DNA from: an uncultured virus (IMG/VR IMGVR_UViG_3300026198_000079)
Taxonomy: Duplodnaviria > Heunggongvirae > Uroviricota > Caudoviricetes
IMG/VR virus record: IMGVR_UViG_3300026198_000079
DNA: 64,000 nt
Reading direction: 5' to 3' (one strand)
The position numbers were made by a program, and so were the translations under genes. The notes beneath the pieces are model-generated. The model was not told the DNA's origin and did no database searches. It saw only the letters and a list, made by a program, of their open reading frames with translations. Positions 1 through 64,000 of the stretch are shown in pieces. Numbering within the stretch: position 1 is the first letter of the stretch; the number at the start of each line of letters is the position of its first letter.

Positions 1-600
1 CACCAGGGGATCGTTTCTAAAACTGTATTTAATCTGACACAAGAACAAATCCAGAATCGAAAACGGAACAAATATCACAGCGCACAATATTGTTTTTCTT
101 CCCAAATTATATGCGGTGACTGCGGCAGTTTCTTTGGTTCAAAGGTGTGGCATTCGAATTCAGATTATCGTTGTCGTGTCTGGCAGTGTAATCATCGGTA
201 TGAGCAAGAAAGGAAATGCAGAACTCCTCATTTGTATGAACATGTTATCAAACAAGGCTTTACAGAAGTTATGTGTAAATATCTTTTATCTCTCCCGGAT
301 ATAATTTCCACTTGCCAATCACTTGTTTTTTCTTCACTTCGTTCCAAAAACAAGAGGTCAAATGGTGGCAAAGTCAAAGCAGAGAGACAAAAAGACATAT
401 CTGACTTTTTAAATTCAATCCAACAACAGGAACAATGTCTTTCTATTCCGTTTGATGAAGTGCTGTGGTGCTCCGTAATAGATAAGGCAATTTGCACTTC
501 GGATAATCAATTGGTCTATTGCCTAAAAAATGGTTCCCAACATGCTTGGCCAATCATGCCCTATACTCCAATTTATCATAAAAATAAGCCTGAAGAATAA
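1..600 (+). CDS. Large serine recombinase, C-terminal part (5' end outside window)
   Basis: Frame 1 is open from base 1: HQGIVSKTVF...FSSQIICGDCGSFFGSKVWHS...WQCNHRY...CRTPHL, the same Zn-ribbon as in the neighbouring recombinases. Confidence 0.85.
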   Translation, partial: HQGIVSKTVFNLTQEQIQNRKRNKYHSAQYCFSSQIICGDCGSFFGSKVWHSNSDYRCRVWQCNHRYEQERKCRTPHLYEHVIKQGFTEVMCKYLLSLPDIISTCQSLVFSSLRSKNKRSNGGKVKAERQKDISDFLNSIQQQEQCLSIPFDEVLWCSVIDKAICTSDNQLVYCLKNGSQHAWPIMPYTPIYHKNKPEE

Positions 601-782
601 ACATTACCACCGGCACTACGGCCTACCCTTAGGGAAGCTAACACCCCAAAATAAAAAAATGACCCGACGTGGTCCGCATCGTTGAGAGGCGTGTCGGGTT
701 CTGTTGATATTATATTATGGTTTTTAGGTTTAAACGTCAAAACCCTATTAGTACTGTTGAGTCCCTGCGGGCTTTGGTTCCA

Positions 783-2160
783 TCAGACCTCCCATTGCAG
801 TTTATTGCCGTCTTTAAAAATGAAAGTCAGTTCATGGGTATTGTGTATGATTAGATTCTCAACTGTTGCGTTCCATAGCTCCTCATCAAATCCGGTCAGT
901 AGGACGTCATTTTGTTGTAGTGTCTTGATAAATTCCGCTATCTTCTCACGTTTTGCCCGACGTAAAGCCACCTGATTGCTTATTTCATCAAGCCTGACCC
1001 GGATTTTTTCATAGCGTTTCACCAGATCAGAATACCGCCGCCTATATTCCTCTTGATCAAGAGCTTCACGAGCGTTTTCATCCACACATTCTTGGAGCGA
1101 TCCGCATAAGACCTCAGACTCGCTATGGAGCTTTTCGGCTTCCTGATCAAGAGCATCTGTGTCAGTAAGGTACCGAATGATTTCCTCATACCCCTGAATT
1201 AGTTCATCCTTGTTTTCTATCAGGCTATTAAAGGCGGCTATAAAAGCCTGCTTCAGGGTACCTTCATCAAGGTGTGGGGTCCGGCATTTTTCTTGATTTT
1301 TAAACTTATAATTACATTGCCATATCGTGCGGCAGTATTTGCTGGTTGAGTGCCAAACCTTACTGCCATAAAAATTTCCACACTGCCCGCAGATGATTTT
1401 ATTTGAAAAGCAACTGGTGCTGCTGGTATAACCAGTGGCCTTACGCTTCTGAAGTTCGTGCTGAACAATATCAAATACCTCAGGCGAAATAATAGCCGGA
1501 TGGCTGTTTTCCACATAGTACTGGGGTACTTCGCCTTCGTTGATCTTCTGTTTTTTGGTTAAGAAATCTACGGTGAATTTCTTTTGCAGGATAGCATCGC
1601 CTTTGTACTTTTCATTAGTCAGTATGCTTTGAATAGTACTGGATTGCCATCGCACCTTTCCCGATGGTGTAGGAATACCTTGCTCGGTTAAATGTTTAGC
1701 AATGCCTGATGGTGTTTTCCCTTCCAGGAACAGCTTATAAATCAGCCGAACAATCACCGCCTGGCTTTCCACAATTCTGGGCAGTCCATCCTCACCTTTT
1801 TCATAGCCTAAAAAGTGCTTGTAGGGCATGCTGACCTTGCCATCGGCAAAGCGCTTTCTTTGGCCCCAGGTGACGTTTTCACTGATTGACCGGCTTTCTT
1901 CCTGCGCTAAACTTGACATAATAGTAATCAAAAGTTCGCCCTTGCTGTCCAAGGTATATATGTTTTCTTTTTCGAAGTATACTTCCACGCCTTTTTCCTT
2001 AAGCTGACGGACAGTTGTTAAGGTATCCACTGTATTTCGGGCAAACCTGGACACCGACTTGGTGATGATCAAATCAATCTTTCCTTCCAGGGCATCACGT
2101 ATCATTCTCTTGAAACCATCACGCTTTTTAGTATTGGTTGCCGAAATACCCTCGTCTAAG
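783..2160 (-). pseudogene. Large serine recombinase lacking the N-terminal catalytic YxRVS segment
   Basis: Similarity begins at (L)DEGISATNTKKRDGF; has SRFARN, recombinase and Zn-ribbon regions; ~65 N-terminal aa are missing relative to paralog 2363..3943; upstream DNA is non-coding repeats. Confidence 0.8.
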
Positions 2161-2186
2161 TAGTATCCCAAAGCGATACAATTACA

Positions 2187-2306
2187 TTTTGCCCCTATAC
2201 CTTTTGATTTTGCCTTGAACCTTTTAACTTTGCCCTACACTTTTTGATTTTGCCATACTTTATAATTTTGCCTTGCTCTGCTGTTGCCGTACATTTTAAT
2301 TTTGCA
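2187..2306. repeat. About seven imperfect (T)TTTGCC repeats, 17-21 bp period, at the prophage end
   Basis: TTTTGCC at 2187, 2208, 2248, 2266; CTTTGCC 2228; GTTGCC 2283; TTTTGCA 2300. Confidence 0.75.
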
Positions 2307-2309
2307 TAG

Positions 2310-2349
2310 AGAAAGCCGGACATCCCGCAATCCGCAAGGTGTCCGGCCG
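2310..2349 (-). terminator. Probable intrinsic terminator after the recombinase operon
   Basis: Minus strand GCCGGACAcc...gaTGTCCGGC followed by TTTCTCT. Confidence 0.55.
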
Positions 2350-2362
2350 TGTTCTGCTGCCG

Positions 2363-3943
2363 TTATTTCACACTGATCTCCGTCCCGTTCTTGAAGGTGA
2401 AGCGCACATCCTTCTTCGAGAAAACCGTCACATGGTCGAGAAGGTTGAACCAAAGGTCATCCGTGAATTCCTGTACATCCTCATCCATCTCTGCCAGGTC
2501 ATGAAGGAACGCCTCGATCATTTCCCGCTTTGCCTGACGCTCCATGATCCTGCCGCTGACCTTATCCAGCCGTTCCTTTGTCCTGTCATAGCGTTCGGAG
2601 AGAGCATCATACTTCTTTTGGTAATCCTTCTGATTCTGTGCAACATGGGCGTTCTCGCTGATGCACTGCTCGACCAGTTCCGTTACCACCATGACCTCCT
2701 GTTGCAAGGCTGCCTGTTCTGTCTCCAGCTCCGTGGTATCGTACATCTTGTCCTTGATGGCTTCAAAGGTGGCGATGATCTCGTCCCGCTCCTCTCCGAG
2801 AATCCGCAGGGCTTTGAGGTACAATGCCTTGATGGTGTCCTCGTCCAAATGAGGCGTGGAGCAGTTCTTTCCGTCATCGTACTTGTGATTGCACCGCCAT
2901 ATGACTTTTCTGTACTTGTCATTGGAGTGCCACACCTTCGAGCCGTAAAAGCCGCCGCAGTCACCGCATCGGATTTTGCTGGAGAAAATGCTCACGCAGC
3001 CGTGCCGGTCCGTATCACCGAACCGTCTCTGCATCTCCTTCTGCACCCTGTCAAACTGTGCGGGAGGGATAATCGCTTCATGGTTTCCTTCCACATAGTA
3101 TTGCGGCACCTCGCCCTCGTTCTTCTTCTTTTTCTTTGTCAGGAAGTCCGTAGTGTAGACCTTCTGGAGCAGGGCGTCGCCTTTGTACTTTTCGTTGGTA
3201 AGTATGCTCTCGACCGTTTTCTTGCCCCAGTTCTTTTTACCGCCCGGCGTCGGGATGCCCTCCTCGGTGAGCTGCCGCGCAATCGCATACGGTGTTTTTC
3301 CCTGCAGGAAAAGCCCGTAGATTCTGCGGACGATGACCGCCTGCTCCTCGTTTACCACCAGGTTGCCGTCCTCGCCCCGGTCGTATCCGAGGAAACGCTT
3401 GAACGGCACCGTGACCTTGCCGTCCTGGAAACGCTTTCTCTGTCCCCAGGTGCAGTTCTCCGAAATGGAGCGGCTCTCTTCCTGTGCAAGGCTTGACATG
3501 ATGGTCAGGAGCAATTCGCCCTTGCCGTCAAATGTCCAGATGTTCTCCTTCTCGAAATAGCACTCCGTGCCGTTCTCCTTCAGCTTTCGGATGGTCGTAA
3601 GGCTGTCTACCGTGTTCCTTGCGAAGCGGCTCACGCTTTTTGTCACGATGAGGTCGATTCTTCCCGCCAGGGCATCCTCGACCATAGAATTGAAACCGTC
3701 TCTATGCGTCGTATTGCAGCCGGTTATGCCTTCGTCAGCATACACGGCGACAAACTCCCAATCCTCGCGCCCTTTGATGTAATTCGTGTAGTAGTCCACC
3801 TGTGCCTCGTAGCTCGTCAGCTGTTCGTCCCTGTCCGTTGAAACGCGGGCATAGGCGGCAACCTTCCGCTTTTTCCTGCTGCCGAGGGGAGAGGCTGTGA
3901 ACTTGCTGATGGTGGCGGGTATTGTGATTACGTTCTTTGCCAC
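2363..3943 (-). CDS. Large serine recombinase (integrase)
   Basis: AAYARVST catalytic motif, YADEG, SRFARN, Zn ribbon CGDCG, coiled coil. Confidence 0.95.
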   Translation of the reverse strand: MAKNVITIPATISKFTASPLGSRKKRKVAAYARVSTDRDEQLTSYEAQVDYYTNYIKGREDWEFVAVYADEGITGCNTTHRDGFNSMVEDALAGRIDLIVTKSVSRFARNTVDSLTTIRKLKENGTECYFEKENIWTFDGKGELLLTIMSSLAQEESRSISENCTWGQRKRFQDGKVTVPFKRFLGYDRGEDGNLVVNEEQAVIVRRIYGLFLQGKTPYAIARQLTEEGIPTPGGKKNWGKKTVESILTNEKYKGDALLQKVYTTDFLTKKKKKNEGEVPQYYVEGNHEAIIPPAQFDRVQKEMQRRFGDTDRHGCVSIFSSKIRCGDCGGFYGSKVWHSNDKYRKVIWRCNHKYDDGKNCSTPHLDEDTIKALYLKALRILGEERDEIIATFEAIKDKMYDTTELETEQAALQQEVMVVTELVEQCISENAHVAQNQKDYQKKYDALSERYDRTKERLDKVSGRIMERQAKREMIEAFLHDLAEMDEDVQEFTDDLWFNLLDHVTVFSKKDVRFTFKNGTEISVK

Positions 3944-5835
3944 TTTTTTGCCCTCCTGTCTTTAAAAAAGTATTCCAGACTTCCGTCTTCCAATGCTGTG
4001 ATGTGGTCGATCTGCTCCGTGAATGCTTTCCCGTCAAAATCATCCATGCCGAGAATGTAGGCGGAAACCTTACGGATGTTGAAATCCGCCAGGTCCTGCC
4101 CGTTGCATTCCGTCCTGACCTTGTGCTTGCCGGAGCATCGCCAGTAAACGTACTTTCCGTATCCGCAGTATCTGTGGTAAATGTTTCCGCAGCAGGCGCA
4201 CCGAATCATCCCGGTGAACTCATCCGTGGATGTGGTCTCGTGCCTGTTGCTCCGCAGCTTGAGCGTCTCATATGTCTTGACCGTGCCGTCCTTCAGATGA
4301 AAGTCAATACTGCCGGAGGCTTGAACCACCATGCGGTCGACCGTTTTTGTGAAGTAATCCTCGTCAAAGGTTTTCTTCCCCATGACCCGGCAGAAGATGT
4401 CCCTGATCTCTGAATCGGGATAGTTGACACTGTCGCAGGTGATTCCGTGATTGCTCTTTGCTCGGCAGTACCAGTAAAGGTGACCGCCGTCCGTTGTATC
4501 GCTGATGGCTCTGCCAAACCGTCTGCCACACTTGCCGCAGAAGATTTTCCCGTCGAACAGGTTTCTTGGACGCTTGCTCTCCGGCTTTATTTTCTTCGGC
4601 TTGACCGGCTTTGGCGGCATCTGCCACTGTCTGACCTCGCCGCCATAAAGCTGCATCTCAATACTGCCGTCCGCAAGCGAGGTGATCTGCTTAACATTCC
4701 TCTCGAACGCTTCTTCATCGAATCCGTCCGTTTCCATCAGTTCGGCGCAAATATCCATCAGCTTATGTTCAGGATAATTGTGGCTCTTGCAGGTGACTCC
4801 AGGCTCTTTTTTGCTGCGGCAGATCCAGTCCACATATTCCTTGCCCCTGACCCTGCCTTTCTTCCTCGTAAAGTTCGCCCCGCATACGGCGCATTTGAAC
4901 TTTCCCGTAAAGCAATATGTCGGATTCAGCAGCGAAGCCCGTCGCTCCATTTCCGCTTTTACCTTTGCGTAGGTGTCGCGGTCGATGATAGCCTCGTGGC
5001 TGTCTGCCATGTAATACTGCGGCAGCTCTCCGCGATTTGGCACCTTCCTTTTGGTGATGGGATCTTCGATGTAGCATTTCTGTCGGCGGATATCCCCGGC
5101 ATAGACCTCGTTGAAAATCAGCTGCCGTACTGAGGCTTCCTGAAAGTCATTTCCCAGCGTGGTACGGATGCCCGCATTGTTCATGCTATCCGCAATGTCC
5201 CGCAGGGTAACGCCATCGATGTACATCTGGAACATCCATCTGACCGCCTCGGCTTCTTCGGGAATGATGACATACTTTTTCAGTTCATCATCGTACCGGT
5301 AGCCAAGGATGTGCTTGTTTGCCGCACCGATCTCTCCGTTTTTGAACCGCTTGTGGATGCCCCATTTCACATTTTCGGAAATGCTCCGGCTCTCTTCCTG
5401 GGCAAAAGAAGCGAGGATGGAAAGCATCAGTTCTCCATCCCCGCTCATCGAATTGATCTGCTCTTTCTCGAACCGAACCTCCACACCGATGTCCTTCAAA
5501 TGTCTGACCGTATTCAGCAGATCGACCGTGTTTCTCGCAAACCTGGAAATCGACTTGCAAAGGATGATGTCAATCTTGCCAGCCTCGCAGTCCTCCAGCA
5601 ACCGTCCGAACTCACTGCGTCCTGCGACGAGAGTGCCTGTTATGCCGGAGTCAGCGTACACGCCTGCATATTCCCATTCCGGATTCTTCTGGATGAGATC
5701 GCTGTAATAGCTTACCTGTGCGGAAACGGAGTGAAGCAGCCGCTCGGTGTCCTTGGAGACCCTTGCGTAGGCCGCCACTTTTTTCTTTGCCGGGAGTGCC
5801 TTGATACCCGGCTTGATTCTCGTGATTTTCGGCAT
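3928..5835 (-). CDS. Large serine recombinase with three tandem Zn-ribbon modules
   Basis: AAYARVS, YADSG, SRFARN; CAVCG, CGKCG and CACCG modules. Confidence 0.93.
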   Translation of the reverse strand: MPKITRIKPGIKALPAKKKVAAYARVSKDTERLLHSVSAQVSYYSDLIQKNPEWEYAGVYADSGITGTLVAGRSEFGRLLEDCEAGKIDIILCKSISRFARNTVDLLNTVRHLKDIGVEVRFEKEQINSMSGDGELMLSILASFAQEESRSISENVKWGIHKRFKNGEIGAANKHILGYRYDDELKKYVIIPEEAEAVRWMFQMYIDGVTLRDIADSMNNAGIRTTLGNDFQEASVRQLIFNEVYAGDIRRQKCYIEDPITKRKVPNRGELPQYYMADSHEAIIDRDTYAKVKAEMERRASLLNPTYCFTGKFKCAVCGANFTRKKGRVRGKEYVDWICRSKKEPGVTCKSHNYPEHKLMDICAELMETDGFDEEAFERNVKQITSLADGSIEMQLYGGEVRQWQMPPKPVKPKKIKPESKRPRNLFDGKIFCGKCGRRFGRAISDTTDGGHLYWYCRAKSNHGITCDSVNYPDSEIRDIFCRVMGKKTFDEDYFTKTVDRMVVQASGSIDFHLKDGTVKTYETLKLRSNRHETTSTDEFTGMIRCACCGNIYHRYCGYGKYVYWRCSGKHKVRTECNGQDLADFNIRKVSAYILGMDDFDGKAFTEQIDHITALEDGSLEYFFKDRRAKKWQRT

Positions 5836-5857
5836 GAAATCAACTCCTTTCCGACAC

Positions 5858-5889
5858 TATATATCACTCTAAAAGCCAGTTATATCAAG
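5858..5889 (-). promoter_or_regulatory. Phage promoter-like motif A, copy 1 (recombinase operon)
   Basis: CTTGATA-N-AGAGTGATATATA, 32-bp span, six copies in the prophage. Confidence 0.7.
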
Positions 5890-6056
5890 GGTTTTCCCGA
5901 TAATAATGTAGACAAAGTTGGCTTGTATTTTTCGAGCAGCATTGTATCAATTTTAGTGAACTCTTCTTCTGAAATGACGCCCTTCTTAAGCATCGCTTTC
6001 GCCGTTCCAAGGCACAGAAGGTACATTTTCTCCGCATGAAATTCCGCCTCATTCAT
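5880..6056 (-). CDS. Small SHOCT-like protein of the recombinase module
   Basis: MNEAEF...MLKKGVISEEEF (GxISEEEF motif); GGAGG RBS. Confidence 0.75.
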   Translation of the reverse strand: MNEAEFHAEKMYLLCLGTAKAMLKKGVISEEEFTKIDTMLLEKYKPTLSTLLSGKPLI

Positions 6057-6468
6057 CCGCTCCACCTCCGAATCGATCAGAGATATAGCAGGCATGAGAA
6101 CAATACTTCCGCTTGGAGTTGCCATAGGCAGAGAATGGCTTACCGCAGTGCGGACACGTGTACTGATACACTGCCTTTTGATTCAGCCGTTCCGGATGCT
6201 CCTTCCACCACTTAACGCGGCATTCTTTTGAGCAGAACACGCGCCGTTTCATCCCGTCCACCTGGATCAGTGGCTTTCCACACTCACGGCAGACATCTGC
6301 TGCATCGGTATTCACAACCGGAATCGGCTTTTTTATTTCCTGCAGACCGTTCCTGCGGCAAAAGGATATGACCGCATCCCTGGAAACATCGACCTGCTTT
6401 GCGATTTTCGCATAACTCATACCTTCTCTCCGAAGGTTCCTGATCTGTTCCTTCTGAAATCCATCCAT
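6049..6468 (-). CDS. HTH + zinc-finger protein (candidate recombination directionality or regulatory factor)
   Basis: N-terminal HTH (GMSYAKIAKQVDVSRDAV), CRECG...FCSKEC, CPHCG...YCSHAC. Confidence 0.75.
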   Translation of the reverse strand: MDGFQKEQIRNLRREGMSYAKIAKQVDVSRDAVISFCRRNGLQEIKKPIPVVNTDAADVCRECGKPLIQVDGMKRRVFCSKECRVKWWKEHPERLNQKAVYQYTCPHCGKPFSAYGNSKRKYCSHACYISDRFGGGADE

Positions 6469-6482
6469 GACTGAGACCTCCT

Positions 6483-6518
6483 AAGTCACAGTCAAAAGAT
6501 ATGCGCCGGATTTTAACC
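6483..6518 (-). promoter_or_regulatory. Phage promoter-like motif B, copy 1
   Basis: GGTTAAAATCC-N14-GACTGTGACTT, 36-bp span, four copies. Confidence 0.7.
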
Positions 6519-6525
6519 TCATAAC

Positions 6526-6571
6526 AAAAAAGAGCCTGTGGACACTCCGCAACGGGAATGCCCACAGGCTC
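6526..6571 (-). terminator. Intrinsic terminator after endolysin
   Basis: GAGCCTGTGG...CCACAGGCTC stem followed by a T-run on the minus strand. Confidence 0.8.
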
Positions 6572-6593
6572 AAATAAATTCAGATATTCTTCG

Positions 6594-8090
6594 TTATACA
6601 CGGACGGTATAGTCGAGCGAAATCCATCCCGCGCCGCTCTTTAAGCGTCCCCATCCTGCGGTCGAGCCCTTGCCAGACTTGACCTCCACAATGGTATAAA
6701 CGCCGACAGGGATATACTGCGTCCTCGCATAGTCCGTACCGGGACCCTTACGGATGTTCAAATCGCTGATGCTGACCTTCACGAAGAACGGAACCGCCGC
6801 CGCGGAATCAGATGTTGTGTTCGGTGTGTAGATGTTTACACCGTTTACATCGAACACACTATATCCCGGATTGGCATCCGCGCACTTCTTGGCGTTCTCC
6901 AAAATCTTATACGCGCCTTTCTGCGTTTTGGCGTCCGCCCAGGTCTTACGAACACGGTACCATGCGACAGCCGTCTCGCTTTCCTTCACATCGAACTGCG
7001 TAAGGTTCCACCGCTCGATGATGGAGCAGAGGTTCTGCACATAGGTAAGGCTTGTGGCGTAACCGCCGTCCTTGATGATCTGCGCCGCTTTCTTGTAGTC
7101 GGTGCAGCCCTTCAGACCGTCATAGCGGAGTTTGCTGCCGTTCTTCGCGCCGAGCAGATATGCGGAATGGTCGGCAATGGAATCCTCCACACACGGGTAA
7201 TTGCGGAAGTCCGCTGTGATGGTGGTATAGCTGCCGTCCGTGTTCTGTTCCTTCGTCTGCTTGGTATACTTGCTCGTTCCGTCCCAGTTCGAACCGCTCC
7301 ACGTGTTGCCGGAGAGGGAGCATTTCATGCCGAACACGTTATTGGCGTTCTGCGCCAGCTCCGACTTGCCATATCCGGATTCAAGGATGAACTGCGCCAT
7401 CGAAACCGAGGCGAGGATGCCTGTTCTCTTCTGATCTGCCGTAAACAATGTCCCTACACTCTTTACAACATCCGACTCTGAAAGCGAAGAAAAGGCGGAA
7501 GCCTGTGTTCCTTGTGTAGTTGCGGAACCATCGGTCCCCCCAGTACCACTACCGAGAGCCGCCGTGACCTTTTCCGCAAGATCACCCATCCTGGCATACA
7601 TCCAGTTGCCGGGACAGGACTTATTGGCGAACCACCGATGGACGGTCAGCACCATCTCGCCGGACTTCGGTTCGTAGGCAAGCGTCTTGTCCTTATCGCC
7701 AAACCACAGGAGTTTCGTCTTGCCGTTTCGCTTGCAGATATCCACGCACAGCTTGATGAGCGTCTGATATACGATATCGCGGAACGCATACGGCTCCGTG
7801 GTGTCGGATGCGCACTCGATGGTGATTGCCCTCTGGTCATTGGCATTGGAGGAAGAACACCAGGAGCGGTTCTTCTCCTCCACATACATTCCGACACGAC
7901 CGTCCTTGTCGATGCCGTAATTCGAGGATGCCTGGGTACTGGATTTATAAAACCAGTCCCCAAGTCCCTCCGCCGTACACTGACCGACCACGCAGTGAGG
8001 AGTGATCCGGTCGATGGAATGTGTCCGCAGCCCGGAATGGTTCGGGCTTAGTTTGGTGTAAGCCACCATTGAACTGTTTGTGTAAGCCAT
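6594..8090 (-). CDS. Endolysin: amidase_2 + glucosaminidase + SH3-like domain
   Basis: ITPHCVVG...HRWFANKSCPG amidase; ILESGYG...GYAT glucosaminidase; LNIRKGPG...GWISL. Confidence 0.9.
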   Translation of the reverse strand: MAYTNSSMVAYTKLSPNHSGLRTHSIDRITPHCVVGQCTAEGLGDWFYKSSTQASSNYGIDKDGRVGMYVEEKNRSWCSSSNANDQRAITIECASDTTEPYAFRDIVYQTLIKLCVDICKRNGKTKLLWFGDKDKTLAYEPKSGEMVLTVHRWFANKSCPGNWMYARMGDLAEKVTAALGSGTGGTDGSATTQGTQASAFSSLSESDVVKSVGTLFTADQKRTGILASVSMAQFILESGYGKSELAQNANNVFGMKCSLSGNTWSGSNWDGTSKYTKQTKEQNTDGSYTTITADFRNYPCVEDSIADHSAYLLGAKNGSKLRYDGLKGCTDYKKAAQIIKDGGYATSLTYVQNLCSIIERWNLTQFDVKESETAVAWYRVRKTWADAKTQKGAYKILENAKKCADANPGYSVFDVNGVNIYTPNTTSDSAAAVPFFVKVSISDLNIRKGPGTDYARTQYIPVGVYTIVEVKSGKGSTAGWGRLKSGAGWISLDYTVRV

Positions 8091-8512
8091 TACTCGTCAC
8101 CGTCCTTTCCATCGGTGTCGCGGTCATGGAGCTGCTCCAGCACCGCCTTCAGCTTTTCCGGTATAGGCAGACCCAGGTGCGCGGCATTCTCCGTGAGAGA
8201 TACACCTTCGTTGGAGATGTAGAAAAAGATCACCGCCGTGCGCAGGACGCTGCCCGTGCCGATGACCTGCACATCGAGGATGTTGGCAATCCCCACAAGA
8301 AGAAAAATAAGCACCTTGCGGCAGATACCCTTGAAGCCGACCTCGCTGGAGAGCTTCTTGTCCGCCACAGCGCACATGACGCCCGTGATGTAGTCGATTG
8401 CCACGAACGCCACAAGAGCGATGAGCAGACCGTCACAGCCGCCGAGGAAGTAGCCCAGCCATCCGCCAATTGCCGTAAAGATGAGTTGAATGGTGTTCCA
8501 GAATTCTTTCAT
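8090..8512 (-). CDS. Holin (toxin secretion/phage lysis holin type)
   Basis: MKEFWN..., transmembrane segments, DYITG, NEGVSLTENAAHLGLPIP; adjacent to endolysin. Confidence 0.9.
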   Translation of the reverse strand: MKEFWNTIQLIFTAIGGWLGYFLGGCDGLLIALVAFVAIDYITGVMCAVADKKLSSEVGFKGICRKVLIFLLVGIANILDVQVIGTGSVLRTAVIFFYISNEGVSLTENAAHLGLPIPEKLKAVLEQLHDRDTDGKDGDE

Positions 8513-8617
8513 ACGCTTGTACCTTCCTTTCTCTGGTTGAATTTTTGTATGAAAAAAGCGACTGCCCGCTATGGACAATCGCCGTTTTCCGATGATATTG
8601 TGTTTTGTTGCTTTGCC

Positions 8618-8989
8618 TTACAGGGTGATTTTCTCCCCGGTTATGACATCGCAGATCGTGGTTCCTTCCCCGAATGCCGCCCTTGCCTCGGCGAGCGTCT
8701 CTGCGTCAAGCCCTCTGTGGTTACCGCGATAGGCTTCCAGTTCCTTTGCGATCTGCGTCTCACGCTTCGCTTCCGTTGCCTCCGGTGAAAACCAGGTCGC
8801 TCCGGCAAAAGTCAGCTTCTCGACCACATCTGCCGGGAGGTATGAGCCGTTCGTCTTCCACTTGGCGGCTCCGTCATCCTCTACCTCAATTTTGTCTGCC
8901 TGGTCTAAAAGCCGCTGTGCCTCTTCGCGGGCATGCTTCTTCCAGAACTCTCCAAGTTCTCCGTTCCATTCTCTTTCAAATCTTGTCAT
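8618..8989 (-). CDS. Hypothetical protein (moron-like, with own promoter motif)
   Basis: 123-aa ORF with GGAGG RBS, motif A upstream, hairpin plus T-run downstream at ~8552-8585. Confidence 0.75.
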   Translation of the reverse strand: MTRFEREWNGELGEFWKKHAREEAQRLLDQADKIEVEDDGAAKWKTNGSYLPADVVEKLTFAGATWFSPEATEAKRETQIAKELEAYRGNHRGLDAETLAEARAAFGEGTTICDVITGEKITL

Positions 8990-9019
8990 TGCCGTACCCT
9001 CCGTTCGTTTTGGTATGTA

Positions 9020-9100
9020 CATATATCACTCTGAACCGCGCATTTATCAAGGTAATTCGGAGCATAATCTGTACAAATATCAGAGGCAGAAACTGTGTAT
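9020..9100 (-). promoter_or_regulatory. Motif A copy 2 with upstream inverted-repeat box
   Basis: CTTGATA...CAGAGTGATATATG at 9051-9020; TACAAA...CTGTGTA box at 9064-9100. Confidence 0.7.
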
Positions 9101-9113
9101 TGTTTTCATAGTG

Positions 9114-11585
9114 TCAGACCTGTTTCGGCAGCCACTCCCACAGCCGCAGATCCTCCTGCCCAAGGGACCACATACACATTCCCCGGAGATTCCACCGATA
9201 AGCCGCCTCGTTCGCCCAATAGATGAGGGAGTCCACGTCTTGGTAGTAGAGGATGGAGAAGCCGTCCGCGTCACCGAGGAACAGGCGGGATATCCAGATG
9301 TTGATGTCCACGGGGATGACCGTTGCCTGATAGTCGTTGCCGCAGGAAAGCGAAGTCATATCATCCGAATGGGAAAAGTCGTAGTCCATCGAGATGTCCT
9401 CGCTCCGAGTGCTTGATTCCTCCACATCGGCAGTCAGCGTGAATACTTGGAACTCGCTGTCCCATGTGCAGTTGCTCCTGCTGATGCGGCCGTAGGATTT
9501 TGTCGTTCCGTCTGGCATCACCACATCGAACCGCTCATACGGCTCGTATGTCCAGGCGTCACCCAGGCGCATCAGTTCGCATACCGTCCGATTGTCGGAG
9601 CGGTACCCGGCATAGCCGCCGGAGAAGCCGCTGACCGTTGCCGTAAACCGCAGCGTATAGGAGGAGCCGGAATACACGCGCACCCTGTTTCCACGGATAC
9701 GCATCTCAACCGTGTACATATTCGGATCGTCACGAAGGTCTGTGGTCGGCGTCCTCGTGATCTCCTGACTGTAGCTGCCGAGGAGCGTGGAGCCGTTGTA
9801 AAGTTCCACCGCCTGACTATTGTAATTCAGACAGCAGAACAGATCACCGCAGAATATGCCTGCCTTGCCGCTGCCGCTTGCCGGGAATGCCAGCCTTGCC
9901 CGGAGGTGGATATCCGAAAAGCCGTCATACTTCCATGCAAGCTGACCGCTGCCGTCAAGCTGGGAGTAGACGCGCTCCGTGGAGTATTCATCTGACCGCC
10001 ACACGGTAAAGGAACCTGACAGCACCGTCCAGTAGTTTGTCTCCAACACGCCGTAGTCACGGAAGTCCTCGTACCAGATAAGAGCCGAGTCCGGCTTTCT
10101 TCGGAGCATTTCCAAGGTGAGACGGAAACCACGGTCGGGACCGACCATGTTGCCCTCCACATCCTTGAACTGCCGTGGGGAAAAAGAATAGGTCGCTTCT
10201 CCTGCGGACGGCTCTTCCGAAAAGGACGAGCAAACGCGGAAACCGTAAAACTGTACGCCCTTCACATCGACTGAAATCTTTATGGTATGCGTTCCTGCGG
10301 AAAGGCTCACGCCGCTTGCAAGCGCAGTCCAGAAGGTAGTCCTCCAGTACGGCCACCACAGGCGGCTCTCCGTAAAGTGCGTAGTCGTTCCGTCCAGCGA
10401 CACATAGATGCCGTTCTTGTCCCAGAAGGGATAACAGAGCCGCACCGCTACATCGTAGGTTCCCGCCGTGCTGACGGTAAATTGGTAAGTGACCGCTCCT
10501 TCATCACCAAGTGTGGCGACACCGTTCTCGATGGATACGATGCCGGATGCGCTGGCGTAGTTGGCGCCGTCATGGTCAACGATGATGTTTTCAAACTCCG
10601 TTTTCTGCTGCTTGCTGTATGCGGTCAGATAGTGCCTGCCATTGTATGTCCCGGACATCTGCGGGTACTCGTAGCTGTCGGCGTCCCGTCCTTCCATGTA
10701 GTCGTACACATGAGGGAGCGCCCACGGCACCTTGTTGTTATCGTCCCAATATCCCACGAATGGGATGAACGGTTGCGGCGGCTGATCGTCCGTGAAGTTA
10801 TACACACCCTTCAGCCAGTTCTGCGCCGCATAGTAGGTCTGTGATGTACCGCGATAGGTCTTTCCGATATTGGACGGCAGGTCGTAGATCTGCCAGTTCC
10901 AGCCGTAGGCGGGCATACCGAGGAACACCTTCTCCGTGTCCATGACCTCGGAGGCATAATCGTAGATACCCTCAAGCCAGGAACGCGGGGACACCGGTCC
11001 CGGCGCTGAGCCTGCCCATGCCATGCCGTAGCTCATGATAGACGCGGTATCGCAGTAATTGTTGAGGTCGGCATATACGCACCAGTTCTCACCGCCGACC
11101 GAGCCGTTGACCGAAGTCATACCCGGCAGGCAGATATTCATCATCTTGGAAGAATCGTAATTCTTGACCGTGTTGTAGATATTGCGGAACATCGCCGTGG
11201 ACGCTTCATGCGTGGAATAGCCATCGCCTTTTTCGAGGTCGATGTCGATGCCGTCACACCACGGATATTTCTGCATGATGCGGACAAGTTCCGAGAGGAA
11301 CATATCCTGCGCTCCGTTCGTGTTGTCCCGCAGGGCTTTGAAGATGCTGTTCGCTCCGTCATTCGCTACGGTCAAAAGCCACTTGATATGAGGATAGCGG
11401 TTGATGTAGGTGAGCATATTGGAAATCGCCACGCCGCTCTCGTAAATCTCCCCAGTAGCCCTGACCTTGAAGGAGAAAAGTCCGATCTGGCTGATGCGGT
11501 CGCCGTAGTCACGCAGAGCGTTATACATTCTGGTGTTGCCCATGAACGTCCACACCATGATTTTCTTTCCCTTTAATGTGTCCAT
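9114..11585 (-). CDS. Glycoside hydrolase family 18 protein, tail-associated, with large beta-rich insertion
   Basis: DGIDIDLE catalytic motif, IMSYG, LGMPAYG, C-terminal GMCMWSLGQED. Confidence 0.85.
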   Translation of the reverse strand: MDTLKGKKIMVWTFMGNTRMYNALRDYGDRISQIGLFSFKVRATGEIYESGVAISNMLTYINRYPHIKWLLTVANDGANSIFKALRDNTNGAQDMFLSELVRIMQKYPWCDGIDIDLEKGDGYSTHEASTAMFRNIYNTVKNYDSSKMMNICLPGMTSVNGSVGGENWCVYADLNNYCDTASIMSYGMAWAGSAPGPVSPRSWLEGIYDYASEVMDTEKVFLGMPAYGWNWQIYDLPSNIGKTYRGTSQTYYAAQNWLKGVYNFTDDQPPQPFIPFVGYWDDNNKVPWALPHVYDYMEGRDADSYEYPQMSGTYNGRHYLTAYSKQQKTEFENIIVDHDGANYASASGIVSIENGVATLGDEGAVTYQFTVSTAGTYDVAVRLCYPFWDKNGIYVSLDGTTTHFTESRLWWPYWRTTFWTALASGVSLSAGTHTIKISVDVKGVQFYGFRVCSSFSEEPSAGEATYSFSPRQFKDVEGNMVGPDRGFRLTLEMLRRKPDSALIWYEDFRDYGVLETNYWTVLSGSFTVWRSDEYSTERVYSQLDGSGQLAWKYDGFSDIHLRARLAFPASGSGKAGIFCGDLFCCLNYNSQAVELYNGSTLLGSYSQEITRTPTTDLRDDPNMYTVEMRIRGNRVRVYSGSSYTLRFTATVSGFSGGYAGYRSDNRTVCELMRLGDAWTYEPYERFDVVMPDGTTKSYGRISRSNCTWDSEFQVFTLTADVEESSTRSEDISMDYDFSHSDDMTSLSCGNDYQATVIPVDINIWISRLFLGDADGFSILYYQDVDSLIYWANEAAYRWNLRGMCMWSLGQEDLRLWEWLPKQV

Positions 11586-12148
11586 CAGAGCAGTTCACCT
11601 CCATTGTCCATTTCCTGCATCGAATATAAAAGCTGTGCAGACTTTCCCTGCGGCAGGGAGACTATATGCTTGGAATCCCACGCCGCGCTGTACTGGAAGA
11701 ATCCGTACTTTGTTTCCGCGCTGCCGTTCCTCTTGCATTCCCGCGTGGATGCCAGCAGAGCCAAATCGTCCCCGGCATACATGGCGTTCGGGAAGGTCGC
11801 TTTCTGACCGCCGGCACCCTGCGCCAGCGTGACCGAGCCGCCCTCCATGTCCTGTTTCGGATAGAGGTGGATGTCAAGCCCCGCCGATGTTCCGCCGAGG
11901 TTCAAAAGGATCACTGTCTCTTCCGAGCGGACGATGCCGTTGAACCACACGGGATCATTCTCCGATTCCTTGAGAAACCCTTTCGTGTGAGGCGTATATC
12001 CCGACAGCATATCGCCCTCCTGGAGCATAAGATCAGTAAACCAGATATCGCCCTCGCAGTCTGTGACAATCGGACGGACGGTGATATTGACCACACGCTT
12101 ATCCTCTTTTTTGGAAATAACCTCTACAAAGCGTTCAAAATCAGCCAT
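11585..12148 (-). CDS. Tail-associated hypothetical protein
   Basis: Position in the tail operon; N-terminus paralogous to 12149..12343. Confidence 0.7.
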   Translation of the reverse strand: MADFERFVEVISKKEDKRVVNITVRPIVTDCEGDIWFTDLMLQEGDMLSGYTPHTKGFLKESENDPVWFNGIVRSEETVILLNLGGTSAGLDIHLYPKQDMEGGSVTLAQGAGGQKATFPNAMYAGDDLALLASTRECKRNGSAETKYGFFQYSAAWDSKHIVSLPQGKSAQLLYSMQEMDNGGELL

Positions 12149-12343
12149 TTAATCACCGTCCTGTGTCCACTCTATCTCGCTCACATGACCGACCCAGCCG
12201 GAGGCAAGGGAGCCGTCCTGCAAATTCATATCCGTGATGTATACCGTCCCCGTGCAGTCATTCACAAATATTCTGACCGTAATCTTTGCGACCCTGCCAT
12301 ACTGTGGGCTTACCGTGCCATGCACATGAGTAAAACTTGCCAT
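12149..12343 (-). CDS. Small tail-associated protein (half of a CBM-like beta-sandwich)
   Basis: 64 aa, GGAGG RBS, GTVYITDMNLQDG. Confidence 0.7.
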   Translation of the reverse strand: MASFTHVHGTVSPQYGRVAKITVRIFVNDCTGTVYITDMNLQDGSLASGWVGHVSEIEWTQDGD

Positions 12344-12347
12344 AGCG

Positions 12348-14891
12348 TCACACCTCCGTATCTGAGGAGGATATGAGGTCTATCGTCCTCGTTTCCGTGC
12401 TGCCGTCCTCGTACTCGATCACGATCTCCACGCCGACCTGTCCGCTGCTGCCGAGACTGAGGTTCTCCGTAGCGATCTGAGCCGAGAAAGTATAGCTGTC
12501 ACGGTTGGAGGGAGTGACAGTCTGCTCCATGTACTTGGTGGCGTTGTACGCGCCCTCGCACTTGAAGGAGGCCGTGCCTGTCACGCCGTTATCTCCATCC
12601 ACCGAAAAGCCGGAATTCGTCCAATAGGCAAAGCCATCATCGCCACGGGAGTTTTTCAGATGGTTGAACGGCACGAAGTTCTGCAGCTGCTGGTTGTCGA
12701 TGTAGTTTGCACCCTCAAGGACATCTGCGGCGGCGTCCCACTGAGACGTGGAATCGCCAAGTTCACGGAGCGTTGTGGAAAGTTCCAGTACCGTGTTCCA
12801 GGGTTCCTGCAGGTTATACTCCCGGCGGACGATCCTTGTCTTGATGGAAAGGTCTAAATCCTCATCCACCACCATGACCGTATCACCAAGGTTCCATGCC
12901 TCATGCTCGTAGCCCGTCAGCACGGTCAAGTCCATTGCTTTCAGCACATAGGAAATTCGCGGCGCCGCATAGTCCGCAAGGCGCATATTGGCAAACTCCA
13001 GCATCTGATAAGGGTTCGTGAAATTCGAGCAGTCCAGCGTCTTGATGCGCACCTCACTCGTATAGGTAAAGTCCTCCACATAGGGCTTTCCGTCATTGAT
13101 ATTGGCAAAGGTTATGCCGTCCGCACCGACAGCATAGAGCCTTGTGATAAGGCTCGTGGTGTCGATCACCCTCTGGATGGATTTCATGTTCTTCCTGTAG
13201 CAAAACAATGCCCCGGAGTCTGTGCCGGAGAAGGTCAGAAGGTTCACCAGCTTGTTGGCGTTATCAAAGATCAGGTCGCCGCCGTGGATGTTCTGCACAT
13301 GGCGGAGAATAGAGAGCGCGTTATTCTCGGTCGATGTCCATGTCCTCTTGGTGCTGACGTTCACCACGCCGACTTCCCATTCCGTACCCTGCAGTGCATA
13401 CGCCATCGGAACATCAGCGGTATCCGCCGTGAAGGTGTTCTCTTCCTTCTTGGCGGAGAAGGACAGGTCATAAAACGCCGCCTCCGCATACACGGAAGTG
13501 ATCGCCTTGCCGCTCTCGTCCTTATCATCGGTTACGGTACGGATGCGATAGGTATCGGATACGATGCGCACCTGCTTTTCGTTCTCCACATACTCACGCT
13601 TGCTGTCCTTGAAGGGCAGCTTGAATTCCAGCGTATCGATGCCGTTGATCTCGCTGGTGACAATGATGTCGTAGGCGTTCTCAAGCACAGCCTCTGCGGT
13701 ATCATCATCTCCAAGGATAACGGGACGTGCATAGCCAAGCTGCGAATACAGCGGTTTCGGATTGTCATACAGGCTTATTGCCGTCAGCACCGGTGTCCTC
13801 GCCGTATTCGTGGTGGAAAGTGTGATGCGGTACCGAATGTACTTCTTTGACGGAGACTGCAATGCTCCGCCCGTACCAATGGAAATCCAGTCCGTCCAGG
13901 TGGCGAGGTCATCCGATGTCGATGTCTCGACCAGCGAAACGGATGTCACGCCCGGAGACGTCTCCGCCTTGACAGAAACCCTGCTCGTGCCTGTTATCCC
14001 GCACTCCGTGGCGGCTGTGATTAGCACACCGCTTTCGGGATAGACGCCGCCCGTTGCTTTGAGCGTGACCGAATCTTCTGTGGTCAGACCGTCCACATCA
14101 GAATCCGTGTCCGCACCATTGGCAGAAAGGGATTTCAAAAACCACTCGGCGATATCGTCAGTGGTCAGATCCGAATTGCAGTCCAGGAACCAGTCGTCAA
14201 AGCCGCCTGCGTACCAGTAGGAACTGTTCAGCATTCCCCATATAAGGTCTGCCGTACAAGAACGGTTCAGTTCACCCGTGAAGGTCAATGCGGATGATTT
14301 CCACACCGCGCCGCTTTCCCTGCTGCCGAGTACATACCAGGCTCTCTTGCTATCCGGCTCAATCACAGCCGCGATGAAGTACCACTTGGCATTTTCCAGA
14401 TTGAACGATGGAGTGACCGACGTATCTAATATCAGAGAGCCGGAAGAATTGTAGAGCATCAGTCTCGGCTTTCCACGGATAAGGGACAGGTAAAAGATCG
14501 GATTGCCCGTTCCCGCTCTCGTGGATAAGAGCGGCGTGTATGTGTTGCCCACGGAATAAGTGGTGGGCTTCATCCAGCCGCCGACCACGATCCTCTCACC
14601 GATATCCGAGAACATCGTGCCGTCATTGGATACACGCAGATAGGTCTGCTCCGAGGACGGATTGTTGATGTTCATTTGAAAGTAATTACCGAGATGCCCT
14701 GTCTTAAAATCGGCAGTCGTACCGCTCCACTTGTTAATATAGGCGTCGCGTCCGTTCCCGGAGGAGTCCGCCGTGCAGGTGTTCGCATCCGGTTCAGATT
14801 CATTGAAGCGCCACAGTCCGTCCTTTCCCCACGATGTGGGGAATTGCCCGGTAAAGGCATCCTGCGTGTTCATCGTATTTTTTAAAGCCAT
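12348..14891 (-). CDS. Tail spike/Tal-like minor structural protein with N-terminal LamG-like domain
   Basis: LWRFNE...GGFDDW LamG-like region; EINGIDTLEF...KNMKSI...TRLYAVG...LGDTV prophage tail-protein pattern. Confidence 0.8.
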   Translation of the reverse strand: MALKNTMNTQDAFTGQFPTSWGKDGLWRFNESEPDANTCTADSSGNGRDAYINKWSGTTADFKTGHLGNYFQMNINNPSSEQTYLRVSNDGTMFSDIGERIVVGGWMKPTTYSVGNTYTPLLSTRAGTGNPIFYLSLIRGKPRLMLYNSSGSLILDTSVTPSFNLENAKWYFIAAVIEPDSKRAWYVLGSRESGAVWKSSALTFTGELNRSCTADLIWGMLNSSYWYAGGFDDWFLDCNSDLTTDDIAEWFLKSLSANGADTDSDVDGLTTEDSVTLKATGGVYPESGVLITAATECGITGTSRVSVKAETSPGVTSVSLVETSTSDDLATWTDWISIGTGGALQSPSKKYIRYRITLSTTNTARTPVLTAISLYDNPKPLYSQLGYARPVILGDDDTAEAVLENAYDIIVTSEINGIDTLEFKLPFKDSKREYVENEKQVRIVSDTYRIRTVTDDKDESGKAITSVYAEAAFYDLSFSAKKEENTFTADTADVPMAYALQGTEWEVGVVNVSTKRTWTSTENNALSILRHVQNIHGGDLIFDNANKLVNLLTFSGTDSGALFCYRKNMKSIQRVIDTTSLITRLYAVGADGITFANINDGKPYVEDFTYTSEVRIKTLDCSNFTNPYQMLEFANMRLADYAAPRISYVLKAMDLTVLTGYEHEAWNLGDTVMVVDEDLDLSIKTRIVRREYNLQEPWNTVLELSTTLRELGDSTSQWDAAADVLEGANYIDNQQLQNFVPFNHLKNSRGDDGFAYWTNSGFSVDGDNGVTGTASFKCEGAYNATKYMEQTVTPSNRDSYTFSAQIATENLSLGSSGQVGVEIVIEYEDGSTETRTIDLISSSDTEV

Positions 14892-14897
14892 ACAAAA

Positions 14898-15677
14898 TCA
14901 CCTCCAGCGGCTCCTCGCCGATATTTGAAGTTCCGTAAAGGTCACCGTACTGCCGGAAACAGCCACCGTGACCGTATTTTCTCCCACGTCCAAAGCAGGA
15001 AAATTAAGTTCCGACAAAAGCGGCAGACCATTTCGGAGCGTATCGCCGTTTGTGTCTACTACCTTTGCCGTCATGAGAGCCGAGTCGATGACCAGCGTTT
15101 CTCCGGCAGAAAGTTTCCCTACGATCTTCAACTCGCTGTCATTCGTGGTTATCGTGATGTATGTGTCCGTGCCGGAGGGGATCACTCCCGTCAGCGAGTA
15201 TACCGGCAGGGAGTAAGCGTTCCCAAGGGAGCGGGAAACCGTATGCGTTCCCACGCTCCCGATATCGTATGCCTCGTCCGTGGCTGCATAGGCGTATGGA
15301 TCGGGACATAGGAAGGTCAGGTCAAAGGTGCAGGAATTCCTCACCGCCTTGTCGAAGGAGAAGCCCTCGTTCAGCCTTGCGGAATACACTCGCCCCGGCT
15401 CCTTGTCAAGGACAAGCGGGCACAGCCCACTGTCCGGGTTCAGCCACGCTATGATATCGTCCTTCAGCGAGAGGAAGTCCTCATCGCTTTTCCCCGGAGG
15501 GATAAAGCAGGAAATCTGTATCTTCCTCTCGCCGATGGTTTCCCCGAAGTCGAAAACGCCCTCATGCCCCGGCATGGTGATGGTATTGTTACGTAAGTCC
15601 GGCATACGGTTTTCAGTTGTAATCCTTGTGGCGATCCCCATAGACCGGGAAGTCGTACCGTTAAATGAAAATCCCAT
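14898..15677 (-). CDS. Distal tail (Dit) protein
   Basis: MGFSFNG start, FLCPDPYAY, follows the tape measure gene. Confidence 0.85.
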   Translation of the reverse strand: MGFSFNGTTSRSMGIATRITTENRMPDLRNNTITMPGHEGVFDFGETIGERKIQISCFIPPGKSDEDFLSLKDDIIAWLNPDSGLCPLVLDKEPGRVYSARLNEGFSFDKAVRNSCTFDLTFLCPDPYAYAATDEAYDIGSVGTHTVSRSLGNAYSLPVYSLTGVIPSGTDTYITITTNDSELKIVGKLSAGETLVIDSALMTAKVVDTNGDTLRNGLPLLSELNFPALDVGENTVTVAVSGSTVTFTELQISARSRWR

Positions 15678-15678
15678 A

Positions 15679-18600
15679 TTAGATATATCCTTTCGCTCGT
15701 CTGCCAGCATTTAAGAGCGTGTTCAGTTGCTGAGAAATCTTGCGAATATCATCATCGCTCCTTACGCTCATTTCCTGTATGTTGATAAGCGGCTGGTCAC
15801 CCGAAAGCGACAGAGCCGCGCCCTGCACTGCGTCCTGTATCATCGAGCGCAGGGAGGACACGCCCACCACAGCCTCGTCCCCGGCTTCTCCGCCGCCAAG
15901 GAGCGTATTTCCGCTCTGGCCAAAGATCGTAGCGTCCTTTAAGATCATGCCGCCCGACATGGCCTTCTTGTACCAGTCCACGGAGAAATGCGGAATGGAC
16001 GGCGGGTTCAGCGAGAAGCTGCCCGTTATGGAGAAATGCGGCAACTTGATCTTCGGCAGGCTCCAGCTGAAGTTGAACACACTTTTCAGCTTGTTCACGA
16101 TGCCGGAAACCGTACTCCAGATGGTATTGAACACATTGGAGATGGTGTTCTTTATGCCGTTCACGATATTGGAAACGGTACTCTTGATTGCATTGAAGCC
16201 ATTGCTGATGCCTGACTTCATGGTGTTTACCACATTCATGACCGCCGTCTTTATGCCGTTCCAAACAGAAGTGACCACGCTCTTTACGGCATTGAAAACC
16301 GTGGAGGTCGTGGTTTTGACTGCGTTCCATGCAGTGGTAATCGCGGTATGGATCGCATTCAGCACAGTCGTAATAACGGTTTTGATAGCGTTCCAGATCG
16401 TAGAGATCACCGTCTGTATGGCGTTCATCACTGTGGTAATGACGGTCTGGTAAGCCGTGAAATATGCGGTCACGGCAGTCTTGATTGCATTCCATATTGT
16501 TTCAAAGAAGGTTTTTATCCCGTTCCATATGGAAGTGAAGAAGTTGCTGCTTGCCGTAAATACCGTGGTTGCCGTATTCTGTATGCCTGTCACAATGCCT
16601 GTGAAGAAACTGCTGATGCCGTTCCAGACTCCCACAAAGAAATCCTTTATCGAAGTCCAGACCGCATCCCATGAAGTCCCGAACAGACCGAGGAATGCAT
16701 CCAGAATGCCTTTCAGCGTATTCGTAATATTGGTGAAGGTATTGCAGATGAAGTCCCAGGTAGAAGTAAATATTCCCTTGATTCCGCTTAACGCCTGGTC
16801 CCAGTCTCCCGTAAAGATACCGACAAAAATATCCACGATATTCAGTATCAGATCCATAGCGTAGGACAGGACATTCGCTATCTGCTGGAAAGCGCCCTCA
16901 AACATCGGTGCAAGGATGGAACAAAGACCATCCCATACTGCTTTGATAACTTCTCCGATATCTGAAAAACTGAATCCCAGCTCATTCAGCTTATCCACGA
17001 TGCCCTGCGTGAACGCCTTGAATTTCTCGACAAGCCCGTTCCATATCTCAGTGATGGCGTTGCGGAAATCCTCATTCGTGTTCCAAAGATAAATAAAGGC
17101 GGCTACGAGAGCGGTGATAGCAGCAATGACAAGCCCTATCGGATTTGCCGCCATCGTTGCGTTCAGCCCCATCATTGCCGTTTTGACTGTGGACATAGCA
17201 GATGTTACTTTCGGAATGATCGTCATGATCGTGCCGACCGAGGAGATGACCTTTCCCACGATAATCAGCACGGGACCGATCGCCGCCACGACAAGTGCCA
17301 CCGTTACGATAATCTTCTGCGTCCGCTCATCGAGGTTATTCAGCCAGTCCACGAAACTCTGAATGTGAGAAACGATGGACTTGATATACGGCATCAGAAT
17401 CTGACCGATAGAAATGGCAAGTCCCTCCAGGGCAGATTTCAAAAGCGTCAGCTGTCCCTGCAGGTTGTCAAGCTGTGTGTCCGCCATCTGCTGCGCCGCG
17501 CCTGCGGAATTGGTGATGGAATTCTGCAAATCATCCCAGGTATCACCCGTATTGGCGAGGAGCGCATTGACGGACGCAAGGTCGGTCTTATTGAAGATCT
17601 TACTGATGATGTTGTTTTTCTCTTCGGCGGTCATGCCGTCCATCGCCGTGTTCATGTCGCCGAGGATATCGTTCAGAGAACGCATATTTCCTTCAGCGTC
17701 ATAGACCTGCACGGACATATCGCCCACAGCGATAGCGCCGTTCTCACAGCCCTCCTGCAAGGAGAGGATGACGTTACGAAGGTGTGTGCCGCCCTCGGCT
17801 CCCTTGATACCGTTATTGGCGAGGATACCGAGCGCCGTGTTCAGTTCCGCCGTACCGCCCTTTACGCTCCTTGCTGTCGCACCAATCTTGAGGATGCCCT
17901 CACCGAGCTGCTCTACAGAGGTATTGGTGCTGGACGCGGTCTTTGCCATCTGGTCAACCATCACGTCCGCATCGGAAGTCTCCATGCCGAGAGCGGACAT
18001 GGCGTCCGTCACCATATCCGACGCCGTGGCAAGTTCCATACCGCCAGCCGCGGCAAGGTTCAGAACGGTGGGCAGTGTGTCCACCATTTCCTGTGTGTCA
18101 TATCCGGCAAGTGCGAGGTAATTTAGTGCCTCGGCGCACTCCGTAGCGGAGAATGCCGTGGTTTCACCCATCTGCTTTGCAAGGTCTGTAAGCGCGTCCA
18201 TCGTATTGACGGACTGACCGTCCACCTCGGACATGGAGTCCTTGGTGATGCCCATTGTAGCCTGCACCTGCGACATGGCAGACTCGAAGTTAGCGGCGGT
18301 TGATACTGCTGCAGTACCGAGAGCCGTGATGCCCAATGTCACGGGCATCATTTTCTTGCCAACGCCGGAAATGGTGTCGCCCACGGACTGGAGCTTTTCC
18401 CCGGCGGCGGTCAGCTTCGTCATTGCCGTGGAGGAATTATCCAGTTCTTTCTGCAGGTTCTTCAGTTCATTCTCTGTTTCTACGATTTCCCTCTGCCAAG
18501 CGTCATACTGCTGCTGCGTGACCGTGCCGTTCTTCAAGCCCTCGTCCATCTGATCCTGCACGGATTTCAGCTGCGTCAGCTTGTCCTTCGTTTCGGAGAT

Positions 18601-18792
18601 GGCGGTCTTTAAGAGCTGCTGTTTCTGCTGAAGGAGCGTTGTATTCGTAGGATCAAGCTTCAGTAATTTATTGACGTCCTTCAGCTGTGTCTGCGTGGAC
18701 TTTATCTCTTTGTTTACGCCGGACAGGGCTTTCGAGAGGCCGGTCGTATCGCCGCCGATCTCGACTGTTATGCCCTTAATTCTGTCAGCCAT
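15679..18792 (-). CDS. Tail tape measure protein (TP901 type)
   Basis: 1037 aa, IKGITVEIGGDT start, periodic W/F repeats, C-terminal LPKIKLPHF. Confidence 0.95.
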   Translation of the reverse strand: MADRIKGITVEIGGDTTGLSKALSGVNKEIKSTQTQLKDVNKLLKLDPTNTTLLQQKQQLLKTAISETKDKLTQLKSVQDQMDEGLKNGTVTQQQYDAWQREIVETENELKNLQKELDNSSTAMTKLTAAGEKLQSVGDTISGVGKKMMPVTLGITALGTAAVSTAANFESAMSQVQATMGITKDSMSEVDGQSVNTMDALTDLAKQMGETTAFSATECAEALNYLALAGYDTQEMVDTLPTVLNLAAAGGMELATASDMVTDAMSALGMETSDADVMVDQMAKTASSTNTSVEQLGEGILKIGATARSVKGGTAELNTALGILANNGIKGAEGGTHLRNVILSLQEGCENGAIAVGDMSVQVYDAEGNMRSLNDILGDMNTAMDGMTAEEKNNIISKIFNKTDLASVNALLANTGDTWDDLQNSITNSAGAAQQMADTQLDNLQGQLTLLKSALEGLAISIGQILMPYIKSIVSHIQSFVDWLNNLDERTQKIIVTVALVVAAIGPVLIIVGKVISSVGTIMTIIPKVTSAMSTVKTAMMGLNATMAANPIGLVIAAITALVAAFIYLWNTNEDFRNAITEIWNGLVEKFKAFTQGIVDKLNELGFSFSDIGEVIKAVWDGLCSILAPMFEGAFQQIANVLSYAMDLILNIVDIFVGIFTGDWDQALSGIKGIFTSTWDFICNTFTNITNTLKGILDAFLGLFGTSWDAVWTSIKDFFVGVWNGISSFFTGIVTGIQNTATTVFTASSNFFTSIWNGIKTFFETIWNAIKTAVTAYFTAYQTVITTVMNAIQTVISTIWNAIKTVITTVLNAIHTAITTAWNAVKTTTSTVFNAVKSVVTSVWNGIKTAVMNVVNTMKSGISNGFNAIKSTVSNIVNGIKNTISNVFNTIWSTVSGIVNKLKSVFNFSWSLPKIKLPHFSITGSFSLNPPSIPHFSVDWYKKAMSGGMILKDATIFGQSGNTLLGGGEAGDEAVVGVSSLRSMIQDAVQGAALSLSGDQPLINIQEMSVRSDDDIRKISQQLNTLLNAGRRAKGYI

Positions 18793-18810
18793 GCGTCCTG
18801 CCTCCCTTCG

Positions 18811-18975
18811 TTAAAATCTGTCCATCTGCTCCTGGGTAGCGACCTGCGCGTAGTCCCAGTCATCATTTGACATTTCCGCATACATATCGTTCACCGTCCC
18901 GATGGTGAGCAGATCGAGTTCCGAGATGGAAAGCCCGATCTGCACACACCGGAGCAGGAACAGCGGCGTTGTCAT
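18811..18975 (-). CDS. Tail assembly chaperone C-terminal extension (gpT-like; reached by -1 frameshift or own ATG)
   Basis: MTTPLFLLRCVQIGLS...QEQMDRF, in the -1 frame of 18972..19349. Confidence 0.75.
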   Translation of the reverse strand: MTTPLFLLRCVQIGLSISELDLLTIGTVNDMYAEMSNDDWDYAQVATQEQMDRF

Positions 18976-19349
18976 CTCCCTTTCCGTGGCGGGACGTTTT
19001 TTTTAGACTCGACCTGCTGCTGCGTGTTGATGCCCCACAGTTCGATGATCTGCGGCAGCACCTCGTAGATGGAAAAGGTGTTGAAGCCGTCCAGCCACTC
19101 TTCGGGAGAGTCAGGAACGGCGGAGTCGGCGTGCCTCGCCATGAGCCACGCGATGTTCTCGAAAAGTTCCAAAGAAAAAGTGTCGAGGTTGGATTCCCCG
19201 GCACTGTTCTCATCGATCCCTTTCTGAAGTTCGTTCAGGTCACGGTAAATGTCCCTGTGGAACTTGTTTCTGTAAAGCCGCGGGATGGCGGCAGACGCAC
19301 GGAAAGTCACGTCCTTGCCGTCAACGGCGATTGTTTTTGTTACTGCCAT
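18972..19349 (-). CDS. Tail assembly chaperone (gpG-like)
   Basis: Lies between major tail and tape measure; ends near an A8 slippery run. Confidence 0.8.
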   Translation of the reverse strand: MAVTKTIAVDGKDVTFRASAAIPRLYRNKFHRDIYRDLNELQKGIDENSAGESNLDTFSLELFENIAWLMARHADSAVPDSPEEWLDGFNTFSIYEVLPQIIELWGINTQQQVESKKNVPPRKGR

Positions 19350-19363
19350 GATTTAAGCCCTCC

Positions 19364-19945
19364 TTACTCGCCGCTGCTTTCGGTCGAAATCTCATATACC
19401 GAGTTGTACCATGCGTCATAGACAGCCGCCGTGGTGTTCGTCCCGGTCTTGACCTTCACCAGTCCGCTCGGCAGAGGGGAAACAGTCAGCGAGAGTGTTT
19501 CTGTCTGCACCTCGGTAGAATCCTCGCGGGTATTGCCGGATACGGAAGGACGGCTCGCCGAGCAGTAATACATACAGTGGCGGATCTTCCTCTGGTCACC
19601 CGTAAACTCGAAAAGCAGTGCAAAATGCTCCGGCTCCACGTCCTTGTTCTCATAGAGAACGCCGTTGCTGTCCTCGGTCTCGTGCATGATGTCCGTAAGA
19701 AAACTCTCCGGGATGAGCGCAAGCTCCAGATCGCCGGAATAGCCGTTGTTGTCCGATACCATGTAGTACACGGAATCATCGGCGTAGAACGGCTCGTTTT
19801 CACCCTCCGCGTCAAGCGAAAGGGATACTGCGCCAGGCATAGCCACGGGCGTGCCGAATGTGGCGGTACCGTCATCCGCAAGCGTGACCAGTGCGTAATG
19901 GCAGTTCTTCAGACCGAACTTGACTTTGTTCTTTTTCGTTGCCAT
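19364..19945 (-). CDS. Major tail protein (phi13 family)
   Basis: NKVKFGLKN, FYADD, YSGDLELA. Confidence 0.9.
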   Translation of the reverse strand: MATKKNKVKFGLKNCHYALVTLADDGTATFGTPVAMPGAVSLSLDAEGENEPFYADDSVYYMVSDNNGYSGDLELALIPESFLTDIMHETEDSNGVLYENKDVEPEHFALLFEFTGDQRKIRHCMYYCSASRPSVSGNTREDSTEVQTETLSLTVSPLPSGLVKVKTGTNTTAAVYDAWYNSVYEISTESSGE

Positions 19946-19947
19946 AG

Positions 19948-20286
19948 TCAGTTACCTCCTAAAATTTCTGTTTGATAAAGCACTTCATACATCTTTTCCG
20001 ATTCGATCCAGTACTCCGACTTCTCATAAGGGATCTCGTAGGAGTCCAGGATGTCCTCGATTGTTTCTTCCGTTTCCGGCGACTTTTCGTCCGTGTACAG
20101 TTCGATGTTCAGCTGGTTGATCTTCTGCCACACCTTGTTGTCGGCGAACATATTGTCCGTCCCCGGAAATAGGAAGATTAAAAAAGGCGGATCGGGACTT
20201 TCGCCCTCCGCAAAATGGTCATACGCAAGAGGAAGGTTTGCCTCCTCCAGCATGGTTACGATTTCTTCGTGTGTCATAGGCATCAC
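19948..20286 (-). CDS. Tail completion/terminator protein
   Basis: AYDHFAEG, ELYTDEK, YIESEKMYEVLY-like C-terminus; synteny. Confidence 0.75.
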   Translation of the reverse strand: MMPMTHEEIVTMLEEANLPLAYDHFAEGESPDPPFLIFLFPGTDNMFADNKVWQKINQLNIELYTDEKSPETEETIEDILDSYEIPYEKSEYWIESEKMYEVLYQTEILGGN

Positions 20287-20663
20287 CCTTTCAGCTTCTG
20301 CTCGATGGTCTTTACCAGCTTTTCGTTTCCTGCCTGTTCAGCGGGAGCGATATGCGGTCTTGCCGCGACCCTTCCTCCGCCTCGCTTGGCGTGGCCATGT
20401 TCCAGAAGGTGCGCTATCTGATAGCGGTTTTTGGAATGCACCACCAGGTCGATGGTTTCCGAGGATTCCTTCACAGTCTTTACCGACCACGATTTTTTAT
20501 ATTTCCCCGTGCGTGACGGAGCGGACGCCTGGATGTCCTTGCGTACCGACTGCGCCGTCTCTTTCACGGCGGCTTTCAGTTCATCGGCGGCAAGATCGGA
20601 GTACTTCGTCAGTTCCTCCATGATGGCGTCCGCCATGCCGTCCACGGATACCCGGCGGCTCAT
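20283..20663 (-). CDS. HK97 gp10-family neck protein
   Basis: APSRTGKY, HLLEHGH, ARPHIAPA. Confidence 0.85.
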   Translation of the reverse strand: MSRRVSVDGMADAIMEELTKYSDLAADELKAAVKETAQSVRKDIQASAPSRTGKYKKSWSVKTVKESSETIDLVVHSKNRYQIAHLLEHGHAKRGGGRVAARPHIAPAEQAGNEKLVKTIEQKLKG

Positions 20664-21013
20664 GACTGTCCCTCCAGTTCGCAGGAAAACTTGATGCTGT
20701 TATGCTTGAAGCCCATCGGATTCACATAAATGATGTTATAGGTCTTACCCTCGCAGACGATCCTGTATTTCGTGGATTCCACGGCGGCAAGTTCGGAACA
20801 CCACCTGCAGGTAAAGGAAAGAGACTCTTCGGAACGGATAACAACGCCCGTGCTTTCAGAGCCGCTCCCCGTCCCGCTTACCGCATTGTTGGAGCCTGCG
20901 GTCGCCCAGCAGGAGAAATAATCCGCCCAGCCGGTTTTGTGGTTTCCGTATTTGTCGACGATGGCCGTATTTTTCTGGAAAGTGACGCGCACCCGCATGG
21001 CTGCTATATTCAT
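20660..21013 (-). CDS. Head closure / head-tail adaptor
   Basis: Size, synteny, DKYGN, YRIVCEGKTYNI. Confidence 0.8.
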   Translation of the reverse strand: MNIAAMRVRVTFQKNTAIVDKYGNHKTGWADYFSCWATAGSNNAVSGTGSGSESTGVVIRSEESLSFTCRWCSELAAVESTKYRIVCEGKTYNIIYVNPMGFKHNSIKFSCELEGQS

Positions 21014-21303
21014 CAGAATTCCTCCTCCCGTATACCGAAAAGAAGGGAGCGGAGCGTCAGGTTCAGCGCGCTGTGGTCTGCCTCCTCACGATGCTCATAG
21101 AGATATGCGACCGTAAAAAGGATGGCTATCCGCACACGGGCAAGGGTATCTTCATCGGCGGCATCCCAGTCATCATCCGAGAGCCGCGACATATCCTGTA
21201 CCAGCTTTTCCGCCGTAGATATAAAATTCGTGATAAGGTCATCCTCATCGGAATAGTCCACACGAAGATAGGTCTTTGCCTCATCAAGCGTGATAATTGC
21301 CAT
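21013..21303 (-). CDS. Head-tail connector (gp6-like)
   Basis: ITLDEAKTYLRVD..DEDDLI, YLYEHRE. Confidence 0.88.
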   Translation of the reverse strand: MAIITLDEAKTYLRVDYSDEDDLITNFISTAEKLVQDMSRLSDDDWDAADEDTLARVRIAILFTVAYLYEHREEADHSALNLTLRSLLFGIREEEF

Positions 21304-21317
21304 AGTCTCACTCCCTT

Positions 21318-21424
21318 CTCGTCCTCGCAAGTTCCGTATCGTTCGTTTTCGTGCAAACACGAAAGCTCACTCACTTCACTGCTCGTCCTCTCCCCAACAA
21401 GCCTTACGGCTTGCCGGGAACCCC
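21318..21424 (-). repeat. ~105-nt structured intergenic element, phage copy
   Basis: GGGG-hairpin-GGGGAGAGGA...inner hairpin...GACGAG; same layout as three ICE copies. Confidence 0.7.
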
Positions 21425-21474
21425 ATTGTGCCGCCCGCAGGATCGCTCCCACGGACGGCTCGGTTGCCCGGTTA

Positions 21475-21699
21475 TTATTCGTCCGCTGCCATAAGTCCGG
21501 AAGTCTTCAGCTTTGCCAGCAGACCATTGAAGTCCTCTTTCAGAGCAGCCACAGTCGTTGCCTCGCTGTCTGCCTGGTTTTCCGCAGGAGTGGAAAGGAG
21601 CCCCTCCACAGAGGCTCCTTCCTCGATGATCAGCGTTCCTCCGATGTGTGTGATGTCACCGCCCTGTTCGGTATAATTCTTTGCGTTATACTCGCTCAT
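21475..21699 (-). CDS. Head fibre/decoration-like small protein
   Basis: YNAKNYTEQGG, LKEDFNGLLAKLK; follows the capsid gene. Confidence 0.7.
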   Translation of the reverse strand: MSEYNAKNYTEQGGDITHIGGTLIIEEGASVEGLLSTPAENQADSEATTVAALKEDFNGLLAKLKTSGLMAADE

Positions 21700-21712
21700 A
21701 GCCTTGTCCTCC

Positions 21713-22894
21713 TTACGCTTTCATCTGCAGGAGCTGGATGCCCTCGGCGAGGATGACCTTGCCGTCCACACGCTCAGTGGCCACATAACCGATCTGACCG
21801 TTGGTAGCATAAAGCTCGTTCAGGCGCTGAACCGTTCTGCCCGCACGGTCGCCGATCCAGTAGTTCTGGAAATCACCGAATGCAACGGTATACGCACCCG
21901 CCGCCATAGTAGGCGCATACGGAGAGGTATAGAGGTCATAGCCGAGCAGCTTGTCAGGCTCTCCCGCCTGGAGGGAAGGCTGCCACAGATACACGCCGTT
22001 GCCGTCCTTCAGCTTGCGGATGGCGGAGATGGTCGCATCGTTCATGAGGAACTTTGCGTTCCTGCGATACGGAGCCTTGAGCGCGTATACGAGGTTGATA
22101 AGCTCATCCGCTGTGATGGCATTGTTTGCCGCAGCGGTCACGCCGACCGCGCCGCCATTGGCGGTAAAGATGCCCGTAGGACGCCCCGTGCCGTTGCCCA
22201 CGCAGAACGCCTCTTCCTCGGCAGCACCGAACGCTCTGGCGAACTCATTGGCAATATACTCCTCCAGCGGAAACGCCGCATCCTGCAGAAGTTCCACACT
22301 GATGCGGATAAGGTCGGTGAGCTTGTAGGCGTCGATCTCCTTCTGACCGAAGGTGGGATTGCTCTCGGTGAAAGCCGCATTCTCAGCAGTCCAGTTAGCT
22401 ACCGAATGGCCAACGGAAATCGGGATCTTCCTGTCATTCTGAGTCGTGATGACCTTGGCAATGGAACGAACCACGTTTACTGCGTCAAGCCCGGTCACGA
22501 TGTCGCGCTCGAACTCCTCCGGCACAAGGTAGCCGCCGTCCGCGTCGGTGCTTTCGGAAAGCACGTTGTGGATGGGAGCCTTGCCGCGAAGGTGTCTGCC
22601 GAAGTCCTCCTTATAGGCATTGGACGCGCGACCCTTCTGCATCTCGGCATTCGGCTTTTCGGGAGTCTCCTTGATGGGAGTGCCCACAGGCTTGTTCAGT
22701 TCCGCTTCCATAGCGTCCCTGCGCTCCATGCGGCGGATCTCGTTGGACAGGTCGTTCAGATCCTGTTCCATAGCGGAATAGGTGGCGTCATCCTCTGCGG
22801 ACAGGACGCCCTTGTCGTTTCTGTGGGTATCGAGGAAACCCTCCATCGTGTTCCACAGCTTTGCTCTCTTCTCACGCATTTCGATAATAGTCAT
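21713..22894 (-). CDS. Major capsid protein, HK97 fold
   Basis: N-terminal coiled-coil delta domain, DGGYLVPEEF, GNGTGRPTGI, FGDF, ERVDG. Confidence 0.95.
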   Translation of the reverse strand: MTIIEMREKRAKLWNTMEGFLDTHRNDKGVLSAEDDATYSAMEQDLNDLSNEIRRMERRDAMEAELNKPVGTPIKETPEKPNAEMQKGRASNAYKEDFGRHLRGKAPIHNVLSESTDADGGYLVPEEFERDIVTGLDAVNVVRSIAKVITTQNDRKIPISVGHSVANWTAENAAFTESNPTFGQKEIDAYKLTDLIRISVELLQDAAFPLEEYIANEFARAFGAAEEEAFCVGNGTGRPTGIFTANGGAVGVTAAANNAITADELINLVYALKAPYRRNAKFLMNDATISAIRKLKDGNGVYLWQPSLQAGEPDKLLGYDLYTSPYAPTMAAGAYTVAFGDFQNYWIGDRAGRTVQRLNELYATNGQIGYVATERVDGKVILAEGIQLLQMKA

Positions 22895-22909
22895 GATGAT
22901 TTACCTCCG

Positions 22910-23668
22910 TTAAATAAAGTTTTTGATCGTGTTGAGGCGGGCTTTCAGTTCATCGACCGAGCGTCCCGCCGGTGTGTCTGTCTGCGCATCTGCCGGGATA
23001 TCGGCTTTTTGCACAGGCTTTGCCTTGGCAGTGATTTTGTTCATCAGTGCCGCCTGTACGGTCTTCCTTGAAAACGCATAGGCGGGTACGGCAATGTCAG
23101 CGGCCTTCTCATCTTCAAGAATGCCGTCCGCAAAGCCCAACTCCACAGCCTTGTTTGCGTTCATCCAGGTTTCCGCATCCATAAGGTGCGACAGCTTCGC
23201 CCTCGAAAGACTGGTCTTGATCTCATAGGCATTGATAATGCTCTCCTTGACCTCGTCCAGCATCTCGATGGCTTTCTGCATGTCTTCATGGTCGCCCATA
23301 GCGATGGTCGCAGGATTGTGGATCATTATCAGCGCCGTGGGAGCCATCAGCACCTCGGTTCCCGCCATTGCGATGACGGAAGCCGCAGATGCCGCGATGC
23401 CGTCGATCTTGACGGTCACGTCATCCCTGTAATCCATCAGCATGGTGTATATCTGGCTTGCCGCAATGCAGTCTCCGCCGGGCGAGTTGATCCACACTGT
23501 CACGGGACCGCTCCCGGCAAACAGCTCCTCACGGAACTGCGCGGGCGTGATATCGTCATCGAACCAGCTCTCCTCGGCGATCGTGCCGTACAGTTCAAGC
23601 ACCCTTGCCTCGGTTCCGCCGTCGTCCGCCTGGTTCTTCCACGCCCAGAACTTCTTCGTCTGACTCAT
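22910..23668 (-). CDS. Head maturation protease, ClpP-like
   Basis: INSPGGD, GIAASAASVIAMAG, MIHNP, ETWM. Confidence 0.92.
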   Translation of the reverse strand: MSQTKKFWAWKNQADDGGTEARVLELYGTIAEESWFDDDITPAQFREELFAGSGPVTVWINSPGGDCIAASQIYTMLMDYRDDVTVKIDGIAASAASVIAMAGTEVLMAPTALIMIHNPATIAMGDHEDMQKAIEMLDEVKESIINAYEIKTSLSRAKLSHLMDAETWMNANKAVELGFADGILEDEKAADIAVPAYAFSRKTVQAALMNKITAKAKPVQKADIPADAQTDTPAGRSVDELKARLNTIKNFI

Positions 23669-24929
23669 TGGCTTCTTCCTCCTTCCCTTGGTCAGTAGTT
23701 GTATCTGCAAAAGCACCCGCCCTGTTAAGCGGGAGCATGTTGCCGTTTACGAGGTAGAGATCGCCGCCGTCTTCCGCAGGGATGCGGTCAAGATTCTCAA
23801 GCTCCCGGATGTCGTTTGCGCTCATCCAGCCGTTCTGCCTTGCCGTGGCATACCCGCTCATGCGGCTCTGGTAATCTCCACGGAGCAGCCCTTCCACGTT
23901 GAACTTCACGAAGTATGTTTTCTTCTCCTCCGGCGTCAGGAGCGTCCGCTGTATGGACTGTTCCCATCTGACCACCCAGGGATCGAGCGTGTACTTCACA
24001 AACTCAAGGGACTGCTGCTCTATATTGGAAAAACTCGACTTCTCAAGGTCTCCCACCATGTGCGGAGGCACTCTGAAAATCCGGGCTATTTCATTGATCT
24101 GGAACTTTCTCGTTTCCAGAAACTGCGCCTGTTCCGGCGAGATGGAGATAGGCGTGTACTTAAGCCCCTCCTCCAGAACGGCGATCTTGTTGCTGTTTGC
24201 CGACCCTCCAAACTGGCTCATCCATGACTCGCGCACCCTCTGCGGGTCCTTGATCGTTCCGGGATGCTCCAGCACACCGCTCGGCGCCGCGCCGTTTGCG
24301 AAGAACTTGCTGCCGTATTCCTCGGTTGCAATCGCAAGCCCGATGGCGTTCTTTGCCATCGCGATCGGCGAGTATCCCACCAGACCGTCAAAGCCGAGTC
24401 CGGGGATATGCAGCACATCGGAAGGATGGAGCGTCACCGTATAGGTGTTGTCCTTCGGCAGCTCTTCCTGGGATTTCTGATAGGTGTAATAAAGCTGTCC
24501 TGTCTCATCCCTGCTGACGGTCATCTTGTTCGGCATCAGCGGATACAGCGCCACGACCTCACCCTTGCCGTTGCGGATGATCTGCGCATAGGCGTTTCCC
24601 CAAAGCAAAAGATGAGTCATCAGTGTTTCCCTGAACACGAATGAACTCATCTCCGGGTTCGGCTCGTCATGGAGCAGAAGGTATAATGGATGATCGAGCG
24701 CCTTTTCCTTGCCGCCGTCATCCTTGTAGCGGTACATATGGAGCGGAAGTCCCGCGATTGCCTCCGACAGGATACGCACACAGGCATACACCGCTGTCAT
24801 CTGCATCGCGCTCCGCTCCGTCACCACCTTGCCGGACGAGCTGCCGCCCATGTAAAAGGCGTATCTCGAACCGACCGTGCTGTCGGTGGGCTTATCCCTT
24901 GACCGAAATAAACCGCTGAATATTCCCAT
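23595..24929 (-). CDS. Portal protein, HK97 family
   Basis: AVYACVRILSE, PNPEM, VLHI, IARIFRVPPH. Confidence 0.95.
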   Translation of the reverse strand: MGIFSGLFRSRDKPTDSTVGSRYAFYMGGSSSGKVVTERSAMQMTAVYACVRILSEAIAGLPLHMYRYKDDGGKEKALDHPLYLLLHDEPNPEMSSFVFRETLMTHLLLWGNAYAQIIRNGKGEVVALYPLMPNKMTVSRDETGQLYYTYQKSQEELPKDNTYTVTLHPSDVLHIPGLGFDGLVGYSPIAMAKNAIGLAIATEEYGSKFFANGAAPSGVLEHPGTIKDPQRVRESWMSQFGGSANSNKIAVLEEGLKYTPISISPEQAQFLETRKFQINEIARIFRVPPHMVGDLEKSSFSNIEQQSLEFVKYTLDPWVVRWEQSIQRTLLTPEEKKTYFVKFNVEGLLRGDYQSRMSGYATARQNGWMSANDIRELENLDRIPAEDGGDLYLVNGNMLPLNRAGAFADTTTDQGKEEEANESDEEVLGVEEPGGRRRNRGKGA

Positions 24930-24948
24930 ATCTCATCACGCTCCTTCC

Positions 24949-26559
24949 TCATATAAACAAAATCCCACGGGAGTCATACACGCTCTCGTGAGATTCATTG
25001 CCGCACCGGATCGCCCGGTCGAGTGCCATGATGGTCGCAATCGCGCCATCGATCTTTTCTGTCGATTTTTCCTTGTCTGCCTTGATGTTTCCGGCTGGAT
25101 CGGTACGGATGAAGATGTTGTCCATCATCCACCGCAGGACGGGATGCCCGCCGTGTGCGATCTTCTCCTCCAAAGTCAGCTTCATCAGTTCCTTGGTCGG
25201 CGGGGACATATCCTTAAATCCCTGTCCGAACGGAACGACCGTAAATCCCATGCCCTCAAGGTTCTGCACCATCTGCACCGCTCCCCAGCGGTCAAATGCG
25301 ATCTCGCGGATGTTGAACCGCTCTCCCAGCCGCTCGATAAATTTTTCAATATATCCGTAGTGAACAACATTGCCCTCCGTGGTCATCAGAAGTCCCTGCC
25401 GCTCCCACAGATCATAGGGAACATGGTCTCGCTTTACACGAAGGTCAACGGTCTCCTCCGGTATCCAGAAGAACGGAAGGATGCTGTATTTATCCTCCTC
25501 ATCCTGCGGCGGGAACACCAGAACGAACGCCGTAATATCCGTTGTGGACGAGAGGTCAAGACCGCCGTAACAGACACGACCCTCCAGATCATCCTCGGAA
25601 ACAGGGAACGCACAGGCATCCCACTTGTCCATCGGCATCCATCTGACCGACTGTTTCACCCATTGATTGAGTCTTAACTGCCGGAATGCGTTCTCCTCGC
25701 CAGGATTCTGCTGTGCGGAATCACACGCCGCTTTCACCTTGTCGATACCGACCGTGATGCCGAGAGAGGGATTTGCTTTCTTCCAGACCTCCGGGTCCGT
25801 CCAGTCCTCATCCTCCGCCGCACCGTAGATAACGGAATAGAAAGTCGGATCGACCTTCCGTCCTGCTTGGATGTCCAAGGCTTTCTGATGCACCTCATAG
25901 CAGATGGAATTCGTATCATTCCCGGCTGTGGTGATCAGAAAGTAAAGCGGCTGCATCCTTGCATCGCCGGAGCCCTGTAGCATGACATCAAACAGCTTTC
26001 TGTTCGGCTGCGTGTGCAGCTCATCAAAAATAACGCCGTGGGTATTGAAACCGTGCTTGTTTGCCACATCAGCCGACAGCACCTGGTAGGAACTGTTGGT
26101 TGGCAGATAGGTTATCTTTTTCTGCGACTCCAGTATCTTCACGCGCTTGGCAAGTGCCGGGCAGAACCGCACCATATCCACAGCCACATCAAAGACGATC
26201 TTTGCCTGGTTCCTGTCGGCGGCACAGCCGTACACCTCGGCGCGTTCTTCGCCGTCTCCGCAGAGGAGAAGGAGTGCCACCGCCGCCGCAAGCTCGCTCT
26301 TGCCCTGTTTCTTCGGTATCTCGATGTATGCCGTGTTGAACTGGCGGTAACCATTGGGCTTCAAGATACCAAAAAGGTCACGGATGATCTGCTCCTGCCA
26401 GTCGATCAGTTCAAAGGGCTTTCCCGCCCATGTGCCTTTGGTGTGGCAGAGCGACTCGATGAACATGACGGCATAATCCGCAGCCTCCTTGTCATAGCGG
26501 GAGGTCTTCGCCATAAGCTGTGTCGGTTTGTATTTCTTCAGTTTTCTCGTAATGCTCAC
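24949..26559 (-). CDS. terL: Terminase large subunit (start codon uncertain)
   Basis: KKQGKS Walker A, FDELH Walker B, GLDLS, KIDG nuclease motifs. Confidence 0.95.
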   Translation of the reverse strand: MSITRKLKKYKPTQLMAKTSRYDKEAADYAVMFIESLCHTKGTWAGKPFELIDWQEQIIRDLFGILKPNGYRQFNTAYIEIPKKQGKSELAAAVALLLLCGDGEERAEVYGCAADRNQAKIVFDVAVDMVRFCPALAKRVKILESQKKITYLPTNSSYQVLSADVANKHGFNTHGVIFDELHTQPNRKLFDVMLQGSGDARMQPLYFLITTAGNDTNSICYEVHQKALDIQAGRKVDPTFYSVIYGAAEDEDWTDPEVWKKANPSLGITVGIDKVKAACDSAQQNPGEENAFRQLRLNQWVKQSVRWMPMDKWDACAFPVSEDDLEGRVCYGGLDLSSTTDITAFVLVFPPQDEEDKYSILPFFWIPEETVDLRVKRDHVPYDLWERQGLLMTTEGNVVHYGYIEKFIERLGERFNIREIAFDRWGAVQMVQNLEGMGFTVVPFGQGFKDMSPPTKELMKLTLEEKIAHGGHPVLRWMMDNIFIRTDPAGNIKADKEKSTEKIDGAIATIMALDRAIRCGNESHESVYDSRGILFI

Positions 26560-26670
26560 CTCCCGAATGGCATAAAAAATGACCTGCCAATGGCAAGCCG
26601 TCCATAAATCTATCTGTACGAGAGACAGAGCCTTCCGGCTCGTCCCTTTGGTTATTCGTTTTTCTGTATC

Positions 26671-26949
26671 TTACTGCTGCATCGCCCAGGCAATCGCGTG
26701 GCCATCATCCTCGAACTCGACCTCGCTTGCCGCATAAAGCCCGATGGTGCTTTCGCAGTCGTGCCTGCCGTCCTCAAGGTACTCGTAAACCGCTCCGAAG
26801 TAGGAAGGCTTGTTCTGCCCGTTGTAGTAATACCCAGCAAGAAGCACCTTGTCTCCAAAGTTCAGCACCTTGCTCCAGCGGCATTCCAAGTCCTCTGGCG
26901 TGGTGGGGTTCGGCAGTCTGTAGGTTCTCATTGCATCGTTAATTGTCAT
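26671..26949 (-). CDS. Hypothetical protein
   Basis: 92-aa ORF with GGAGG RBS and motif A upstream. Confidence 0.75.
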   Translation of the reverse strand: MTINDAMRTYRLPNPTTPEDLECRWSKVLNFGDKVLLAGYYYNGQNKPSYFGAVYEYLEDGRHDCESTIGLYAASEVEFEDDGHAIAWAMQQ

Positions 26950-26992
26950 GGTCTTTGTCCTCCGTTTGCTTTGTTTTCCCTTTCGGTATGTA

Positions 26993-27086
26993 CATATATC
27001 ACTCTGAACGGCAATAATAGCAAGTCATTTCTGTAAAAATCCGATCTATAATCTACACAAATATCCGAAGGGGAAATTGTGTGGTT
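26993..27086 (-). promoter_or_regulatory. Motif A copy 3 with inverted-repeat box
   Basis: CTTGCTA...CAGAGTGATATATG; ACACAA...TTGTGT box. Confidence 0.75.
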
Positions 27087-27093
27087 TACACCC

Positions 27094-27570
27094 TCAGTTC
27101 ACGCTGAACCGGATGCCCATGACCTCGGTCGGCTCCTCATCGCCCCAGCGGTCTTCGTGCCGAGTGATGGTGCAAAGCCCGTCCATCGTGCAACCTTCTG
27201 CGGCAAAGGCGTGGAGGTTCTCCATCACCGCTGTGGACTGGTTGGTGTAAACAAAGGTCTGAATGCCCGCCCTGCGGAGCGTGTCGATGAAGTCGTGTAC
27301 TTCCTTTTCCCAAAGGAAATCGTCCATCTCGACCTCGTCCTCCTTGCGGCTGATGCTGCCTGCCCATGCGCGGTAGGCTTTGCTTGCACCCTGTGGGAAG
27401 GGGAAAACCGCAGCCTTGTCCTCTTCGTACCAGGCTTTCAGTTCCTCGCTGTCCCAGCCGAGGGTGTCGATGATCTGCTGCTTGCGGTTCTTCCGTTCGA
27501 CCTGTGCCTCTTCCCATGCGTAGCCGATGCGCTTCATCTCTTCAAAATAGCTGTTGTTCGTGTTCATCAT
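27094..27570 (-). CDS. Hypothetical protein
   Basis: 158-aa ORF with RBS and motif A upstream. Confidence 0.75.
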   Translation of the reverse strand: MMNTNNSYFEEMKRIGYAWEEAQVERKNRKQQIIDTLGWDSEELKAWYEEDKAAVFPFPQGASKAYRAWAGSISRKEDEVEMDDFLWEKEVHDFIDTLRRAGIQTFVYTNQSTAVMENLHAFAAEGCTMDGLCTITRHEDRWGDEEPTEVMGIRFSVN

Positions 27571-27601
27571 GGTGGTTATCCTCCGTTCGTTTTGGTATGT
27601 A

Positions 27602-27697
27602 CATATATCACTCTGAACGACGATAATAGCAAGCTATTTCTGTAGATTTCCAAGGCATAATCTACACAAATATCCACCGCAGGAATTGTGTATATTA
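27602..27697 (-). promoter_or_regulatory. Motif A copy 4 with inverted-repeat box
   Basis: Near-identical to copy 3. Confidence 0.75.
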
Positions 27698-27895
27698 CTC
27701 CTGCGTGTGACGGTGGATCGTCTCGATGATCTGTTCCTGCTCCTCGGCATCCACGCCGATGGACTGGAGCGCCTGTCTTGTTCCGCAGTCCGGGCAGATG
27801 AGCGTTTTGTTATCCGTTCTCGAAAGGGCCGGAGCGCCGTGGTAGTTCTTTCCGCACAGCGGGCAGACCGCCATCCTTATCACATTATCCTTCAT
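27695..27895 (-). CDS. Small zinc-ribbon protein
   Basis: CPLCG...ALSR..ICPDCG. Confidence 0.75.
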   Translation of the reverse strand: MKDNVIRMAVCPLCGKNYHGAPALSRTDNKTLICPDCGTRQALQSIGVDAEEQEQIIETIHRHTQE

Positions 27896-28358
27896 GGCCG
27901 CATACCTCCCTGCATTTATCGTAAGCATCGATCAGAATGTTCTTGTCGAAGTAAAAGGTGTCGTATCCCTCAAGGCAAGTCCTCATGTAGAAATTGCTCG
28001 GAACACCGATGGGACGCTCCTCGTGCATGATGTAGGCGAACGCCGTCACCGTCCTGCGCTTTCCCGTTCGGATGCCCTTGTACTTCAGCTTGATGTCCTT
28101 CTTGTAGTAGAAGGTGGGAAACCCCTCGTAGCGGTCAAGAGCCGCCTCGTCCGATTCCGTCACTTCCCAGATCACCACGGGAACCGTGCCGCCTTCGCAT
28201 TCCTCAATCGTGAGGTAGGAGCCTGTCTTGCTTCCCTTGAAAAGCAGCTCCCAGCCCGTAAGGTTCGCCGTTCCGAGGATCGTGGCGCGTGGGCAGCGCA
28301 TCCGCATCTGCGGAACGTTGAGGTTGCTGCCGTAAGCGATGTAGTATCTCTTTGCCAT
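27885..28358 (-). CDS. Gamma-glutamylcyclotransferase (AIG2-like)
   Basis: YIAYGSNL, LDRYEG motifs. Confidence 0.88.
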   Translation of the reverse strand: MAKRYYIAYGSNLNVPQMRMRCPRATILGTANLTGWELLFKGSKTGSYLTIEECEGGTVPVVIWEVTESDEAALDRYEGFPTFYYKKDIKLKYKGIRTGKRRTVTAFAYIMHEERPIGVPSNFYMRTCLEGYDTFYFDKNILIDAYDKCREVCGHEG

Positions 28359-28457
28359 AGTCGTTACCGTCCTTTCTGAAGGACTTAGGTTACTTGTCCT
28401 TCTACCACCTTAAGACCGCCGAAGCGGTCAGAAGGCAGGGCATTTAACCTAAGTCCT

Positions 28458-29408
28458 TCAAGCGGCGGCTCTGCCGTGCCTGAATGCCGTGTCCCCGGAA
28501 AGGTTGCGGGTAAGGAAGTCCCTCGCCGTTGCGAATTCCTCTCCTATGAATCCGAGGCGGAGAAGCCAGGTTCTCATGGCGTATTTCGGATTCTCGTTCT
28601 GCTGCGGTTTCGGGCTTGCCGTCCGCACGTCCTTTGCCATCTGGCTGAGTGCGAGGCAAAGCTGAATGTAGCTCTTCAGCTGTCCTGCATGGATGCCGCC
28701 CTTGCGCTCCGCTGTCGGCTCATCGAACTGGAAGAGCCGGAACTCGATGGTGCCCTTCGTGAAGGTCGCATGGTAGTTGAGCATATGGTAGCGGCTGTCG
28801 TTGTAGTGCTGCGTCCTGCCGTAGCTCGCTCCCTGCGAGGTATACCAGATGTCCGCAAGCTGGCTCATGGTCTTAGGCTTCTTGCGGTTGACCGCCTGCA
28901 GGAAGTTCGGGTCCACCGTGCGGCAGTATCTGTCCATGCGGTAGCGGTCGAGCTTCAAAGCCTCGGCGATCAGACTCTCATGGCTTGCCATGATGTTTGC
29001 GAGGTTGCGGAGCGTCTGCGGCGTGTGACCGTTCGCTCCGATGTGGATGTGGACTCCGCAGCCCCGGCTGGCATCGCTCTTTGCGCCTGCGTGTCGAAGC
29101 TGTCTGCAAAGTTCCTGAAGGGTTTCGATATCGCCGTAGGTAAGGATCGGCGTGACCATCTCACATTTTTCATCGTCCGGTCCGCTGATGGAAACGTCCC
29201 TCTGGAATTTCCACTCGCGACCTTCGCTGTCCCAAGCCGACCAGGTGTAGTACCCGTTGCGGCTTGCTGTGTTCTCGTATCTGCCTGTTCCGAAGAAGTC
29301 GGCGGCAATCTTCGCTGCCTTGCTCCTCTTGATGCTGTTCATCTCGACCTCGACCCCGATGGTCTGGTTCTTCATCTCGGTAATCTGTCTCTCTGTCCTT
29401 GCGTTCAT
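28458..29408 (-). CDS. Putative amidoligase (COOH-NH2 ligase, amidoligase_2 type)
   Basis: GVEVE, DVSI, EMVTPIL, CGVHIHIG, RYHMLN, TIEFR. Confidence 0.88.
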   Translation of the reverse strand: MNARTERQITEMKNQTIGVEVEMNSIKRSKAAKIAADFFGTGRYENTASRNGYYTWSAWDSEGREWKFQRDVSISGPDDEKCEMVTPILTYGDIETLQELCRQLRHAGAKSDASRGCGVHIHIGANGHTPQTLRNLANIMASHESLIAEALKLDRYRMDRYCRTVDPNFLQAVNRKKPKTMSQLADIWYTSQGASYGRTQHYNDSRYHMLNYHATFTKGTIEFRLFQFDEPTAERKGGIHAGQLKSYIQLCLALSQMAKDVRTASPKPQQNENPKYAMRTWLLRLGFIGEEFATARDFLTRNLSGDTAFRHGRAAA

Positions 29409-29466
29409 GGTGTGTGCCTCCTTGAAATCCTTTGTTTTCCGAGGGTTTCGTTCCCTTCGGTGTGTC

Positions 29467-29562
29467 TATATATCACTCTGAAGCACACTTTTATCAAGTT
29501 ATTTCTCGCCATAATGTACACGAATATCCGCCCGTAAAACCGGCATGAATTGTGTAGATTAT
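29467..29562 (-). promoter_or_regulatory. Motif A copy 5 with inverted-repeat box
   Basis: CTTGATA...CAGAGTGATATATA; ATAATGTACACG...TTGTGTAGATTAT. Confidence 0.75.
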
Positions 29563-29867
29563 GTCCCCTCGGATACCGCTTTGAGGAAGGGCTTTTCTCC
29601 CTCATACAGGACTGCCAATGCAATTCGGAATCCTGTCTGGAATCCGTCAATGAAGTACCCTTCTGCGGTCATGCCCGTAACAGTTCCCTGCAGCTGTATC
29701 ATCCTGTCAAGTAATGCCAGCGTGTTGTCGTCCAGCATTGTCCGGAGCTTCTCTTCCTCCTTGGCCAGTTCGTCTGCCGCTCTGCCAAATTCCGAATTGC
29801 GGTCAAACTGCTTCTCGTTCGGCACGATGTTGCCGTAGAAGAAATCCGAAAGAATCTTATTGGTCAC
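29559..29867 (-). CDS. Hypothetical protein (DUF6809-like)
   Basis: FFYGNIVPNE...FIDGFQTG pattern. Confidence 0.6.
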   Translation of the reverse strand: MTNKILSDFFYGNIVPNEKQFDRNSEFGRAADELAKEEEKLRTMLDDNTLALLDRMIQLQGTVTGMTAEGYFIDGFQTGFRIALAVLYEGEKPFLKAVSEGT

Positions 29868-30093
29868 TCAAATCATCAACCTTCCTTACGATATCCTCGC
29901 CGTAGACCACGTTCAGTCCACTGCCGTTGTCCCACCGCATGAGGAGGGAGCCGGTATCGTCCACTCCGGTGACTGTTCCTTTCGTGCCGATTGGCGGAGC
30001 CTGGGCATCGTCCATCTGCACAAGTTCTACCCGGCAGCCGACAGGGTACTGTTTGCGGATACGATCCACAATCTCTTTACTCGGAAATCTCAT
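29857..30093 (-). CDS. DUF4314-like small SH3-fold protein
   Basis: YPVGCRVELVQMDD..PPIGTKGTV.GVDD. Confidence 0.8.
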   Translation of the reverse strand: MRFPSKEIVDRIRKQYPVGCRVELVQMDDAQAPPIGTKGTVTGVDDTGSLLMRWDNGSGLNVVYGEDIVRKVDDLSDQ

Positions 30094-30793
30094 GGTCAGT
30101 ACCTCCGTTCTTGAAAGCCGAGGAGCCCGTGAGGTTCTTCAGCAGGATTTTACGTTCGGTCTTGTACTCAGCACCGATGAAGCCCAGACGCAGGAGAAAG
30201 CAGCGGAATGCGTACTTCTCGTTGTCGACTTCCTTTTCCGTGGCGGTCACTCGCTTGGCGTTCCTCGCCATCTCGCAGAGTGCGGAGACAAGGTGCGTGT
30301 ATGCCCTTGCGGAATCGCCGTCCATCTCCGTGAACCAGGGGAAGGATACCTTCTCGTCAGTCACTTCAATCGGAAGGCTGTCCGTGCCGATTGCCTTTTT
30401 CATGAGCGCCGCCTTGGAATCCACGATCCTCTGCAGGTTCTCAATGGCGGCGTCCGAAAGGCTGTCCCTCGGAACCGCCACCGTAAGCCCGTCTGTGGCC
30501 GCCTGTGGTGCGTTCTCTTCGGTTTCGGATACTTCCTCAAACTCCGAATCCTCTCCGTCCTGCGGCTCACAGTCGAACCCTGCGGCGGCGATGGCCTCAA
30601 GCACCTGCTCCACTTCCTCGCTGTCCGCTCTGTCATCGAAGATGAGCATTCCGTCCTTGGTTACCGTGAAGTAGTCGATCTCGTAGGCTGCCGTGGGCAT
30701 TCCCATGTACTTTGCCTTTGCTCCCGTGGTATCGGCGATGGCCTTTACCAGTTCCTTGCGCTGTGCGCCTGTTACGTTGTACCTGATTTCCAT
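30077..30793 (-). CDS. Conserved prophage protein (often annotated virulence-related)
   Basis: RKELVKAI, YMGMPT.AY; the C-terminal NEKYAFRCFLLRLGFIG also occurs at the amidoligase C-terminus. Confidence 0.7.
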   Translation of the reverse strand: MEIRYNVTGAQRKELVKAIADTTGAKAKYMGMPTAAYEIDYFTVTKDGMLIFDDRADSEEVEQVLEAIAAAGFDCEPQDGEDSEFEEVSETEENAPQAATDGLTVAVPRDSLSDAAIENLQRIVDSKAALMKKAIGTDSLPIEVTDEKVSFPWFTEMDGDSARAYTHLVSALCEMARNAKRVTATEKEVDNEKYAFRCFLLRLGFIGAEYKTERKILLKNLTGSSAFKNGGTDHEISE

Positions 30794-30823
30794 GTGCGAA
30801 AACCTCCTTTGTTTTTGGTAGTA

Positions 30824-30918
30824 CATTAATCACTCTGAACCCCAGGAATATCAAGCGATTTCCGCACATTTCGGTGTAGAATAACTCACAACAAAAATTC
30901 CGGGAACTGTGCATAGTA
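30824..30918 (-). promoter_or_regulatory. Motif A copy 6
   Basis: CTTGATA...CAGAGTGATTAATG; degenerate CACAA...CTGTG box. Confidence 0.7.
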
Positions 30919-33024
30919 CACGATCCCCGAAAGCACAAAGCAGACATTCGGCAAAGCCACGCCGTTGCCCCACATCTTATATTCTGCGGAGTCGGAATGC
31001 GGCTCCTTGATCCACTTGATGATCTGGTTCCTGGTCTTCGGCTTGGAGGATGTCCCCATAACCCTCCGATGCGTTTCAAACACCTCCGTCCAGAAAGCAA
31101 TCTCCTCCTCGGTCGGCTCGTCCGTTCCAAGCCCGTCGCACCACCATTCGGGAAAGCCCTGCAGCCTTGCGCACTCAGTAGGAGTAAGTCTCCTCACGAT
31201 ATAATATGGGTCTTCCGATACCGTCGGCGGGTCTTTGAAGTCAGTGGCAACAAGCGTATCAGATACAGCTTCATCTGAGAAATTCGTGTGAAATGAACTC
31301 TTGCTGGAATGGTACACAGGCTGTCCGACCGCGCCCGGTCCCTTTGCCACCATCGTAGGCTCGACTTCCTCCTCGACCGCGATCCCGAACTTGGCGTTCT
31401 GCCCCATGTTATAGGTAGCACGGTCGATGCCGTATGCTACGGCATGCTGTTCTGTAGCATTCAGCGTGAAGCTGACATCTTCCTCGGAATAGCCGCTGCC
31501 CTTATGGGACGGTCTTGCACCGTTGCCCTCAAGAGCCACGACAGCCATGCCGCCCTGGTTGCAGGAGGGGTTGCCGCCGTTTGCGTCAAGCGTCCGTGTG
31601 GTATCCGCCTCATAGAATCCGCTTTTCGGATTATCGGACTTCATGGCGTTTGAATCCTTGGAGCAGATGCCGTAGACCTTAACCGCCAGCTCGTTGCACC
31701 TTGCCTCGCCGACGTCATGGGTATTCAGCGTATTTGCCACATCGGATTCCTTCCATTGCTGTCCCTCTTCGGCAGAATGTGGACGGGTGCCTTTTACAAA
31801 CGGCACAAAGACGGTCTGATCGTTGTTGCAGCCGAGCGTTGCCGATTTATTATCCTGTATCAGTGCGCCCTTACCGCCACCCTCACAGCCGGAACGGATC
31901 TTCAGCGTTTTCGGAGTGTCCTCCACCACGAACGGCTGGTTATTGCCGCCCGTTCCGTAGGTGGACATCACCGTAGGAGCCACATCAAGCGGCCCCGTGT
32001 ATCTGGTATCCTGGCTGTGGTTCTCATAGACCGCAGCCGGAACTGTCCCGGCACGGAGCGTGGGAGAAGTCTCCTCTTCATATCCGATGCCCCTGGAATC
32101 CGCTGAATGCTCAGTGCAGAAACCCGCCGCTCCCATCACGCAGGGAGGATGGTGCGCCTCTGCGCGGAGCGTACAGGTCACTCCCTCCGTCACATCCATG
32201 CGGTCGCCGCCCTGGTCGTTTAAGACCATGACGCCGTTCCTGCCCGTGGACATCCCGCAGTTCTCGCCAAGGGTAGCCGCCTCATCAGAGACAGCTCCGT
32301 TGTATCCGTCTATGCCGATGCCTGACGCATGAGCGCCTTCTTCAGCAGTTCCGGCAGCTCCTTCCCACGAGCGGAAGCCCTGCGGAGTATACCCAGACAT
32401 GCCTTCTGACTCAAATAATATTTTTCCGGCACTCCCGCCTGCAAAATCTGCGACAAGGTAGATACGTTTTCTTCGCTGGGGAACTCCCCAGTATTGAGCA
32501 TCAAATACCCGCCATGCGAGACTGAAATCGTCTGCCACGATCTCTCCGGCGTTTGGCCATTTCGCAGGTCGAGCAGGATCAATCTCGTATCCTTTGACGC
32601 TGCAGATCTCTTCGAGGACGGACTGGAAGTCCGCGCCTTTGTTCGAACTGAACGCGCCTGGGACGTTCTCCCAGACGATGTATCTCGGATATTTTCCATT
32701 GGTTGCACACCTCATTTCCTTTACGATTCGGACAGCTTCATAGAAAAGGCTTGAACGGGAGCCGTCCAGCCCCTCTCTTTTACCCGCCACGGACATATCC
32801 TGGCAGGGTGAGCCGAAGGTGATGATATCCACCGGCTCAAGCTCGCCGCCCTTTAACGTGGATACGTCACCATAATGTTTCACAAACGGCAGCCGCTTCG
32901 AAGTCACCATAACGGGAAACGGCTCGATCTCCGAACTCCACACGGGAGTGATGCCGGAAATCAAGCCGCCCAAAGGAAAACCGCCGGAACCGTCAAACAG
33001 GCTGCCAAGCGTCAGTTTACTCAT
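30886..33024 (-). CDS. C5 cytosine DNA methyltransferase with very long variable region
   Basis: LFDGSGG, GSPCQD, WENV, PQRRKR, RRLTPTECARLQGFP, YKMWGNGV. Confidence 0.93.
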   Translation of the reverse strand: MSKLTLGSLFDGSGGFPLGGLISGITPVWSSEIEPFPVMVTSKRLPFVKHYGDVSTLKGGELEPVDIITFGSPCQDMSVAGKREGLDGSRSSLFYEAVRIVKEMRCATNGKYPRYIVWENVPGAFSSNKGADFQSVLEEICSVKGYEIDPARPAKWPNAGEIVADDFSLAWRVFDAQYWGVPQRRKRIYLVADFAGGSAGKILFESEGMSGYTPQGFRSWEGAAGTAEEGAHASGIGIDGYNGAVSDEAATLGENCGMSTGRNGVMVLNDQGGDRMDVTEGVTCTLRAEAHHPPCVMGAAGFCTEHSADSRGIGYEEETSPTLRAGTVPAAVYENHSQDTRYTGPLDVAPTVMSTYGTGGNNQPFVVEDTPKTLKIRSGCEGGGKGALIQDNKSATLGCNNDQTVFVPFVKGTRPHSAEEGQQWKESDVANTLNTHDVGEARCNELAVKVYGICSKDSNAMKSDNPKSGFYEADTTRTLDANGGNPSCNQGGMAVVALEGNGARPSHKGSGYSEEDVSFTLNATEQHAVAYGIDRATYNMGQNAKFGIAVEEEVEPTMVAKGPGAVGQPVYHSSKSSFHTNFSDEAVSDTLVATDFKDPPTVSEDPYYIVRRLTPTECARLQGFPEWWCDGLGTDEPTEEEIAFWTEVFETHRRVMGTSSKPKTRNQIIKWIKEPHSDSAEYKMWGNGVALPNVCFVLSGIVYYAQFPEFLL
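32310..32699 (-). CDS. Nested alternative-frame polypeptide, M.EcoHK31I beta-subunit-like
   Basis: Same strand, different frame; GAGGTG RBS 8 nt before ATG; NTGEFPSEENVSTLSQIL...YYLS..ACLGILRRASARGKELP. Confidence 0.7.
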   Translation of the reverse strand: MENIRDTSSGRTSQARSVRTKARTSSPSSKRSAASKDTRLILLDLRNGQTPERSWQTISVSHGGYLMLNTGEFPSEENVSTLSQILQAGVPEKYYLSQKACLGILRRASARGKELPELLKKALMRQASA

Positions 33025-34276
33025 TAGGAACCTCCACCTCTTTCACGAGGTCGGAGTACATCATTTTTTCTCCGTTTCTTTCAACATAAATGTCAGCGGG
33101 ATCAATGCCGTTCTCCACAGCCCTGCGGAGGATGACCGATGCGTACTTCTCATCCAGCTCCATAGTGAAACACATGCGGTTCATCTGTTCGCATGCCATC
33201 ATGGTGGAGCCGCTGCCGCCGAAGGTATCGATCACGATGGAGTTCTCCTGCGAGGAATTCCCGATAGGGTATCCGAGCAGGTCGAGCGGCTTTGATGTCG
33301 GATGGTTGGCGTTACGTTTTGGCTTATCATAATTCCAGATGGTGGTCTGCTTGCGGTCGGAGTACCACGGATGCTTGCCGTTCTGCAGGAATCCGTAAAG
33401 CACCGGCTCGTGCTGCCACTGATAATCCGAGCGACCAAGTACCAGGGAATTCTTCACCCAGATACACACGCCCGCCAGGTGGAACCCGGCGTCAATGAAC
33501 GCTTTTCGGAAGTTCAAGCCTTCGGTGTCCGCGTGGAACACATAAGCCGCGCCGCCTTTCTCCAGCACATCCGCCATACACTTGAACGCAGCGAACAGGA
33601 AGTTGTAAAACTCCTCGTTCTTCATGGAATCGTTCTGTATGGTAAGACCGCTGGAACTCTTGAAGGATACGCCATACGGAGGATCTGTCACGATAAGGTT
33701 GGCTTTCCTGCCGCCCATCAGCAATGCGACATCTCCAGCGTCCGTAGCGTCTCCGCACATCAGCCTGTGTCTGCCCACTGTCCAGATATCACCCCGCTCC
33801 ACAAAGGCGGCTTTCTCCAATGCGGCGGTCAGGTCAAAGTCATCATCCTTCGCCTCGCTGTCAGACTCTGTGCCAAACAGGTCAGCCAGTTCCTTTTCAT
33901 CAAAGCCTGTGAGCATGGGATCGAAGTCCATGCCCTGCAAAGCCTCGATCTCGACACGCAGAAGCTCCTCGTCCCATCCGGCGTCCATCGCCATGCGGTT
34001 GTCGGCGATGATATACGCTTTCTTCTGCGCCTCTGTCAGATGGTCGGCAAAGACACACGGCACTTCCGTGATGCCTTCCTCTTTCGCCGCAAGAATACGA
34101 CCGTGGCCGGCGATAACGCCAAAGTCACGGTCGATAATGACAGGATTGATGAAGCCGAACTCCCGGAGGGAGGATCGCAGCTTGTTTATCTGCTCCGGGG
34201 AGTGGGTACGCGCGTTATTCACATAAGGTACCAGTTTTGCAATCGGAACGAGCTGCATTTCAGTCGTTGTCTTCAT
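33017..34276 (-). CDS. ParB-like domain fused to N6/N4 DNA methyltransferase
   Basis: PYVNNARTH, IAGHGR, ADNR; TDPPY, HPTSKP, DTFGGSGS. Confidence 0.92.
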   Translation of the reverse strand: MKTTTEMQLVPIAKLVPYVNNARTHSPEQINKLRSSLREFGFINPVIIDRDFGVIAGHGRILAAKEEGITEVPCVFADHLTEAQKKAYIIADNRMAMDAGWDEELLRVEIEALQGMDFDPMLTGFDEKELADLFGTESDSEAKDDDFDLTAALEKAAFVERGDIWTVGRHRLMCGDATDAGDVALLMGGRKANLIVTDPPYGVSFKSSSGLTIQNDSMKNEEFYNFLFAAFKCMADVLEKGGAAYVFHADTEGLNFRKAFIDAGFHLAGVCIWVKNSLVLGRSDYQWQHEPVLYGFLQNGKHPWYSDRKQTTIWNYDKPKRNANHPTSKPLDLLGYPIGNSSQENSIVIDTFGGSGSTMMACEQMNRMCFTMELDEKYASVILRRAVENGIDPADIYVERNGEKMMYSDLVKEVEVPNE

Positions 34277-35060
34277 ATCGCACCAACCCCCATTCCGCAA
34301 ATTTCTCAAAACCGCCGAGACCATCGATGTATTTCCTCGCGGTCTCTACGATCTCCGTATACGGCACGCCGCCGACCTTCTCATCTCCGATGGAGCAGGA
34401 AAGCTCCACGGGCTTGCCGGTTTCCTGCGCCTTGAGCCATGCCCAGATGTTCACGGACACGTCAGCTTTTGACAGGTCTTTACCGTGCAGACCGCCGCCT
34501 GTGACGGAATCGCCCATATCAGAGCCGAGCTTCCTGTTCGTGGCTCCTGCGTCCACATCCGTGCCGCCCGTCCAGTCACCCAGCGGATTGACCACGGCTT
34601 TCTTATATGATTTCTTCAGCTGCTGTGTATCTGCATTGCTCTGGCAGAAGGTCAGATTATCGCCGTCCAGAATATACTTGCCGTCAGCGTGGTACTGACC
34701 GTAGATATCTGCGGCGATCTTTGTCAGCTTTTTCTGCTCATCCGTCACAGGCACGCCCTTAAAGATGCCGTTGTCACCGCAGCGAAACCCGGCAGACTGA
34801 TTCTTAGACAGGTGCCCGTCCTGCGGAACTTCCTGGACGCTGATTTTCACATTCCCGGCGATACGGCGGACAATATCCGTGATCTCGCCCTTCGGAATAT
34901 GTACAGAAGTCTCCGCGATAATGTGACACATTCCGTGACCGAGCAGGACTTCCACGGCGATCTTCGGATCACTTTCTTTTCTGTATGCGGCATCCACAAT
35001 GGCCCCGGCGATGCGGTCAGCCAGTTTATCGGGATGTGCGGGATTTACTTTTTCAAACAT
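34260..35060 (-). CDS. metK: Compact S-adenosylmethionine synthetase
   Basis: HPDKLAD, GDNG, DAGATNRKL, GGGLHGKDLSKAD align with the MetK signatures. Confidence 0.8.
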   Translation of the reverse strand: MFEKVNPAHPDKLADRIAGAIVDAAYRKESDPKIAVEVLLGHGMCHIIAETSVHIPKGEITDIVRRIAGNVKISVQEVPQDGHLSKNQSAGFRCGDNGIFKGVPVTDEQKKLTKIAADIYGQYHADGKYILDGDNLTFCQSNADTQQLKKSYKKAVVNPLGDWTGGTDVDAGATNRKLGSDMGDSVTGGGLHGKDLSKADVSVNIWAWLKAQETGKPVELSCSIGDEKVGGVPYTEIVETARKYIDGLGGFEKFAEWGLVRYEDND

Positions 35061-35064
35061 ATCA

Positions 35065-35613
35065 TTATCCTTTCCTTGCTCTGAGCAGTCGCTCCATCAG
35101 GTCATCCTGCGGGGAAACATCCCCGTAGTCGGTGCTGCAGTTCTCCTTCACGATTTGGAATATCTCGTTCCAGAGCCGCACCGCCTGGTTCATGTAGTTG
35201 ATGCCGATGTTGATGAACGGCGACGGTATCGGCTTCTGCGTCGTCGGGTGCTTGGAGAGGAATCCCATGCGGTTCGTCATCTCCTCGCACTGTATCCACC
35301 TGGCACTGCACATGGCGTACCTCTCCAGAAGCTGGGGAGACACCTTTGCGGCGCACCCGACCTTCTGCAGCCATTCCCATGTTTCCTTATAGATTTCCTC
35401 CGCCTGCAGGGTACTTCCGTCCCTTTGCTCTGCTGACAGAAAATCATGCGGTTTTGGCATATCGACACCCTCGACTTCGGGAATATCAAGAACTTCCAGT
35501 CTGCGTCCGCCCGGATTGCCGTTCTCGGCTTTCTCCTTGACAGCGGATTTCTTCCTTCCCGCACCGGGTCTCGCACCGCCCCGACCGCCTGTGTTGTTGG
35601 ATTTTGTCGGCAT
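35065..35613 (-). CDS. terS: Terminase small subunit (P27 family)
   Basis: GGARPGAGRK, GNPGGR, ERYAMC..RW, SPF, DDLMERLL. Confidence 0.82.
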   Translation of the reverse strand: MPTKSNNTGGRGGARPGAGRKKSAVKEKAENGNPGGRRLEVLDIPEVEGVDMPKPHDFLSAEQRDGSTLQAEEIYKETWEWLQKVGCAAKVSPQLLERYAMCSARWIQCEEMTNRMGFLSKHPTTQKPIPSPFINIGINYMNQAVRLWNEIFQIVKENCSTDYGDVSPQDDLMERLLRARKG

Positions 35614-35689
35614 TTTCACACCTCCTTCCGCGCAAAAATGAAGCAGCCGGAACCGGCCGCCTTTAATTACCCTTTTGATTTCGCCTTTT

Positions 35690-35756
35690 TCGCACACGTG
35701 ACCCCGCGCCGTTTTCCGCAGAAGCCCCTCGTAGAGATTTTGACCGCCCCTGGGTC
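35690..35756 (-). other. Probable cos region
   Basis: GC-rich GGGGCGGTCAAAATCTCTA...AACGGCGCGGGG between HNH and terS, the usual cos position in HK97-like phages. Confidence 0.5.
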
Positions 35757-35757
35757 C

Positions 35758-36105
35758 TTATCGATCACCACGTTCTTTGTGTATTTTCTCGTGACAGGAA
35801 CGGCACAGGCTCATAAGGTTTGACTCATCGTGCGTTCCGCCTTCCGACAGCGGCACGATGTGGTGGACCTCCTCGACCGCAACATACCGACCTTCTTTCA
35901 TGCACATCTCACAGAGAGGATGCTTGCTTGCGTACCGGTGACGGATGCGTGTCCAGGCACGTCCGTAACGTTTGCCGGGTGAGTAGCCACGCTGGAACTT
36001 CTCGTAGTGCTGTTCCATCTGTTTTGCGTGTTCCTCGCAATAAACACCGTCCGTAAGGTTCGGACATCCGGGGTAGCGGCAGGGACGCTTTGGTTTTCTT
36101 GGCAT
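35758..36105 (-). CDS. Terminase-associated HNH endonuclease
   Basis: CEMC, VHHIVP, NLMSLCRSCH. Confidence 0.9.
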   Translation of the reverse strand: MPRKPKRPCRYPGCPNLTDGVYCEEHAKQMEQHYEKFQRGYSPGKRYGRAWTRIRHRYASKHPLCEMCMKEGRYVAVEEVHHIVPLSEGGTHDESNLMSLCRSCHEKIHKERGDR

Positions 36106-36234
36106 CCTTCCACCTCGCTTTCCGGGCATAAGAAAAGCCCCACAGGATTTCTCCCATGAGGCTCCGCCCACTATTTTACGATATCAGTATAACACGCCAT
36201 TATAGATAAATCGTCTCAGAAAGTGGACAAGGGT

Positions 36235-36696
36235 TTAAGGCTTGCCGAACAGCAGGACGGTCAGCTTGTCGATGGCACGGTTCTTCCTGCGGTAAGCGGA
36301 TGCCCGCTCGATATGGAAATACTCCGCGATGTCATCAACCACGCTGCTGCCGTACTCGTTGTCCTCACTGTAGAAGGTGTCCAGCACATAGCGGTCATCC
36401 TCCGACAGCTGCTCCCATGCGGGAACGAACCAGTCCATGTATTCCACCGCCTGCCTGTAACGCTCCTTCAGCACATCGATCTCATCGATGGCATTGATGA
36501 TCCTGTCCTCGGCGGCGTGGAGATTCCTCACATGCGGCATCCCGTCATAACGGACGCCACTGACGCTCGACATCTTGTCATACGCCGCTTTGATCTCATC
36601 ATCCGTGTTCTCGATGATGAACTTCATGCTGCCGAAATCCTTAAGCGCCGCGACAGCCCCGGCTCTTTTGTCCAGATACTTCCAAACTACATTCAT
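36235..36696 (-). CDS. Late transcriptional activator (RinA/ArpU-like)
   Basis: Position before the packaging genes; C-terminal HTH IAEYFHIERASAYRRKNRAI. Confidence 0.7.
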   Translation of the reverse strand: MNVVWKYLDKRAGAVAALKDFGSMKFIIENTDDEIKAAYDKMSSVSGVRYDGMPHVRNLHAAEDRIINAIDEIDVLKERYRQAVEYMDWFVPAWEQLSEDDRYVLDTFYSEDNEYGSSVVDDIAEYFHIERASAYRRKNRAIDKLTVLLFGKP

Positions 36697-36774
36697 GGTG
36701 TCTACCTCCGAATAAGAAATTGTTGTTTCCCTCGGATTGGCCATGATTGTCTCCATAGATTGTCATAGATGCCG

Positions 36775-38139
36775 TCATAGCTGAAGGTCAGCTTTCACGG
36801 CTTCGATCAACGCAGATTGTGTGCTGTCCTTTTCGGACAAGGCTTTCATGATCCGTCCGTCAATCGTGTCCTCCGCGATGATGTGCTGCACCACCACGGT
36901 CCCGGCTGTCTGCCCCTGCCGCCACAGTCTTGCGTTCGTCTGCTGATACAGTTCAAGGCTCCAGGTAAGCCCGAACCACACAATGGTGCTGCCGCCGCTC
37001 TGCAGGTTCAGCCCGTGTCCAGCCGATGCCGGATGTATGAGTGCTACGGGAAGCTCCCCAGCGTTCCACCTCCGGATACTGGCGTCCGTGTCCAGCTTGG
37101 CAAAGGGACCCTTGATTTCCGCAAGTCTCGCCGTGATACGCTCAAGGTCGTGCTTATACCAGTACGCCACAAGCAGCGGTTTGCCGTTCGCCGACTCAAT
37201 GATGTCCTCCAGGGCGTCCAGCTTGCGGTCGTGGATCTTCACCACCGACTCATCATCGGAATAGACCGCTCCGTTCGCCATCTGGGAGAGTTTCCCCGAA
37301 AGGGCAGCGGCATTGGCGGCTGTCACTTCACCCTCCGGCAGCTGAAGGATCAGTTCCGCTTTCATATCCTCATACCGTTTCCGTTCATCCTCCGACAGGT
37401 ACACCGTATGCTTTGAACTGACCAGCTCCGGCATTTTCAGATGGTCGGTTGATTTCATGGAAATCGTGATGTCGGATATTTTGCCGTATATCTGCTTTTC
37501 GGCATCCGGCAGAGGCTTGTAGCTGTAAACGATGGGACCGTTGACCTTGTCCGGCTTGAAATATGCCGTTCTGTACTGCCCGATGAACCGTCCAAGCCGC
37601 TGTCCCATGTCAAGCAATCTGAACTCCGCCCACAGATCCATCAGGCCGTTGCTGCTCGGCGTTCCCGTAAGCCCCACGATTCGTTTTACCCTCGGTCTGA
37701 CCTTCATAAGGCTCCTGAACCGCTTTGCCTGGTGGTTCTTAAATGACGAAAGCTCATCGATCACCACCATGTCGAAATCAAAGGGAATGCCGCTTTTCTC
37801 AATCAGCCACTGCACGTTCTCACGGTTGATGATGTAGATGTCCGCCTGTCTCTGCAGGGCTTCCAGCCGCTCTTTTTCTGTTCCGACTGCCACGGAATAC
37901 TGAAGTCCGCTCAGATGCTCCCATTTCTCGATCTCTGCAGACCATGTAAACCTGGCGACTCTTAAAGGTGCCACGACAAGTACTTTATGCACCTCAAAGC
38001 TGTCAAACAGAAGGTCGTTAAGAGCCGTCAGCGTGATGCTCGTCTTGCCAAGTCCCATGTCCAACAGGACTGCAGCAATGGGATGGCTTTCGATATATCC
38101 CGTGGCATATTTCTGATAATCATGTGGCTCGTATATCAT
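36775..38139 (-). CDS. SNF2-family DEAD/DEAH helicase
   Basis: DMGLGKT, DELS, LTGTP, GHGLNLQ, RLWRQGQ. Confidence 0.93.
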   Translation of the reverse strand: MIYEPHDYQKYATGYIESHPIAAVLLDMGLGKTSITLTALNDLLFDSFEVHKVLVVAPLRVARFTWSAEIEKWEHLSGLQYSVAVGTEKERLEALQRQADIYIINRENVQWLIEKSGIPFDFDMVVIDELSSFKNHQAKRFRSLMKVRPRVKRIVGLTGTPSSNGLMDLWAEFRLLDMGQRLGRFIGQYRTAYFKPDKVNGPIVYSYKPLPDAEKQIYGKISDITISMKSTDHLKMPELVSSKHTVYLSEDERKRYEDMKAELILQLPEGEVTAANAAALSGKLSQMANGAVYSDDESVVKIHDRKLDALEDIIESANGKPLLVAYWYKHDLERITARLAEIKGPFAKLDTDASIRRWNAGELPVALIHPASAGHGLNLQSGGSTIVWFGLTWSLELYQQTNARLWRQGQTAGTVVVQHIIAEDTIDGRIMKALSEKDSTQSALIEAVKADLQL

Positions 38140-38401
38140 CGATGATTCCTCCTATCTGCTCCGCATCGTCCAAGACATACACCTTGAAGCCCAGACGCCG
38201 CAGGAGCCTGTGTCTTGAAAGCTGCAGCGGTCTTGGTTTCTCGCCCGGTGCTTTCACCTCGACAAACCCGATGCGCCCTCCCGGCATCAGCACCATGCGG
38301 TCGGGCATCCCGTCAAATCCGGGAGAGGTAAGTTTCGGTGCGATGCCGCCTGTAGCTTTTACGGCTTTTACAAGTTTCTGTTCAATCTGTCTCTCCCGCA
38401 T
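38120..38401 (-). CDS. VRR-NUC nuclease
   Basis: GMPDR, FVEVKAPG, RPLQ. Confidence 0.9.
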   Translation of the reverse strand: MRERQIEQKLVKAVKATGGIAPKLTSPGFDGMPDRMVLMPGGRIGFVEVKAPGEKPRPLQLSRHRLLRRLGFKVYVLDDAEQIGGIIDDIRAT

Positions 38402-38900
38402 AATCCCTCCATAACTCCTCGAATGCCTCCACCGCTCCGCTGCAAGCGCCGATGCGCCCAAGGTACCGTGCTATGATGTCGTGTTCCGCCAGGATCGGGA
38501 ACTCGAAGTCGTGAAGCATATCCCTGACGAAGTCTCCGCAGGGCGTGGCGTCCATCTCGTATTTCCTCACCCAATGGAAGAACGGGCTGGGATTGTCATT
38601 GATCTCCCGTGTCAGTTCAATGCGGTACTTCCAGTTCAGGTCCTTCGGATTCACGGGCTGGTATCCGGCAAGCAGCATAGCGTCCTTGAACTCATTGTTC
38701 GTAAGGTAAATGCCGGTGTCGTGTTCCAGCATGTGCTTCATCCCGTAACTCGTGTGTCCGTGGAGTATCTTCTTGCCTGTACGGACATTCTTTCTGATCC
38801 ATCCGTCAACAGCCGCTATCTCCTCATCACTGTGTTCCGTGATAAGCGCCTCATCGACAAATCCGTTCTCATTCGTATAAGGTCTTCCGTTTTTGATCAT
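38382..38900 (-). CDS. Hypothetical protein with YozE-like C-terminal domain
   Basis: TSYGMKH; GDFVRDMLHDFEFP. Confidence 0.65.
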   Translation of the reverse strand: MIKNGRPYTNENGFVDEALITEHSDEEIAAVDGWIRKNVRTGKKILHGHTSYGMKHMLEHDTGIYLTNNEFKDAMLLAGYQPVNPKDLNWKYRIELTREINDNPSPFFHWVRKYEMDATPCGDFVRDMLHDFEFPILAEHDIIARYLGRIGACSGAVEAFEELWRDYAGETD

Positions 38901-38919
38901 TTCTGATTTCTCCTTTCAG

Positions 38920-39200
38920 AAGTTGTCCCGTCCAGCACTTGTCCGCAGAGCCTGTCCACAGTAAAAACCCTTGCTGTGACTGCGTTTTCGCTGCTTTTGC
39001 GGACAAGTGGACGAAAAAATCCTTTACGCGCGAAACGTGCGCATTCGCCTGTGTGCAGGACGGGATTTGTAATATGAAATTAAATGTTTTTGTCTTTTAT
39101 AGATTTTTCTGTCCAGTTGTCCACGGACTTGCAGAAAACCCTTGTGGTGACTGCATTTTCTGACCGTGGACAACGCCCGGACAGGTAATGGACGGATTAG
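38920..39200. other. Candidate phage replication origin
   Basis: Non-coding stretch after virE; two 26-bp direct repeats, many TGTCC/GGACA motifs, AT-rich core. Confidence 0.55.
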
Positions 39201-41539
39201 GTTGTCCTCGTATATACACGCTGTCGCCCATAGATGGGGAGCATCTGCCGCGCTCCGCACTTCTCCCAGCCCTCAATCCGCACCATGATGGCGGATATGG
39301 CATAAGAGTCGGAGGGACGCATCTCCTCTTTGCTTTTGCCGAAGCATTCGCACCAGATCTCAATGTTGCTCACGGTCTGACGCTTCACAGTGCCCTCCGT
39401 CCTTGTCGGATCGTCGATGTCGCGGATATACTCCCTGCGCCTGTAATAGTCCATGCTGTCCCAATTGTCGGGAAGAAGCATATCCAGGTAGTTCCGCACG
39501 ATGCCCTCACGGTCATCCTGCTCCATCGCCTCGCGCTGCTCCTGCTTGGCAAAAGCCTCAAGGTCAGCGTCGAGATACAGCCTTTCTCCCGCTTTGGCAA
39601 TCTCGGCGACCTCCGCCCATATTTGCTGAACCACCTCGTTGGTCATGTCCCAGGGCTTGTATTTTCCCTGACCCGTGACCTTGACGTTCCAGAATCTGCG
39701 GTTGCCGGTGATGTCGCGGAGATACCCGTTCTCGCTGTTGGTCGTGCCAAAGAACACGCACTGCCTCGGATGCGGAGTCACCCTCCGTCCGAAACTGGCG
39801 CGGTACTTGTCATCCTGACGGGATATGAAAGCTTTGACCTTGTCGATATCCGCTTTCTTCATGCCAGCAAGTTCACCGATCTCCAGAATCCAATACCCCT
39901 GCAGTTTCTCAGCTGCCGTCTTGTCGTTCATGTCCGAAAGCGCAAGGCTGTCCGAGAACCATTCCCCGCCGAGGCAGGCGATCAGGGTGCTTTTGCCGAT
40001 GCCCTGTGCGCCGTTCAGAACGATCATGGTGTCGAACTTGATGCCGGGATTATGCACCCTCATGTATGCCGCGCACAGCGACTTCCTCGTGACCGCCCTG
40101 ACATAGCGGTTGTCTTCCGCGCCGAGGTAGTCGATCAGTACGGTCTCCGCCCGCTTGACCTTGTCCCAGGGTGGAAGTGACTCGAACATTTCCCGGATAG
40201 GATGATAAGAACGGTCGTCCGTCACCTTGGTGACAGCGATACGGTAGTTGCGTTCCGAGAAAGAGCCATAATGGGAATCCACAAAGCTGATAAGCTGGGC
40301 GTCATCCGCATCGCGCCAGAACCTTGCCGGATGCTTCCATGGCACCTCGCCCTTGATCTCCATACCGTCAGCCAGCTGATTAAATACGATGCCCTTGAGG
40401 TTGGGATCGTTCTCCATGATCAGGGTAATGTTGTGCAGGGAATTTTTCAGCATGGTGGAACGAGGCTCATACTCCAGCTTTTTCTTCCAGGAATCGTCCT
40501 CGTCCGTGATGTCGAAGTCCGTCTCCGCCTCCTGCTGCTTTTTCTCAAGGATCAGCATCTTGACCTTTTCATCCTTGCTGGCAAAGTCCGCCATCGCACG
40601 GAACGACTTCTTCTCGTCCTCATCACCGAACAGGTGGATTCGGACGATATCGAATGCGCTGCACAGCTTCAGATATGCCGGGTCCTTGGCGTGGTGGCTG
40701 TACACGAACTTGCCGCTCTCCTTGACCTCGACACCCGGCTGGCTGCTCGACTCCTTAAAGCGGTAACGGGTACCGTCCGCCGAAAGCTCGTAGACGTCAC
40801 CGAGGAATTCATCAATAGCAAGGTTCACAGGGAAGTAGGCGTTATTGAACATACCGACGATGCCGTCCTTTTCCAAAGGGTCCGCCTGTTTCTTGTCGCT
40901 GATGCCCTTTGCCTCGCTCTCCCTGGAGGATGTGGGCAGTCTCGCCGGGTCCGTCCATTCGGGATGCGCCGAGAGGATGTCATCGGGATTCAGCCAGTCT
41001 CCGTCCGTCACGAGATACAGGTATTCTCCGTTCGACGGCGTACTCGGCCAGTACATCATCTGGTTCGGAAGATAGGAGCATTCGTCAAACATGTCGATGC
41101 CCAGTTCCTCCGCCACATATCTTGAGATGGCGACATATTCCTCCGCAGTCACATCCCTGGTGAGGGGGATCAGTATCCTCACCCTCGGAGCTTCCGGCAC
41201 ATGACCGTGCGTGGAGTACAGGCAGGAGCGGTATTTCATTCCGGCTTCGTAACCGTCCACAAACTCCGCCGTGACCCTGTCGCCGTCCAGGTTGACCATA
41301 GAGCGGCTCGCCACGTTCTGCAAAAGGCGCCTGCCGCCCGTAAGGGCTCCGCAGACAAAGCCGCCGTGGTCTTTTGCCGTCTCGCGCTCTTTTGATTTCA
41401 TCTTTGCATATTCCTCCACCGACTCCGGCGTCCGGATGGTGGTCTTCAGCCTCTCGCACAGGTCATCGAAGGTCGTGGTCTTATTCGACCACTTCTTCGC
41501 ATGGCTGCTGTGACCGTAGGCAATCGGTAAATCACGCAT
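39197..41539 (-). CDS. Virulence-associated protein E (VirE/VapE) primase-helicase
   Basis: NLDGD/YSTHGH primase-like N-terminus; GAQGIGKS, EIGEL, FFGTTN, RRFW. Confidence 0.9.
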   Translation of the reverse strand: MRDLPIAYGHSSHAKKWSNKTTTFDDLCERLKTTIRTPESVEEYAKMKSKERETAKDHGGFVCGALTGGRRLLQNVASRSMVNLDGDRVTAEFVDGYEAGMKYRSCLYSTHGHVPEAPRVRILIPLTRDVTAEEYVAISRYVAEELGIDMFDECSYLPNQMMYWPSTPSNGEYLYLVTDGDWLNPDDILSAHPEWTDPARLPTSSRESEAKGISDKKQADPLEKDGIVGMFNNAYFPVNLAIDEFLGDVYELSADGTRYRFKESSSQPGVEVKESGKFVYSHHAKDPAYLKLCSAFDIVRIHLFGDEDEKKSFRAMADFASKDEKVKMLILEKKQQEAETDFDITDEDDSWKKKLEYEPRSTMLKNSLHNITLIMENDPNLKGIVFNQLADGMEIKGEVPWKHPARFWRDADDAQLISFVDSHYGSFSERNYRIAVTKVTDDRSYHPIREMFESLPPWDKVKRAETVLIDYLGAEDNRYVRAVTRKSLCAAYMRVHNPGIKFDTMIVLNGAQGIGKSTLIACLGGEWFSDSLALSDMNDKTAAEKLQGYWILEIGELAGMKKADIDKVKAFISRQDDKYRASFGRRVTPHPRQCVFFGTTNSENGYLRDITGNRRFWNVKVTGQGKYKPWDMTNEVVQQIWAEVAEIAKAGERLYLDADLEAFAKQEQREAMEQDDREGIVRNYLDMLLPDNWDSMDYYRRREYIRDIDDPTRTEGTVKRQTVSNIEIWCECFGKSKEEMRPSDSYAISAIMVRIEGWEKCGARQMLPIYGRQRVYTRTT

Positions 41540-42419
41540 GCTGTACCTCCTCCATTTTGTATTCCTTTGAACTGTAGGCGGCGGGATCGTGGCGCTGCTT
41601 TCCCTTACGGTAAGGCGATATCCACACCCGCTTGCCTGATTTGTAATTTCTCCAATGGCCGATAACGCCCCAGCAGGGACAGCTCATCTCCCTGTGAGCC
41701 TTTGTGTAATCGTCAAATTCATCCTGCGATATCCGCAGTACCTTTACCGCCTTGACGATGCGTCTGCGTCCTTTGCCTTTACGCTTTTTCTTTGTGGGCT
41801 GCGGATCAACGCTCATTTGTTTTCTGGTTTCCACAAAGACCTCCGGGCGGTCATAAAGAGCCTTTTGGATCAGCAGATATTCCAGCTTTGTATAGCGAAA
41901 ATACTCAATGAGATAATCGTCACCCAGAAGGTCATAATCCTTTACCCACACAGGCCGCTGAAAAGTGCCTGTGGTGATTTGACCGCCATCATATTCCGCC
42001 TTGAACACGCCCATCGTCACGACTGCGTCTGCCACTATGCCACTGTCAAAGAAAAAATACGCATCAAGAATGGGCGTCATCGTCATGATCGCACCGTCTC
42101 CGTGCTGTACCCAGGTATCGGTTATGACCGTTTTCCGAAAAAGGATATTGTTGTACCCCTCAATGCCCTGTTCATTTTTTCCTGTCATATGAAGGACAAA
42201 TACCTCCAGAGCGGGAGAAAGCATCAGATCGGAACCGCCGTATTTCATGGTTTCAATTTGCGGGAGCATATCGCTGCATTCCTGCTCCGTCAGATTCACC
42301 GTATCAAACAGTGCGAGGTTAACGGGACGGCTCCACTTCCTGCACCACTCGTCCACATGGGAGTTATCCTCGCTGAGTCCCGGAGGATCTTTCGTTATGA
42401 GAAATCTATCCAATTCCAT
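41532..42419 (-). CDS. Hypothetical protein
   Basis: 295 aa, basic C-terminus with VIGHWRNYKSGKRVWISPYRKG. Confidence 0.7.
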   Translation of the reverse strand: MELDRFLITKDPPGLSEDNSHVDEWCRKWSRPVNLALFDTVNLTEQECSDMLPQIETMKYGGSDLMLSPALEVFVLHMTGKNEQGIEGYNNILFRKTVITDTWVQHGDGAIMTMTPILDAYFFFDSGIVADAVVTMGVFKAEYDGGQITTGTFQRPVWVKDYDLLGDDYLIEYFRYTKLEYLLIQKALYDRPEVFVETRKQMSVDPQPTKKKRKGKGRRRIVKAVKVLRISQDEFDDYTKAHREMSCPCWGVIGHWRNYKSGKRVWISPYRKGKQRHDPAAYSSKEYKMEEVQHA

Positions 42420-42846
42420 TGATCTGCTCCTCCTCCAGTACTTCCGAAAAACGGCGGATCTTCTTTTTCATCCGTTCCGCCTTATCAATCTCCTCACGCA
42501 TCCCGGCAGTTATCCTGTTGCCGAACACCCACACCTCATCGCATTTACCAAGCAGGACGCCTCCCATAAAAAGCGCAAGGCTGCGTTCCGTATCCTCGGA
42601 CATGAACTGAGGGAAGAGCAGGTGGGGAGCAATCGGGATCGCCCTCTTGACCACGGCAAAGCGGCTGTAGTTCCTCGCCCTGCAGGTGTTCTTTTCCACA
42701 TCCCCGGCATAAGGGGAGCAGATATACACGAGCGGACGGTAGTTCGCCGCTTTCCTTGCGGCGCGTTCCTCCTGCTCGATCTTCATAAGTGCCTCGTAAG
42801 TGGTGGGATCGTAATATCCCTCGCTGTTGTACTTCATTTCATCCAT
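42406..42846 (-). CDS. DUF4406/nucleoside deoxyribosyltransferase-like protein
   Basis: VYICSPYAGD, PIAPHL, CDEVWVFG, GMREEI. Confidence 0.75.
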   Translation of the reverse strand: MDEMKYNSEGYYDPTTYEALMKIEQEERAARKAANYRPLVYICSPYAGDVEKNTCRARNYSRFAVVKRAIPIAPHLLFPQFMSEDTERSLALFMGGVLLGKCDEVWVFGNRITAGMREEIDKAERMKKKIRRFSEVLEEEQINGIG

Positions 42847-43178
42847 TCGTCGTCTACCTCCAATTTGCAATAAAGCCTGTAGTTACTGTCCGCCCGTTTA
42901 TAGAGCGACTTCCGTTCCGTCACGCTGTATGTGACGAACCTGCTGCCGTACTCCCAATCTGGCGGAACGCCGGAAAAGCCGTCTCCCGTTTCCATCTGCG
43001 CCTGCAAAAAAGCCCGGAGAAGATACAGGTAACGGCCGAGAGCCGCCCTGTCCTTTCCGGTGCAGTAACGCTTTATCATCGGGAAGAGCTTCCTTGCATG
43101 TTTCTGGAGGCACGGGAAATACACAGGGACATTGATCGTCATGTGTCCGTTCTCGTAGCGAATCTCCAATACATCCAT
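42834..43178 (-). CDS. Hypothetical protein
   Basis: ORF with GGAGGA RBS directly below motif B copy 2. Confidence 0.65.
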   Translation of the reverse strand: MDVLEIRYENGHMTINVPVYFPCLQKHARKLFPMIKRYCTGKDRAALGRYLYLLRAFLQAQMETGDGFSGVPPDWEYGSRFVTYSVTERKSLYKRADSNYRLYCKLEVDDEWMK

Positions 43179-43223
43179 CTGATAGTCCTCCTTCCGTGAA
43201 TCGTAAGGAGCCATTGCCCCTTC

Positions 43224-43259
43224 AAGTCACAGTCAAAGAAAAAAGGCGGGATTTTAACC
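43224..43259 (-). promoter_or_regulatory. Motif B copy 2
   Basis: GGTTAAAATCC-N14-GACTGTGACTT. Confidence 0.7.
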
Positions 43260-43275
43260 CCGCCCGAAAAAACTA

Positions 43276-45264
43276 TCAGTCTTTTTTATAAAAATCGGTC
43301 TCGTACCCATCCGCGCGGAGCAGCAAGCCCTCTGCCCAGGGCGGCGTCCTTCCCATCTGTTCACATACGGCGTCAAGCGACATCCGCTTATCCGCCTCTA
43401 TGATCAGTTCGTCATGCACATGGGCAACGATGCTGCAGCACCGCAGCGTTTTCATGGCATACATGAGGATATCCCTTGAGATCGCCTGCACGATGTTCTC
43501 CACGAACTTGGGACCATAGCTTTCCAGCCGCTCCCACTTCTTTGTCCCGCCGACTCCCATGTATGTCACGCAGTCACCGCCGAACTGGTTCTCACCGATC
43601 CTCGGCTTTACATAGGCAAGCTGTCTGCCGGAAGGAAGCGTGATAAACAGCATCCCGCTCTTCCAGGAGAATCGGATGTTCTTTACCCTTGTGGGAACAC
43701 GCTCCCGAACCGTCTTCATGACCGCACGGTCGACATCCCACCAGAACTCCACGATTTTCGGATTGGCAGACCGCCATGCGTCCACCAGCGGTTTCAGTTC
43801 GTCCTCCTGCATACCAGCCTCAAGAGCGCCCATCGCTTTGAGCGCACCGACAGATCCGCCGTAGCCACAGGACAATTCGCACTGCTTGCCCTTCTGGCGC
43901 AGCTCACCGTTCTCGCCGTGCTTGACCACCCTGCAATGGAACATCCTCTCCGCCGTAGCACAGTAGATGTCCCCGCCCTCGGCAAAGGTCTGCATCCGCC
44001 ACTGTTCCCCGGCAAGCCAGGACAACACACGAGCCTCAATAGCGGAGAAGTCCGATACGATGAATTTGTATCCCGGTTTCGGCACGAATGCCGTGCGGAT
44101 CAGTTCCGATAAAACCTCCGGCACATTCTCATACAGAAGTTCCAGCGCCTCATAATCGCCGCATTTCACAAGGGAGCGGGCTTCCGCTAAATCGGGGATA
44201 TGGTTCTGAGGCAGATTCTGCAATTGCACGATACGCCCGGCGAACCTGCCCGTCCTGTTGGCTCCGTAGAAAGCGAACATTCCACGGCACCTGTTATCAG
44301 CACAGACAGAATTTTGCATTGCCTGATATTTCTTTACAGAGGACTTGGCAAGCTGCTGCCGGAGCGTCAGTACCTCCGCCAGTTTCGGCGGAGCGGTCTT
44401 CAGCATGGCAGCGACCTCTTTCTTTCCGAGGGAATCCACCTCCATGCCGTTATCCGAAAGCCACTGCTTCATCTGCACCACGGAATTTGGATTCTCAAGG
44501 TCGGTCAGTTCCTGCATGGCTTCTGCCAGTTCTCCCTTGGAGCGTTCATCAAAGTCAATAGCGTTCGTGACCACGTCCATATCGAGCATGATGCCCCGGT
44601 CGTTGATTTCCTGGTCAATGTGGAACTCATCCCACACGAAGTCCGGCACGGGATAATTGGCGAGTCGTTTCTGTATCGCCATCTCTGTCTCCACATCGCG
44701 CTTATTGTATTTCTTGAACATTTCCCACTTGTCAGGATCGTGGACAGGCAGATTTCTCGTCCTGCCGCCGTTCGCCTTGGTCGGCTTACAGGGGACGCAG
44801 AAATAACGGATCAGTTCCTTGCCCTCCTTCAGCTTCTGTTCCTCAAGGCCGAGAACAGCGCCAACCGACTCAAGCGAACGGGGAAGCCCCATGTATGCCG
44901 ACCAGATCATGGAGCAGCGCCAGCTTTCGGGATTTAAGAACCTCGCCATCTCCGTGGTCAGTTCATGGCGGTCATGAAACGGATCAAGGCTTATGCCACG
45001 ATCAGACAGATAGCGTGAGAGACACACCCGCTCGAACTGACAGTTGTACGCCCACTTGATAACTGAATCGTCCGTAAGGGCATCAATGACCGTCTGCGGT
45101 ATCTTCTCGCCAGAGGTAAGGTCAACTACCTCAACTGGACCGCCGTCCGCAGAATAACCAAACAGCAATATTTCAAAATCGGGAGCCTCAGCATACTTGT
45201 AAACGCCGCACTTCTGCAGGTCATTGCTGCTGTAGGTCTCCAAATCGATACTCAATGTTTTCAT
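43276..45264 (-). CDS. Phage DNA polymerase, family A
   Basis: SIDLET exonuclease I motif, TGRF, QNLP, DFSAIEAR, RQKGK...YGG, HVHDE. Confidence 0.93.
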   Translation of the reverse strand: MKTLSIDLETYSSNDLQKCGVYKYAEAPDFEILLFGYSADGGPVEVVDLTSGEKIPQTVIDALTDDSVIKWAYNCQFERVCLSRYLSDRGISLDPFHDRHELTTEMARFLNPESWRCSMIWSAYMGLPRSLESVGAVLGLEEQKLKEGKELIRYFCVPCKPTKANGGRTRNLPVHDPDKWEMFKKYNKRDVETEMAIQKRLANYPVPDFVWDEFHIDQEINDRGIMLDMDVVTNAIDFDERSKGELAEAMQELTDLENPNSVVQMKQWLSDNGMEVDSLGKKEVAAMLKTAPPKLAEVLTLRQQLAKSSVKKYQAMQNSVCADNRCRGMFAFYGANRTGRFAGRIVQLQNLPQNHIPDLAEARSLVKCGDYEALELLYENVPEVLSELIRTAFVPKPGYKFIVSDFSAIEARVLSWLAGEQWRMQTFAEGGDIYCATAERMFHCRVVKHGENGELRQKGKQCELSCGYGGSVGALKAMGALEAGMQEDELKPLVDAWRSANPKIVEFWWDVDRAVMKTVRERVPTRVKNIRFSWKSGMLFITLPSGRQLAYVKPRIGENQFGGDCVTYMGVGGTKKWERLESYGPKFVENIVQAISRDILMYAMKTLRCCSIVAHVHDELIIEADKRMSLDAVCEQMGRTPPWAEGLLLRADGYETDFYKKD

Positions 45265-45319
45265 ATGCACCGTCCTTTTCAAAAGGGCGGCAAAGGTAAC
45301 CCCTGCCGCCCCATCCGCA

Positions 45320-45484
45320 TTACTTGTCGTTTTTCCTGTTTCGTCTGTTCCTGTAGTACCTGCGCATCTGTTCACGCTTCTCCCGGAACGCCTCGTGTAC
45401 GCTGACGAATACCAGCGCAGCGACCTCCGCAAGCAGCAGGATCACGAGAGCAGAACACAGGAAATTGAATACTTCATTAACCAT
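45320..45484 (-). CDS. Small membrane protein, 54 aa (not in the ORF track)
   Basis: GAGGT RBS; MVNEVFNFLCSALVILLLAEVAALVFV plus a basic tail. Confidence 0.6.
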   Translation of the reverse strand: MVNEVFNFLCSALVILLLAEVAALVFVSVHEAFREKREQMRRYYRNRRNRKNDK

Positions 45485-45542
45485 CTTCGTTTACCTCGCT
45501 ATGTGGCAGACGGCGGTTTCCCGCCGCCCGCCGAATCCGGGA

Positions 45543-46106
45543 TCAATCGAGGAAGTCCTCATCATCGTCCGCGAAATCATCCTCCGCACGGGTCTTGCCG
45601 CCGAGAGGCTCGCCGTCACGCATCTTCTGGAGATTGTTCAGACCGCAGGCGATACCCTTGTTGCCATTGGAGTTAAACGCATAGAAATTGATGCTGGCGC
45701 GGCCGTACACACCGGAATACACCTCGGAGTGGTCGAGGATCGGCTGTCTGTCCGCATCCACGATGCCGGGAGCCGTGCCGGAGTTGGCGTTCACGAAGAA
45801 GGCATTGGCATACGCCTCATCGTCGGGACGTTCCAGATCGCCGTCACGCAGGGGAGTCTTAAGAACCGAGAGCGCGGGGACGGTCTTGCCGTTGCCCTTG
45901 AGCTTGGATTCACCCTCCTCGTAGGCTGCCTGGATAGCCGCCTTGATCTTCTCGATGGTCTTGGTATCGGACTTCGGGATGATGAGGCTCACGCTGAACT
46001 TCGGCGCGCCGCCGTTGATGCTCTTCGCCTCCCAGACATTCGCATAGCTCCATCTGGTGTTGGGACCAGTGATAACCTTGGTGGGATTTACAAAATTCTT
46101 TGACAT
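45543..46106 (-). CDS. DUF2815 single-stranded DNA-binding protein
   Basis: PLRDGD, VYSGVYGR, GLNNLQK, acidic C-terminal tail. Confidence 0.88.
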   Translation of the reverse strand: MSKNFVNPTKVITGPNTRWSYANVWEAKSINGGAPKFSVSLIIPKSDTKTIEKIKAAIQAAYEEGESKLKGNGKTVPALSVLKTPLRDGDLERPDDEAYANAFFVNANSGTAPGIVDADRQPILDHSEVYSGVYGRASINFYAFNSNGNKGIACGLNNLQKMRDGEPLGGKTRAEDDFADDDEDFLD

Positions 46107-46119
46107 GGTATTGTCCTCC

Positions 46120-47247
46120 TTAATCTTCTTTGAAATCTTCTGCTGCCGTATTCATTACCGGACGCTTGTCCGTAATCGGCACTAATGTGGGTTTGCCCTG
46201 CGGCTTATAGGTAAGGGAGCCGAGCAGTTCCTCAAACTTCCCTTTGCCGAGGAGTTTCGTCATCGCCGTGATGCCCAGAACTTTATGTTCGTAGGGATCG
46301 TATCCGGCGTCCTGCACCGTCTGTGCGACGGCGTCATCGTTTGTGTACTTCCTGTTGGAGCGGCCTTCGACCACCTTCCAGTCCTGCCATTGCTTTCCCT
46401 GCAGAGCCGCCTGGAGAGCAAATTCCTTGACGTCGCCCGCCCAAGAAACCAGTTCATCCGCTCTTGCGAGGATCGCCTCGATCTCGGCGTCCTCCAGGTT
46501 AGCCGGAGGCTCGAAGTCGTAGCGGGCAAGCTCCAGGTTATGTTCCGCTCGTTTCCTGCAGGTGGCTTTCACCTTGCAGAACTGGCAGTGTTCCCCGGCG
46601 CAGTATTCGCCCTCGCCCTTTGCGGCAAGCTGCGCGGTCGGTGCAAGCACCTCTTTTGCCCAGGTGAGCAGTTCCTCCTTGGGGATGGTGTATGTGCTGA
46701 CATTCTCGCGCCTCGGTTGGAAGATGGTCATGGATACCGTGTCGATATCGTAGATCCCGTCAAACAGCGCCAGCGCACCGAGCGCGTAACACATCATCTG
46801 CGGATTCTTCTCTGCCTCGACCACGATCCCTACGCCGTACTTGAAATCGATCACCGAGAGCGTCCCATCCCCGACAATGACGCAGTCCCCGGTGCCGAAG
46901 CCCTCCGGCACATACTCGGAGAAATCAAGCCGCTGTTCCACCAACACGATGGGATCGGCGCATTTCTGCTTTGCCGCCTCAACCTGCTCCTGTACAAACT
47001 CTGCATAGGCATCGGCGCAGCCCACCATCTCCTCATCGAAATAGGTAAGGTTCTCGGTCGGGTCTTCTGCTTTCTGTCCCAGGGATTTCAGAAGCTTATA
47101 CTCGCAAAGGCTGTGCGCGTCCGTCCCTTGCTGGGCATACTCGCTTGCGGTATCCTTCACGCTGGCACAGGCCAGAGCAGAAGGCGGGCAGGCAAGCCAC
47201 CTGTGTGCCGAGGATGCGGAAAGCACCGCGTGTTTCTTCTCACTCAT
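46120..47247 (-). CDS. DUF2800 PD-(D/E)XK nuclease-like protein
   Basis: HAVLSASSAHRW, FGTGD, IDFKYG, QMMCYALG, HCQFC. Confidence 0.88.
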   Translation of the reverse strand: MSEKKHAVLSASSAHRWLACPPSALACASVKDTASEYAQQGTDAHSLCEYKLLKSLGQKAEDPTENLTYFDEEMVGCADAYAEFVQEQVEAAKQKCADPIVLVEQRLDFSEYVPEGFGTGDCVIVGDGTLSVIDFKYGVGIVVEAEKNPQMMCYALGALALFDGIYDIDTVSMTIFQPRRENVSTYTIPKEELLTWAKEVLAPTAQLAAKGEGEYCAGEHCQFCKVKATCRKRAEHNLELARYDFEPPANLEDAEIEAILARADELVSWAGDVKEFALQAALQGKQWQDWKVVEGRSNRKYTNDDAVAQTVQDAGYDPYEHKVLGITAMTKLLGKGKFEELLGSLTYKPQGKPTLVPITDKRPVMNTAAEDFKED

Positions 47248-47630
47248 CCCAGCACCTCCGCATCCGCAAGCAGGGCGGCGTACTCCGTTTCCGGCACTTC
47301 CGACAGCCTGTCCGCGCCGTGTTTTGCGATCAGCGCCTTGACCTCTTCGGTAAACCCGGCTCTGGACTTCTCGGCAAGCACCGCCCTGACATCCGCAAGG
47401 GTGAGTTTCTTTTCTGGCTCCGCAGGCTTTTCAGGTTCCGGCTCCTTTGCGGGAGCAGTCTTTTCCGCCTTTGCCTTGCCCTTCGGCTTTTCCGCAGGCG
47501 TTTCCTGTGTCACCGTCATATCATCGCCGCCGCTGAACATCTCACGGAGCGTATCGGAAATCCCGATCAGGACTTCACCGCAGTGGCGCAGCTCATCAAG
47601 TTCCGCTGCAAGTTGGCTCATTTTTGGCAT
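47244..47630 (-). CDS. Conserved phage replication-module protein
   Basis: LADVRAVLAEKSRAG...LIAKHGA.RLS; synteny with DUF2800. Confidence 0.7.
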   Translation of the reverse strand: MPKMSQLAAELDELRHCGEVLIGISDTLREMFSGGDDMTVTQETPAEKPKGKAKAEKTAPAKEPEPEKPAEPEKKLTLADVRAVLAEKSRAGFTEEVKALIAKHGADRLSEVPETEYAALLADAEVLG

Positions 47631-47832
47631 CCGTTTTACCTCCTTCCTTGACCTCACTGATATTCACGGATTCAACTGTCTGCCCCGGCGAGAGGAGGTA
47701 GACCTGCTGGAAGTCCCCGAAGAGGAACCTCACGAGCCTTGCAGGGAGCCGCATATCCGCCCCGCGCAGCACGGCAGCCTTCTTTCCGTTCGGATCAGTG
47801 ACATTGATGGTGATTCTGTGTTTCATTGCCAT
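47596..47832 (-). CDS. Hypothetical protein
   Basis: GAGGTG RBS; first gene below motif B copy 3. Confidence 0.7.
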   Translation of the reverse strand: MAMKHRITINVTDPNGKKAAVLRGADMRLPARLVRFLFGDFQQVYLLSPGQTVESVNISEVKEGGKTDAKNEPTCSGT

Positions 47833-47868
47833 GTGTCACCTCGCTTTCTGTAAGGTCATCTGCCTTAC

Positions 47869-47904
47869 AAGTCACAGTCAAAGAAAATGGGCGGGATTTT
47901 AACC
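47869..47904 (-). promoter_or_regulatory. Motif B copy 3
   Basis: GGTTAAAATCC-N14-GACTGTGACTT. Confidence 0.7.
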
Positions 47905-47917
47905 CCGCCCGGAAAAA

Positions 47918-48466
47918 TCACATTTTTTCTTTCTGTTCCTCGATTCGCTCCATCGCTTTCTTCAGATGCTTGTTGATGTTCGGAATGCTTGTCCCCAGGA
48001 TATCCGCCGCCTCTGTCTGCGTGTGTCCCACGAGCTTTACCAGGCGGTACACCTCGCGCTGGATGTCGGTCAGGAACCACAGGATGCGGTCGAGCATTTC
48101 TTTTTCGGTCTCGTCCTCCGTTTCCATGTAGGTGCAGGTTTCCGAAAGGATGCGGCTCTTGTCCAACTTGTCCTCGTCGCCGTCATCGCCCGCCATGTAG
48201 TCGAAGGAAAGGTTCCAGTTTGCGGGGTACCGCTCTCCTGGATGCTCCGCCTCCCACTTCCTTTTCTCCGCTTTCTCTGCGTCTGTCATCGGAGGACGGC
48301 TATTTTTGATGTTGTTGTAAACCTCGGCATCGTCCAGGGAGTGCAGGACTTTGATGTCCGCCTCGGTCACGCCGTCTTCGCCGGGTCTGACGGTAACGCT
48401 GCTGCCGTCATTAAAGTTGAATGTGTAAGTGCCTCTCTTGTCCCATCTTGTCTTTTTGGTTTTCAT
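47918..48466 (-). CDS. Phage sigma-70/ECF-like sigma factor (region 4 HTH)
   Basis: LTDIQREVYRL...GHTQTEAADILGTSIPNINKHLKKA; LSFDY. Confidence 0.75.
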   Translation of the reverse strand: MKTKKTRWDKRGTYTFNFNDGSSVTVRPGEDGVTEADIKVLHSLDDAEVYNNIKNSRPPMTDAEKAEKRKWEAEHPGERYPANWNLSFDYMAGDDGDEDKLDKSRILSETCTYMETEDETEKEMLDRILWFLTDIQREVYRLVKLVGHTQTEAADILGTSIPNINKHLKKAMERIEEQKEKM

Positions 48467-48850
48467 TGATTGTCCTTTCCCCTGATTCTTGGGAAAGGGC
48501 ATCAGATACAGATAAAGGCCGGAGTGCCTGTGGAGCATCCCCGACCTTACTTGCCTGCAAAAGGGTATAAGGAAGAAAGGGTACTCCATATCGCACTTTC
48601 GCCGCCGCAGCAGCTTGTCCGATATATGTATCCTTTGCCCTTATACGTAATCAGGCATTGAAATATTTTGTTATGTAAAAGCGGTCGCCCGCCTTTTACC
48701 TTGTTTGTGTGGCTCCTATCAGGTAGCCTTGGGAGAAGGGTAAATCTGACGGTTTCCTTCTACTTCCTGCCGAAAAATTCAACCCCCTCACTATCCACTG
48801 GAGATGAACTGCCGGTTTGAGCGGACTCTTCTGAAAAATTCTTAGTCCTC

Positions 48851-48886
48851 AAGTCACAGTCAAAGAAAATCAGCGGATTTTTAACC
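48851..48886 (-). promoter_or_regulatory. Motif B copy 4 (upstream of the sigma gene)
   Basis: GGTTAAAAATCC-N13-GACTGTGACTT, 36-bp span. Confidence 0.7.
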
Positions 48887-49008
48887 TCCTGCGAAATTTT
48901 TCTGTTCACAGGTAGCGCACGAGAGATTGGAAACTGAAGTCCACGCACCGTGATTTTCTCAGTATTCCTGTTCATGATCTTGCTGCGTCCTTTTCGCAAA
49001 TAATTTAT

Positions 49009-49037
49009 TTGACATTTGAACTCATTTGTGGTATACT
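49009..49037 (+). promoter_or_regulatory. Sigma-A promoter for the ABC-3C operon
   Basis: TTGACA-17 bp-TATACT. Confidence 0.8.
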
Positions 49038-49178
49038 ATCTTTGGTGTCTTTTGACCCACCCACTGTCGTTTCAGAAGTCGTTTTCATTATAGAAAATGA
49101 GACCTCTCGATCTGGGGATGGTTTGGTGCATCGTGGTGCGTCGTGGTGCAAATCTTGGTAAAGGAGTGTCAGGCCAAC

Positions 49179-50312
49179 GTGGAATTTAAAACGCTGTTTC
49201 CTATCATGAAAAAGCATTTAGCCGATGGCGACGATGTTCCGTACTTCTTCCGCGAGCTTATGGCGATGATAACGACTGTGAACGAGGATGAGTGGGGAAC
49301 CGGGAAAGACCCGTCTGTTAAGCTGAGTGATGAGACGATCCGCAGTTACACAAAAAGAAAGCTGCCAAAGAAACTGGCAGGCTCCATCGTGTACAGGCTT
49401 ACGCCGGAGGTTATGGTCGAGCGGATCAACGAACACAGTGACACTTCCCGGAGCCTCCTTGCTGACGATTTGAAGGGTTATGACCCAACGCTTGATGCGG
49501 ATAATGTCGCAGACACCATTTCCGGCTGGATGGTTGAGATCGTCCAGGAGTCTGCCGGACTTGTTCCGCAGGACGCTTTGCAGAAACAGCAGCAACAACA
49601 GCTTGCATCAGACCTAAAAATCAGATATGGGGATTACCTTCTTGGAGAAACGGACGGTTACTGCCCGTTTCCCGGCTGCGGCAGACAACTGACCATCACC
49701 AATAGAGGCAAAGCGGTTCATACATACGAGGTAAGCCTGATAGACAAACAGAAACCCGCCACGCCGGATAACCTGATGGCGATGTGTCCGCAGTGCTACG
49801 CTACATATCTTCTGGATGACAGCAAGAAACTGTCCAAAGAACTGAAAGAGATAAAGAACATCCTGTCCACGCATAAGCAGAGCGTCCACTTGCTGGATGA
49901 CCTTCCGCTTGAAAAAGGCATCGTGGGCGTAATCAAGAAGGTCAAAAAGCTCGGAGAAAAAGAGCTTGTTGGAGCTTCCCTTGACCCGAAAGAGATCAAA
50001 CAGAAACTGAGTCCCACACAGGACATGGCGTTATACATAGCCGTGAACGGGTACGTCACGACCTACTATCCTCGGATCAGGGAAATCATGATGAACCTGG
50101 ATAAGCGCGGAGAAATCGACTACGATGAGATACAGGATCAGATCCACGCTTTTTATAAAAGACTGAAAAAGGCAAATAAGTCACGCCTGGAGATATTTAA
50201 CGAGATTGCGGGGAAGATACACCGCGTTACCCTGCAGGACGATATCTACTGCCAGATCGTTGTCTCCTATTTTGTTCAGAGCTGCGAGGTTTTCGATGCA
50301 ATTACCGAATAA
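49179..50312 (+). CDS. ABC-three-component (Lamassu-like) first component: helical N-domain + degenerate HNH + CTD
   Basis: CPFPGC...NLMAMCPQC; C-terminal IVVSYFVQSCEVF; AAGGAG RBS before GTG. Confidence 0.8.
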   Translation: MEFKTLFPIMKKHLADGDDVPYFFRELMAMITTVNEDEWGTGKDPSVKLSDETIRSYTKRKLPKKLAGSIVYRLTPEVMVERINEHSDTSRSLLADDLKGYDPTLDADNVADTISGWMVEIVQESAGLVPQDALQKQQQQQLASDLKIRYGDYLLGETDGYCPFPGCGRQLTITNRGKAVHTYEVSLIDKQKPATPDNLMAMCPQCYATYLLDDSKKLSKELKEIKNILSTHKQSVHLLDDLPLEKGIVGVIKKVKKLGEKELVGASLDPKEIKQKLSPTQDMALYIAVNGYVTTYYPRIREIMMNLDKRGEIDYDEIQDQIHAFYKRLKKANKSRLEIFNEIAGKIHRVTLQDDIYCQIVVSYFVQSCEVFDAITE

Positions 50313-50520
50313 ACTGTATTCATATAAAGCAAGCACCCTGGAACTGGTTCCCAAGGTGCTGACCGAACTGAAAAACGGTCCTAAAGAAGTGAAGGACTTA
50401 TTCCTTGTGATGAGACCGGCTCTGGCCGATGCTACGGACTTTTTGTCCGTCATGGACTGCCTGTATGCTCTCCGGGCGGTTGATATCAATGAAGATGGGG
50501 AGGTGTACTCATGCTTATAG
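50296..50520 (+). CDS. ABC-3C middle component
   Basis: 74 aa MQLPNKLYSY...MDCLYALRAV; overlaps both neighbours. Confidence 0.8.
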   Translation: MQLPNKLYSYKASTLELVPKVLTELKNGPKEVKDLFLVMRPALADATDFLSVMDCLYALRAVDINEDGEVYSCL

Positions 50521-50719
50521 AAATGACCTCACCTGCGTTTAAGGAAAAAGGAAAAGAACGGCCTCCAATCCGTTTCAAAGACGGATTGAACGTCGTTCTT
50601 GGAAAAGAGGATGGTGTTAATGATAATCTAAAACTACCCCATATTAATAATTGAAAAGTACCCCAGGATAAAATAGACTTTCCTATGTGTCTAAAAGATA
50701 TATAGGGGGTTCTGGGGAG

Positions 50720-52303
50720 ATGATCAGCCTGGAGGAGAAACAGCAAATAATATTACGTCATTATCATGATGGGGAGTCCCAGCGAAAAATACATAAGGAA
50801 ACAGGGATATCCAGAAAGACGATTAGAAAATATATCAAGAACTATGAACAAGCCAAGAGAGAACTTCTTGAAAATAATAGTGGCTGCCATAGCGAATTAG
50901 TGGCAGATATTATGGATAAGCCCCAATATGATACCAGTAATCGCAAGAAAACTAAATTAACCGAGGAATTGATGGCCCGGATAGAATTTTATGTAAAGGA
51001 GAACGAAGCCAAAAGAGCCGAAGGGAAAGCCAAGCAACAGAAGAAAAAAATAGATATATACGAGGAGTTGATTAATGAAGGTTTCAGTATTAGTTATCCA
51101 TCCGTATGTAATGCAGTAAGAGGGCTGTATCAAAAAAACAAGGAGGCATATATAAAACAAGAATACCAATTAGGCGACCAATGTGAATTTGATTGGGGTG
51201 ATGTTAAGCTAAAAATAGCCGGTAAAAACAGAGTCTTGCAAATGTCTGTCTTGGCCAGTGCCAAAGGTAATTATCGGTATGCCAAACTCTTTTACAATCA
51301 GAAAACAGAAAGCTTCTTAGAGGCTCATGCTCTGTTTTTTGAAAATATAAAAGGTGTTTACCACACCATGGTCTATGACAACATGAAAGTAGCGGTTAAG
51401 AGATTTGTCGGGCCAACCGAAAAGGAACCCACTGAAGCTCTACTAAAATTATCTTTGTATTACGGTTTCAAGTTTAGGTTTTGTAATACCTGTGCCGGGT
51501 GGGAAAAGGGCCATGTAGAAAAAAGTGTGGAATACGTAAGGAGGAAAGCCTTTAGTCGCAGAGATGAATTTGCTTCCCTGGAGGAAGCTCAAGAATATTT
51601 GGATAGTGTAGTAAATGCCCTAAATCAAAAAAACCAAGCGCATAAAGAAGGTAAAAGTGCCATGGAAATACTAAACGAAGAACGGCCATATTTGCTGCCG
51701 GCAATGCCTCAATATGATGCCGCGCGGATTCAGGAACCAAGAGCAGATAAATACTCCACCATTTGTGTGGATAACTGCCATTACTCTGTTCCCGATGTAT
51801 ATGTGGGTGAATTTATCTTTACTAAAGTATATACATCACAGATTCATTGTTACCATAACGGTGAGAAAATAGCCCAGCATGAAAGAAAATACGGGCACAA
51901 CGAATGGAGCATAAAGATAGAACACTATTTAAGAACGCTCAAAAAAAAGCCTGGTGCCCTTGCAAGGAGTACTGCCCTCCAGCAAGCTCAACCAGAGCTG
52001 CAAAAAATATACCAAAGCTATTATACCGGAAAGGAGAAGGAATTTATACAGCTACTTGAACTTATCGGAGAAAAAGGCTTATTAGCTGTAACTAATGCTA
52101 TAACTCTGCTGCAAAGAGTTAGTCCTATAGACATAAGCACTGAGAAGATAACTGCTATTTGCAACCGCAGCACTGCAACTGAGCCCAATAAATCAGTAAA
52201 AATAATAACTGATATAGAAACAAAGTCCAGAGACATCCTAAAATCCTATGGTTTGCTGTTAATATCTGCCGGAGAAGAATTTAAGGAGGTATCGATAGCA
52301 TGA
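50720..52303 (+). CDS. istA: IS21 transposase
   Basis: N-terminal HTH, EFDWG, YDNMK, EKGHVE DDE motifs. Confidence 0.95.
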   Translation: MISLEEKQQIILRHYHDGESQRKIHKETGISRKTIRKYIKNYEQAKRELLENNSGCHSELVADIMDKPQYDTSNRKKTKLTEELMARIEFYVKENEAKRAEGKAKQQKKKIDIYEELINEGFSISYPSVCNAVRGLYQKNKEAYIKQEYQLGDQCEFDWGDVKLKIAGKNRVLQMSVLASAKGNYRYAKLFYNQKTESFLEAHALFFENIKGVYHTMVYDNMKVAVKRFVGPTEKEPTEALLKLSLYYGFKFRFCNTCAGWEKGHVEKSVEYVRRKAFSRRDEFASLEEAQEYLDSVVNALNQKNQAHKEGKSAMEILNEERPYLLPAMPQYDAARIQEPRADKYSTICVDNCHYSVPDVYVGEFIFTKVYTSQIHCYHNGEKIAQHERKYGHNEWSIKIEHYLRTLKKKPGALARSTALQQAQPELQKIYQSYYTGKEKEFIQLLELIGEKGLLAVTNAITLLQRVSPIDISTEKITAICNRSTATEPNKSVKIITDIETKSRDILKSYGLLLISAGEEFKEVSIA

Positions 52304-53067
52304 CCACAAAGAAGGAAATGTCCAGGTTGATAATAGAGTATTGTAAAGCCCTTAGATTGCCTTCTATTAGGCGCTTGTTTGAAGCAGAAATTGCCGAAGC
52401 TAGACTGCGTGATATTTCTTATGAAGAGTTCTTATTTAATCTTCTTCAAAAAGAGAATGATCTAAGATATGAAAATGGCAGAAAGAACCGGATTAGAATA
52501 GCCAACTTCCCTTGTAAAAAATATCTGGAAGACCTGGTTGTGGAATATTTGCCCGAAGATGCCCGCAAAAAATTGAAAACCTTAAGCTCATTAGAATTTA
52601 TTAAGACTGGTCAAAACGTGATACTGGCAGGTAACCCAGGTACGGGAAAGTCCCATATTGCCATAGGCTTAGGCATTAAAGCCTGCATGGAAGGTTACAA
52701 AGTTCTTTTTACAACCGTTCCTCTACTGATAAATCAGTTAAAAGAGAGCCGTTCGGCCAAGACTTTGAGGGCTTATGAAAACAAGTTCGAGAAATATGAT
52801 CTGGTTATCGCGGATGAATTAGGATACATATCTTTTGACAAGGAGGGATCGGAACTTTTATTTACCAATCTATCATTACGAGCTGGCAGAAAATCAACCA
52901 TAATCACTACCAACCTTTCTTTTGAAAGATGGGAAGAAATATTTATGGATCCGGTCATGACCGCTGCTATGATTGACCGGCTTACACATAAGTCCTATAT
53001 GATTAATATGAATGGTAATTCCTATAGATTGAAGGAGACTCAAGATTGGCTCAAAAATCAAAAGTAA
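52300..53067 (+). CDS. istB: IS21 helper ATPase
   Basis: GNPGTGKS, ADELGY, TTNL, DRLTH, SYR. Confidence 0.95.
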   Translation: MTTKKEMSRLIIEYCKALRLPSIRRLFEAEIAEARLRDISYEEFLFNLLQKENDLRYENGRKNRIRIANFPCKKYLEDLVVEYLPEDARKKLKTLSSLEFIKTGQNVILAGNPGTGKSHIAIGLGIKACMEGYKVLFTTVPLLINQLKESRSAKTLRAYENKFEKYDLVIADELGYISFDKEGSELLFTNLSLRAGRKSTIITTNLSFERWEEIFMDPVMTAAMIDRLTHKSYMINMNGNSYRLKETQDWLKNQK

Positions 53068-54676
53068 TTTTTTTAGCTTAATGTGGGATACTTTTCGTTT
53101 ATTATCTGGGGGATTTTTCGGTTGACAAAAACAGATGGCGAGAACTCCATCGGCAAGTCCTCCGCCATGCTTGCTATTGATTTTGTATTCGGCGGCAACA
53201 CCTATCTTGCCAGCGATGGTGTAAAGCATATCGGCGACCATACGATTTTCTTCACCTTTGCTTTTGACGGAAAGCCGTACTACTTTGCCCGCAACACTGC
53301 GTCCCCTGATGACATCCATGTGTGTTCCGAGGGATACCAGCTGACCGGGGATGTCTGGACAAAGCAGGAATTTGCCAACTGGCTCAAAGAAAAATATCAT
53401 ATCGACTTCTCCGGGCTTTCGTTCCGTGAGACCATGAGCAGTTTCTTCCGCATCTACGGCAAAGAAAATACGGACGAGCGCCGTCCGCTCAAAGGGCTCC
53501 CCGGCGAGAGCATGCAGAAGTCCATCGACATACTTGTGAAGCTGTTTGACCGCTACAAGGACGTGGAGGTATTTAACGGCCGCCTTGAGGAACAGAAGAA
53601 AAAACTGGCGGCATACCGCGAGGCTCGGAAATACCGCTTTGTTCCCGACTTGGTTGGCGGCAAGACGCAGTACGACGAAAATGTTGCGCAGATTCGCAGC
53701 CTGCAGGTAGAACTCGACAATCTGACCGCAGAGCAGGTGGAAGATCAAAAAGGTATAGATATAGAAAAAAGCCGCATCAAGTCTCAGCTGCAGGCAAGCA
53801 AACTGCGCCTTGAGACTGAAATGCAGTCCAAGCAGCGCAGGCTGAACCTGCTGAACATGAGCCTTGAATACGGCTTATACCCAACGGAAGCGGATCTGTC
53901 CGCCTTACAGGAGTTTTTCCCGGAGGTGAACATCCGCAAACTATATGAAGTTGAAAAGTATCACCAGAAACTGGCGGCTATCCTTGACGAGCAGTTTTCT
54001 GCCGAACGTCAGTCTGTTGAGGGAGAAATCGCCGATCTGCAGGAACAGATAAAGGCATTGCAGACGCAAATCAGCGAACTCGGTTTTGTCGGAAACCTCT
54101 CCAAGGAGTTTCTGGACAAGCACTCCGAGATCAAAGGTCGCATCGACGCATTGAAAGCACAGAATGAGGCTTACCTTACGTTGACCGACCTGCAGGATGC
54201 CCGCAAGAAGGCAGATGAAATGCTGAAACGCGCTATCGAGGATATCCTTGCGGACATTGAGCGTTCCATCAACGACAAGATGAAGGAATTCAACGACTCC
54301 CTCTTCACGGAGTCGCGCAAAGCTCCTCATCTGCACTTTAACGAATACAACAGCTACAGATTTGAAACGCCGGACGATACGGGAACAGGATCCAATTACA
54401 AGGGTATGGTGGTTTACGACCTCGCCGTTCTGTATCTTACGGCACTCCCGGCTATCGCGCACGACTCCCTTATTCTGAAGAATATCGGTGACGGAGCGGT
54501 TGACGGCATTATGAAAATATACGCGCAGAGCAGAAAGCAGGTGTTTATAGCGTTCGATAAGCAGGCGGCTTATATGCCGGATACTCAGAAAATATTAGCT
54601 GACAACACCGTATTGAAACTGTCTGATGGTAACTGTGAACTTTATGGTGAGTCATGGAATAAAGAGGTATCTCAAA

Positions 54677-54886
54677 ATGAAGATGAGTTATAAGAAACTG
54701 TGGAAGCTACTGATTGACAAAGATATGAAGAAGACGGATTTGCGAAAAGCGGCGGGCATCAGTTCATCTTCTCTTGCGAAACTCGGCAAGGATGAGAATG
54801 TCACTACGGATGTACTGCTTCGCATCTGCAAAGCACTCGACTGTGAGCTTGATGACATCGTGGAGATTGAACGAACAGAGGAATAG
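54677..54886 (+). CDS. Cro/C1-type HTH regulator
   Basis: SYKKLWKLLIDKDM...ICKALDCELDDI. Confidence 0.88.
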   Translation: MKMSYKKLWKLLIDKDMKKTDLRKAAGISSSSLAKLGKDENVTTDVLLRICKALDCELDDIVEIERTEE

Positions 54887-55021
54887 GCGGAGAGACCGAT
54901 TATATTCTGACCATACTGCTTTGGTGTTCAGTGGATATCTGTCGCAGTCGAGGTTGAGGATAAAGAATAATATTATCGAATAATAACCGCTAACGACCAT
55001 TCATTAAGATGAAGGGATGAA

Positions 55022-55370
55022 CTGAACGACCCTCGCCTAAAGGCGAGGGGTTCACTTAAGCGACTGAAAGTCGCCCACCAGCTAAAGCAGGTATATAGTG
55101 GTTACTCTTCATCAATCGTGAAATTATCTACAGGGTGTTCTTCATTGTGATGTTTTATATAATGCTTTATTGTTTCTTCATCGACCGCACCAACTGTTGC
55201 GCAAAAATATCCTCGTGCCCACATATGCTGTCCCCAGTAGCGTTTTTTCAATTCCGGGAACTCGCTTTGTAAATCGTGTGATGTTTTCCCTTTTAGCTTC
55301 TGCATTATATAGCTTGGTGATAGATTGGGCGGACATGATAGTATCAAGTGTATATGATCTTTTCCTATGA
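55022..55370 (-). pseudogene. tnpA: IS200/IS605 TnpA (Y1) remnant, 5'-truncated, with end hairpins
   Basis: KDHIHL HUH motif, KLKGKTS, MWARGYF, YI; hairpin CCCTCGCCTAAAGGCGAGGG. Confidence 0.8.
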
Positions 55371-55494
55371 GAAGGTTTCCGCCATATTCCCTGACTCTCC
55401 CTATTTCTTTCCGAGATACGATGGCAACGGGCCATATACCAAGCTGTGGACAGAGGAAATGTTCTGGAAATGCTTTGAAATGGTCGGAGTGTAA
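55366..55494 (+). pseudogene. Possible internal fragment of a tyrosine recombinase
   Basis: YEKVSAIFPDSPYFFPRYDGNGPYTKLWTEEMFWKCFEMVGV; resembles the segment before the HxLRH box. Confidence 0.4.
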
Positions 55495-55763
55495 TTATAG
55501 GATCTGACGTAACCCAGTAATACCAATGGTTTGCAGACCGTCAACAAGAGATTTTATCCAACAAACAGAAAATGAAAGGGACACCGCTCAATTTTTCTTG
55601 GGTAGCGTCCCTTTTTTTATAAATGAAAGCAAGCACCGCCCGAGGGGACTATGGGCGGTACTTCTATATAAAACCCAACACCGAAAGGAGGAGTTCATCT
55701 CCACCGTTGCCAGCCATTTTCAGGCTGGCTTTTTTCATACCACGACAAGGAGGTATTTAGTGA

Positions 55764-57149
55764 ATGGCAGAAGATAAGAAACAGTCGCCCGTCCCGGAGG
55801 CGCATACCACGCCCGAGGCCCCGGCTCCTAAAACGCCGGGCGGCCCCGCCGTGGAGGAACAGGCCACGATCCCCGGCATGGAGAGCGGCCCCGCTCCCTC
55901 TGGTAAGGTGATCGACCTGTCCGATGTGCGGGCCGCTGGTGCGGACAAGGCCAAGGCCGCCGAGCCTGATAAAGTGGAGCCGCCCGCCTCGAAAGCAGAC
56001 AAACAGCCCGACAAGCCCGCGCCCGCCGCTGATGCCAGGGCTGGTAAGGAAATGCCCAAACAGGCCCGCCCGCCTAAAGCGGATAAAGCCCCGTCAGCCG
56101 ATAAGGGGGCCAAGAAAGCGGAGCAGGCTGACAAGCCCCGCCGTGGCCGTCCTCCCAAGGATCAGGCTACCCCGGAGAAAAAGGGTAAGGCGGCCCCGGC
56201 CAAGGCTCCCGCAGAAGCGGCAAAAGCCGATCCCCCGGCCCCGGAGGTTCCTCCCGCTCCCCGCGACGCTACCCGCGCCGTCAAGGAGGAAATCGTATAT
56301 ATTAACCTTTCCGAGCTGCATCCGTTCAAGGAACATCCCTTTGGTGTCCGGGACGATGCGGAAATGCAGGGCCTTGTGGAGTCCGTCCGTTCTGGCGGTG
56401 TGCACCAGCCTGCGCTGGTGCGTCCTCTCGAAGATGGCGGCTATGAGATTATTGCGGGCCACCGCCGCCAGCGGGCCAGCGAATTGGCCGGATTTATGAA
56501 TATGCCCTGTATCGTCCGCAACATGACGGACGATGAAGCCATCCTCGCTATGACGGATGACAACCTCCGCCACCGCGAAACGATTTTGCCCAGCGAAAAG
56601 GCCCTTGCCCTGAAAAAGCAGTATGAGGCGATCAAGCATCAGGGATCGCGTGGGGATGATGCGGCGGCGGGTAAGCTCTCGCTGGAAAGCGTGGGCCAGC
56701 GCAACGGCATGAGCGTGAAAACCGTTCAGCGGTATATTTGGCTCAATGACCTTGTTCCCGAGTTGAAGCAGACCATGGATGCGGGAAAGCTGTCCTTTAC
56801 CCCCGCCGTGGAAATCTCCCGCATCCGTCCCACCCACCAGAAGTATATCGCCGTTTCCATTGAGGGCCAGCAGTCCTCGCCCTCCAAGGGACAGGCAAAC
56901 AGGCTCCGGGAGCTGGATAAGGACAACAAGCTGACCCCGGATGTCATTGATGGCATTTTGAGTGAAGAAAAGAAAAAGGAGGATCGTGACGTGATTATTA
57001 CCGGCTCTGAATTGGAAAAGTTCTTCGGCAAGGAGGCCACGCCCCGCCAGATGAAGGATCAGATCATGACCCTGCTGGCCGACTGGAAAGAGAAGCAGCC
57101 GCCCGAGCTTGCCAAGCCCGACAAGAAAAAAACGGATAAGGAGAAGTAA
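55764..57149 (+). CDS. parB: ParB/RepB/Spo0J protein with long Pro/Ala/Lys-rich N-tail
   Basis: LHPFKEHPF, YEIIAGHRR, DDNLRHRE, HTH; AT-hook PRRGRPPK. Confidence 0.88.
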   Translation: MAEDKKQSPVPEAHTTPEAPAPKTPGGPAVEEQATIPGMESGPAPSGKVIDLSDVRAAGADKAKAAEPDKVEPPASKADKQPDKPAPAADARAGKEMPKQARPPKADKAPSADKGAKKAEQADKPRRGRPPKDQATPEKKGKAAPAKAPAEAAKADPPAPEVPPAPRDATRAVKEEIVYINLSELHPFKEHPFGVRDDAEMQGLVESVRSGGVHQPALVRPLEDGGYEIIAGHRRQRASELAGFMNMPCIVRNMTDDEAILAMTDDNLRHRETILPSEKALALKKQYEAIKHQGSRGDDAAAGKLSLESVGQRNGMSVKTVQRYIWLNDLVPELKQTMDAGKLSFTPAVEISRIRPTHQKYIAVSIEGQQSSPSKGQANRLRELDKDNKLTPDVIDGILSEEKKKEDRDVIITGSELEKFFGKEATPRQMKDQIMTLLADWKEKQPPELAKPDKKKTDKEK

Positions 57150-57152
57150 GCA

Positions 57153-57175
57153 CCTCTGGCCATCGTGACCAGAGG
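57153..57175. repeat. Palindrome TCTGGYCAYSGTGRCCAGA, copy 1 of 5 (others at 58611, 61063, 62385, 63688)
   Basis: Direct reading. Confidence 0.85.
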
Positions 57176-57194
57176 TTTTTTCGTCCCCCAAAAC

Positions 57195-57301
57195 GGGGTG
57201 CCCCATGAAGTCGCAGACTTCATGGGGAGAGGAGGCGCAACGGAGCGTGTGGATTTTGGGCGCTTGCGCCCAAAGGAACAAAGCGAAGTTTGTACCGACG
57301 A
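57195..57301 (+). repeat. ~105-nt structured element, ICE copy 1
   Basis: CCCCATGAAGTC/GACTTCATGGGG hairpin, AGAGGA, TTTGGGCG/CGCCCAAA hairpin, GACGA. Confidence 0.8.
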
Positions 57302-57311
57302 AGGCTCCTGT

Positions 57312-57452
57312 GGTATATATCCCCCGTCGCCGCCCATCACCGGGCGCAGCCGGGAGCTGGCCGTCAAGGGGGCGTAGCCCCGCCAAGGGCGGCTTGCCCT
57401 TTACGGTCTGCCCCGGCTGTGCCATATTCAGCGGCGCGGCGGGGGTATATCC
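57312..57452 (+). promoter_or_regulatory. Frpo-like single-stranded-DNA promoter hairpin
   Basis: Long inverted repeat carrying TTTACG-17-CATATT in its 3' arm. Confidence 0.6.
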
Positions 57453-57547
57453 TCCAGAGCCGCCCCCTTTTCCAAGACTGGAAAAGGGCGGGGGAAAAAG
57501 GTTGAACCGTCCCCTGTAAAACTAACTTTGAAATGGAGGTATTCCTT

Positions 57548-57889
57548 ATGAAAAGGCCCCTTGCCTATATCACCGCCGCATGGTGCGGCGATCCCCATGA
57601 AATGACCGAACAGGCGGCCAAGTATTGCCGAGCCGTCTATGACGCGGGCTTTTCCCCGATTTGCCCCACGCTCTATCTGCCCCTGTTCCTCAACGATGCG
57701 GTTCCCGAGGAACACAAAAGCGGCATCGATATGGGCCGCAATCTGCTCCGCCGTTCTCATGTGCTGGTGGTGTGCGGTCATACCGTCACCGAGTCCATGA
57801 AGAATGACATTGCCGTGGCCCAGCGGCTGGGTATCACTTCGACCACGCTGGAGGGCATCCTGACCGTCAAGCGTCAGGGCCACCGCTGA
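57548..57889 (+). CDS. DUF4406/nucleoside deoxyribosyltransferase-like protein
   Basis: LAYITAAW, SPICP, RSHVLVVCG, MKNDI. Confidence 0.7.
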   Translation: MKRPLAYITAAWCGDPHEMTEQAAKYCRAVYDAGFSPICPTLYLPLFLNDAVPEEHKSGIDMGRNLLRRSHVLVVCGHTVTESMKNDIAVAQRLGITSTTLEGILTVKRQGHR

Positions 57890-58605
57890 TGTCAGCCCTG
57901 ATTGAAGCCTATGTTACCAACCTCGGGAAATACGCCGAGTATGGCGTGGAGGCTGGAGAAACCCTAAAGTTTCCCGCCACCACCGAGGAGGTACAGGCAC
58001 TTTTGAAGCGGATCGGCGTGGATGGTGTGCGGTATGAAGAAATCTTCATTACCGCGTTTGACGGCGATGTGCTGGGCATCTGCGACTGTTTGGGTGAGTA
58101 CGAAAGCATTGACGAACTGAACTATTTGGCCCATCTGCTCTCCGAGTTGGACACCTCTGAGCTTGAAAAGTTCGAGGCCGTCATTGACAGCGGCGAGTAC
58201 ACAGGGAGCGTCAAAGACTTAATCAACCTGACGCAAAATCTGGATTGCTTTGAGTTTTACCCCGATATTGACGATGACGAGGCGCTGGGGCGAATGTACG
58301 TCCAGGACTTCGGCTCCATTCAGATCCCAGAGCATCTCATTGACTATATCGACTATGAGGCATACGGGCGGGATATGCGGATCAACGAGGACGGCCACTA
58401 CGCCCCCGGCGGCTATGTGTTCAATAACAACAGCAGTTTTATTGAGCACTACTCCGGCAGGGATGACATTCCTCCGGAGCACCGCATTTTCGCCTATCCC
58501 AAACTGAATATCCGGGAGCAAATGGCAGCCTATCAGGAAATCATTGACCGCTCCGCGCTGAACGAGGACAAGCAGCGGCTCCCCATCAGCCGAGAGGACA
58601 GATAG
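57889..58605 (+). CDS. ardA: Antirestriction protein ArdA
   Basis: YVTNLGKY, EEIFI, EYESIDELN, YIDYEAYGRD; highly acidic. Confidence 0.9.
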   Translation: MSALIEAYVTNLGKYAEYGVEAGETLKFPATTEEVQALLKRIGVDGVRYEEIFITAFDGDVLGICDCLGEYESIDELNYLAHLLSELDTSELEKFEAVIDSGEYTGSVKDLINLTQNLDCFEFYPDIDDDEALGRMYVQDFGSIQIPEHLIDYIDYEAYGRDMRINEDGHYAPGGYVFNNNSSFIEHYSGRDDIPPEHRIFAYPKLNIREQMAAYQEIIDRSALNEDKQRLPISREDR

Positions 58606-58641
58606 CGCCGCCTCTGGTCACGGTGGCCAGAGGCGGCAAAT

Positions 58642-58749
58642 GGGGTTCCCCGCAAAGTCGCAGATTTTGTGGGGAGAGGAGCCACAACGTAGTGTGCGGA
58701 TTTTGGCCGCCTGCGGCCAAAGGAGCAAAGCGCAGTTTGTGGCGACGAG
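58642..58749 (+). repeat. ~105-nt structured element, ICE copy 2
   Basis: Same layout; ends at the pcfB RBS. Confidence 0.8.
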
Positions 58750-58763
58750 AGGAGGTGGTTTAG

Positions 58764-59237
58764 ATCGTAGGTGACGAAGTTTCCCGTCAGACCATTGCCG
58801 TCAGCGTTCAGGCATCCAAGCTGACGGCCCGGAGCCTTGCCTATGCGCTGGCCGCCGTGGGCCGCCAGATTGCCAAGGAGCACCGCAAGGCCCAAGCTCC
58901 CCACGGCAAGCAGAGCGTAAAAAAGCTCATGGGCCACGGCGGGTCCACAAGCAGTATCGAACTGTCCGGGGCTACCCGGCACTTTGACCGGGTGGCCCGG
59001 AAGTGGGGGGTTGACTATGCCTTTCGCCGGGTGGACAAGGGCAAATATCTGTTACTGTTCAAGGCAAATCAGGCCGACGCCATCACGGGCTGTTTTGCTG
59101 AGTATTCCCGCAAGGAACTGAACCGGGCCAAGTCCTGGCGCACCCCGATCCGTGAACAACTCAACCGGGCCGAGGAACAGGCGCGGAAACAGCCCCAGCG
59201 GGAGCTGGAAAAGGAGGCGGTGCATGGGGACAGATAA
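58764..59237 (+). CDS. PcfB/DUF3801 family protein (probable ATC start)
   Basis: GKQSVKKL, FDRVARKWGVDYA, LLLFKANQAD; AGGAGGT RBS before ATC. Confidence 0.8.
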   Translation: MVGDEVSRQTIAVSVQASKLTARSLAYALAAVGRQIAKEHRKAQAPHGKQSVKKLMGHGGSTSSIELSGATRHFDRVARKWGVDYAFRRVDKGKYLLLFKANQADAITGCFAEYSRKELNRAKSWRTPIREQLNRAEEQARKQPQRELEKEAVHGDR

Positions 59238-61062
59238 GCTCCGCAAATATGTACTTCCCAATATCCCGTATCTGTTCATCGGCTGGGCCTACCTGAAAGT
59301 GGGGACGGCCTACCGTCTGGCCGCTGGTGCGGGCTTCGGCCAAAAACTGTTGGGGATCATGCAGACCATCGGCGTGGCCTTTGCGGATTTTGCACCGGGC
59401 CTGAACCCGGCAGACTGGCTGGTGGGTATCGTGGGGGCCGTGGGCTTTCGGCTCCTGATCTACTGCAAGGCGAAAAAGGCCAAGAAGTTCCGCCACGATG
59501 CGGAGTACGGCACAGCCCGCTGGGGGACGGAAAAGGACATCAAGCCCTTTATTGATCCCAAGTTTGAAAATAATATCATTCTGACCGCCACGGAGCGGCT
59601 GACTATGAACACTCGCCCGGCCAACCCCGCAAACGCCCGAAATCTGAACACCTGCATTATCGGGTCGAGCGGATCTGGAAAAACCCGCTTCTGGCTTACT
59701 CCCCAGCTACTGTCCGCTCATTCCTCCTACGTCTGCGTAGATCCCAAGGGCGGCGTCCTCTCCCAAGTGGGCTATTTCCTGCAAAAGAAGCGGGGGTACA
59801 AAATCAAGGTGTTCAACAGCATCGACTTTTCCAAGTCCATGCACTATAACCCGCTGGCGTACATCAAAAACGAGGCCGACATTTTGAAGTTCGTGGACAC
59901 CCTGATCGCCAACACCAAGGGCGAGGGCAAGGAGGGTGATCCATTTTGGACGAAAGCAGAAACGCTTTTATACTGCGCTCTCATTGCCTACATCATTTTT
60001 GAAGGCCCCGCCGAGGATCGGAATATGAACACGCTGGTTGATATGATCTCCGGGATGGATGTCAAAGAGGACGATGAAAACTACAAAAACGCCGTGGACT
60101 ATATGTTCGATGGTCTTGCCAAGCGCAAGCCGGATTGTTTCGCCGTCAAGCAGTACCGCAAGTACAAATTAAGCAGCGGCAAAACGGCCAAGTCGATCCT
60201 GATAAGCTGCGGCGCACGTCTGGCCCCCTTTGACATCCCCCAGCTCCGGGAGATTATGAGCTATGACGAGCTGGAGCTTGACCGCATGGGCGATAAACGG
60301 ACGGCAACCTTTTTCGTGATCTCCGACACCACGCAGACCTATAACTTCATCGTTGCGCTGGCCTTTTCGCAGATGTTCAATCTTCTTTGTGAACGTGCCG
60401 ACAACGTACACGGCGGGCGTTTGCCCCATCATGTGCGGGTGCTTTGGGATGAGGCCGCCAATACGGGACAAGTCCCACAACTGGAGAAGTTAGTAGCCGT
60501 CATCCGCTCACGCGAGATCAGTCTGGCGCTTCTGTATCAGGCGCAGTCCCAATGCAAGGCCATTTACAAGGACAATGCCGAAACGATCTTCGGCAATATG
60601 GACACCATGATTTTCCTTGGTGGCCGGGAAAGTACCACCATCAAGGAGATTTCCGAAAACTGGCTGGGCAAGGCCACGATCTCCATGCAGACCGAGGGCC
60701 GCTCCCGAGGGCAGTCGGAAAGTTTCAGCCAGAACACCCAGCGGCTGGGCCGGGAGCTGATGACCCCCAGCGAATTGGCTACCATGCCCGGAGATCGGTG
60801 CATTTTACAGCTTCGGGGCCTGCCGCCGTTCTACTCCAAGAAATACGATTTGAAACAGCACCCCAACTACAAGTACACCGCCGAGGCTGACAAGCGCAAC
60901 GCCTTTGACCTGCAAAGTCTTGTCACCCGGCGCATGGACAAGCTCAACCCCAATGAGCAATACACCGTTTACGAGGTGGCCGTACCAGACGAGGCGCACA
61001 TGGAAGAGGACGAGGACATCCTCAACTATGACGACCTCGACGACCCGGACACCTTTGTATAA
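59224..61062 (+). CDS. virD4: Type IV coupling protein VirD4/TraG
   Basis: YGTARWG, GSSGSGKT, DPKG, DPFW, LWDEAAN. Confidence 0.95.
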   Translation: MGTDKLRKYVLPNIPYLFIGWAYLKVGTAYRLAAGAGFGQKLLGIMQTIGVAFADFAPGLNPADWLVGIVGAVGFRLLIYCKAKKAKKFRHDAEYGTARWGTEKDIKPFIDPKFENNIILTATERLTMNTRPANPANARNLNTCIIGSSGSGKTRFWLTPQLLSAHSSYVCVDPKGGVLSQVGYFLQKKRGYKIKVFNSIDFSKSMHYNPLAYIKNEADILKFVDTLIANTKGEGKEGDPFWTKAETLLYCALIAYIIFEGPAEDRNMNTLVDMISGMDVKEDDENYKNAVDYMFDGLAKRKPDCFAVKQYRKYKLSSGKTAKSILISCGARLAPFDIPQLREIMSYDELELDRMGDKRTATFFVISDTTQTYNFIVALAFSQMFNLLCERADNVHGGRLPHHVRVLWDEAANTGQVPQLEKLVAVIRSREISLALLYQAQSQCKAIYKDNAETIFGNMDTMIFLGGRESTTIKEISENWLGKATISMQTEGRSRGQSESFSQNTQRLGRELMTPSELATMPGDRCILQLRGLPPFYSKKYDLKQHPNYKYTAEADKRNAFDLQSLVTRRMDKLNPNEQYTVYEVAVPDEAHMEEDEDILNYDDLDDPDTFV

Positions 61063-61119
61063 CCTCTGGTCATGGTGGCCAGAGGATGACGCGCCGCCCT
61101 TATGGGCGGCTATTATTAT

Positions 61120-61224
61120 GGGTTCCCGCAAAATCAAAGATTTTGTGGGAAGAGGAGCCGCAACGGAATGAGTGATTTTTCGCGCTTGCGCGGAAATGAA
61201 CGATATGAAGTTTGCGGCGACGAG
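61120..61224 (+). repeat. ~105-nt structured element, ICE copy 3
   Basis: Same layout with different stem sequences. Confidence 0.8.
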
Positions 61225-61258
61225 GCCGGGGTATGGCCCCGGAGAAATGGAGGCATAT

Positions 61259-61471
61259 ATGGCTTTTTTCACTTCCGCTGTTACTACCTTGCAGACCCTC
61301 GTTGTGGCTCTGGGCGCTGGCCTTGCTGTGTGGGGCGTAGTCAATCTGCTGGAGGGCTACGGCTCCGATAACGCAGCGGCCAAGAGCCAGGGCATCAAGC
61401 AGCTCATGGCGGGTGGCGGCATCATCGTGCTGGGTACTACCCTGATCCCCCTGCTGTCTACCCTGTTTTAA
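61259..61471 (+). CDS. Maff2 family membrane protein
   Basis: MAFF start, NLLEGYGSDN..KSQGIKQLMAGGG. Confidence 0.9.
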   Translation: MAFFTSAVTTLQTLVVALGAGLAVWGVVNLLEGYGSDNAAAKSQGIKQLMAGGGIIVLGTTLIPLLSTLF

Positions 61472-61483
61472 GGGCAGCGGCCT

Positions 61484-62350
61484 ATGGGTATTCTCACCGA
61501 ATGGATCACGGAATGGCTCAAAGAGCTGTTGATCTCGGGGATCATGGACAACCTCGAGGGGCTGTTTGACACGGTGAATACCCGGGTCGGGGAAATATCC
61601 GTACAGGTGGGAACGACCCCGGCGGCATGGAACGCCGGGGTTTTCTCCCTGATACGGCAGCTTTCCGAAACGGTCATTTTGCCGATTGCCGGACTGATCC
61701 TAACCTTTGTCGCAACCTATGAGCTGATCCAGATGATCCTGGAAAAGAACAATATGCACGAGTTCGACGTGGCGAATATCTACAAGTGGGTATTCAAAAC
61801 GACTTGTGCCATCCTCATTCTCTCCAACACCTTTAATATTGTCATGGCGGTTTTTGACGTTTCCCAAAGCGTGATCGCAAGCTCGGCGGGAATTATCGGC
61901 GGCAGTACCGATGTCACCCCGGATATGCTGGACACGCTGGAGGCCAGTCTGGAGGCGATGGAACTTGGCCCTCTGCTGGGGCTGTTCCTGCAATCCTTTG
62001 TCATTAAGCTGACCATGTTTGCCCTGAATATATTTATTTTCGTGATCGTGTATGGCCGTATGGTGGAGATCTATCTGCTGACCAGTCTGGCCCCGATCCC
62101 CGTGGCCACCCTCACCAACCGGGAGGCCGGACAGATGGGCCAGAATTATCTCCGCTCCCTGTTTGCCGTGGGCTTTCAAGGTATGCTGATCCTTGTATGC
62201 GTGGCCATCTATGCGGTGCTCGTTCAGGGCATTGCCACAGGCGGTGATCCTATCGGGGCCATTTGGGGCTGTATCGGCTATACCGTCCTGCTGTGCTTTA
62301 TCCTGATGAAAACCGGAACAATCGCAAAAAGCGTATTCAACGCCCATTGA
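61484..62350 (+). CDS. VirB6/TrbL-like conjugal membrane protein
   Basis: Multiple transmembrane segments, YGRMVEIY...APIP, GQNY, GFQG. Confidence 0.85.
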   Translation: MGILTEWITEWLKELLISGIMDNLEGLFDTVNTRVGEISVQVGTTPAAWNAGVFSLIRQLSETVILPIAGLILTFVATYELIQMILEKNNMHEFDVANIYKWVFKTTCAILILSNTFNIVMAVFDVSQSVIASSAGIIGGSTDVTPDMLDTLEASLEAMELGPLLGLFLQSFVIKLTMFALNIFIFVIVYGRMVEIYLLTSLAPIPVATLTNREAGQMGQNYLRSLFAVGFQGMLILVCVAIYAVLVQGIATGGDPIGAIWGCIGYTVLLCFILMKTGTIAKSVFNAH

Positions 62351-62367
62351 GAAAGGACAGGTGATCC

Positions 62368-63153
62368 ATGCAAGACAACTTCACTTCTGGTCACGGTGGC
62401 CAGAACATTACCCCGGAGGGCCTGTACCTGATGGATGGGATCGAGGGACTGCGCTCCTTGCCCCGTCATTCTGTGGATATGCTTTTGACCGATCCGCCCT
62501 ACGGCACGACCCGGAATTATTGGGATGTTCCCTTGCCCCTGCCGGAGCTGTGGGAGGCGGTGCGCTGGGCGGTGAAGCCCGAGGGCGCGGTGCTTCTGTT
62601 TGCCCAATGTCCCTATGACAAGGTGCTGGGCGCGTCCAACCTCCCCATGCTCCGCTATGAGTGGGTGTGGTACAAGAGCCGATGCACCGGGTTTCTCAAC
62701 GCCCGCCGCGCTCCGCTGAAAAAGACGGAGAACATTCTGGTGTTCTATCAGAAGTCCCCGGCTTACTACCCACAATTTGAGCAGGGAGAGCCGTACAAGA
62801 AAATCCACCCCCGCAGCGGTCACAGTCCCAATTATGGAGCCTTTGAACGTATCAGCGGCGAGTCGGACGGGCGGCGGTTCCCCGGCAATGTGCTGGCGTT
62901 CCCCACGGTGGCGAATACCGTTCATCCCACGCAGAAGCCCGTGGAGCTGTGCGAATATCTCATTAAAACCTACACCCGCGAGGGACAGGTGGTAGCGGAT
63001 ATTTGTGCCGGGAGCGGCACAACGGCCATCGCCGCTCTGAACACGGGCCGTCGCTTTATCGGTTTTGAGAACGCCCCGGCCTTTTACGGCCCGGCGGCTG
63101 AACGTATCCAGCGGGCGCGGGAGGCCGTTGCCCGCGGCGAGAAAGGAGTGTAA
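62368..63153 (+). CDS. N6/N4 DNA methyltransferase (beta class)
   Basis: TDPPYG, HPTQKP, DICAGSGTT. Confidence 0.92.
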   Translation: MQDNFTSGHGGQNITPEGLYLMDGIEGLRSLPRHSVDMLLTDPPYGTTRNYWDVPLPLPELWEAVRWAVKPEGAVLLFAQCPYDKVLGASNLPMLRYEWVWYKSRCTGFLNARRAPLKKTENILVFYQKSPAYYPQFEQGEPYKKIHPRSGHSPNYGAFERISGESDGRRFPGNVLAFPTVANTVHPTQKPVELCEYLIKTYTREGQVVADICAGSGTTAIAALNTGRRFIGFENAPAFYGPAAERIQRAREAVARGEKGV

Positions 63154-63155
63154 TC

Positions 63156-63743
63156 ATCGGAAGATATTCTATCATCTACGCCGATCCCCCTTGGCGGTAT
63201 TCCCAAAAGGGCTTGCAGGGGGCGGCGGAGCACCATTACCCCACAATGGGGATTGACGATCTGTGCGCGTTACCCGTGGCCGAGCTTGCGGCCCCGGACA
63301 GCGCACTCTTTTTATGGGCTACGTTCCCCCAGCTCCCGGAGGCCCTGCGGCTGATCCGCGAGTGGGGCTTCACCTACAAGAGCGTCGCTTTCGTCTGGCT
63401 GAAGAAAAACCGCAAAGCGGATAGCTGGTTTTACGGGCTGGGCTTTTGGACGAGGGGCAATGCCGAGGTCTGCCTGCTGGCAACCAAGGGCCACCCCAAA
63501 CGTCAGGCGGCAAACGTCCACCAGTTCATTATTTCCCCCATCGAGGCCCACAGCAAAAAGCCCGACGAAGCCCGCGACAAGATCGTGGCCCTCATGGGTG
63601 ATCTGCCCCGTGTGGAGCTGTTCGCAAGGCAGACCCCGCCCGGATGGGACGTATGGGGCAACGAGGTGGAGTCCACGGTTCCCGGCTTCTGGTCACGGTG
63701 GCCAGAGGATGGCGGAAAGGAGGACGAGTCATGCCGTATGTGA
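63156..63743 (+). CDS. MT-A70 family adenine methyltransferase (probable ATC start)
   Basis: IIYADPPW lies upstream of the ORF-track start; LFLWAT, HSKKP, ELFAR. Confidence 0.88.
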   Translation: MGRYSIIYADPPWRYSQKGLQGAAEHHYPTMGIDDLCALPVAELAAPDSALFLWATFPQLPEALRLIREWGFTYKSVAFVWLKKNRKADSWFYGLGFWTRGNAEVCLLATKGHPKRQAANVHQFIISPIEAHSKKPDEARDKIVALMGDLPRVELFARQTPPGWDVWGNEVESTVPGFWSRWPEDGGKEDESCRM

Positions 63744-64000
63744 ACGTCCCTAACGATCTGTCCAAGATCAAGACGAAAATCGCCTTTAACCTCACCAAGC
63801 GCCAGTTGATCTGTTTCGGCGGCGCGGCGGTGGTGGGCATCCCTGTGTATCTGCTGACCCGCAGCACACTTGGAAATACCGGGTCGATGTTCCTGATGAT
63901 CGCGCTCATGCTCCCGGCCTTTTTCATGGCGATGTATGAGCGGGACGGCCTGCCTTTTGAAAAGGTGGTGCGGAACATCCTCCGGGCCAAGTTCACCCGC
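63731..64000 (+). CDS. PrgI family protein (runs off window)
   Basis: MPYVNVPNDLSKIKTKIAFNLTKRQLICFG. Confidence 0.88.
   Translation, partial: MPYVNVPNDLSKIKTKIAFNLTKRQLICFGGAAVVGIPVYLLTRSTLGNTGSMFLMIALMLPAFFMAMYERDGLPFEKVVRNILRAKFTR

Follow-up and report, generated by a model that had tools for sequence, protein, structure and literature searches.

The 64,000 nucleotides analysed here (the window; IMG/VR record IMGVR_UViG_3300026198_000079, an uncultured Caudoviricetes virus) contain an operon that points away from the early genes of a siphovirus prophage of a gut bacterium, which raises the question whether it is the immunity locus of that prophage or a piece of cargo. The original prediction saw in it an ABC-3C/Lamassu-like defence sensor, possibly repurposed as the lysis-lysogeny switch. 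We consider it likely that 48987-54886 (+ strand) is a self-contained four-gene ABC-3C (Lamassu-family) cassette, carried as accessory prophage cargo in a variable slot and probably serving in superinfection defence.

Gene content, borders and decay of the cassette

The genes follow each other on the + strand in the order effector, MC7, DUF2326 ABC ATPase and HTH_26 gene, with overlapping stops and starts (as found with open reading frames, Pfam and PADLOC; Table 1). All components of an ABC-3C system are present: an effector with a docking domain, a middle component between effector and ATPase, and an SMC-like ATPase. The CTD11, MC7 and DUF2326/LmuB matches together with the gene order bear out the predicted ABC-3C/Lamassu-like operon, and its predicted ending in a small Cro/C1 HTH gene is equally confirmed. 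The three core proteins match phage families end to end (effector, phrog_6948, E=8e-136; MC7, phrog_6259, E=1.8e-27; ATPase, phrog_5467, E=1.5e-161). The ATPase additionally matches Pfam DUF2326 (E=2.5e-15) and PADLOC LmuB (E=4.4e-12), and PADLOC LmuA matches only the N part of the effector (E=6.8e-12). The MC7 gene overlaps both of its neighbours, and the HTH gene is found 3' of the ATPase gene in 50 of the 54 assessable viral loci, as well as in genome loci. Homologues of equal length make the GTG at 49179 the probable start of the effector, which then has 377 aa.

Table 1. Coordinates of the cassette and neighbouring features within the window
Feature	Position	Strand	Description
Sigma-70 region-4-like gene	47918..48589	-	Pfam Sigma70_r4_2 E=2.4e-7; PHROG sigma factor families
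Left border of mobile cassette	48987..49008	+	conserved GTCCTTTTCGCAAA-like box just 5' of -35 (14-locus alignment)
Operon promoter	49009..49037	+	TTGACA, 17 nt, TATACT, extended -10 TG; 11/12 matches
Leader array	49124..49150	+	direct repeats TGGTGCA / TGGTGCG / TGGTGCA, 10-nt spacing
Effector ORF	49143-50312	+	389-aa ORF; Pfam CTD11 E=7.7e-38
Effector domains (377 aa)	49179..50312	+	all-alpha N-domain 1-~140; Zn-Cys4 HNH-like ~145-240; CTD11 from ~240
Middle component MC7, 74 aa	50296..50520	+	overlaps effector stop; Pfam MC7 E=1.4e-22
ABC ATPase, 5' piece	50511..50614	+	34 codons, to Walker A glycine
IS21-family insertion	50615..53133	+	IstA 50687-52303, IstB 52300-53067
ABC ATPase, 3' piece	53134..54693	+	Walker A GENSIGKS, coiled-coil middle, DUF2326 head with Walker B ...AHDS
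HTH_26 (Cro/C1-type) small regulator, 69 aa	54677..54886	+	Pfam E=6e-20; overlaps ATPase stop; right border
Probable right end of prophage	55081..55179		DNA shared with other strains/samples ends

The cassette is a discrete unit with sharp borders in other contexts: homology starts at 48987 in comparison with locus L001 and at 48983 in comparison with L061, and ends at 54885 (L001), at the HTH_26 gene. In L001 it adjoins ordinary host genes, away from phage genes. The backbone homology to the cassette-less phages L022 and L024 stops at 48762-48784. The GC content of the cassette (0.41-0.48) is below that of the phage backbone, both here and in most loci.

As predicted, the ATPase gene is not intact: it is split by an IS21-family element (IstA, NF033546, E=4.8e-57; IstB helper, NF038214, E=3.8e-75; NCBIfam) that has everything expected of this family: istA, istB, ends (starting with TGTT) and a short target duplication (5 bp, GATGG, at 50610-50614 and 53134-53138). 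In G001, the nearest genome, the site is empty and the 5' piece runs straight into 53139 onwards, yielding an intact ATPase of 552 aa; moreover, an IS-free joint 50609>53134 was seen in 4 out of 4 RNA-library runs. Given these two observations, the comparison shows the insertion to be recent. Placed in the Walker A codons, it has inactivated the system in the window strain. Decay is frequent, which we counted against the reading as a defence cassette: effector genes are broken in L001, L009 and L019, the operon is truncated in L005, and L008 has an internal deletion. In G002 (an IMG/VR viral contig spanning the sigma gene through the cassette) the ATPase gene is broken as in the window.

A variable slot at the probable right end of the prophage

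The sigma-like gene next to the cassette, but outside it, is the first of the long - strand operon of the prophage. Related loci have a divergent gene of 128-229 aa at this position, with a region-4 match in 8 of the 13 scanned. All gene calls from 783 to 48589 are on the - strand, save one weak 73-aa call on the + strand, which agrees with the prediction that the cassette is the only divergent unit and faces away from the sigma gene. Equally, the predicted lack of a CI protein with a peptidase domain holds for the ORFs scanned, which comprise all but a few below 80 aa: no Peptidase_S24 or CI-like match was obtained for 55 window proteins with Pfam (including those of the cassette and of the adjacent conjugative element, ICE) or for 25 with PHROGs.

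The segment that the window has in common with G001 runs from ~2152 to 55179 at 99-100% identity, with both flanks different, and this comparison shows the cassette to be inside a mobile unit. Contigs of runs X15 and X16 enter unlike sequence slightly earlier, at 55081 and 55132. In L003 and L004 a 5'-truncated host response-regulator gene is located ~180 nt past the HTH gene, beyond a 62-aa ORF. Across 80 viral loci, 70 have the cassette in the same slot, adjoining the early genes, at effector identities down to 26%. A freely roaming defence island would not be expected to be bound so closely to a single position of a single phage lineage, and we counted this against the reading as an accessory defence cassette.

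It might be argued that the cassette is part of the neighbouring ICE or of the host chromosome and merely abuts the prophage. The ICE (ParB, ArdA, VirD4, TrbL) begins at 55764, the GC content of the cassette differs from that of the phage, and att sites could not be defined, since a search of 48500-56000 did not recover the 5' portion that the truncated recombinase gene lacks. We nonetheless regard this origin as highly improbable: the segment of 99-100% identity to G001 includes the cassette, identity falling to only 69-77% in the ICE that follows, the same early genes adjoin the cassette in 70 of the 80 viral loci, and host genes appear ~50-200 nt past the HTH gene in L003, L004 and L009.

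The absence of CI among the scanned ORFs, the single divergent unit and the synteny beside the early operon would all suit a prophage immunity module, i.e. a RecA-independent lysis-lysogeny or superinfection switch, as would the HTH_26 gene, which is the best conserved of the four genes (55-87% identity) and has a repressor family as its best PHROG match. Like the Lambda-type CI/Cro region, the cassette is a divergent unit that adjoins the early lytic operon and encodes a small HTH protein of the Cro/C1 type. It differs from that region in that the HTH gene comes last in a 4-kb defence operon and has no peptidase or ImmA partner. One strong promoter, followed by the leader repeat array, was seen on the + strand, a scan of the - strand from 48590 to 49010 yielded no consensus promoter, and no operators common to two face-to-face promoters were found. 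Also unlike the Lambda region, the cassette is not conserved with the backbone among close relatives of the phage. In L022-L024 (88-90% identity in sigma, 95-96% in DUF2800) the operon is missing together with its HTH_26 gene and the leader repeats. Hachiman or other genes are in the slot instead, and as far as can be told from their sequences these relatives lysogenise without the cassette, an outcome that the prediction had itself named as refuting. The cassette is also absent from 51 of 56 DUF2800 relatives, in which unrelated defence genes, many without any HTH, fill the slot. Furthermore, in L001 the cassette has no phage genes beside it, and the prophage persists with a broken ATPase gene both in the window and in G002. 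The comparative data largely refute the immunity-module reading, to which we assign very little probability. This removes the idea of a Lamassu-based lysogeny switch; the locus in the window is best described as ordinary, inactivated prophage cargo.

The reading as accessory cargo is illustrated by what else occupies the slot. Among 56 loci chosen by DUF2800 alone (34 non-redundant), 5 have the cassette (3 after removal of redundancy). The others contain, at the same place, type I or III restriction-modification (RM), McrBC-like, AAA_5+LlaJI, AAA_13+HTH_17, Thoeris, NACHT or CTD6/MC2 genes; loci chosen by the sigma gene contain Hachiman, McrBC-like, DndB, type I RM or other ABC-3C genes. These loci together show that the prophage lineage has a defence hotspot here, bounded by the early operon on one side and the end of the prophage on the other. 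Hotspots of the P2/P4 type, in prophages and satellites, likewise have a fixed slot near the prophage end that is filled by varied defence systems in similar phages. The present lineage differs from these (DUF2800-SSB-PolA siphoviruses of Clostridia with serine recombinases), as does the recurrence of one cassette type in the slot across deep divergence. Being clean, and common to a large group of phages of gut Clostridia, the hotspot is a practical place for mining new systems.

The effector and its likeness to known systems

The CTD11 match covers residues 252-384 of the 389-aa ORF and positions 6-138 of the 138 in the Pfam profile. At E<=0.001 the effector has 494 homologues, and CTD11 is present in all of the 120 matches listed. 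Fold comparison relates its HNH-like core to Cap5 (Z 8.7, rmsd 3.2, 91 aligned residues) and EcoKMcrA (Z 7.4); McrA and Cap5 are also the best Foldseek matches, with a probability of ~1 yet an E-value of only ~0.1. The effector has the beta-beta-alpha-metal fold, Cys4 zinc site and conserved Asn of the HNH domains of CBASS Cap5 and EcoKMcrA/ScoMcrA, but lacks their general-base His and last His. In the profile alignment the HH of EcoKMcrA falls on Y183-E184 and the last His on the Y of CPQCY. The fold matches and the McrA alignment therefore substantiate the predicted zinc-cysteine HNH scaffold without histidines.

This holds family-wide. All four Cys and the Asn are unchanged in the 32 sequences aligned, and both His are missing: the general-base position is variable (E, D, K, C, N, T, S or V), the last-His position is occupied by Y, F, A and others, and a His near the site is seen in only 1 of 25 effector sequences (L085). 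From its residues, the alignment shows the scaffold to be catalytically dead in every family member examined. No recognisable enzymatic domain was found in the effector head, and in the alignment of homologues no polar residue that might serve in catalysis is invariant in the N-domain. The N-domain had been predicted to be helical and possibly DNA-binding; it is indeed all-alpha, but the DNA-binding part of the claim is not confirmed, and a confident model (pLDDT 85) gave no match among solved folds. A comparison (hhalign) of the effector profile with the HNH gene of the window itself gave no meaningful alignment. Given an HNH module without catalytic His and an N-domain without a catalytic signature, the released effector is expected to act by binding rather than cutting.

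The closest known counterpart is Type II Lamassu (LmuA-LmuC-LmuB, e.g. V. cholerae DdmABC and Salmonella enterica LmuACB), with the same order of effector, middle component and SMC-like ATPase, an effector likewise consisting of a head and a C-terminal docking domain, and a Walker B without catalytic Glu (AHDS in 16/16 ATPase homologues of the cassette). LmuB is probably hydrolysis-deficient, according to the review PMC10586767. Differences are nevertheless evident. The head, a dead HNH plus a helical domain without a fold match, is not an enzyme of the Cap4, Sir2 or protease kind. With 552 aa the ATPase is short, and it belongs to the DUF2326 type. MC7 takes the place of the MC3 seen in V. 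cholerae LmuC, and CTD11 that of the docking domains of the two solved LmuA, namely CTD12 in the type I protein of Bacillus cellulasensis and CTD7 in the type II protein of V. cholerae. The HTH_26 gene comes in addition as the fourth of the operon, as does the array of repeats in its leader. By sequence, the cassette resembles tested Lamassu only weakly (PADLOC, E ~1e-12) and has no detectable similarity to solved Lamassu chains, which we counted against the main reading; a search of the intact ATPase sequence against solved structures returned nothing relevant. The ABC-3C catalogue entries (CTD11, PF20277; MC7, PF20292; PHROGs 6948/6259/5467) give full-length matches and carry no function, and our literature search found no paper on CTD11, MC7 or DUF2326 systems. 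The founding ABC-3C paper is reportedly that of Krishnan et al. 2020.

Leader repeats and a possible mechanism

The operon promoter, a near-consensus sigma-70 site conserved in 14 loci, is the best promoter-like site of the region, and would allow transcription of the cassette independently of the lytic genes. RNA-library contigs include both the cassette and the lytic genes, and can neither rank their expression nor show that the cassette is expressed in the lysogen. The leader array is located just 5' of the ribosome-binding site (RBS, 49160-49166) and the GTG start. Of 70 non-identical regions upstream of homologues, 66 have a direct-repeat array of 3-4 units (in a shuffle control, 5 invariant positions were reached in 19 out of 1400 cases and 6 in none), a previously unreported feature. 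The number of units varies (three against four, L006 and L008). An RNA structure in the leader is not supported, because for a set of 11 leaders RNAalifold returned only 4 pairs, without any compensatory change; Rfam (E<=1) gave no match in 48500-55800. We infer that the HTH_26 gene and the repeat array regulate the operon.

The HTH_26 protein was also considered as the reader of the repeats. In 14 loci its recognition helix seemed to follow the middle base of the core; a larger set broke this pattern, since LAKLG occurs with TGGTACA, TGGTTCA and TGGTGCA cores, and a 76%-identical HTH is paired with a TTCCTCA core, and this reading was rejected.

As for function, the most likely role of the cassette is to defend the lysogen against other phages or plasmids. 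By analogy with solved Lamassu complexes, a sequester-and-release mechanism may be inferred (bioRxiv 10.1101/2025.03.14.643221; PMC10586767): a dimer of the SMC-like ATPase with MC7 would hold the effector by its CTD11, foreign DNA structures would release it, and the released effector would oligomerise. Its output might then be to block DNA transactions or to recruit another factor, with no cutting involved.

A more specific proposal is a sensor-coupled regulator, in which the non-cutting effector (or MC7) reads the leader repeats and the output is transcriptional, as feedback or as control of other genes, with no DNA destruction. The dead HNH retains its zinc site and Asn throughout the family, and the repeats are spaced at about one helical turn just 5' of the RBS, with a core that differs by lineage and is alike within each array. 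Tetramers, which Lamassu effectors are described to form on release in the same preprint (bioRxiv 10.1101/2025.03.14.643221), would suit 3-4 tandem sites. Several observations make this proposal doubtful. The array is the sole cluster of the motif in each locus examined (the window has no second cluster of TGGTGCA-type motifs), which would leave a binder nothing to read outside the operon that encodes it. In 35 sequences, the mutual information between effector columns and core type gave only a signal confounded with common descent. L017 and L020 (96% identical, the closest pair with different arrays) are unchanged in the HNH module, and the TGGTACA core occurs with effectors 40% (L088) and 66% (L010) identical to that of the window. 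Finally, the change in unit number between L006 and L008 shows that slippage can homogenise arrays without a reader.

It is a rather unlikely scenario that a widespread phage-borne Lamassu relative has swapped its killing enzyme for a non-cutting DNA-reading head, the oligomer of which binds the repeats or other DNA. If true, an SMC-type sensor would be wired to gene control, with a transcriptional or blocking output and no cell suicide, and a prophage could adjust the activity of its cargo when superinfected or induced. A non-nucleolytic output would mean that Lamassu-type sensors are not restricted to abortive infection. The dead nuclease scaffold, the strictly kept HTH gene and the conserved leader repeat array with its lineage-dependent core make the family worth specialist attention.

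An inverted repeat (GTCC-N22-32-GGAC) surrounds the -35 in only 15 of the 70 upstream regions and is a feature of one subclade.

Layout and state of the operon

ORFs and family searches delineate a compact operon on the + strand (48987-54886), in which consecutive genes overlap by 10-17 nt. The original prediction had described this operon and assigned it to the ABC-3C/Lamassu-like systems, and the CTD11, MC7 and DUF2326/LmuB matches show that it was right in both respects. Each of the three core proteins has a full-length match to a dedicated phage family (phrog_6948, phrog_6259 and phrog_5467). The promoter is the top promoter-like site of the region in a promoter scan and is followed by a leader of about 135 nt. 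The effector start is probably the GTG at 49179, judging from the 372-377 aa of its homologues and of the PHROG profile.

Features of the operon and of its surroundings
Feature	Position	Strand	Details
Prophage gene order	783-48589	-	serine recombinases, lysis, tail, head, terminase, methylases, SNF2, VapE, PolA, Enc34-type SSB, DUF2800, sigma
Sigma-region-4-like gene	47918-48589	-	first gene of the prophage's early operon
Sigma-70 promoter	49009-49037	+	TTGACA, 17 nt, TATACT, TG upstream; near-consensus
Leader array	49124-49150	+	three direct repeats (TGGTGCA/TGGTGCG/TGGTGCA), 10-nt spacing, just upstream of RBS
Effector gene	49143-50312 (as listed)	+	Pfam CTD11, E=7.7e-38
MC7	50296-50520	+	E=1.4e-22
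ABC ATPase gene	starts 50511	+	DUF2326; PADLOC LmuB, E=4.4e-12
IS21 element	50615-53133		IstA/IstB, ends starting TGTT, 5-bp duplication GATGG
HTH_26 gene	54677-54886	+	69 aa
Conjugative element (ICE)	from 55764		ParB, DUF7768, ArdA, DUF3801, VirD4, TrbL, two methylases

The ATPase gene is interrupted after codon 34 by the IS21 element. The locus is identical in G001 (the nearest genome compared), where the IS is absent and a single GATGG is found, resulting in a 552-aa ATPase with Walker A GENSIGKS; likewise, 50609 is joined to 53134 in contigs from the four RNA-library runs compared (4/4). The insertion is therefore recent and strain-specific. It is also found in the IMG/VR viral contig G002. 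Because of the IS21 element the cassette is dead in the window strain. Decay of the cassette is frequent in related loci: frameshifts disrupt the effector gene of L001, L009 and L019, the operon of L005 breaks off after MC7, and L008 has a 42-residue deletion within the effector N-domain.

The prophage and its ends

The complete siphovirus prophage is read entirely on the - strand, and no S24-peptidase repressor is present among its ORFs scanned. The window and G001 share a block of 99-100% identity from about 2152 to 55179; the flanks differ on both sides, and the ICE beyond the block is 69-77% identical to G001. Because this block reaches 55179 and contigs from other samples diverge from the window at 55081 or 55132, the sequence comparison places the cassette within the mobile unit, at the right-hand end.

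In the leftmost gene, a serine recombinase (783-2171, - strand), the resolvase domain is missing its first ~36 residues and with them the catalytic Ser region; the absent 5' part was not found in 48500-56000. Inside this gene, near 2119-2178, the 100% identity to G001 (locus L056) gives way to about 65%, still in register. It appears that the prophage entered recombinase genes at one and the same codon in two different elements. At the other end of the shared block an IS200-type tnpA remnant is seen (55102-55347, 5'-truncated), and in G001 a PHP-domain gene fragment is fused at the same point.

A 55-nt element occurs in three copies in the early region (43218-43272, 47863-47917 and 48845-48899; 73-91% alike). 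On the phage's - strand it consists of a GC hairpin and T-run, then TTGACTGTGACTTGA, and a gene start follows every copy; the element possibly serves the early operon as a terminator/promoter or antitermination unit. The phage has a DUF7768 gene (42406-42870), and another is found in the ICE (57533-57889). The region 27885-35060 contains an amidoligase pair, a GGACT-like cyclotransferase, a SAM-synthetase-like fragment, a C5 methylase and a ParB-fused N6/N4 methylase, which together may form a DNA-modification or anti-restriction block.

Contents of the slot upstream of the sigma gene

The operon had also been proposed to occupy the immunity locus and to act as a lysis-lysogeny switch. This is not supported: the operon is not the immunity module, since three independent samplings show swappable cargo. 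The first concerned relatives chosen by the sigma gene. The three closest backbones (L022-L024; sigma 88-90%, DUF2800 95-96% and PolA 94-96% identical) have neither the operon nor HTH_26 nor leader repeats, with the slot of L023 out of range as that locus begins just 93 nt upstream of sigma. Here L022 carries HamA and a helicase and L024 other genes, and the homology of the cassette-less backbones to the window ends at 48762-48784. In the slots of other sigma-chosen relatives there are McrBC-like, DndB, type I RM, PLD-helicase, CTD6/MC2 ABC-3C and HTH/ImmA-like genes.

The second sampling comprised 80 loci of viral contigs chosen by DUF2800, 56 of which extend at least 4 kb upstream (34 of the 56 being non-redundant). 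The cassette was found in 5 of the 56 (3 of the 34 non-redundant); others contain type I or III RM, AAA_5+LlaJI, AAA_13+HTH_17, Thoeris, NACHT or CTD6/MC2 genes, and in some the lysis genes lie directly upstream. Thirdly, the cassette was considered as a discrete module: homology of L001 to the window extends from 48987 to 54885, and the L001 cassette is flanked by ordinary host genes and an Eco29kI RM pair.

More generally, DUF2800-SSB-PolA phages have a defence hotspot in the slot that separates the early operon from the prophage end (L022-L046, L137-L216), containing Hachiman, type I/III RM, AAA_5+LlaJI, AAA_13+HTH_17, Thoeris, NACHT, DndB and CTD6/MC2 ABC-3C. Several large hotspot proteins are without any Pfam match (for example 633 aa in L024 and 639 aa in L158).

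The placement of the cassette, where it occurs, is remarkably constant: in 70 of 80 viral loci found by the effector it is divergent from the same early module, in 7 it is co-oriented, and in 2 no early gene was seen. This constancy extends to effectors of as little as 26% identity. One phage subgroup shows a second arrangement: in seven viral loci (L087-L093, L097) the cassette follows DUF2800-SSB-PolA and is read in the same direction. Of 54 assessable loci, 50 have the HTH_26 gene next after the ATPase gene; it is the best-conserved cassette gene (55-87% identity). In L003, L004 and L009 host genes come within about 50-200 nt of it. Further defence genes are often located downstream of HTH_26 (L001, L018, L019, L006-L008, L010, L015), such as a C5-methylase with Eco29kI, a DruA-like 1198-aa protein with a 497-aa protein, type III RM-like genes and DUF6079. 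L029 has a further copy of HTH_26, adjoining an HsdM gene.

Core proteins and leader repeats of the cassette

Effector residues ~145-240 adopt an HNH fold (Cap5 Z 8.7, rmsd 3.2 over 91 aligned; EcoKMcrA Z 7.4), and McrA and Cap5 are also the top Foldseek matches, with weak E-values. In the profile alignment the HH of McrA is aligned to Y183-E184 and its last H to the Y of CPQCY. Four Cys and the Asn are kept in 32 close and 24 distant homologues and the His positions are variable, so that loss of catalysis is to be read as a family trait, not decay. The N-domain (1 to ~140) is modelled confidently as all-alpha (pLDDT 85), with F3 as sole invariant residue in the homologue alignment. No convincing fold match was obtained (best VIA, Z 5.5 at rmsd 6.5; Foldseek E >1), and an HTH is not supported. 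The ATPase retains Walker A, and its Walker B reads AHDS, the catalytic Glu being absent in 16/16 homologues.

The most likely role of the cassette is an accessory one, Lamassu-type defence against superinfection, with an output that is unusual in being non-catalytic. Sequence links between the tested Lamassu systems and the window's proteins are weak, and beyond the architecture we infer its mechanism from bioRxiv 10.1101/2025.03.14.643221, PMC10586767 and bioRxiv 10.1101/2025.06.23.660979.

Of 70 non-identical upstream regions, 66 contain an array of 3-4 leader repeats in which 5 or more of the 7 positions are invariant; the distance from array start to effector start is 41-78 nt, and 41-65 nt in every array but one. 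Shuffling yielded 5 invariant positions in 19 of 1400 controls and 6 in none. No other cluster of the motif accompanies the array in any locus examined. Rfam gave no match, and the leaders show no conserved RNA fold. The repeat core varies by lineage (TGGTACA, TGGTTCA, TGGGACA, TTCCTCA, TAGGAAA, ACGCGCCA and others). HTH_26 was rejected as reader of the array, as its recognition helix does not track the core, and comparison of effector columns with the core gave a signal from shared ancestry only. Inside any one array the units are alike; units gained or lost between L006 and L008 indicate that slippage contributes to this likeness.
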